A DNA stretch of 57,419 nucleotides from Macrostomum lignano (lineage: Eukaryota), in NCBI GenBank assembly GCA_002269645.1, contig NIVC01004159.1, forward strand, positions 1 through 57,419, in the 5' to 3' direction. Positions 1 through 57,419 of this stretch are shown piece by piece. The position numbers and the translations under genes were made by a program. Positions within the stretch are counted from its first letter, which is position 1; each line of letters opens with the position of its first letter. The notes under the pieces were generated by a model. The model was given only the letters and a program-made list of their open reading frames with translations, had not been told where the DNA came from and made no database searches.

Positions 1-730
1 AAAACAGCATGTGCACCAAGAAAAAGAAATGCGCCTTGTATTAGGCCTAGTAGTTGTATTAATCGTAAAAATAAGAATCATATTTTGAAATTTAAATTTT
101 ATGTATTTTTGAATTTTCATTTACGTTAATAAAATAATGATTGTCATAATATTGATTGTATAATTTGTATATAAACAATACACTTTACATGTGAACTAAG
201 ATTTTACTGTGTAGATGTATAGACTGTGTGCCAAATGCAACAGCGCCAAGAGTCATGTGTGTATATATACCAGATGCACACATTTTTTCTGCTCTCATTG
301 TGCGCCGTGTGTGCCAGACAGCACACAAAAAATTTTTTTGCTCTCACTGTGTGCCGTGTGCGCCAGAAAATTCCTTTGTGTGCACTGCAATTTTGCGTGG
401 AATTTACCACCTTCCTGACTGTGGTTGTACCTGCTGCCAAGCTACTGAATCTGATGGATGGCACATTCCCTTTGCACTAAATGTATGATAAGACTCGCGA
501 CATAACTTTGTCTTGTTACTCTTGTTGGCGCATATTCAAAAGTAAAAATAATTATGCAAAACAAACTGCAACATTGCCAGATTGGTTTTTGTTCTACATC
601 ATAGCCTAATGGCAAAGAAATATTGTGATTTATTTTTTAATGTAACTATTTTGTCAAATGCTATTTTTATATATACTAGGTCAATAAAAATGAAAAAAGT
701 TATTTATTGTATTATATAATTGGTTATTTG

Positions 731-1164
731 GGCAATTTCCTAGATTCACACATTTAATTATTTTCCATTTGAAATTGCGCATTTACATAATGCAAAAACA
801 AATGGGCAACAGAACAAATTAAGAACTAGTAGTTAAATATAAAAAAATTTTTTGTAATGTCAATAGTTTGTTTCTTAAATGGTATTAAGGGGTATTAAAT
901 GCTGTAGTAGTGTTGCACCCAATAGTTGTAGGCAGCACAATTGTTGTAGGCACTGGAGGTCTACTGGCCATGTTTTGAGTTTCGATATTCGCAGCTTCGA
1001 TATTCGCAGCTAATAATCCCTTCCTTTGCCATTGCTTTCACTCTTATTATCCTCAGACCTTTATTCTATAGACTATAGACTATGAGGACGCATAGACTAC
1101 ATGCCAATTTAAATGCGCAATTTCAAACAAAAAATAATCAAATGTGCAAATCTAGGAAATTGCC
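731..1164. mobile_element. MITE with ~55-bp TIRs and 9-bp TSD (Mutator-like)
   Basis: 731-785 (GGCAATTTCCTAGATT...GAAATTGCGCATTTA) is the reverse complement of 1110-1164. Flanks are GGTTATTTG (722-730) and AGTTATTTG (1165-1173), an 8/9 match. Confidence 0.7.
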
Positions 1165-2415
1165 AGTTATTTGTCCTTAGCTATACAAAATATTACAAAT
1201 GTTTTAACCCAAAATAGTTTTAACTAATTTTAACTTTATTTTATTGGTTAGGATGTTAGGTATATTGCTTAGGCCTTTAAATAAGATGATTTATTTGTGT
1301 TTTATAAATATTGGGAAAGGGGATTTAAGAATTTGATCATATATTGTCCTTTAAATTTTAATAACAAGTTATATTGACAATTTAGCTTGAGTCTTATTTC
1401 ATTTTAAATAAAAAAGTGCCTTTTGATTAAATAGATATTTTTATATTGGGGAATATTCCATAGTCAGGATCATGCTATGTGTATGCTGGAAGCCACCCCA
1501 AAAACATTTTTGGTGTGCGCCAGGTATGCCAGGCAAAATGCACAAGTGTGCTAGGTGCGCCAGTCCTAATCCTAATGTAAAAAATGTGCGATATACACAA
1601 ATCACGATATATTGTAAGTTGTAACGTTTTGTATAATTGTAAGTAAAGATTATAAATTGAACATTTGAAGATTTATGTTTTTAATTTCATAAATAAAAGA
1701 AGAAAAAGAAAAAAAACACAATTTAGAGAATATTTTAAATGAATCAATGGTTGTCAATTGTCATTATAATATATTTGCAAAATCATTGTTAAACTTTGTA
1801 CAAAATTTCACAGCTTGTTCTTTGATTTTGTCTTTTGCAGTAGCCATGGTGTAGCCTCCTCATGTGTGCCATGTGTGTGTGCCATGCAGGGTGCACCAAT
1901 TGTATATATGCCAAGGTGTACGCCAGAAGACCCTTTCAAAAACTTTGTGCGCCAAGTGTATGCCAGCTGTCTCGAATGTGCACTGGAAATTTCTGGCATA
2001 CATGACATGATCCTGAGTATGGGAATACTTGCTTTATTTATCTATAAGGTTTTCAAGTTATTTTAAGTTAAAGGAATATGCAACAAAAAGTTTGTATTTT
2101 ATCTTTAAACTATGATAGAGAATTTATGAACATCTTAAATAATTATTAAAAATTACTATATCATATACTATTCTAGGGAATATCTATTATATTTTATCTA
2201 AAATTTGCATGTGCATTTATATGATTATCTTTTAGTCTAACAACTCTTGCAGATAGTCTTTAATAAATAAGATGATAAAGGTTACATTTTTTTATGCATT
2301 GGTTTTCATTTACAACATATTACAATTCATGTTGTATCAAAATATTGTCATGAATATGCAATAAAGTCAAGTGTAGGTTTAGCTCCAAATGAAGCATTCA
2401 AATCAACCTACACAG

Positions 2416-18405
<15,990 letters not shown>

Positions 18406-21400
18406 CCTGTGATATATGGATTTGATAACGTGATTAACTGCGTCAATTAGTCCCGTGATGTGAATCTTTTTGAAGACTCTATTGATTAGAGTACTTAGTA
18501 TTCGTCCTTGCAGCATGCAGTAGGTAATGCTAATGCTTAACAGAAATTGGCTTTCTTTACTCAGAATAAATTTCTTTTTTTTTAATTCTTATATATTCAA
18601 CGCGAAAATGCAAGTTTTAATGTCAGTATTATGTTTTATTAAGCTGTAGTGCTTATTTTATTATTTATAACGTTTTTCGTTACAACTTTGCTAGCTAACT
18701 CATTGTGTTTTCGTCTGAAGAGCGCTTCCAAAACGCAAGTGTTTGCACTTTGATAAATAGCTTGATAAATAATAAATGTAGGCTTAATTGTTTATATTTC
18801 TTCATATGGTAGACTGCTAATCAGTTGAAATTTCGTTGGATTTTGTTTTGTAAGTTAAATTATATTGGAATAGTAAAGCTTCAGGATAGTTCAAACTGTC
18901 TGGTAGACTTTTAATTTTATTCTTTTTGTCTGGAGGACAGTATGTGATAATTTAGGTTTAAAAATATAAGTGATAAAAATTATTTTAGTATTTTAAATCT
19001 AGCAGTGTAGTTGATCTGGCTTAATTAATAAAGCATAGCAGTTTCATTTTAGTTTGGCTTTCTTTACTATCAGATAATTAACCTTCTGTGAGATGTCAAT
19101 TTTTTTGTGCTTTTGTTGGCATTTTTTTGGTTTTTTTAATCTAAAAACATAATATTTGCTTGTATATCAGATATTGTTTTATTAAGTTGTTGGCTATTGA
19201 AATAAATTTAAACTAACTGAAATTACTTTAAAAATGACTAGCTATTTAATAGTTCTTTTATGCCGTTTATGCTTTGTGTGGTGTGGCGTCTTTGGTTTTC
19301 AATTTCTTTGCTGGACTTTACTTTAAGGCATCGATGACGAGGTGTAGCTAATCAACTTGCTAAATAGTTTTGTCATTTAACTGCTTTTTTATTGCCAAAC
19401 GTTGATTTAAATACTAACTCGTATTATCGCTATGTATGATATGAAATATACTCTTTTATTTTTTAAACAATGTGCTCTCTGTGTGTCAACGCTTTCCCTC
19501 TAGAGTCTTATTAGATCTTTTGTTGTCAATTTCGAATGACTCATTATTGGTTTTGTCAGCCTAACTGAGAATAAAGCCATCCAAAGTGAGAATCCTGCCT
19601 ACGCTGACTGCGAAGGGCCTGGCTGCGTGCAGCCTTAGTCTATGGGCCATAGACTATAAAGGATAAGCAAAGTGATAAAAAGCCATCCAATGTGAGAATC
19701 GATTGGTCTATGCGTCGTATTCTTTTATTTTTATACCTTCTGAGCCATATGACTAGCCAATAGCCTGAACGGAATAACGGAAACAGGAATGGCTTTATTC
19801 TCAGTTAGGCTGACAAAAGCAATACTGTCCAATAGCTTGGTCCAATCTGTGTCATTTTTATTACCAACTGTAGCAGTGTAATATATACACTGTATTTTCT
19901 ATTAAAATTATATTGCCTTGAAAGTGTGCGAGTTGAATCTTTTTTTGGTGAAACTCTCATAAAGAATATATAAGGATGTGTCGCATGTACATTAGTTTTG
20001 CACCTGCAGTAATACTTAAATTTATTTAATGTTAGTGTTTTTTTCTTATGTATAATTTTTAGCAACAAATTAGCCAAAGAATTAGGAGGGCGCATGAAGA
20101 CCTAAAAATTTATTAAGTGTTGTCAGATAAGAAAAAACAGAAGTCTCACTTACGTCTGCTCACTTATTACGTAATACAGCTTGTGTACGAAATGTACATA
20201 TATGTAGTGCAGCGTACATGTAACCTGTTCATGTAAATATGCCATGGGATAAATTCTGGCTAGCAAAGTATAAAAGAGAAACTCTCACTCAACTTCAAGA
20301 ATCACAAAACAAGCAAGCTTTGCATAAAATTACGAATCATGAAATGCACAATTTACTGTTTTAAGGTCGACCCAAAATATCCCCATAAAAATTTGTTAGT
20401 GGCAAGAAAGGCAATTTCTAAGCAAAGACAAAAATTGTAACATTTTAAGTTATTTATTACTTTTATGCTGGATCCGAAAATAACAGATGGTATAAACTAT
20501 GGGTATACATACCATGCAACTAAACCGGTGCTAATTAATTATTATGATTGAAATTGGTCGCTTTCATATGGCCGAAATTTTACAACGCCGAAAACAACTG
20601 CATTATTGTCTCTCATGAGACCAAAACTTCATATACATGTAAGACCGAATTTTCATATCGTAGAATGGAAACTCAATATGTGTACAAGGCCCTTCATTAA
20701 ACCGATACTTCATACGATCGAACTTTCACAATGCCGAAAATTCTGAATAGTCCTTTAGAACTCAAGATCGGATGATCTAAGGAATGTGTGAAGCGTTAAT
20801 TTTAATATGATTTTAACAAATGTTTGTAAAAACTTTCTAAAGTGAGTTTTTAAACTATGTGTTGCTGGCATTAAATCTATTTTTTCTTTTTTTAATTACG
20901 AATGTTAGTTCACAGTTGGTTTAAAGGTAATTTTTTTCTTAAGAACATTTAAGAAATATCCATGAGTGTGCACCTGTTATATAAGATCTGTCAAGACCTG
21001 TATTTAGTATATATCATCTCTATGTGTAAGTGAGTAGTGTGTTGTAGTTCCTTATTGTTTTCTAACATGCATCTATTAATACTTGTTCTCGTAATGTCGT
21101 AATGTTCTAATGTTCTCCTAATGTCCTCGTAGTGTATCCTGGGATTATTTTTTGTGCGTAGTGTGCGTATGCACCTTAAATTTTAAAATTGCACCCTGAA
21201 ATTGAAACGTAGGTGCGGTTAAGGTGTGGTCTCATAACCTTAATATAAGAAAAAAGAGAAATCGCACTTTGAGCCTTAAAATCGCACCATGAAAGTGAGC
21301 ATAGGGTGCGATTTTGCACCTCGTCTCTGGCGAAAAAGAAAACCCTGAGTGTATCATGTAAAGTATTGTATAAGATTTAGTTTAGTATATTTTATTTTTA

Positions 21401-21708
21401 ATTTATTAAATTGAGTTGGTGGTAGGTAGCATATTATGTATTATTGGCCTAAGCAGTCTTAATGGCACTTAACTTATCTTATTTCTTATCTCTCGTCCAG
21501 GGGTTGCTAGGATCAAAGGGTTATATCTTATATTTTAGTAGATTTTCTGCCTTAAAGTGGGTTATTAACTTCTTAGATTCTAAATCTTGTAGCCTAGTTC
21601 TTAGCCTATCTTTTTGAAGATTTTCTACCCATAGAGCCCACATTTTTAATAATAGGATGAGTTCAATGCCTAGGGTCTGATATTTCTAATGACTTCATGC
21701 TTGGGCAT

Positions 21709-21856
21709 AACCTAGGGATTCACTTGGCTGTTTCTATTGGCAATACACACGTAAGTCACTATTGGATAGAATAGTGGTCACATGACTGCTCTCAGCCAAT
21801 AGCAACTTACATGTGTGTGTGTTGCCAATAGAAATGGCTGAGTGCTTCCTAAGGTT
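21709..21856. mobile_element. 148-bp palindromic MITE-like insert
   Basis: Arms AACCTAGGGATTCAC...TTTCTATTGGCAA...GTAAGT and ACTTAC...TTGCCAATAGAAA...CCTAAGGTT are inverted. GGGCAT flanks both sides (21703-21708, 21857-21862). Confidence 0.6.
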
Positions 21857-22148
21857 GGGCATGTATAAATAATTTAAGATGAAAGTATCAATCCTTTCTA
21901 TTGTAGAATCTTAAATAAAAGTAACAAGTTGATTTTTCTTATTGGTAAACCTAGCTTGTGTATTGATGGGTTTTTCTTACTGCTGTTTAAAACAAAAGAA
22001 AGTTCATAATATTTTAAATATTTTAAAAGTTACATATATTTAAGCAAATTTAAAAAGGTCCATAATATATATTTATATTATATAGGCCACACTAGCCATA
22101 CCAGTAGCTTATACTAGGCCTAGCATTTAATGTTTTTAATATAGAAAC

Positions 22149-23130
22149 ACTAGCAATCTACGCCCCCCGTTGGGGAGCCAAAGAAATGCAATACATGTTT
22201 TTTTAATAAGCTACATGTATCCTTGAAATCTTGTAAGCCTTGACATCTCAGTTATCCCCCCCACAAGCTTTAACATATCAACTTCCCCCCTTGACATCTC
22301 AGCAATGCCCCCAATAAGCCTTGGAAATCTAAAAATATCTGTTAACCTTCTAACCCTAACCCTAGCCCAACCCTAACCCTAACCCTAACCCTAACCTAAC
22401 CCTAAAGCATTGAAATTTCAGTAATTCTCTCTAAGAGTCATTATAGCACTACTACAGCATTATAGTGATTCCCTGCAAGCCTCAACATCGTAGGGATTCC
22501 CAAATGAATCTCTTAACTTTGACATGAAGCTTCTTTTATTTTTTACATTACGCTTTTTTATCAGCGATCCCTCCCCTGAGGAGGCATCAAATAATGTAAT
22601 AAAAAGTTTTCAATAAACTACATGTAGCTTCTGACTTTAGCCTTGAAATCTCATTTATACCCCCGTGAGCTTTGACATCTCAGCTATTCCCCCGTAAGCC
22701 TTGACATGTCAGCAATGGCCCCATAAACCTTGAAATCTAAAAAATCCCCTGTTAACCTTGAAACCCGATAAAATATAACCCTCAACCCACACCTGACCTA
22801 AACCTAACTTTAACCCAACCTAAAGCCTTGAAATCTCAGCAATTCTTCTCCCCTAAGCCTTGACATTTTAGTGATTCCTTCTTTAAGAATCACAGCACTA
22901 TAACGATTTCCACCAAGCTTTGACATCGTAGCAATTCCCAAATGAATCTTTTAACTTCGACATGACTTTTATTTTATGTATACATAGTGCTACTTTTTTT
23001 TACATGACTCTTCATCTCTTCTTCTATCAGCGCCCCCCCCCCCGTGACATGAACTTTGAAGTAGCTTCTGACTTTTGCTTTGACATCTCAGAAACCCCCC
23101 CCCCCCCGTAATCTCAGTTATTCTCTGAGA
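22149..23130. repeat. Dispersed/tandem ~430-bp repeat family starting ACTAGCAAT, containing (CCCTAA)n
   Basis: 22200-22600 and 22610-23050 share the same motif order (CTACATGTA, CCTTGAAATCT, CCTTGACATCTCAG, GTTAACCTT, telomere-like tract). Related starts at 26331 and 27162. Confidence 0.55.
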
Positions 23131-23254
23131 GCCTCAGTTTTTCTCCCCAGCACAGCATTATAATGGCATTTAATTTTTACATGAACCCTTCATGTCTGAC
23201 ATGACGTTTCTTTTATTCTACCATGACGCTTCTTAATTTTTTAAATGACACTTT

Positions 23255-25450
23255 CATTAGTTTTTAAATGAGGCTTCTATGATTTTTTCTTGACGCTTCT
23301 ATGATTTTTACATGACGCTTCTATGATTTTTATATGACGCTTCTATGATTTTTTACATGGCGCTTCTATGATTGTTTACATGACGCTTCTATGATTGTTT
23401 ACATGACGCTTCTATGATTGTTTACATGACACTTCTACGTTTTTTATATGACGCTTCTATGATTTTTTAAATGGCGCTTCTATGATTTTTTAATGACGCT
23501 TCTATGATTTTTTACATGACGCTTCTATGATTTTTTTACATGACGCTTCTATAATTGTTTACATGATGCTTCTATGATTGTTTACATGACGCTTCTATGA
23601 TTGTTTACATGACGCTTCTATGATTGTTTACATGACGCTTCTATGATTGTTTACATGACGCTTCTATGATTGTTTACATGACGCTTCTATGATTGTTTAC
23701 ATGACGCTTCTACGATTTTTATATGACGCTTCTATGATTTTTTAAATGACGCTTCTATGATTGTTTACATGACGCTTCTATGATTTTTTACATGACGCTT
23801 CTATGATTTTTTAAATGATGCTTCTATGATTTTGTAAATGACGCTTCTATGATTTTTACATGACGCTTCTAAGATTTTTTACATGACGCTTCTACGATTT
23901 TTTACATGACGCTTCTATGATTGTTTATATGACGCTTCTATGATTTTTTAAATGACGCTTCTATGATTGTTTACATGACGCTTCTACGATTTTTATATGA
24001 CGCTTCTATGATTTTTTAAATGACGCTTTTATGATTTTTTAATGACGCTTCTATGATTTTTTACATGACGCTTCTACGATTGTTTACATGACGCTTCTAT
24101 GATGGTTTACATGACGCTTCTATGATATTTTACATGACGCTTCTATGCTTGTTTAAATGACGCATCTATGATTTTTATATGACGCTTCTATGATTTTTTA
24201 CATGACGCTTCTATGATTTTTTACATGACACTTCTATGATTTTTTTACTTGACGCTTCTATGATTTTTTTACATGACACTTCTATGATTTTTTACATGAC
24301 GCTTCTATGATTGTTTACATGACGCTTCTATGATTGTTTACATGACGCTTCTATGATTTTTACATGGCGCTTCTATGATTTTTTACATGACGCTTCTATG
24401 ATTTTTTACATGACGCTTCTATGATTGTTATATGACGCTTCTACGATTTTTTACATGACGCTTCTATGATTTTTTACATGGCATTTCTATGATTTTTTAC
24501 ATGACGCTTCTATGATTGTTTACATGACGCTTCTATGATTGTTTACATGACGCTTCTATGATTGTTTACATGACGCTTCTATGATTGTTTACATGACGCT
24601 TCTATGATTGTTTACATGACGCTACTATGATTGTTTACATGACGCTTCTATGATTGTTTACATGACGCTTCTATGATTGTTAACATGACGCTTCTATGAT
24701 TTTTTACATTACGCTTCTATGATTGTTTACATGACGCTTCTATGATGGTTTACATGACGCTCCTATCATTTTTTAAATGACGCTTCTATGATTTTTTACA
24801 TGACGCTTCTATGATTGTTATATGACGCTTCTACGATTTTTTACATGACGCTTTTATGATTTTTATATGACGCTTCTACGTTTTTTTACATGACGCTTTT
24901 ATGATTGTTTACATGACGCTTCTATGATTTTTTACATGGCATTTCTATGATTTTTTACATGACGCTTCTATTATTGTTCACATGACGCTTCTATGATTTT
25001 TTACATGACGCTTCTATGATTTTTATATGACACTTCTACGATTTTTTACATGACGCTTCTATGATTTTTTACATGACGCTTCTATGATTTTTTACATGAC
25101 GCTTCTATGATTTTTTACATGGCATTTCTATGATTTTTTACATGACGCTTTTATGATTGTTTACATGACGCTTCTATGATTGTTTACATGACGCTTCTAT
25201 GATTGTTTACATGACGCTTCTATGATTGTTTACATGACGCTTCTATGATTGTTTACATGACGCTTCTATGATTGTTTACATGACGCTTCTATGATTGTTT
25301 ACATGACGCTTCTATGATTGTTAACATGACGCTTCTATGATTGTTAACATGACGCTTCTATGATTTTTTACATGACGCTTCTATGATTTTTATATGACGC
25401 TACTATGATTTTTTATATGATGCTTCTATGATTTTTACATGACGCTTCTT
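23255..25450. repeat. ~22-bp satellite (ATGACGCTTCTATGATTGTTTAC / ...TTTTTTAC), ~100 units
   Basis: Directly visible; intergenic between PACS and ECT2. Confidence 0.95.
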
Positions 25451-26579
25451 TTTAAAAAGTCTTTTAGTTTTCCTGACGTTGAAAAGCTTTAATTAAAAAA
25501 ATTATTTACTCTATGAAAATTCTAACCAATTCGAACCAAACTGCATTTAGCAGTTCAGTTTGTTCACCTCTAGGCTAGCTCTCATCGTTTTGATAACATC
25601 AAATTTTGCACTTATATAATTCAACACTTGAAAATCCAAGCATAGAGTAAATCACACGAAGCAGTTATGACATAATCAGTTTCTCAGTCAGTCAGTATCA
25701 GTTAACAATATGGTTACGCAATTTAAATCAAGTCTGGTGCTACGCTTCCACACTGCATTTTCAATTCAAGTCGGAGTTACAATTCAGTTATGATGCAATC
25801 TATTTCAGAATCAGAATTCAACCAGTCAGTTTTTTCTCTAGCATTCTTACAATGCATTTCAAGTCGAAAAGTTTGCTTGACCTTTGCAAAAAAGCATGTT
25901 TTTCGAATATTTAATGCCTTTAGCATCGAGCAATTTCTTAGCCACGATGCATGTACAGTCACGGGAACATTTCTGATCGAACAGTGCTAGTTCGAACAAA
26001 ATCGGTCCAGCCATTTTTTCTCTAATCAATTGCGTACAAACAAACAAACAAACAAGCAAGATTTTCATTTTTAGTATATTGGAAAAAAAAATTTCTTTTA
26101 TAAATATAGCCAGCTAATAAATACAGCCAGCCAAATATAAAGCTAGAAAAAAATCAGTTGAGTAGTTTTTTTCTAAAACTTTAAAGCAAATATATAGATA
26201 CCTACCTAGATAGATATGGAAAAACAATTTTTGGTTGGTTGGTTGGTTTGCAATTGCATATATATCAGCCTAGTTCTCTAATAAATTTGTTGATTGCTAT
26301 ATTAAATACTTCTAAATACTTAAATATCTTACTAGCAATGTAGTGCCCCCTTCAGGGTGCGCAATAAGCAAGGAACAAAAATTATTCATGAAAAACAATT
26401 TAAAAAGCACATTTTCTTAAGAACTGATTCTTTTCTCAGTTTTATAAATCATCTTTTTCAAGCACAATTGTCACGGACAAAGATGTTTACTATGGATCTC
26501 TTTTTTTTCTAAACTTAATAGAAAGACAATAAAATAAAGTTTTCACAAAGATAATAGACATTCCCCCTTAATAGAAAAC

Positions 26580-26710
26580 ATCCCACAGATAGTAAGCATC
26601 CCTCAGATAGCAAGCATCATCTTGATAGCAAGCATCCACCCAGATAGCAAGCATCATCCAAATAGCAACCATCCCCCAAATAGCAAGCATCCCCTAGATA
26701 GCAAGCATCA
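26580..26710. repeat. Short ~20-bp tandem repeat (AGATAGCAAGCATC...)
   Basis: About 6 degenerate units visible. Confidence 0.75.
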
Positions 26711-27624
26711 TTAAATGTTAGACAGTTTTGAGAATGTTTTGATTAGAATTATTTTGATTAAAATTGCTTTGATTGATACAGTTTTTATCATTTAAATTCA
26801 AGGGACCAATGGCAGTGTATAAATATTTAAAATTCAACAAGTTGTAGTAGCTTAATTCTCTAGCCTTTAGCATTTGCGAAATTGGTTGTCGCCATATTGG
26901 CTTGTCGCTGAATTGACTGGAAGCCTTATATGCTATTTCCATTGGCATTCCATATAGTATAGGTATCAGAATATCAGTGCCATTTAGTCCAAACTTAGGA
27001 TACTTAAATTTAAATCTGGGATATTGGTTGGTATCAGTCAAAAAATTTAAATCAAGTAAAACATCATTATATCTATCCTATCCTTTATATTGCAAAGCCT
27101 CTCTACCCTCTACCTCTAGAAGTTAAAAAAGTATGCAGACCCTATTTTCATATATTACTTAACTAGCAATCTGCATGCCCATTGGGGAGCAAACAAAGAA
27201 AATATACATGTAGCTTCTGACCTTAGCCTTTATATTGTAGCATTTTCCCCAAGCCTTGCTAGCTCAGCAATCCATTCCTAAATGTTGATGTCTCAGCATT
27301 TGCTACAATACAACAACCTAGAATATAGTACATTATACTCATATCATAAGCTTTTAGTTTTTAAAGTATATATTTAAAAATAAAATTAGATACTTCAGTT
27401 ATTTTGTATGTAGCTTACTAATATTTGTGTACAACAGCCTTCTAGTAGCTGCAAGCAAATTAAAAATAGTCAATTGTAAACACTTCTTTGATAAGAATCT
27501 ATTTCTTATCAGGTATATTAAATTTATAAATTTATTCAATATGCCCCCAGTTGCAGCTCTCGCATCCCATCTAGTCCAACAGATAATTAGTTTATAAAAG
27601 TCCTTGAACAGCTGCAAAACAAAT

Positions 27625-30600
27625 ATGGATGAGTTTGAAGAAGCCTGTGACTTGGATGGCGATGCACTTGATCTGCCTGAGTCAGCCTTGACCTCTAGCA
27701 CTGAGGACTGCCTATTTGTGGTTGTTGGCTCGCATCTCCAGTCAAATGAGCGACTAATGGCTAATGTTAATGTGAGATCTATATTGGATAATTGATATCC
27801 TTACAGCCTTTCCATTCACTAAACATCTTTTTCCTCTTTTCTATTCTGTAGGCCCTAGACAAATATACCCCACCCCTAGCCCTGAGACTCCACCCATAGA
27901 TCCCCACCAACCCTGTTTCCTACCCTATAGATCCCACCACACCTATTTTCTACCCCATGGACCCTCACAACCCTGTTTCCTTACCCCATAGACCCCACCA
28001 CCCCTGTTTCCTTACCCCATAGACCCCACCACGACCCCACCAACCCTGTTTCCTTACCCCTTAGACCCCACCACCCCCGTTTCCTTACCCCAAGACCCCA
28101 CCACCCCTGTTTCCTTACCACATAGACCCCACCACCCCTGTTTCCTACCCCTTAGACCCCACCACCCCTGTTTCCTTACCCCTTAGACCCCACCACCCCT
28201 GTTTCCTTACCCCTTAGACCCCACCACCCCTGTTTCCTTACCCCTTAGACCCCAAAACCCCTGTTTCCTTACCTCGTAGACACCACTTACCCTGTTTCCT
28301 TACCCCATAGACCCCACCACGACCCTACCATCCCTGTTTCCTTACCCCCGTACCACTTACCATTACTTAATAGATGACTAATTTATTGTTTGTTTAAATT
28401 TAAATTTGTTTTATAACCTCCCCCCCCCCTGCAGAGCTTCCGTCAGCCAATAGAATTCGCCGAGTCAATCGAAGCCCATCTATCTAGTCAATCTCCAAAG
28501 CCGATGATTAGCAATTATAATCGCCTAATTTACATCACGGATCAATTCGATTTCAATCGGCATTGCGCCCTGTTCAAACGATTAACCGCGCCGTCGGCAT
28601 CGTTGGGAACAAAATCGTCCAAGTCGCCTAGCTACTGCGTGCTCGGTCCCCCGGCTCTGGCCCAGCTTCTATTGCTTCATCGTTCTGGCGAATCTGTCTC
28701 AATAGATTGGCCAAGGCGCCCAGTGTATTCCTGCGGCATGCGAGGCGTCGTGGCTTGTTTAACTGGATTCTCCGAGAAGGCTCGCGTATCACGGATAGCC
28801 TTCTTAGTCCACTGTTTAGGCGGCGGTATTCGAGCCGAGGTGTCTCGTAAGGTCACACATTTGATTGCTGTGTCCACGGCCGATGCTAAGTATAGGAAAG
28901 CGGTTACCTATGGCATACCGGTGATGACTGCCGACTGGGTGGAGGCGGCCTGGATGGCTAGGGACTCAGCTGCTGAGCATTCCACGGGTGTGGCTAGTGC
29001 CACTACTGGTGAACTGGTGAGTATTATCGGCTCTAATCCACCTTGAGAATCGGCTCTAATCCACTCTGAGAATCGGCTCTAATCCATTCTGAGAATCGGC
29101 TCTAATCCACTCTGAGAATCGGCTCTAATCCATTCTGAGAATCGGCTCTAATCCACCTTTAGAATCGTCTCTAATCCACCCTGAGAATCGTCTCTAATCC
29201 ACTCTGAGAATCGGCTCTAATCCACCTTTAGAATCGTCTCTAATCCACCCTGAGAATCGGCTCTAATCCACCTTTAGAATCGTCTCTAATCCACCCTGAG
29301 AATGGGCTCTAATCCACCCTAAGAATCGGCTCTAATCCACCCTGAGAATCGGCTCTAATCCTCCCTAAGAATCGGCTCTAATCCACCCTAAGAATAGGCT
29401 CTAATCCACCTTTAGAATCGTCTCTAATCCACCCTGAGAATCGGCTCTAATCCTCCCTAAGAATCGGCTCTAATCCTCCCTGAAAATCGGCTCTAATCCA
29501 CAATGAGAGTCGACCCTAATCCACTCTGAGAACCGGCTCTAATCCTCCCTAAGAATCGGCTCTAATCCACTCTGAGAACCGGCTCTAATCCTCCCTAAGA
29601 ATCGGCTCTAATCCACTCTGAGAACCGGCTCTAATCCTCCCTAAGAATCGGCTCTAATCCACTCTGAGAATCGGCTCTAATCTACCCTGAGAATCGGCTC
29701 TAATCCACCCTGAGAATATCGTCTCTAATCCTCTCTGAGAATCAAATTTAGCCCATTCTAAGAGTTCCTTTGATCATCTCTGAGAACCAAGTCTATCCTA
29801 AGTGCTGTACCAAAGCCACCTTAAAATCGGTTTAAACTCACCCAGATGATCATCTGTAGGTCAAGTTGCGATTGCTTCTGTGCAAGTTCATGTCAGAAAT
29901 GTTTTTAAATGCTCAATCCAGTTCGCTCAGCACCGACTTCGCCCATTCGTTGGCAACACGCTAGCCTTCTTTGGTTACTCAGACTCAGACACATCCGAGA
30001 TGGCTCAGTTGGCTCGCGAAGCCGGCGGCACCGTCGTCCCATTCGCTTCACTGACCGCTTCATCATCGTCAGCAAGCTCCACTAATCCGGCAGTTACTCA
30101 AATCGTAGTGAACGATCTGTTAGATTTCCGTTCAATTCCTGCGCTGCCAACTGCCAGCCAATCAGCATCGACTGCGGTCATTGTGCGCAGCGAATGGTTC
30201 TGGCTAGCCATACAGAATGGTTTTCAATTCGCTGCCAGCTTGTATGCATTGAAACAACAGTGTCTGGAATCTTCTGCTTCTGCTGCTGCTGCTGCTACTG
30301 CTGGCCTGTCCTCGTCTGCATCCGCCTCCTCTGCTACCGGCGCCGCCGCAGCGCGTAAACGACGCCGTCTGGCGCCTCAGCAGCCGTTAGAATCATTGGC
30401 CGGTCCGCCAGATCCATCAGACCTGATGCTTCTCAGCTTGCCCAGTCCAGCTGCCGGGGCGACATCATCGGCGCTGCACCGTCTGTCCGGTGTGAGCAGC
30501 GCAGCCAGTTTGCTGGACGCCACAGCCGACAGTTCCGCTCTGTCGCCTGTAGCTGAACGACATCATGCCGGTGCGAGTCAGTGCGGCATCGACAGTGTGT

Positions 30601-31235
30601 CGTCTCCGGCTGGACAATCGCAGCAAAATCAACAGCAGCAGCAGCAGCCTGTTGATTCTCGTCAACAGCGTCGACTACAGAAAGCTATGGAGCTGGCTCA
30701 CACCGAAGCTAATTATGTCAGCATTCTTGGCGTTATTGTCAACGTTATCAGGCGTGAAGTTGCCGACGCGAGCAGGCCTGGTGGAGCTCTGCTACCGGAT
30801 ATGGCTGTTGAAATCATTTTTCACGGCTTGGAGCCCATCTACAAATTGCATAGGGATATTGAGGCTGCGCTTAGGGTGAGTGCAGATTTGCTGAGACTGG
30901 CTGGTTGCAGACAGAGGCTATAATTGAAAAATACTGCCATGCAGACTGTGCAGGCATGGTTACTGACTGTAAACGCTAATGAAGATAGGCAGATACGGAC
31001 AAACATACATAAAGACAGGGAGACAGACATATAAATAGACATACATTATGACAGACAGACACATACACACAGACAGACAGACATACACACAGACAGACAG
31101 ACACATATAGACAGACAGACACATACACACAGACAGAGACATACACACAGACAGACAGACAGACAGACACATATAGACAGACAGACAGACACATACACAC
31201 AAGACAGACAGACAGACAGACACTAAGACAGACAC

Positions 31236-31290
<55 letters not shown>

Positions 31291-31722
31291 CATATAGACA
31301 GACAGACACATACACACAGACAGAGACATACACACAGACAGAGACGTACACACAGACAGAGACATACACACAGACAGACAGACAGACAGACACACATAGA
31401 CAGACAGACAGACACATACACACAAGACAGACAGACAGACAGACACTAAGACAGACACACAGACAGACAGACAGACAGACAGACACATATAGACAGACAG
31501 ACACATACACACAGACAGAGACATACACACAGACAGACAGACATACAGACACATATAGACAGACAGACAGACACATACACACAAGACAGACAGACAGACA
31601 GACAGACAGACACATATAGACAGACAGACACATACACACAGACAGACACATACACACAGACAGACACATAACACACAGACAGACACATACACACAGACAG
31701 ACAGACAGACAGACACATACAC

Positions 31723-31757
<35 letters not shown>

Positions 31758-34700
31758 CATACACACAGACAGACAGACACATACACACAGACAGACAGAC
31801 ACATACACGCAGACAGACAGACACATACACACAGACAGACAGACACATACACACAGACAGACAGACAGACACATAAACGCAGACTGACAGACACACAGGC
31901 AGATAGACAGGCAGGCATACAGTAAGACAGAATGGCAAACAGACAGCAGTACATTATGACAGATAAACGGGACAGCCAGACACTAAGATAGACAGACAGA
32001 CAGGTACATAGAACCTATAATAAGCTGACCAGGCACACCTAAGCACTTGAAATCTATACTAAATCAGAGCCAGCTCATATAATCTATCAATCCCGCAGCG
32101 CCTCACAGAGAACTGGTCAGACACCTGTCAGGTAGGCAAAGTGTTCACAGACCGGGCCGACCAGCTCAGCCAAGTGTATCCACCGTTTGTAAATTTTGTT
32201 GAACAAGCCAAAGAAGAGATGGCCCGTTGGGAGCAGCGAGATCCCAGGTTTCGCGCTTATCTACGATTGTGCCTAAGTCGGAAAGAGTGCCTGAGGCAGT
32301 CCTTGAAGGAGCTGCTAATTCGGCCGGTGCAGCGGCTGCCGTCGGTCACTCTGTTGCTGGGCGACATGCTCAAGGTTACTAATGAGGACAGTCCAGATCA
32401 TGCCGGACTGCAGCAAGCATTGGCGGTTGTACGCAAAGCTCTCGATCATATTAACGAAGAGAAACGTACTACGGATTCTCAATTAGCTATGTTTGATATT
32501 ATTAACGATATTGAAAATTGCCCGCCTTCGCTATTGTCCTCGCATCGGGTTATTATCGATCGGGTTGATGCTATTGAATTGGCTAATGGTTCGTCTGGCT
32601 ATCGGCCTCTGGCTGGGGCTGGTAGCTTCTTGTCTCTGCTGCTATTTAATGATCATCTGCAGGTATGATATATTGACCTGGGTGCTCATATCAGAGTAGG
32701 GTGTGTGTGCTCATATTGGAGTAGGGTGTGTGTGCTCATATTGGAGTAGGGTGTGTGCTCATATTAGAGTAGGTTGTGTGCTCATATTAGAGTAGGTTGT
32801 GTGCTCATATTAGAGTATAGGTTGTGTGCTCATATTGGAGTAGGCCCTTAGGGTGTGTGTGCTCATATTGGAGTAGGGTGTGTGTGCTCATATTGGAGTA
32901 GGGTGTGTGTGCTCATATATCTGAGTGGGGTGTGTGTGCTCATATATCGGAGTAGGGTGTGCTCATATATCTGAGTAGGGTGTGCTCATATATCTGAGTA
33001 GGGTGTGCTCATATATCTGAGTAGGGTGTGCTCATATTTGAGTAGGGTGTGCTCATATATCTGAGTAGGGTGTGCTCATATTTGAGTAGGGTGTGCTCAT
33101 ATATCTGAGTAGGTTTTTCTCATATTTGAGTAGGGTGTGCTCATATATCTGAGTAGGGTGTGCTCATATATTTGAGTAGGGTGTGCTCATATATCTGAGT
33201 AGGGTGTGTTTATATATCTGAGTAGAGTGTGCTCATATATCTGAGTAGGGTGTGCTCATATATCTGAGTAGGGTGTGCTCATATATCTGAGTAGGGTGTG
33301 CTCATATATTTGAGTAGGGTGTGCTCATATATCTGAGTAGGGTGTGCTTATATATCTGAGTTGAGTGTGCTCATATATCTGAGTAGGGTGTGCTCATATA
33401 TCTGAGTAGGGTGTGCTCATTTATCTGAGTAGGGTGTGCTCATATATCCGAGTTCATATTTAGTTTGCACCAACTCTCAGATCTCCAAGCAGCGCAAGAA
33501 CGGTGCCAGCAGCAGTGCGGCCGCCTCAGCCTCAGCCGCCGCAGGCGGTAGCCACACCGGCAAGCCATCGAGCAGCGCTCTGAAGCCACCAAAGCGGCAA
33601 TACCGTCACCTGGAGCTGCTCCATCTCAGCCGAGTTCGCCGAGTCTGCAGCCTAACCGACGATCGGGATCCCAGCGACATCCGTCGATTATTCGCTTTCG
33701 TGTGTCGGTCAGCAGAATCTGGGGAACTATTCGTACTGTCCTTTGCTCTGATTGGCTCAGCGGATAAGCCTGCATTTCTGCGCTCCGTCTGCGCTCAGAT
33801 CTGCGCCGCAACGTGCTCGGCCGAGTCTGTCGACTCGTATTTCGCTCGCGTCGATGTTGACGAGCTCCGTGTCGAAACTAACGGCGTATTTGATCGGCAG
33901 CATCAGTTAAGCGCTAAAGCTCGTCGATTCGGTAAACGCGTGACTCGAGCCTTGTCGAATCGAACTCCGAGGCGAACTCTGACTAGGGCTGTATCGGCTG
34001 CCCTGCAGCAGCAGCACTCAGTGTCGAATAGTCAGCAGGCTAGCGGGCATGACTCGTCGGTGCTGGGCGATTCGCCTTGTCCCGACTCGCCAGCTAGAGC
34101 TCCTGGCTTTGATGAAGAGCACCAGAATCATACTAGCTTTGCTGGTGCCGATACCGGTGCAGCTGCGGTTGCTAAGGTTTGATTTTTTGTTTATTCATCA
34201 CAGACTGTTGTAGCCATTTTCTGTACATTGCAGTTTTTTTATTATTCAAACCTATCCTCTATTTTGGTGACGGTGTGTGCGGCTTTTTTGTGCTCAAGTT
34301 ATAAAAATGGGGGAGAAAATAGGTCTAGACAAAAATGGGACAATAGGATGGATGCTGTAGAAAGGAAAATTAAGACAGAAATGAGAAAAAGAGAGAGAAG
34401 AGAGGGAAAAAAAGAGGGGAGAGAAGGGGAGGAAAGAGGGGAGAGAAGAAGAGGAAAGAAGAGAGAAGGGGAGGAAAGAAGAGAGAAGGGGAGAAAAGAA
34501 GAGAGAAGGAGAGGAAAGAGGAGAGAGAAGGGGAGGAAAGAGGAGAGAGAGAAGGGGAGGAAAGAGGGGAGAGAAGGGGAGGAAAGAGGGGAGAGAAGGG
34601 GAGGAAAGAGGGGAGAGAAGGGGAGGAAAGAGGAGAGAGAAGAGGAGGAAAGATGGGAGAGAAGGGGAGGAAAGAGGGAGAGAAGGGGAGGAAAGAGGGG

Positions 34701-37700
34701 AGAGAAGGGGAGGAAAGAGGGGAGAGAAGGGCAGGAAAGAGGAGAGAGAGAAGGGGAGGAAAGAGGGGAGAGAAGGGGAGGAAAGAGGAGAGAGAGAAGG
34801 GGAGGAAAGAGGGGAGAGAATGGGAGGAAAGAGGGGAGAGAAGGGGAGGAAAGAGGGGAGAGAAGGGGAGGAAAGAGGAGAGAGAAGAGGAGGAAAGATG
34901 GGAGAGAAGGGGAGGAAAGAGGGGAGAGAAGGGGAGGAAAGACGGGAGAGAAGGGGAGGAAAGAGGGGAGAGGGGGGGGGAGAGGGGAGAAAAGGAGAGG
35001 AAAGAGGGGAGAGAAGGGGAGGAAAGAGGGGAGAGAAGGGGAGGAAAGAGGGGAGAGAAGGGGAGGAAAGAGGGGAGAGGGGGGGGAGAGGGGAGAGAAG
35101 GAGAGGAAAGAGGGGAGAGAAGGGGAGGAAAGAGGGGAGAGAAGGGGAGGAGGGGAGAGAAGGAGAGGAAAGAGGGGAGAGAAGGGGGAAAGAGGAGAGA
35201 GAAGGGGGGAAAGATAGGAGAGAAGGGGAGGAAAGAGGGAACTCTGTAAGTGAAGGAAAGCTGAAAAGTCAACACAAAACTTGAAAAAAAATCTTACATT
35301 TTTATTTACCCATTTTATACCTGCGCTAACATGCTTTTATTTACATGATTTCCATGCCTTGAAAACAAAAATAATAAATATTATCTTAATAGACTCCGAA
35401 GCAGCAGCAGGACTCTGTCTTTCTGTCTCCGCTGCCTCCGCCGCCGCTAGCGGCCACCCCGCAGCGGCAGCCGCTTGCTGCTCGCAAATCCCGCACAGCC
35501 GGTCTGGGCGCATCGCTCCGTCGCGGATTGAGCGGCCTCAGGCAGAGTTTCCGGCTGGCTGGCAGGCCGTCTGCTGCTGCCGCCGCTGCGGCCAGACGGA
35601 CCGCTGCAGCCTCGGCTGCTGGCTCTGCGACCTGCGGCAAGCCGCAGCATCGGGTGTCGTCTCTGGCTGATTGGACTCTGGTGAGTGTGTCTGTGGCTGA
35701 TTGGACTCTGGTGAGTGTGTCTGTGGCTGATTGGACTCTGGTGAGTGTGTCTGTGGCTGATTGGACTCTGGTGAGTGTGTCTGTGGCTGATTGGACTCTG
35801 GTGAGTGTGTCTGTGGCTGATTGGACTCTGGTGAGTGTGTCTGTGGCTGATTGGACTCTGGTGAGTGTGTCTGTGGCTGATTGGACTCTGGTGAGTGTGT
35901 CTGTGGCTGATTGGACTCTGGTGAGTGTGTCTGTGGCTGATTGGACTCTGGTGAGTGTGTCTGTGGCTGATTGGACTCTGGTGAGTGTATCTGTAGCTGA
36001 TTGGACTCTGGTGAGTGTGTCTGTGGCTGATTGGACTCTGGTGAGTGTGTCTGTGGCTGATTAGACTCTGGTGAGTGTGTCTGTGGCTGATTGGACTCTG
36101 GTGAGTGTGTCTGTGGCTGATTGGACTCTGGTGAGTGTGTCTGTGGCTGATTGGACTCTGGTGAGTGTGTCTGTGGCTGATTGGACTCTGGTGAGTGTCG
36201 TCTCTGGCTGATTGGACTCTGGTGAGTGTGTCTGTGGCTGATTGGACTCTGGTGAGTGTGTCTGTGGCTGATTGGACTCTGGTGAGTGTATCTGTGGCTG
36301 ATTGGACTCTGGTGAGTGTGTCTGTGGCTGATTGGACTCTGGTGAGTGTGTCTGTGGCTGATTGGACTCTGGTGAGTGTGTCTGTGGCTGATTGGACTCT
36401 GGTGAGTGTGTCTGTGGCTGATTGGACTCTGGTGAGTGTATCTGTGGCTGATTGGACTCTGGTGAGTGTGTCTGTGGCTGATTGGACTCTGGTGAGTGTG
36501 TCTGTGGCTGATTGGACTCTGGTGAGTGTATCTGTGGCTGATTGGACTCTGGTGAGTGTGTCTGTGGCTGATTGGACTCTGGTGAGTGTCGTCTCTGGCT
36601 GATTGGACTCTGGTGAGTGTGTCTGTGGCTGATTGAACTCTGGTGAGTGTGTCTGTGGCTGATTGGACTCTGGTGAGTGTGTCTGTGGCTGATTGGACTC
36701 TGGTGAGTGTGTCTGTGGCTGATTGGACTCTGGTGAGTGTGTCTGTGGCTGATTGGACTCTGGTGAGTGTGTCTGTGGCTGATTGGACTCTGGTGAGTGT
36801 GTCTGTGGCTGATTGAACTCTGGTGAGTGTGTCTGTGGCTGATTGGACTCTGGTGAGTGTGTCTGTGGCTGATTGAACTCTGGTGAGTGTGTCTGTGGCT
36901 GTTTGGACTCTGGTGAGTGTGTCTGTGGCTGATTGGACTCTGGTGAGTGTCGTCTCTGGCTGATTGGACTCTGGTGAGTGTGTCTGTGGCTGATTGAACT
37001 CTGGTGAGTGTGTCTGTGGCTGATTGGACTCTGGTGAGTGTCGTCTCTGGCTGATTGGACTCTGGTGAGTGTGTCTGTGGCTGATTGGACTCTGGTGAGT
37101 GTCGTCTCTGGCTGATTGGACTCTGGTGAGTGTGTCTGTGGCTGATTGGACTCTGGTGAGTGTGTCTGTGGCTGAATGGACTCTGGTGAGTGTCGTCTCT
37201 GGCTGATTGGACTCTGGTGAGTGTGTCTGTGGCTGATTGGACTCTGGTGAGTGTGTCTGTGGCTGATTGGACTCTGGTGAGTGTATCTGTGGCTGATTGG
37301 ACTCTGGTGAGTGTGTCTGTGGCTGATTGGACTCTGGTGAGTGTGTCTGTGGCTGATTGAACTCTGGTGAGTGTGTCTGTGGCTGATTGGACTCTGGTGA
37401 GTGTGTCTGTGGCTGATTGAACTCTGGTGAGTGTGTCTGTGGCTGATTGGACTCTGGTGAGTGTGTCTATGGCTGATTGGACTCTGGTGAGTGTGTCTGT
37501 GGCTGATTGAACTACGGTGAGTGTGTCTGTGGCTGATTGGACTCTGGTGAGTGTGTCTGTGGCTGATTGGACTCTGGTGAGTGTGTCTGTGGCTGATTGG
37601 ACTCTGGTGAGTGTGTCTGTGGCTGATTGAACTCTGGTGAGTGTGTCTGTGGCTGATTGGACTCTGGTGAGTGTGTCTGTGGCTGATTGGACTCTGGTGA

Positions 37701-39231
37701 GTGTGTCTGTGGCTGTTTGGACTCTGGTGAGTGTGTCTGTGGCTGATTGGACTCTGGTGAGTGTGTCTGTGGCTGATTGAACTCTGGTGAGTGTGTCTGT
37801 GGCTGATTGGACTCTGGTGAGTGTGTCTGTGGCTGATTGAACTCTGGTGAGTGTGTCTGTGGCTGTTTGGACTCTGGTGAGTGTGTCTGTGGCTGATTGG
37901 ACTCTGGTGAGTGTGTCTGTGGCTGATTGGACTGGTGAGTGTGTCTGCTTAGTGCTACCTTGGGCAGGTGTAATCAATTATTATTATTATTATTATTAGT
38001 GCTACCTAATCGTTAGTCTGTCGTGTCTAGATTTCTTAGCACCTGTCTGTATACCTAAATGTCTGTCTTTGATTGGGTCCGTCAGTTGGTCCGTCAAACA
38101 CTTTCCAGTGTTTGTCTGTTTGTATCCGCAGCATTTGTATATTTAAATGCATGTGACAGCTAATACTTCATAAATATGAAATCCTTTACTATCCCACCCC
38201 GTGCAGCGGCCTGAGCTGTGCTGCTCCAACACCAGCTTGGCCTCGTTGGACAGCTGTCAGTCCCTGCCAGTTGCCTCAACCACCGCTGCTAGGTCCGCCG
38301 CCGCCACCGCCTCGTTCATGAGTTCCGCTACAAACGCCTTTGGAGCCCCGTCAGGCCGTGCTAACCCAGCCACACTGCTGCTCACTGCACAGGTTCATTT
38401 TTTACAGTTTTAATCCCTTTCAAATCTTGGCTAGCAGTTTTTTACTGATTTTATTATCGTGAAATATCACTTCACAAGGCAATGTGTTCTGCGTTTTTTC
38501 CTTTAGTCAGTCAGCCAGTCAGTCAGTCAGTCAGTCAGTCAGCCAGTCAGTCAGTCAGTCAGTCAGTCAGTCAGCCAGTCAGTCAGTCAGCCAGTCAGTC
38601 AGTCAGTCAGTCAGTCAGTCAGCCAGTCAGTTAGTCAGTCAGTCAGTCAGTCAGTCAGTCAGTCAGTCAGTCAGTCAGTCAGTCAGTCAGCCAGTCAGTC
38701 AGTCAGTTAGTCAGTCAGTCAGCCAGTCAGTCAGCCAGTCAGTCAGTCAGTCAGTTAGTCAGTCAGTCAGTCAGTCAGCCAGTCAGTCAGTTAGCCAGTC
38801 AGTCAGTCAGTCAGTCAGCCAGTCAGTCAGCCAGTCAGTCAGTCAGTCAGTCAGTCAGTCAGTCAGTCAGTCAGTCAGTCAGTCAGTCAGTTAGTCAGTC
38901 AGCCAGTCAGTCAGCCAGTCAGTCAGTTAGCCAGTCAGTCAGTCAGTCAGTTAGTCAGTCAGCCAGTCAGTCAGTCAGTCAGTCAGTCAGTCAGCCAGTC
39001 AGTCAGCCAGTCAGTTAGCCAGTCAGTCAGTCAGTCAGTCAGCCAGTCAGTCAGTCAGTTAGTCAGTCAGTCAGCCAGTCAGTCAGCCAGTCAGTCCCCA
39101 CCCATCACCCGCAGGCGGCTCGCGAGGACCTGCCCAAAAGTTCGTCATCCTCTCGACTAAGCATTGCCGGACTGTCAGCCAAGCGCCTGCGCAAGCAGCT
39201 GAGCTCGTGGAGTTTGTCGCGTGGAAAATAA
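27625..39231 (+). CDS. ECT2: ECT2/Pebble-like RhoGEF (BRCT repeats + DH + PH), multi-exon
   Basis: BRCT motifs ([68 protein letters not shown]; SEWFW). DH motifs ([65 protein letters not shown]), then PH and tail ([19 protein letters not shown]). A phase-0 exon chain is consistent throughout: 27625-27771, 28435-29016, 29922-30875, 32099-32662, 33481-34176, 35393-35680, 38207-38392, 39115-39231 (TAA). Confidence 0.93.
27870..28350. repeat. ~31-bp minisatellite (TTCCTTACCCCATAGACCCCACCACCCCTGT)n
   Basis: Directly visible; first ECT2 coding intron. Confidence 0.9.
29027..29735. repeat. 23-bp minisatellite (GAGAATCGGCTCTAATCCACCCT)n
   Basis: Directly visible; starts immediately after the donor at 29017. 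Confidence 0.93.
30985..31915. repeat. (CAGA)n/(CA)n compound microsatellite
   Basis: Directly visible. Confidence 0.93.
32680..33450. repeat. 21-26-bp minisatellite (GTGTGCTCATATATCTGAGTAGG)n
   Basis: Directly visible; fills the ECT2 DH/PH intron. Confidence 0.93.
34385..35242. repeat. Purine-only ~22-bp minisatellite (GAGAGAAGGGGAGGAAAGAGGG)n
   Basis: Directly visible. Confidence 0.92.
35654..37948. repeat. 30/31-bp satellite (GATTGGACTCTGGTGAGTGTGTCTGTGGCT)n, ~76 units
   Basis: Directly visible; every unit contains CTG|GTGAGT. Confidence 0.96.
37961..37996 (+). mobile_element. Extremely 5'-truncated non-LTR retroposon (3' end plus (ATT)n tail)
   Basis: TGGGCAGGTGTAATCAATT(ATT)n is flanked by the perfect direct repeat TAGTGCTACCT (37950-37960, 37997-38007). 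The same 3' motif occurs at 56166-56186. Confidence 0.75.
38505..39095. repeat. (CAGT)n microsatellite
   Basis: Directly visible; last ECT2 intron. Confidence 0.95.
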
Positions 39232-40019
39232 AGTACCTGTAGTATCGATCTTGAAGTGCATAATTTCGAAATTGGTACCCGTATGTATCACTTGGTACCC
39301 GTATGTACTGTACATATATTTGTATTTTTAAGTTGGAAAAAGGAATTGCAGCATAATTAATCAACTATCTGATACTGAAAAACGTTTTTAATGTCCTTCG
39401 GTTTTAGTTGACCCTAATTTAGTAAGTAGTATATTTCAGGCATTTTTCTGTTAATAATTGAAATCATTTTACTTTGTGCAACTTTCAACTTTCTTCCTAT
39501 TAGTTTCTTGGCTTTATTTTTCAAGTTTAATACCCCCTTTTACGCAATAATTCTGTACTGTACTACTAACTATAAGCAGTAGTGCGTTTCGCTGTTTTTA
39601 TCTCTGATTGTGCAATTTTGTTGCAATCGTTTTTCAATTGATATTACTTTTAGTAGCGGTGAGTGATGAGTTGCCAATCGGAATTCCGCGTGTTGAAACC
39701 GAATCCAGTGCCAGAACTGCATCTAAAATTTATTTTGCCTATAAGCGATCTATTTTCTACTGACTACTGCCTACTAAGTAGTATTATTGCAACTGAAAAA
39801 TATATGTATTTGTATATGTATCCCTACGAAGCTTGTGTATTGACTTGATTTTAATCATTTTAATGAATTATTATCAGATCCTAGATTTTGACTGCTTTTT
39901 TAATTTATTTCATTACTTCATCATTTGGGGCTTAGGTGCTCGAAAATTGACCAATTGGGTTGTGAATTTAGACACCTATATGAAGGCCAACCTGCAAGGC
40001 AGAGAGGGAGTAACTCCGT

Positions 40020-40515
40020 CTACAGGGACCTCTGAATTAACCTTCTGTCCTACAGGGATCTCTGAATTAACCTTCCATCCTACAGGGATCTCTGAATTAA
40101 CCTTCTGTCCTACAGGGATCTCTGAATTAACCTTCCATCCTACAGGGATCTCTGAATTAACCTTCTGTCCTACAGGGATCTCTGAATTAACCTTCCATCC
40201 TACAGGGATCTCTGAATTAACCTTCTGTCCTACAGGGATCTCTGAATTAACCTTCCATCCTACAGGGATCTCTGAATTAACCTTCTGTCCTACAGGGATC
40301 TCTGAATTAACCTTCTGTCCTACAGGGATCTCTGAATTAACCTTCTATCCTACAGGGATCTCTGAATTAACCTTCTATCCTACAGGGATCTCTGAATTAA
40401 CCTTCTATCCTACAGGGATCTCTGAATTAACCTTCTATCCTACAGGGATCTCTGAATTAACCTTCTATCCTACAGGGATCTCTGAATTAACCTTCTATCC
40501 TACAGGGATCTCTAA
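40020..40515. repeat. 30-bp minisatellite (CCTACAGGGATCTCTGAATTAACCTTCT[GT/AT]) x16
   Basis: Directly visible. Confidence 0.95.
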
Positions 40516-43152
40516 ATAATGTGTACAAATCTGACGATTACAAAGTCAAAGGACCGCTGTAGACCCTGTGTGAGGGTGTGTGCGAGTGCGTGTCTGCGTA
40601 CAAGCAAATGTGGGATGCAAATGCTTATAAACGTTTTTAATATGTAAGTTTACTAAGTGCAAAATGTTACTATGGGTAGGGAAATGGTTAATAATATTGT
40701 TAGTCAGATTAGTGGGAAAATATGGTAGTAGTTTTCAGGGAATATGGACAGAGCTATTATATAGATCTCCCATCACTTGGCAGGGTGCAACCACGTGATG
40801 CAGTCAGGATGTCATGTATTAATTATTAGTGTTGTATTTCCATACATACATGTAATGCGAGCTTATTCGACACAACTTTTATAATTTTGTTGCTTCTCTC
40901 GACTGGCAATTAGTGCCTATGCATAGTTTAGAACTACGAAGTATTTCTTTTGCGCAGATTTGGCCTGTCTCACATTATGCGTGTATGTGTGTTGGAAATG
41001 CTTGTATTGAGTGTTTTTTAGCATAAACAATTTCTCTGGTTAATTGTTTGCCTGTAAATTTATCTTTAGTAATTATACTGTTCATTTGGTATGCTATTGA
41101 ATAGAGAAAGCACAGGTTATTAGTAATTTAATATACAAGTTATTCAAACGTCTTTGACGACATCGTTCCACATAATCCACTAACCATGCAGCGGGGTTCT
41201 ATGTCGGAATTCGTTAGAATCGAATGTGATACTCTGTGTATCTTTTTTAAGCGCGGTATAGTCATAGGGGCAACGAAAAGTCTCTCTCACGGTAGCCCAT
41301 CGATAACTTTGGTTGACAAAAAAGTCGAAATTTAGGCAAATAAGCTTTATGCGCAGTAGTGTAGTGCAGCTATATATACTGGTAGGATATATTGTAGACT
41401 CTTCATTACGTTATTTTCACCGCTGAAAAGTAGTCAATTTTATCCGTAATCTGGAGATAGCGCCCTCTTTTAAGACTAACTAAATGGATTCCTGACTAAG
41501 TCAGTGATGAATTACAGTAGACCTCACTGGGTTGGGAGGTGCAGTATATATATTATATAGCTATATATACTCTAGACATAGTAAGGTGATTTATTTATAA
41601 CCGGGACTCTGAGGTGATATCTGACGGGAGAGAGAGCGAGAGCCTTTACGAGATATCGCAACAATTTGTGGCCTATATACAATGCAATGCAGCAATAGTG
41701 GTGGTGCTTTTCAACTGTTCTCTTAAAAATACTAAGTACTCGTAAATTAATCATTAATTAGGCGCACTTTGTCTGACCATAAATTTGACACGTGACTGTG
41801 CAGGATTCTCTCGCAAATCGCATGGGAAATCGATGAACCAACTGAATACAAAATCTGAATATAACTGTCTCTGCCCCCATTGTGAAGGCAATTAAATTCA
41901 AAAAGGGAATAAACAGTGCTTGTAAAAAGCCTTATACAGGCGCAAATTTGTTCATTTTTTCCAGATTAAGGACGTTAAAAGCAACGAGCCAAATTTGGAA
42001 GCCTGAAAGCCGGCCATCTAGCCTAAAGGTATCAGCATCACCTTCCCAGTGACACCCTAATTCCCTAAATACGACGAATTTGAGTGATCACGTTGTAAAT
42101 AAAAGATATCGTAATAAATTTGCTATCTAATTCATTAGAATAAGCTCAAATATAACCTGTGTTTTAATGTTTTGCGCAACTTATTCAAGCTATTGTCAGC
42201 ATAAACGCTTACTGATATACCGCACAACTGAGAATATCTCCTGCCAACCAAGTCTCTCTATCTGACCCGATCGAGTCCTTTGAAACTTCACAATAGCAAT
42301 CCGGCCAGCTCAGGTTTTGAGTATCTTCTCAGTTTGATCTCTGCTCTCTAATCTTCTCTGTTCTCTTTTCTCTCTTTGTTTTACTGGAACTCTACCTGAC
42401 TTCATTTAACATTAATTGTAGAAAAATCTTGTTTCAAAACGGTCCTACCTGTAGAGTACGGATCGCATATACCAGCTTGCTGCATCAAAATTTGTCAATT
42501 AGACCCGAATGAGTGACACTCAGAGTGACACAGTCTGAATTAATCTGCAAACGTATTTAATATGCCATATAAAATCTGATGATTATCGCACGGGTCAAAG
42601 TTCTTAAGTGTTTAGGAACAAGCAGTTCAATGTTTGCGTGCCAGTTGCAATAGAACTATATGCATAGCTAATTTTACTTTGGTACGATGTGGTTTTCTGA
42701 GGTTCACTCTTAGGGTTTTGTTAATGGAATTAGCTATGCTGTAATTGCACCAAAAAGGATTGGGATTTAAAAGTACAAATTTACAGAGACGACCTTGCAC
42801 TTTTAAATAGTACAAGTGCAGGTAGGGGATTAGCAATTTGTGATTAGCTTCAGGTACGTAGAAATGCAAAAGTCTAATTCTGCATAGCTAATTATATCTT
42901 AGAACTTTCGATTTTGTCCAATCGATAATAAGTCCATTAAAAATCAGCAACTATAACATTTCTAACTATTGCTTCGAGCCTATTGTCAGTCAAGCAGATA
43001 GACAACTCAACCAAACTGCAGAGGATCGCCATTTAGCAGCAGTAGATTTGGTCTTGCCCATAGACATAGACGGAAAAAGCAAGCAAGTTGATCATTCGGC
43101 CATAGACATCAGCACAAAGGAGCTGGATATGCCAGCGGCAACATTTCTCATA

Positions 43153-43173
43153 GTCTCTCTCTCTCTCTCTCTC

Positions 43174-43258
<85 letters not shown>
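43153..43258. repeat. (CT)n microsatellite
   Basis: Directly visible. Confidence 0.95.
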
Positions 43259-43260
<2 letters not shown>

Positions 43261-43523
43261 TAAAAAACGATCAATAAGGATCCAGGATTAGAGAATACCA
43301 AGGCTCACGGAGAATTGATTGTTGATGGCAGTACAAAACCATAAGTAAACGAGCACAACAAGTGACAAGCAGCAGTGACCGCACCATAGAACGGTTTTTG
43401 CGAAGCAAAGCATTGAAGAGTAGAAATTTGTATTTGTGAAAAAAACATTTAGGAAAGCAGATTAGCAGTTAAAAACAAACACCCCCTAGTGAAAGCGACA
43501 AGCTAACGATCAAACATTCCGGC

Positions 43524-44822
43524 TCAGAGACTAACATCCAGACTGTTTCGCAGAACGACATGCCAAAGCTTGATCCAGAGACCTTCGAAAAATTCATTTT
43601 TATAAGCTGTTAGGAAAATATAGTCCATAATCCTTTCAGAGGCCAGACTAGGGACCAAAGTGGTGTATCCGTGGCCTCTCCAGAACCCGGCGATCGGGAC
43701 ACCCATCGAAGCTGCCAGAGTGCCGGTCACGTGAACATCGTCAATCCAGAAGAACTGCTTGAACAGAGAGCACAGGTAGATACTGGCGACGTGCTTAGCG
43801 TTGAGAATGTAGCCGAAGCCCTCGCAGTAGGTTGGGTAATATTTTTGAGGAAACTCTACCTTCTTAACCAGCCACTTAGCCATGCTGCCTCTGCCGATTC
43901 TCTGCGGCTTCGCGCCACGGGTGGCGGAGCAGTAGAAACTGGATGGAGCGCCCTGGCTCAAGAAGGTCGCCAAGTGTGCAACGTCCGTGAACGTGTCGTC
44001 GTCGACCTTGACGAGATACTTGGCCGACTGGCAGTGTCGCAGGACCCACTCGTACACAGCCAGGTGCTTGATGCTCATGTTCCTGTAGTTCTCGGTGTAG
44101 TTCAGCTGCACGATGTCGCCGAACCGGTCGCTCTCCGCATCGAGCAGAGCCTCGAGCTGCGCTCCGGTCGCTCCGGACTCGTCCGAGTCTCCCGACGCTG
44201 GCCGGCCGAGAAAGAAGGCCACCTCGATGCGGTACCGTCCGACGTACCTGAGCGATCCCCACGTTCTGCGGATGGTCGCTCGACGACCGAGGTTCTTCGC
44301 GTTGCTGTGAACCGCCACCAATGCCAGCAGGTCGCCCGCGGTGCACAGGTGATCCGCCATGTGCACAAAGTCGTAGGTTTGCACGTAACGAAGTGCCGGA
44401 CTCTGGAGGCCTCCGCACTTGCCGGCTGCGCTCTGCAGCTGCTTCTGGGTGACCGCCGAACCCAGCGACTTGAGTTTAGTCAGCAGCTTTGAGTACAGGC
44501 GCGAGTCGCTCGCTCGCTTAATTCGCTCCATCAAAGTCAGCGGAGGTGCTGTGGTCGTGTGCAGCTTTCTCTGTGTTTTCTTTAAAGTACTTAGCCTGTT
44601 TTTCGTTGTGTTGGTAACGGGTAAACTATTGTTTATTAGAAGTTCAGTCTTTAAATCTGCTTCTACTCTGGACTTGGTTTTGGGCGCATCAGCTGCGGCC
44701 TTCAAAGAGCCGTAGACGCTGCTGCCGGTGACGCAGAGTTGAAGCGTTACCGCAGTGTACAGCAGCATCAGCAGTAGCAGCCGAGAGTATCGTTTCTCAC
44801 TGAATGTCAGCGTCCGAAGCAT
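43524..44822 (-). CDS. GT31 family beta-1,3-galactosyltransferase-like protein, copy A (single exon)
   Basis: N-terminal TM helix (LLLLMLLYTAVTLQL), RRATIRRTWG, FFLG, ESDRFGDIVQ, ENYRNMSIK, DxD motif KVDDD, YPTYCEGFGY, WIDDVHVTG. First ATG at 44822; the track ORF extends to a TTG at 44846. Confidence 0.9.
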   Translation of the reverse strand: MLRTLTFSEKRYSRLLLLMLLYTAVTLQLCVTGSSVYGSLKAAADAPKTKSRVEADLKTELLINNSLPVTNTTKNRLSTLKKTQRKLHTTTAPPLTLMERIKRASDSRLYSKLLTKLKSLGSAVTQKQLQSAAGKCGGLQSPALRYVQTYDFVHMADHLCTAGDLLALVAVHSNAKNLGRRATIRRTWGSLRYVGRYRIEVAFFLGRPASGDSDESGATGAQLEALLDAESDRFGDIVQLNYTENYRNMSIKHLAVYEWVLRHCQSAKYLVKVDDDTFTDVAHLATFLSQGAPSSFYCSATRGAKPQRIGRGSMAKWLVKKVEFPQKYYPTYCEGFGYILNAKHVASIYLCSLFKQFFWIDDVHVTGTLAASMGVPIAGFWRGHGYTTLVPSLASERIMDYIFLTAYKNEFFEGLWIKLWHVVLRNSLDVSL

Positions 44823-46660
44823 TCTTGTCCTAAGATTGTGCCTCAAATCAGATATTCTATTGTACGCAATGATTGCGGAAAGCAGCCCGACCTACATGTT
44901 TTTAGTTTTAACTATGCAATTGTGTAATGTAATAAAATACACTCTCTTTTCTGCCTTATTTATGCAAATAGCTAGCTAGTGGTGTGCAGTAGTTTGCGCC
45001 GCAAAATTTCTAGAAGCGTTCGTTCATTGGCTGCTACCAAAAAGTAATTGCTTCTACGTCGTATATTCACGGCCTAGTTGTGTCTTTTTTATATATTGGA
45101 CTCGAGGCGGAGGCCGCAGCCTTTTAATTATCCTTTGATGAATTAATTTTTTTTTCCATTTTTAATAAGTCTTGCTACTGAATTTTGTTGTACGATTACA
45201 AAGTTTGCGTTGCTTGCTTAAGGCTAGGTCACACCGCCATCAAATACGACCAAATTTCCAGTGTGATCGCGAGACTTGTACAGCAATTTTCATTCCTTTC
45301 AGTACATCGGTCCTGACTCCTGTTATTATAGATGTCTAATTTGTCGGCAGTGTTAATGACTTGTTGAAAACGAGGGTAAATATTGGGGGGGGGTTAATAA
45401 ATAACTAATAGCCTAAGGTCGATTAGCACGATTTTAGGATAAATGAACGTTACTTGACGTTGTTTTCCACTAATTTACTTTACGGAGGATAAATTTACGT
45501 TAATTTGCGAGTTTGTTAACCAAATTAACCTACAAAAGTGACTGTGTTTAACTAATCTAAATTCGCTTTTTTCGAAAGTTAAACTGTGGTAAATTAACGA
45601 ATCAAAAGTTTCTTTTCGTTTATTTTGCTTCCAAGATTAACCCTCGTTTTTAACGGGGAGCTTATATAGTGAGCATCTGATACACTTATGCTAAGATCTA
45701 GAATATATTAACTTTCCCATTAACCTTATAGTCACTACAGTTGGATTAAAGCCTCGTCATTGTTGACTACTGGTTTCGAGGTTGTAATTTTAATATATAT
45801 GTTTCTGAGTGTAGATTAAAAGTTAGTAACCTTCTGAGCCTTCGAAAGCGCTAGTGTATGCACATGTATACATGTGTTGTATGCGTGCATTTTATCAAAG
45901 GTTAGATTGGTTGATAAAATCAGCTAACTCAATATTTCACAAATATACTCAGCAATATTAAAACCCAGCAACTTCTGTAGATTAAACAGATTGTACTCGT
46001 AACTCAAACATTGCAACTATGTACGTGAAACTAATAAACGGTTTTATCATTATTTTTGTATTTATGCACCCATTGCTCAGCGTGTTAATATAGTTGTGCA
46101 ACTTTCAAGGCAGATCCTAGAAAAGTTGATTACTGGCGCAACGGGTGCATGGCAACTTTTCAAATGTTTCTGAGTACATATTGAGTACATAGGGAAAACT
46201 GTATCTGTACCTACGACCACTTCTTGGTGCAGTTTTTGCATACACAATTCGCTTTCAAATTATTTCAATTTTTTTCTCGTAATATCTTAGCTTTTAAAAG
46301 CCAACAACGTTGCTGTGCATTTCTGTTACATAGATGTGTCGCTCCACATTCGCTGATGTATTTAGCAGCCGACACTAACAAAGCGGTCATGTCAGAGCAG
46401 CAGAAGCCGCAGTCTATGGTCATATTATATACCCCAGGTTTTCGCTCTGCGGCCCAGCTAGGTACATAAAATACGAGCATAGTTGAGGCAGCATCAGTCA
46501 GCTCAATTGTCTCTTTAAAGAAACGTGCACAATGCAGTTTAAATAGAAGCGAGGATCATGTAGATCTAGCTATATACACACTTAAATTGTGCGACTTCAG
46601 CTCAACTGTAAAGGCTGTTGCACAAATAAAACTAGCTAACTGTTAAACAGAAAGGATACA

Positions 46661-48211
46661 ATGAACCACATCGGCGGTCTATCTTCGTGCGGAAAAGGTG
46701 CGCCAAATTCGAACCGTCGACTAAAGATAGTCCGACTGGCGACGCACATAAGTCTGGGACGATGGACATGCTTGATCCTACTTCTGCTGTACCTCACTGT
46801 GACTCTACAGCTAACAGTTCGTGGCAGCAGCCTGTTGAGTCACGAAAAACAGCTTGTACCAAAGGTTGTCGGCGCCAGCTCGCTTCCAGACGCTCGAAAT
46901 TTGGATGGTGAGCCTAGTTTAGAGCTGAGCAGCAATGCTGAACTTGAAGTCAGAAGCATTCAGCGCCCCATCTCGGCGCTCAAGTCTAGCCTACCAAAGA
47001 TTAGAAAAATCAAATCGTTGAGACAAGGCATTGCAGACGAGCCTTTATCTAACGAGTACCTAGCTGGAAGAGACAGTTTCATTTCTGAGAATCCATTCCG
47101 AAATCTTCTCCCTAAACAAGGAATTGAAAATCCAGCCAAGAATATGGAAGAGAAATATAGCGATCCCAGTCTTCAACCTTCGAGTGATAACTTAGTTGAC
47201 CTGAATATCATGGAGCGAATCGAGGGAGCGAGCGACTCGCGCCTGTACTCAAAGCTGCTGACTAAACTCAAGTCGCTGGGTTCGGCGGTCACCCAGCAGC
47301 AGCTGCAGAGCGCAGCCGGCAAGTGCGGAGGCCTCCAGAGTCCGGCACTTCGTTACGTGCAAACCTACGACTTTGTGCGCATGGCGGATCACCTGTGCAC
47401 CGCGGGCGACCTGCTGGCGTTGGTGGCGGTTCACAGCAACGCGAAGAACCTCGGTCGTCGAGCGACCATCCGCAGAACGTGGGGATCACTCAGGTACGTC
47501 GGACGGTACCGCATCGAGGTGGCCTTCTTTCTCGGCCGGCCAGCGTCGGGAGACTCGGACGAGTCCGGAGCGACCGGAGCGCAGCTCGAGGCTCTGATCG
47601 ATGCGGAGAGCGACCGGTTCGGCGACATCGTGCAGCTGAACTACACCGAGAACTACAGGAACATGAGCATCAAGCACCTGGCTGTGTACGAGTGGGTCGT
47701 GCGACACTGCCAGTCGGCCAAGTATCTCGTCAAGGTCGACGACGACACGTTCACGGACGTTGCACACTTGGCGACCTTCCTGAGCCAGGGTGCTCCATCC
47801 GGTTTCTACTGCTCCGCCACCAGAAGCGCGAGACCACAAAGATTTCCTCGCAAAGCAAAATGGTCTGTTAGTTATCGCGAGTTTCCCGGCAGTTTCTACC
47901 CAACCTACTGCGAGGGCTTCGGCTACATTCTCAACGCTAAGCACGTCGCCAGCATCTACCTGTGCTCTCTGTTCAAGCCGTTCTTCTGGATTGACGATGT
48001 TTACGTTACGGGAATTTTAGCAACATCAACGGGTGTCCCAATATCCGGGTTCTGGAGAGGTCACGGATACGCCCCTTTGGTGCCGAGTCTTGCGTCCGAA
48101 GCAATAGTGGACTACATTTTTCTGACCGCAGAGCGCAGCGACTTTTTTGATGTTGTTCAGCACAAACTGTGGCGTTCCGTATTGCAGCACAGTCTTAATG
48201 TGGCGTTGTAA
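46661..48211 (+). CDS. GT31 family beta-1,3-galactosyltransferase-like protein, copy B (single exon)
   Basis: 516-aa ORF with a type II membrane anchor, stem and Galactosyl_T-like domain (KVDDD, YPTYCEGFGY, IDDVYVTG). Confidence 0.92.
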   Translation: MNHIGGLSSCGKGAPNSNRRLKIVRLATHISLGRWTCLILLLLYLTVTLQLTVRGSSLLSHEKQLVPKVVGASSLPDARNLDGEPSLELSSNAELEVRSIQRPISALKSSLPKIRKIKSLRQGIADEPLSNEYLAGRDSFISENPFRNLLPKQGIENPAKNMEEKYSDPSLQPSSDNLVDLNIMERIEGASDSRLYSKLLTKLKSLGSAVTQQQLQSAAGKCGGLQSPALRYVQTYDFVRMADHLCTAGDLLALVAVHSNAKNLGRRATIRRTWGSLRYVGRYRIEVAFFLGRPASGDSDESGATGAQLEALIDAESDRFGDIVQLNYTENYRNMSIKHLAVYEWVVRHCQSAKYLVKVDDDTFTDVAHLATFLSQGAPSGFYCSATRSARPQRFPRKAKWSVSYREFPGSFYPTYCEGFGYILNAKHVASIYLCSLFKPFFWIDDVYVTGILATSTGVPISGFWRGHGYAPLVPSLASEAIVDYIFLTAERSDFFDVVQHKLWRSVLQHSLNVAL

Positions 48212-48561
48212 AATTCCCCTGCAAGCAGCTTGCGTGCCTCTCGAATAAGCACTTTGAAAGTCACTATTGTTCTACGAGCTAAATGCAGCTGTTTTGAGCA
48301 CGTTTGAGTACGCTATCCCTATCCCTTGACTTCGATAGACTCTCCCTCTCGTTCAGACGCACTTGATGGCAATTTTGTTAAGGGCAAGACTCACCTCAGT
48401 TACTCGCATTTATATGTACTGTATAGTAGCCACCAGTTTTTGAGCAATGGATTTGAGCAAAATTCAAGTCAAATAGAACTTTCTTGTTTCTCCTCCGCTT
48501 TTATTTAACGATGGACTTTTTTCGGTAGTAAAAACTTTAAGTCTGTTAAGTTTTGTTTAAT

Positions 48562-48812
48562 GGCGTCCCCGTCTCTTGGTAGGTGCCCCTGTCTCTTAGA
48601 GGGCGCCCCTGTCTCTTGGTGGGTGCCCCTGTCTCTCGGTGGGTGCCCCTGTCTCTTAGAGGGCGCCCCTGTCTCTTGGTGGACGCCCCTGTCTCTTGGT
48701 GGACGCCCCTGTCTCTTGGTGGACGCCCCTGTCTCTTGGTGGACGCCCCTGTCTCTTGGTGGACGCCCCTGTCTCTGGTGGACGCCCCTATCTCTTGGTG
48801 AGCGCCCCTGTC
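48562..48812. repeat. ~20-bp minisatellite (GGACGCCCCTGTCTCTTGGT)n
   Basis: Directly visible. Confidence 0.9.
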
Positions 48813-50251
48813 TGGTGCGCGCCCCTACCCCTACTTCCTAGATGGTTGGATGCCAGACTAAACTTCATTATAAAACTTCAAATTAAATTTTTCATTCGCA
48901 ATTTTTACAAAATTTCATTTGAAAAAAATCCCAATATGGCTAAGCAATCAGATTCAATATGAAATGCTAATTAGGCAAGCTAAATGCCATTATGGCAGGC
49001 TAGAGAGTGCTGTAATAAAGATGTACAATATACTTCAGCCGGAACATACATGTATTTGTACAAAGCATTTTTATTATAGTTGGCATTTTAAATACACTAA
49101 TTATAAACCAAACTATACACTGTCTATATGGTCAAAAGGTAAATGCGTGGGAAGCTGCATAATTGCATGCTTCAACTGAGAGCTGCGAAGTTGGCATTTT
49201 ATTTTTAATCTTTACTCTACGAATGTGCGAGATTTCCAAATGCCAATGTCTGTGCCTTAAACTCATTAGCATGCACCGACAGTATACCTTTCGTGTTCTT
49301 TTTGTTTTTTATTCATTCAAATCGGGCGGCTCCCAGCAGTTCGACGTTATAGCGTCCTAGAAGAGATTTTACGTCAGCAAACCAGAGAAAGCCACAGACA
49401 ACAGAAATCAATTTGGTTTTAACTGCGAACACTTACAAGTAAAGGAGGCCTAAAGTAAATAATGGTGCAAAGAGGACTATACGTTATAGAATCAGTCTGG
49501 TAAACAGAGAGAGGATACCAAATGCATACGTGACTGGTGTTTTAGGAGTTTTATGTCTACGAAATAACCCGAATTTGATACCGAAAAAGCTGAATTTCCA
49601 GGCGATTTCAGTTGTTAGCCTATGGTAAATGCGAACTCTACGTACTGGGCTAAATTGGCACCAAATGGGACACAATAAGAACCAAAAAGGAAGCAGAAAA
49701 AGTACTTAAAGGTACCGATTTAAGCCTAGCCGTTTGTGTAGTAGACAGTAACGGCGGGTGTAAAATAGGTAAAAATAAAGGTGTTTTTGCCATAGACAGT
49801 GATGGGGTGTGAAATGAAGTCAGTCGGTGGCAAGGAGTTCTATAAGTAGCAATCTGGAGTGGAAGCGAGTTTTACCTCATGAGGCCACGCCAATTGTAAA
49901 GAAAAGGAGCCAGCACTTAATGTCTATGGCTCTGTCTGACTCTGTCTATGCTAGTCTGGGGGGTCTTTCTCGAAAGCAACTTACGATCGGACCATAGACG
50001 TAAGTTGGGGAGGAAGTGCTCTTGGCTTGCTCGAAAGTCTCGCAACTTGAAACGACTTATGATCGATCGCAACTTTGCGAGCTCGTAACTTTGTGCGCAA
50101 AAGACTGTTTCTCGAAACGTTGGTATGTCTATGGTCTTTCGTAAGGTTAATCTTAACCCTACGACTGCTCGGTATCAGTCGTGAGAAGCACTTATCGAAG
50201 AGATCTCAGGGTACGATATCTTTAATACTGCAAGTGACAGCAGCAAAGACC

Positions 50252-50493
50252 ATGGCGACCAAGTGCCAACCCAACTTCTCGCCTGGAGAAAAGGAAGAGT
50301 TGTTGAATTACGTAAACAAGTACCTCGATACTATCAGATTCTAAAGACCAAAAAGTCGAGATGCAATGGAAAAAGAAAGCAGTTTGGGAGGCTATCAGAT
50401 CAGATCAGAATCGCGCATAATGCAAGGACCAGCGTGGTCCCGAAGGGTACGATCTCGACCCAATGCGCGGTCAGCAACATGCAGACGCAGTAG
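50252..50493 (+). pseudogene. Frameshifted Myb/SANT-like DNA-binding protein remnant (Harbinger accessory gene)
   Basis: MATKCQPNFSPGEKEELLNYVNKYLDTI resembles the Myb_DNA-bind_5 N-terminus (PNF...EK..LL..V.KY...I). It continues in another frame (..QIRIAHNARTSVVPKGTISTQ..SNM..). Confidence 0.55.
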
Positions 50494-52000
50494 GACAGTA
50501 GCGAGTACGAGCTATGAAGTCCATTTAATTAACTTTGAAATTAATTTTAAGCACCAATATGTATAAGATAATAACTTTATAATGCCCATTCTGTGGTCAG
50601 AAAGTCCGAGGACCATTGAATGCGGCCGAGGACTTTCTGGCCATAGACATTGCATTATAATGCTATTATAGTATGTAAACCAAGGACAACTTACGAGTAT
50701 GCATTGGCAACTGAAAGCATGCGCATACGGATGGGCCATAGAACAATGCTTTTAAACGAGCCTCATACTTTTTTCGCTTTGAATTGGCTCGTTTCCGGTC
50801 CTGAGTTATCAAGTTGTCCTTGATGTAAACTTCACTTACGCCAAACTGCATGGATTTCAATGAGCAGGACGCTTACCAAAATTTCAAATGCCATATACAA
50901 ATGTATACAGTATTGGAAAATTACTTAAGACACATACAAGCTGACTAGCTGGAGCAGGCTTTAACCACTTTTCAACTCGTGCTGTACGTCGGTCTTGACG
51001 AAATCGATTTGTCGTTCGACCAATTATTTATGGATATGGAGCCAGCTCAAGATGCGAAAAGAGTCAATAACGATGACACACCTACGAGACCACTTGATAA
51101 TAATACTGACGGCTGAAGATTTACAATGAAATCTGGACGACATATAAAGGCATCCAGTTCCCAGGCTCGACTTATGGCTGAGACTCCTCAGTGATGGCAC
51201 TATCCCTAGAACTGTTTTGTCTCTGCATGGTTGTCTCCAGCTCTCAACAGATAGACGTTCGCGTTTGAACCTCTTGGATCGACAGGTCAGGATGCTGTAC
51301 CACGTGCTGAGAAAAAACGTTCTGTCGACAAGGTGGAGATTATCGATGAGAGGGTTGTGGTGTTTTTCAAGTGATTGTAGTAAAAAATTCGATGAGCCTT
51401 GGTTGAAGCTAATTGATTAAACTGTTATTTGCTATTATCTAGATTATTTGCTATTTTGTACGAGCTAATAAATATATGTTTGCCTTCCTGAAGACACTTT
51501 TGCTTTATGTTTCTTACGGACCATTGCATCATATATGCCGAAAATATACGTACAAAAAGAATATATACCGAAGCAGACAAAAACCATTGGAATCGTTGCC
51601 CACTTCGGCCATAGACGACATTTTTCGCTTCTCGATAACTTGCGAACTGCGTAAGTTGCGAGAACCCTAGGTTAGCTTCGAGAAACAGCTTTACAGCTGG
51701 TCTTACGCCAAGCGCAAAGTTCGGACTTACGCCTGCACTTACCATAGGGTCTCCGAGGGTCTTTCTCGAAACTATTGTAAGTTCTATGTAAGTGTAGTCG
51801 TTAGTCAGAACTTTGCACTCACCGTAAGATTGGTCGTAAAGCTGTTTCTCGAAGCTAACTTAGAGTTCTCGCAACTTACGCAGGTCGCAAGTTGACAGGA
51901 AGCAAAAAATACTTGTCTATGGTCAATGGTGGTATCGTTTCCGACGATATGTGCCGCGTAGTATATAGAAGCATATACGTGTATTCAAGAAGCTGAGAAA

Positions 52001-52330
52001 ATGGACTTCATGCTTGCGATTGCGCTACTCCGGATGAGAGCTGCTGAACGTGCAGTGGGTCGCGATCGTCGACTTCGGGATTATGCTGATCCGTTGTATA
52101 TGCGCGATTCCGAACTAATTGACCGCTATCGATTTCCTCGTGTCATCATTTTGGACATTGTGACACTTGAACGAGACTCATGTCAAATTTTGAACGTTTT
52201 CTTGGGAGCCACGTTGAAATTAATCAGACCATGGCCGGATTCCATTTGATCGCCGGACTGCCACATGTCACTGGTGCTATCGACTGCACACATGTCGCTA
52301 TCATGAAACATGAAATCGTGCAGGGGGTGT
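52001..52330 (+). pseudogene. Internally deleted Harbinger (HARBI1-like) DDE transposase remnant
   Basis: RDYADPLYMRDSELIDRYRFPRVIILDIV (N-terminal motif) is followed in another frame by FHLIAGLPHVTGAIDCTHVAI (first catalytic Asp motif GxIDCTH). The HTH segment between them and the rest of the DDE domain are missing. Confidence 0.8.
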
Positions 52331-54073
52331 CGCAAGCTCTCGCCGCCCATGTCCAGATATCTAACCTATTCTAGAAATCTAAAAATGTGTGCTTTTTAAA
52401 AACATGAGTACAATACTTCTTTTGAATCATTAACAATGCTATGTGTTTATGGCTTTTTCTGAAACATACACAACGAAGAACAGATGTAATAAGGTAGCAG
52501 TCAAAACTGATTGTAAACTGTTCAATATTGATTAGGAGTTGTCAAAAATGAAGCGGACTTTCGGGGTACACAAACCATAAGTGTCAGTTTTGAAGCAACT
52601 CTGTCAAAATAGAATCCGACTTTGCGGCCCAACCAGTCAGGCTATTTTAGTCTCTGTGTGTAAGAGGATGGAGAAAAATAAATTTTATCAATACTTGTAG
52701 ATCCCAAAAGCAAGGTCAGAATGAGCTGATTTTGCACAGATAACTTTCGCTCCGTTCAGGCTTTCATTGGATTACTTTGTTACCGATTTCTCCCAGGAGA
52801 AGTTGACTAAATGTGTTTTGTCAAAATTGAACCAGAGTTTGTCAAAATTCAAGCTTGATCTGTCAATATTGATTGTAGATTTTGAGTGCCCGACCATAGA
52901 GTGTCAATATTGAAGAGGAGTTTGTCGGTTTCGAAGTTCTCCTTGTTCAAAATCGAGGGTAAAATGGTGTAGCTATTAAAATGATTCTTACGACGGTTTC
53001 GAGCAGTCGTAGATTTACGACCCACCTTACGAAAGACCATAGACATACGATCGTTTCGAGAAACAGCCTGTCGAGGAAAATTATGAGATCGTAAAGTTGC
53101 GACCGCTCTTACGCTAAGTCAACCTGCGACTCTTTTGAGCAAACCGTAGGTGCGACTATCGCAACTTATGTCTATGGCCGATCGTAAGTAGCTTTCAAGA
53201 AAGACCCCCTGGCCTCCAGGTAAAGCTGAAAAACTAGTTTCCACTCCAGGTTGCTAATTATAGAACTCCCTAGTCAGTGGAAATGAAAGTGTTTTGCCAT
53301 AGACAGTGACAGCGAGTGTGAAATGAAGTCAGTCGGTGGAATCAAGGAGTTCTATAAGTAGCAATCTGGAGTGAAAGCGAGTTTTACCTCATGAGGCCAC
53401 GCCAATTGTAAAGAAAAGGAGCCAGCACTGAATGTCTTATGGCTCTGTGCGACTCTGTTTATGCTAGTCTGGCCTCGAGGTAAAGCTGAAAAACTTGTTT
53501 CCACTCCAGGTTGCTAATTATAGAACTCCTTGGTCAGTGGAAATGAAGGTGTTTTGCCATAGACAGTGACAGCGGGTGTGAAAGCAGGTAAAAGTAAGAG
53601 CAGAAGTTCAATTTTTGCTTACTTCACTTAAAGGCTGATATTCAGTCTCGGCTATTGCAAACTATTATTCTGAAAGCTCTGGAAAATCAAGTCATTTTCC
53701 GCAAAACATGAGTTGACTGTCTTCAAGCACAAGCCGTAATTAATAATAATCTCACAGATAAGACATTTTCTGTCATCAAATAAAGGCCAAAACTCTCTTG
53801 AGGTTTTCAAACTCTTCAGATGCAGCCTCTTGAGAGAGTGAGAACACAAACTATGTCACCAGTGGACAACAGCCAGTGAACTCGAGAGGTTTGCACGGTG
53901 AATAGAACCCAGCGCTTGGCGTGCAGAAACTCTGTCTGAGAATAATCTACAGCAGAGGCTAAATTTCTTGCTCACAATGCGAACCTTAAACCAAACAATA
54001 ATGCTGAGCATAAGGTAGAAAAGATGTATAAAAAGAGGCGTAGAAAAAGATTTTTAGTGATTCGTAGAGCCCA

Positions 54074-55729
54074 ATGAAGCTTATAAAGAGTGTGTCAGCT
54101 ATTTCTCGGTTCACTATGCTCAACCGTCTGCAACGATGGACAGCTTTACTGCTCCAGCTAAGCCTTCGACATTGGAACTTACTTCTTCTGTTAATGATTT
54201 CCCTGACCCTGTCTGCGCAGCTGTCATTTGGAATCAAGTTATTTCTTGGCCGGCCTAGAAAACAATTCAGCGCTCCAGTCATTGAGACAGAACCATCGTT
54301 AAACAAAGGTAAATCATTAAAGAGCATTTCAGCAGAACCGAAGCTTGAACTCAGTGGCACCACTTATAACAAGCCACCGAAAAGGTTTGATAATTTAAAA
54401 CCCAAGCCGCCACTAAAAACTACTGGCGAGATGGGAAAAGATTTGTTTAAAGAAGCAAGGGCCGATTCCCAACACATAGGTTACTTTTTGGCTGATAGAA
54501 AACATTTCATCCTTGAAGATCCATTCGACGGCCCAGTTGCCCATGTGAAGTCTCAAAAAGGAAGCAGTGACGGTCGTGAACACGTAAAAAAGTTCCAAAA
54601 AGGTTCATTCACTGATCAGAAAGATCACAAAGAAACTACAATACACGAAGGCGTCAATCCAACAAAAGAAATAGAAGCTCAACAACCGCAGCAAAACAAA
54701 ACGATTGAGCCACAAACTCTCATGGAGCGAATTAAGCGAACGAGCGACTCGCGCCTGTACTCAAAGCTGCTGACTAAACTCAAGTCGCTGGGTTCGGCGG
54801 TCACCCAGCAGCAGCTGCAGAGCGCAGCCGGCAAGTGCGGAGGCCTCCAGAGTCCGGCACTTCGTTACGTGCAAACCTACGACTTTGTGCGCATGGCGGA
54901 TCACCTGTGCACCGCGGGCGACCTGCTGGCGTTGGTGGCGGTTCACAGCAACGCGAAGAACATCGGTCGTCGAGCGACCATCCGCAGAACGTGGGGATCG
55001 CTCAGGTACGTCGGACGGTACCGCATCGAGGTGGCCTTCTTTCTCGGCCGGCCAGCGTCGGGAGACTCGGACGAGTCCGGAGCGACCGGAGCGCAGCTCG
55101 AGGCTCTGATCGATGCGGAGAGCGACCGGTTCGGCGACATCGTGCAGCTGAACTACACCGAGAACTACAGGAACATGAGCATCAAGCACCTGGCTGTGTA
55201 CGAGTGGGTCGTGCGACACTGCCAGTCGGCCAAGTATCTCGTCAAGGTCGACGACGACACGTTCACGGACGTTGCACACTTGGCGACCTTCTTGAGCCAG
55301 GGCGCTCCATCCAGTTTCTACTGCTCCGCCACCCGAGGCGCCAAGCCGCAGAGATCTCCGTTGCCTTACATGTCAAAATGGTTGGTAAGCTACGACGAGT
55401 TTCCCGGCAGTTTCTACCCAACCTACTGCGAGGGCTTCGGCTACATTCTCAACGCCAAGCACGTCGCCAGCATCTACCTGTGCTCTCTGTTCAAGCAGTT
55501 CTTCTGGATTGACGATGTTTACGTGGCCGGAGTTTTAGCAGCCTCGCTAGACATTCCAATCGCAGGGTTTTGGAGAGGTCACGGATATACAACCATAGTA
55601 CCCAGCCTGGCTTCTGAGGGCATCGTCAATTACATTTTTCTGACGGCTTTTGACAGCGCATTTTTCGATTCCCTGTGGGTAAAACTTTGGCAGGCTGTGC
55701 TGAAGTACAGTCTGGACGTAAATTTGTAA
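54074..55729 (+). CDS. GT31 family beta-1,3-galactosyltransferase-like protein, copy C (single exon)
   Basis: 551-aa ORF with a TM anchor (LLLLLMISLTLSAQL), long stem and the same catalytic motifs (KVDDD, YPTYCEGFGY, IDDVYVAG). Confidence 0.92.
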   Translation: MKLIKSVSAISRFTMLNRLQRWTALLLQLSLRHWNLLLLLMISLTLSAQLSFGIKLFLGRPRKQFSAPVIETEPSLNKGKSLKSISAEPKLELSGTTYNKPPKRFDNLKPKPPLKTTGEMGKDLFKEARADSQHIGYFLADRKHFILEDPFDGPVAHVKSQKGSSDGREHVKKFQKGSFTDQKDHKETTIHEGVNPTKEIEAQQPQQNKTIEPQTLMERIKRTSDSRLYSKLLTKLKSLGSAVTQQQLQSAAGKCGGLQSPALRYVQTYDFVRMADHLCTAGDLLALVAVHSNAKNIGRRATIRRTWGSLRYVGRYRIEVAFFLGRPASGDSDESGATGAQLEALIDAESDRFGDIVQLNYTENYRNMSIKHLAVYEWVVRHCQSAKYLVKVDDDTFTDVAHLATFLSQGAPSSFYCSATRGAKPQRSPLPYMSKWLVSYDEFPGSFYPTYCEGFGYILNAKHVASIYLCSLFKQFFWIDDVYVAGVLAASLDIPIAGFWRGHGYTTIVPSLASEGIVNYIFLTAFDSAFFDSLWVKLWQAVLKYSLDVNL

Positions 55730-56165
55730 TTAGATTCGTTTTTTGCTGTCATGGTTTTTGCATGAATTTGCATTATAAATGTATTTTTAAATTCATTCAA
55801 ATCTTTGAACTATTTTTCAAACTTCACGACTCTTTTTGAAATTCGATTGCAATGAGAGCTAGATTTTATAAAACTTTTCAAACTGATCTATCTGATCAAA
55901 TATTAAAACAGCAGCGTCTCTTAAGTCTCACAAGCCTAGAGACCATCAAAAAACGCAAGCGACATGTAATAACATGTAATAAGCAAGACACTTAACTCTG
56001 CTTTGCTTCAGTTCATTCATCTGTAAATTGGGTGCCAGCATTAGTTGGTGGTAATTGAGGGTGTGTGTGGCAACCCCCCAGTCCTTGGACTGAACAGCCG
56101 TACGCAGCCTTCAGATGCGCCGCGCAATAGCTGCGGCTGAGCTGTCGGTTGCACATCTGGCCCTA

Positions 56166-56192
56166 TGGGCAGGTGTAATCAATTATTTATTT
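56166..56192 (+). mobile_element. Second copy of the retroposon 3' end (probably a longer copy extending upstream)
   Basis: TGGGCAGGTGTAATCAATTAT is identical to 37961-37981 and is followed by a TTTA-type tail. The 5' extent is not determined. Confidence 0.5.
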
Positions 56193-56475
56193 ACATGTAC
56201 AATTCAGCCAAAGTCGAGGTTCAGTAAGTGCCAATAGGAACCTAACATGCAGACGTACAGAAGACCATGCTCACTCGCTTCCAGCGGCTCATCTGCCTCG
56301 TTGCTCTGGTGCCTCACGTAGAGAAGGACATCCGGCGGCGTCTTTTCCAGCTGATGAGAGCGTTGGGACCGAGGCCCTGTATTAGAGGACCCAGCCCGTT
56401 CACCACTTATGCGGTTGTTCTGACTTCTACCGGCCTATATAGGCACGGCCACGCGCGAACTCGTCGATACGTGAA

Positions 56476-56702
56476 CGCACCCTCATCTGACGCACCCTCA
56501 TCTGACGCACCCTCATCTGACGCACCCTCATCTGACGCACCCTCATCTGACGCACCCTCATCTGACGCACCCTCATCTGACGCACCCTCATCTGACGCAC
56601 CCTCATCTGACGCACCCTCATCTGACGCACCCTCATCTGACGCACCCTCATCTGACGCACCCTCATCTGACGCACTCTCATCTGATGCACCCTCATCTGA
56701 CG
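56476..56702. repeat. 15-bp minisatellite (GCACCCTCATCTGAC) x~15
   Basis: Directly visible. Confidence 0.95.
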
Positions 56703-57419
56703 ACCGTTTGATCTTAATTTTCTGGGTTACGTCTTTTGTTGCTTTTGTTGTGCTTGTTATTTTCGTCACTTTCGACAATTAGCTTTAACTTACAATTCAT
56801 CATAATTACGATAAATTAAGTAAGCTTACACGAAAAGTGAGGCAACCAATAATCTAGTTATATACTTATGTGTGTTCCAGTATTAATAATACTAATGCAT
56901 TATATGAGTGAGTGTAATAAGGGACTGAGCATCTGTATACGCAAGACTTTCTTGCACAGTGGGCATATAGCTGCAGTTGCTATCATTGTCAGGCATTGTT
57001 TGATCAACGTTGAGTCAACATTTGACAAGCTCACCATTGCAGTGTCTATAATAAGCAATTAGGCATTTCATACAAAGTCAGAGTCAAATAGAGAGTCCAA
57101 TTTCTTTTGTTTACTCATACCTCGGCAGTTTTTCGCAAGCAGATGCTTGTTGACAGATTAAGCTGACGGAAATTCGTCGCTTTTGCATGCATGCATGCAA
57201 TTTAGATCGCAGAATTGACTAAGTTCGGCGAGTTGGGTTCGCAATAATTTTATTGTTGATAGTCTTAGCAGCCGTTTTATTGAACTTTCTAAGGTTAAAA
57301 TGGCTGACAGAATTGATAAGTTTTCGGAAGTGACGTCATTTTGAAGATTAGAGGCATCTAGAAGTAATATATTGTTTTAAGTAGCACATAACGAAAACGA
57401 TTGTTTCAGAGACGCCTGT

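What the first reader, a model, noticed from the sequence alone, without database searches (positions are those of the whole stretch)
43524..55729. Mosaic GT31 glycosyltransferase trio: homogenised catalytic core, hypervariable loop and C-terminus
Seen: the three single-exon paralogues share a ~593-nt block that is nearly base-identical (B 47229-47821, C 54741-55333, A ~44512-43920; SDSRLY...YCSATR, only a handful of residue changes). They also share a second short near-identical block (YPTYCEGFGY...FWIDDV). The short loop between the blocks differs sharply: PQRIGRGSMAKWLVKKVEFPQKY, PQRFPRKAKWSVSYREFPGSF, PQRSPLPYMSKWLVSYDEFPGSF, including an indel. The C-terminal ~65 aa are diverged at many sites, and the N-terminal stems show little recognisable similarity. 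Established: in GT31 enzymes (B3GNT2, Fringe) the region between DxD and the xED/DD catalytic motif and the C-terminal part contribute to acceptor binding, while the N-terminal Rossmann part binds UDP-sugar. Inference: recurrent gene conversion keeps a common donor-binding chassis while acceptor-specificity segments diversify, giving a local glycan-diversification cassette (for example mucus, adhesive or surface glycans).
Basis: partly seen in the sequence, partly recalled or inferred. Interest (0 to 1): 0.8.

Follow-up and report, generated by a model that had tools for sequence, protein, structure and literature searches.

The report
Gene-converted flatworm glycosyltransferase trio
Three neighbouring sugar-transferase genes of the flatworm Macrostomum lignano are old duplicates whose catalytic core is kept almost base-identical by ongoing gene conversion, while the stem, one active-site loop and the tail stay gene-specific: a clean but ordinary case of partial concerted evolution.

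Summary
The window is a whole contig (NIVC01004159.1) of Macrostomum lignano. It holds three intact single-exon GT31 (Pfam Galactosyl_T) genes: A 43524-44822(-), B 46661-48211(+), C 54074-55729(+).

- **Homogenised segments:** a 612-nt core and a 105-nt second block are 97-100% identical between paralogues, with dS 0.007-0.10.
- **Gene-specific segments:** the stem, a 25-27-codon loop and the 69-codon tail are saturated at synonymous sites.
- **Gene conversion is strongly supported.** Two further copies of the locus lie in the same assembly. Stem, loop and tail group by gene (100% bootstrap), but the core groups by locus copy (94%).
- **Constraint does not explain the core.** Against an outgroup paralogue, core and tail are about equally conserved.
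- **Composition:** GC3 is about 0.81 in the converted tracts and about 0.37-0.67 elsewhere.
- **Structure:** by homology to B3GalT5 and B3GNT2, the unconverted loop and tail are the GT-A hypervariable regions HV2 and HV3, which build the acceptor site.

"Hypervariable" and "diversifying" are not supported. These segments are anciently diverged and conserved between locus copies. They are under purifying selection (dN/dS about 0.06-0.45), and the first-shell acceptor-contact positions are identical in all three genes.

This is a new example of a known phenomenon. Function is untested.

The parts
43524..44822 (-). Gene A: single-exon GT31 glycosyltransferase, 432 aa from the ATG at 44822, stop at 43524-43526
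   Evidence: ORF; Pfam PF01762 E 2.4e-37. Its counterpart in L001 is annotated as 432 aa from the same ATG.
46661..48211 (+). Gene B: single-exon GT31 glycosyltransferase, 516 aa
   Evidence: ORF; Pfam E 4.4e-39. It is annotated on this contig, NIVC01004159.1.
54074..55729 (+). Gene C: single-exon GT31 glycosyltransferase, 551 aa
   Evidence: ORF; Pfam E 4.7e-39. The AF2 model shows a TM helix at 7-57, a disordered stem at 58-203 and a folded GT-A domain from residue 216. Foldseek matches B3GalT5 with TM 0.85.
43920..44531 (-). Converted core of A (aa 98-301)
   Evidence: 98.0-98.9% nt identity to B and C, dS 0.007-0.034, GC3 0.81
47210..47821 (+). Converted core of B (aa 184-387)
54722..55333 (+). 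Converted core of C (aa 217-420). It carries the DxD motif (D393-D395) and starts where the folded domain starts.
   Evidence: DxD aligned to B3GalT5 D156-S157-D158
43839..43919 (-). Unconverted loop of A (central part of HV2, the beta6-beta7 loop)
   Evidence: 52-57% nt identity to B and C. It is 90% identical to its counterpart in L001. HV2 mapping.
47822..47896 (+). Unconverted loop of B (2 codons shorter)
55334..55414 (+). Unconverted loop of C
43734..43838 (-). Converted block 2 of A (G-rich loop YPTYCEGFGY to the xED-type catalytic base in FWIDDV)
   Evidence: 98% nt identity, 1-2 synonymous differences in 21 synonymous sites, GC3 0.77-0.86
47897..48001 (+). Converted block 2 of B
55415..55519 (+). 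Converted block 2 of C (D481 aligns with the catalytic base D243 of B3GalT5)
43527..43733 (-). Unconverted C-terminal tail of A (HV3)
   Evidence: 68% nt identity to B and C, dS saturated, dN 0.21-0.24; 97% identical to its counterpart in L001
48002..48208 (+). Unconverted C-terminal tail of B
55520..55726 (+). Unconverted C-terminal tail of C

Best explanation
A, B and C are ancient tandem paralogues of a flatworm GT31 (beta-1,3-glycosyltransferase-like) type II membrane enzyme. Their divergence is about as old as the split from a fourth, unlinked paralogue, D.

Repeated interlocus gene conversion between the three genes overwrites a 612-nt tract and a 105-nt tract. B and C are direct repeats and A is inverted. 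The two tracts encode the folded GT-A scaffold: the Rossmann part with DxD, then the glycine-rich loop to the xED-type catalytic base. They therefore stay near-identical and have become GC3-rich.

Conversion does not persist in three places: the non-homologous stems, the central 25-27 codons of the beta6-beta7 loop (HV2), and the 69-codon tail (HV3). These remain gene-specific and evolve under purifying selection.

**Shown:** the mosaic; its age structure; conversion after the locus copies separated; the correspondence of the unconverted segments to HV2 and HV3.

**Inferred:** that the unconverted islands persist because converted variants are selected against, which would mean different acceptor preferences. 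They could instead persist only because heterology and the indel block heteroduplex extension. It is also inferred that all three share one donor sugar.
For: 1. **Synonymous divergence.** Between paralogues, dS is 0.007-0.04 in the core and 0.05-0.10 in block 2. It is saturated (>0.9 to undefined) in stem, loop and tail.
2. **Constraint is not the cause.** Against outgroup D, the core is 58-67% aa identical and the tail 57-62%. The tails of A, B and C are only 64-68% identical to each other.
3. **Tree discordance across three locus copies** (window, L001, L002). Stem, loop and tail group by gene with 100% bootstrap. The core groups L1_A+L1_B+L1_C at 94% and W_A+W_C+L2_C at 86%.
4. **Site patterns**. 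Two synonymous sites (alignment codons 307 and 349) are fixed differently in all three paralogues of the window versus L001. Blocks are shared by A=C, or by B=C, only in the window copy. The near-identical copies W_C and L2_C differ at 6 core sites, and at 3 of these one of the two copies carries the base seen in A or B.
5. **Timing.** Within-locus paralogue dS in the core (0.007-0.04) is below the dS between locus copies in the stems (0.06-0.10).
6. **Composition.** GC3 is 0.80-0.86 in converted tracts and 0.36-0.67 in unconverted ones of the same ORFs. Intergenic GC is 0.37-0.42. This is as expected from GC-biased conversion.
7. **Permutation tests** give p<=1e-4.
8. **Structural mapping.** The model is a GT31 fold. 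The loop is the centre of the B3GalT5 K172-T217 lid loop and of B3GNT2 Loop beta7-beta8 (HV2). The tail is HV3.
9. **Retention.** All copies keep intact ORFs and catalytic motifs.
Against: - D has GC3 of about 0.9 along its whole length. The GC3 step is therefore not proof of GC-biased conversion. A GC-rich ancestral state that conversion merely preserved would look the same.
- The excess of differences in the core between W_C and L2_C is not significant on its own (6/612 versus 4/1044, p=0.19).
- No expression, read-level or population data were available.
- Nothing here shows that the three enzymes differ in acceptor use. Positions homologous to first-shell acceptor contacts are identical in A, B and C.
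- The neutral reading of the tract boundaries (heterology and the indel) cannot be excluded.
Confidence: 0.85

Rival explanations
1. The conversion is real, but the tract boundaries are neutral. The loop and tail escape only because sequence divergence and the 2-codon indel stop heteroduplex extension. On this view the three enzymes are functionally redundant, or differ only through their stems and expression.
For: - First-shell acceptor-contact positions (R421, A423, K435, W436, Y448, Y451, E453, D481 in C numbering) are identical in all three genes.
- There is no sign of positive selection.
- An indel sits in the loop.
Against: - A converted 105-nt block lies beyond an 81-nt unconverted island. 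This is hard to obtain without either selection restoring the island or independent very short tracts.
- Loop and tail are conserved between locus copies. Pooling the three window-versus-L001 pairs by hand gives dN/dS of about 0.45 (loop) and 0.28 (tail), so they are not drifting freely.
- The unconverted parts coincide exactly with HV2 and HV3.
Confidence: 0.4
2. A, B and C arose by a recent triplication of one gene. Each copy later acquired its stem, loop and tail by recombination with other, old paralogues.
For: Core dS is close to zero, which taken alone also fits a recent duplication.
Against: - A search of 5.8 billion proteins found no other M. lignano GT31 gene carrying these loops or tails. 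Only the copies of A, B and C, the paralogue D and a D-like fusion model were found.
- This scenario needs three imports per gene at the same boundaries.
- The core groups by locus copy, which demands exchange after the copies separated in any case.
Confidence: 0.05
3. Assembly or polishing cross-talk made the cores look identical.
For: M. lignano is a neopolyploid. In its reference assembly, 93% of read pairs map to several loci (PMC10733133).
Against: - The pattern recurs on three contigs, with copy-specific and paralogue-specific differences inside the core.
- The boundaries are sharp and lie at the same codons in all copies.
- The core has a different base composition (GC3 0.81 against about 0.5), which polishing cannot create.
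Confidence: 0.02
4. Nucleotide-level constraint keeps the cores identical without any exchange, for example through an overlapping antisense gene or a structured RNA.
For: Long antisense and alternative-frame ORFs lie inside each core, for example 43671-44492(+) at 273 aa.
Against: - Such open frames are expected in GC3-rich sequence.
- The core of D is only 61-68% nt identical to A, B and C.
- The core tree follows locus copy, not gene.
- There is no Rfam match.
Confidence: 0.02

Closest known systems
Partial concerted evolution of tandem paralogues, with segments that resist conversion (textbook cases recalled from my own knowledge: primate red/green opsins, RHD/RHCE, gamma-globins; Teshima-Innan type models)
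   Same: Interlocus conversion homogenises most of the coding sequence. Short segments stay paralogue-specific. Trees disagree between segments. GC content is raised in the converted tracts.
   Different: Here the genes are GT31 glycosyltransferases of a neopolyploid flatworm. The protected segments are whole structural modules (HV2, HV3, stem) rather than single tuning sites. No functional difference has been demonstrated.
Human beta-1,3-galactosyltransferase 5 (B3GalT5, PDB 8zwp) and B3GNT2 (6wmm, 7jhi): GT31 enzymes
   Same: - Pfam Galactosyl_T match and GT-A fold (TM 0.85 and 0.70-0.76 respectively).
- DxD motif, KW in the beta6-beta7 loop, glycine-rich loop and the (I/E)DD/EDV catalytic base all align.
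- The N-terminal helix followed by a disordered stem in the model fits a type II membrane layout.
   Different: - Only 20-26% identity.
- Longer, disordered stems (97-216 aa).
- About 45 extra helical residues precede the Pfam domain.
- Donor and acceptor are unknown.
UGT1A and GCNT2 loci with multiple variable first exons and shared constant exons (PMC1885805; seen only as a title and abstract)
   Same: It is a functional analogy: several enzymes share one constant part and differ in a variable part. That the shared UGT1A exons encode the UDP-sugar-binding part and the variable exons the substrate-binding part is my own knowledge.
   Different: There, sharing is physical, with one copy of the constant exons joined by splicing. 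Here each gene has its own copy, and identity is maintained by recombination.

Membership tests
GT31 / Pfam PF01762 Galactosyl_T | Profile match above the curated cut-off | tested here: met
   129-135 bits against a cut-off of 23 for all three genes
GT31 / Pfam PF01762 Galactosyl_T | DxD metal/donor motif | tested here: met
   VDDDTF; D393-D395 of C aligns with D156-S157-D158 of B3GalT5. It is invariant in the 17-sequence alignment.
GT31 / Pfam PF01762 Galactosyl_T | xED-type catalytic base at the start of helix F, and a glycine-rich loop | tested here: met
   WIDDV: D481 aligns with D243 of B3GalT5 and D333 of B3GNT2. YCEGFGY aligns with the G-loop.
GT31 / Pfam PF01762 Galactosyl_T | GT-A fold close to solved GT31 structures | tested here: met
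   AF2 model: most 10-residue blocks of the catalytic domain have mean pLDDT 85-96, falling to 50-55 around residues 501-520. Foldseek: 8zwp TM 0.85, E 1.7e-22; B3GNT2 TM 0.70-0.76.
GT31 / Pfam PF01762 Galactosyl_T | Inverting beta-1,3 transfer from a UDP-sugar | not testable with these tools
   Needs an enzyme assay
Interlocus gene conversion (concerted evolution) | Sharp drop of synonymous divergence in a delimited tract, statistically significant | tested here: met
   dS 0.007-0.10 against saturated values; permutation p<=1e-4 and Fisher p=2e-21
Interlocus gene conversion (concerted evolution) | Paralogues group by genome or locus copy inside the tract and by gene outside it | tested here: met
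   Segment NJ bootstraps; site patterns
Interlocus gene conversion (concerted evolution) | Identity not explained by stronger constraint on the tract | tested here: met
   Against outgroup D the core is 58-67% and the tail 57-62% aa identical
Interlocus gene conversion (concerted evolution) | GC enrichment of converted tracts (GC-biased conversion) | tested here: inconclusive
   GC3 is 0.80-0.86 against 0.36-0.67. However, D is GC3 0.87-0.96 throughout.
Interlocus gene conversion (concerted evolution) | Same pattern across species (cores group by species) | not testable with these tools
   No orthologues of A, B or C from other Macrostomum species are in the searchable collections
Diversifying (positive) selection on acceptor segments | dN/dS above 1, or fast turnover between close copies | tested here: not met
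   - Between paralogues, tail dN/dS is 0.06-0.28.
- Between window and L001 counterparts, pooling the counts by hand gives about 0.45 for the loop and about 0.28 for the tail.
- One small-count exception exists: the A tail, with 5 nonsynonymous against 1 synonymous change.

The most novel reading that the evidence does not exclude
The unconverted HV2 loop and HV3 tail are actively protected by selection because A, B and C glycosylate different acceptors, while conversion shares one donor and catalytic scaffold among them. This would be a recombinational counterpart of the 'shared constant exons' design of UGT1A. It would also be a natural module-swap experiment showing that GT-A acceptor specificity resides in HV2 and HV3.
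Probability: 0.35. Interest if true: 0.6.

Novelty: new member of a known kind. Interest (0 to 1): 0.4.

Why it matters
The process at work, partial concerted evolution, is well known, so the finding does not change any concept. It does provide an unusually clean natural dissection of a GT-A glycosyltransferase.

Everything assigned to the common scaffold is held identical. Only the stem, HV2 and HV3 differ between the three enzymes. If the enzymes differ in acceptor use, this trio would be a ready-made test of the modular model of glycosyltransferase specificity (Taujale 2020; Kadirvelraj 2021).

It also shows that interlocus conversion has been active since the subgenomic copies of the neopolyploid M. 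lignano genome separated. That matters for assembling and phasing this genome.

Tried and rejected
- **Constraint as the cause of core identity:** rejected using outgroup D.
- **Positive selection on loop and tail:** tested with Nei-Gojobori counts and not found.
- **Excess allelic differences in the core (W_C versus L2_C) as proof of very recent conversion:** suggestive but not significant (p=0.19).
- **GC3 as proof of GC-biased conversion:** weakened by D being GC3-rich throughout.
- **Orthologues in other Macrostomum species:** none in the protein collection. Only Schistosoma-level relatives at 35-38% identity and one D-like Logan fragment were found.
- **Hidden RNA genes in the window:** none.
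- **Literature on these genes, or on gene conversion in M. lignano:** nothing relevant.
- **Mapping variable residues on 3-D coordinates:** not possible because the tools return no coordinates. I used residue-by-residue homology to B3GalT5 and B3GNT2 instead. The tail beyond residue 492 of C could not be aligned to a solved structure by sequence, so F356 and the C-His of B3GNT2 were not mapped.


Full report
**What is there**

The window is the complete 57,419-bp contig NIVC01004159.1 of the Macrostomum lignano assembly GCA_002269645.1. Three intact ORFs lie at its 3' end:
- A: 43524-44822 on the minus strand, 432 aa from the first ATG. The mechanical ORF list starts it at a TTG at 44846.
- B: 46661-48211 on the plus strand, 516 aa.
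- C: 54074-55729 on the plus strand, 551 aa.

A and B are head to head, 1.8 kb apart. B and C are direct repeats, 5.9 kb apart. All three match Pfam Galactosyl_T (PF01762) at E 2e-37 to 5e-39.

An AlphaFold model of C shows a long N-terminal helix (7-57), a disordered stem (58-203, pLDDT below 50) and a confident GT-A domain from residue 216. That domain superposes on human B3GalT5 (8zwp, TM 0.85) and on B3GNT2 (TM 0.70-0.76). The DxD motif, the KW pair of the beta6-beta7 loop, the glycine-rich loop and the catalytic Asp of the xED-type motif all align.

**The observation**

It is correct in every particular. In a codon alignment:

| Segment | Size | nt identity between paralogues |
|---|---|---|
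| Stem | 97, 183 and 216 codons in A, B, C | 37-44% (forced alignment; unrelated level) |
| Core | 204 codons (612 nt) | 98.0-98.9%, with 5-7 aa changes |
| Loop | 25-27 codons | 52-71%; B lacks two codons |
| Block 2 (YPTYCEGFGY..FWIDDV) | 35 codons (105 nt) | 98% |
| Tail | 69 codons | 64-68% |

A short motif in the membrane anchor is still shared by A and B. blastn homology starts abruptly at the first codons of the core and stops at the end of the CDS. Shuffling alignment columns never reproduced the longest identical run or the best fragment (p<=1e-4 for all six within-locus pairs).

**Why it is gene conversion and not constraint, recent duplication or artefact**

Five lines of evidence bear on this.

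1. *Synonymous sites.* Paralogue dS is 0.007-0.04 in the core and 0.05-0.10 in block 2, but saturated in stem, loop and tail. For A versus B the synonymous differences are 5 of 149.5 sites in the core against 34 of 49.5 in the tail (Fisher p=2e-21).

2. *A yardstick for constraint.* A fourth, unlinked paralogue D (P0004, on L003) has a phase-0 intron in the middle of the region homologous to the core. D is 58-67% identical in amino acids to A, B and C in the core and 57-62% in the tail. The tails of A, B and C are only 64-68% identical to one another. Core and tail are therefore about equally constrained. Judged by the unconverted parts, the four genes are about equally old. The core would be expected at roughly 65% identity if left alone.

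3. *More copies of the locus.* M. lignano is a neopolyploid whose reference assembly holds three homeologous subgenomes (PMC10733133; PMC5704211). Accordingly, the same assembly carries two more copies of this locus.
   - L001 (NIVC01001957.1) has the full trio in the same arrangement and is 86-95% identical to the window, intergenic DNA included.
   - L002 (NIVC01004610.1) is about 99% identical and holds C and the 3' end of B.

   Neighbour-joining trees with bootstrap group stem, loop and tail strictly by gene (A, B, C; 100%). The core groups by locus copy instead: L1_A+L1_B+L1_C at 94% and W_A+W_C+L2_C at 86%.

4. *Individual sites*.
   - Two synonymous positions are fixed to one base in all three paralogues of the window (and in L002) and to another base in all three paralogues of L001.
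   - Both ends of the core are shared by A and C in the window copy only.
   - Sites in the middle of the core are shared by B and C in the window copy only.
   - The near-identical copies W_C and L2_C differ at six core sites. At three of these, one of the two copies carries the base seen in A or B. That excess is not significant by itself.

5. *Timing.* Within-locus core dS (0.007-0.04) is lower than the dS between locus copies in the stems (0.06-0.10). Several conversion events therefore post-date the separation of the locus copies.

An assembly or polishing artefact is not tenable. The mosaic recurs on three contigs with copy-specific differences, and the converted tracts have their own base composition.

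**Composition**

GC3 is 0.80-0.81 in the core and 0.77-0.86 in block 2. In the same reading frames it is 0.37-0.55 in the stems, 0.36-0.67 in the loops and 0.51-0.54 in the tails. Surrounding intergenic DNA is 37-42% GC. This is what GC-biased gene conversion produces over a long time.

I do not treat it as proof. D is GC3 0.87-0.96 along its whole catalytic domain, with an intron of 52% GC. A GC-rich ancestral state that conversion has simply preserved would look the same.

The high GC3 also explains the long open frames on the opposite strand and in other frames of each core. I regard those as by-products.

**What the unconverted parts are**

In the framework of Taujale et al. (PMC7185993), GT-A enzymes have a common core from which three hypervariable regions extend. 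HV2 is the beta6-beta7 segment and HV3 is the tail after beta8, and these regions carry the family-specific acceptor determinants.
- In B3GNT2, HV2 (residues 275-307) supplies five of seven acceptor-contact residues. HV3 supplies Phe356 and the metal-binding C-His (PMC7948508).
- In B3GalT5, the long loop K172-T217 closes over the donor and forms the acceptor cleft (PMC11969544).

Residue-by-residue mapping from the phmmer alignments puts residues 408-455 of C on that loop. The paralogue-specific stretch (421-447) lies in its centre. The 69-residue tail follows the xED helix and is therefore HV3. The 5' edge of the core (residue 217) coincides with the start of the folded domain.

There are two caveats.
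- The converted core also contains HV1 and about 45 residues that are poorly conserved with D.
- The positions homologous to the first-shell acceptor contacts are identical in A, B and C. These contacts are B3GalT5 K185, E188, W198, Y210, F213, S215 and D243, and B3GNT2 I276, A279, H282, Y289 and Y303. The variable residues lie between them, so any specificity difference would concern second-shell or more distal parts of the acceptor.

**What is not supported**

'Hypervariable' and 'diversifying' are the wrong words.
- Loop and tail are ancient differences, as old as the split from D.
- They are well conserved between the locus copies. The loops are 90-98% nt identical and the tails 92-97%.
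- They evolve under purifying selection. Between paralogues, tail dN is 0.18-0.30 with saturated dS, giving dN/dS of 0.06-0.28.
- Pooling the three window-versus-L001 pairs by hand from the counts gives these dN/dS values:

| Segment | dN/dS |
|---|---|
| Stem | about 0.64 |
| Loop | about 0.45 |
| Tail | about 0.28 |
| Core | about 0.25 |

No data bear on the suggested role in mucus, adhesive or surface glycans. I found no paper on these genes.

**How it most likely works**

Mismatch-tolerant homologous repair between the three genes copies stretches of the scaffold-coding DNA from one to another. This involves direct repeats for B and C, and an inverted partner for A. The stems share no homology, so tracts cannot enter them.

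The 81-nt loop island flanked by converted DNA on both sides, and the unconverted tail, can be explained in two ways.
- *Selection against convertants that lose a gene-specific HV2 or HV3.* I put this at roughly 0.35-0.5.
- *A purely mechanical barrier from heterology and the indel.* I put this at roughly 0.4.

The coincidence with HV2 and HV3, and the conservation of these segments between locus copies, favour the first. The identity of first-shell contact positions and the absence of any functional data keep the second alive.

One corollary concerns the intron. D has an intron inside the region homologous to the core, and none of A, B or C has it. Conversion across the core would also spread an intron-less state among the three genes. 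This is inference only.

**Comparison with what is known, and novelty**

Membership in GT31 is met on every sequence and fold criterion that could be tested. Activity is untested.

The evolutionary process is a textbook one: partial concerted evolution of tandem paralogues with conversion-resistant segments. The primate opsin, RH and globin examples are from my own knowledge.

The nearest functional analogy among sugar transferases is the UGT1A/GCNT2 'variable first exon, shared constant exons' arrangement (PMC1885805; I saw only its title and abstract). There one copy of the constant part is shared by splicing. Here three copies are kept alike by recombination.

I class the finding as a new member of a known kind. 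It is of moderate interest because the protected segments coincide so neatly with the acceptor modules of the GT-A fold, and because it documents conversion after the subgenome copies of a neopolyploid separated.

Noticed in passing
window 4362-40517: The first ~43 kb of the contig is dominated by long minisatellite arrays. Examples are 13435-15528 (15 bp x 139), 23222-25449 (23 bp x 97) and 35654-37947 (30 bp x 76, 96% matches), many with extreme strand skew. The long ORFs listed there lie mostly within these arrays or the skewed DNA around them. The 30-bp array is also present, but shorter, at the matching place of L001.
   Followed up: partly
window 56267-56782 (+), tandem repeat 56475-56702: A 171-aa ORF just downstream of gene C contains 15 copies of a 15-nt unit encoding (APSSD)n. 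The region is conserved in L001 and L002. It is unclear whether this is a gene.
   Followed up: no
window 43524-44822 and 54074-55729: Genes A and C of this contig are absent from the protein collection. B of this contig (P0020) and the A, B and C genes of L001 and C of L002 are all there. This is probably an annotation gap in the deposited record.
   Followed up: partly
L003 10001-12143 (paralogue D, P0004): D has a 763-nt phase-0 GT..AG intron (10799-11561) after codon 266, inside the region homologous to the converted core. A, B and C lack it. D is also GC3 about 0.9 throughout.
   Followed up: partly
window 49773-50193 and 52979-53583: Between B and C lie a 187-nt direct repeat (91%), a ~235-nt inverted repeat (76%) and a local 115-nt duplication. 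This may be the remains of a mobile element. The B-C spacer is largely unalignable between the window and L001.
   Followed up: no
window 48567-48813: A 20-bp tandem repeat (12 copies) lies about 350 nt downstream of the stop codon of B.
   Followed up: no
window 43671-44492 (+), 47486-47944 (-), 54761-55279 (-): Antisense ORFs of 273, 152 and 172 aa, plus further alternative-frame ORFs, lie inside the three cores. I interpret them as by-products of GC3 of about 0.81, not as genes.
   Followed up: partly
P0010 (950 aa, UniRef A0A1I8FG..): A 'Rab-GAP TBC domain-containing protein' model of M. lignano carries a frame-shifted, D-like GT31 sequence in its C-terminal half. It looks like a gene-model fusion from an older assembly.
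   Followed up: no
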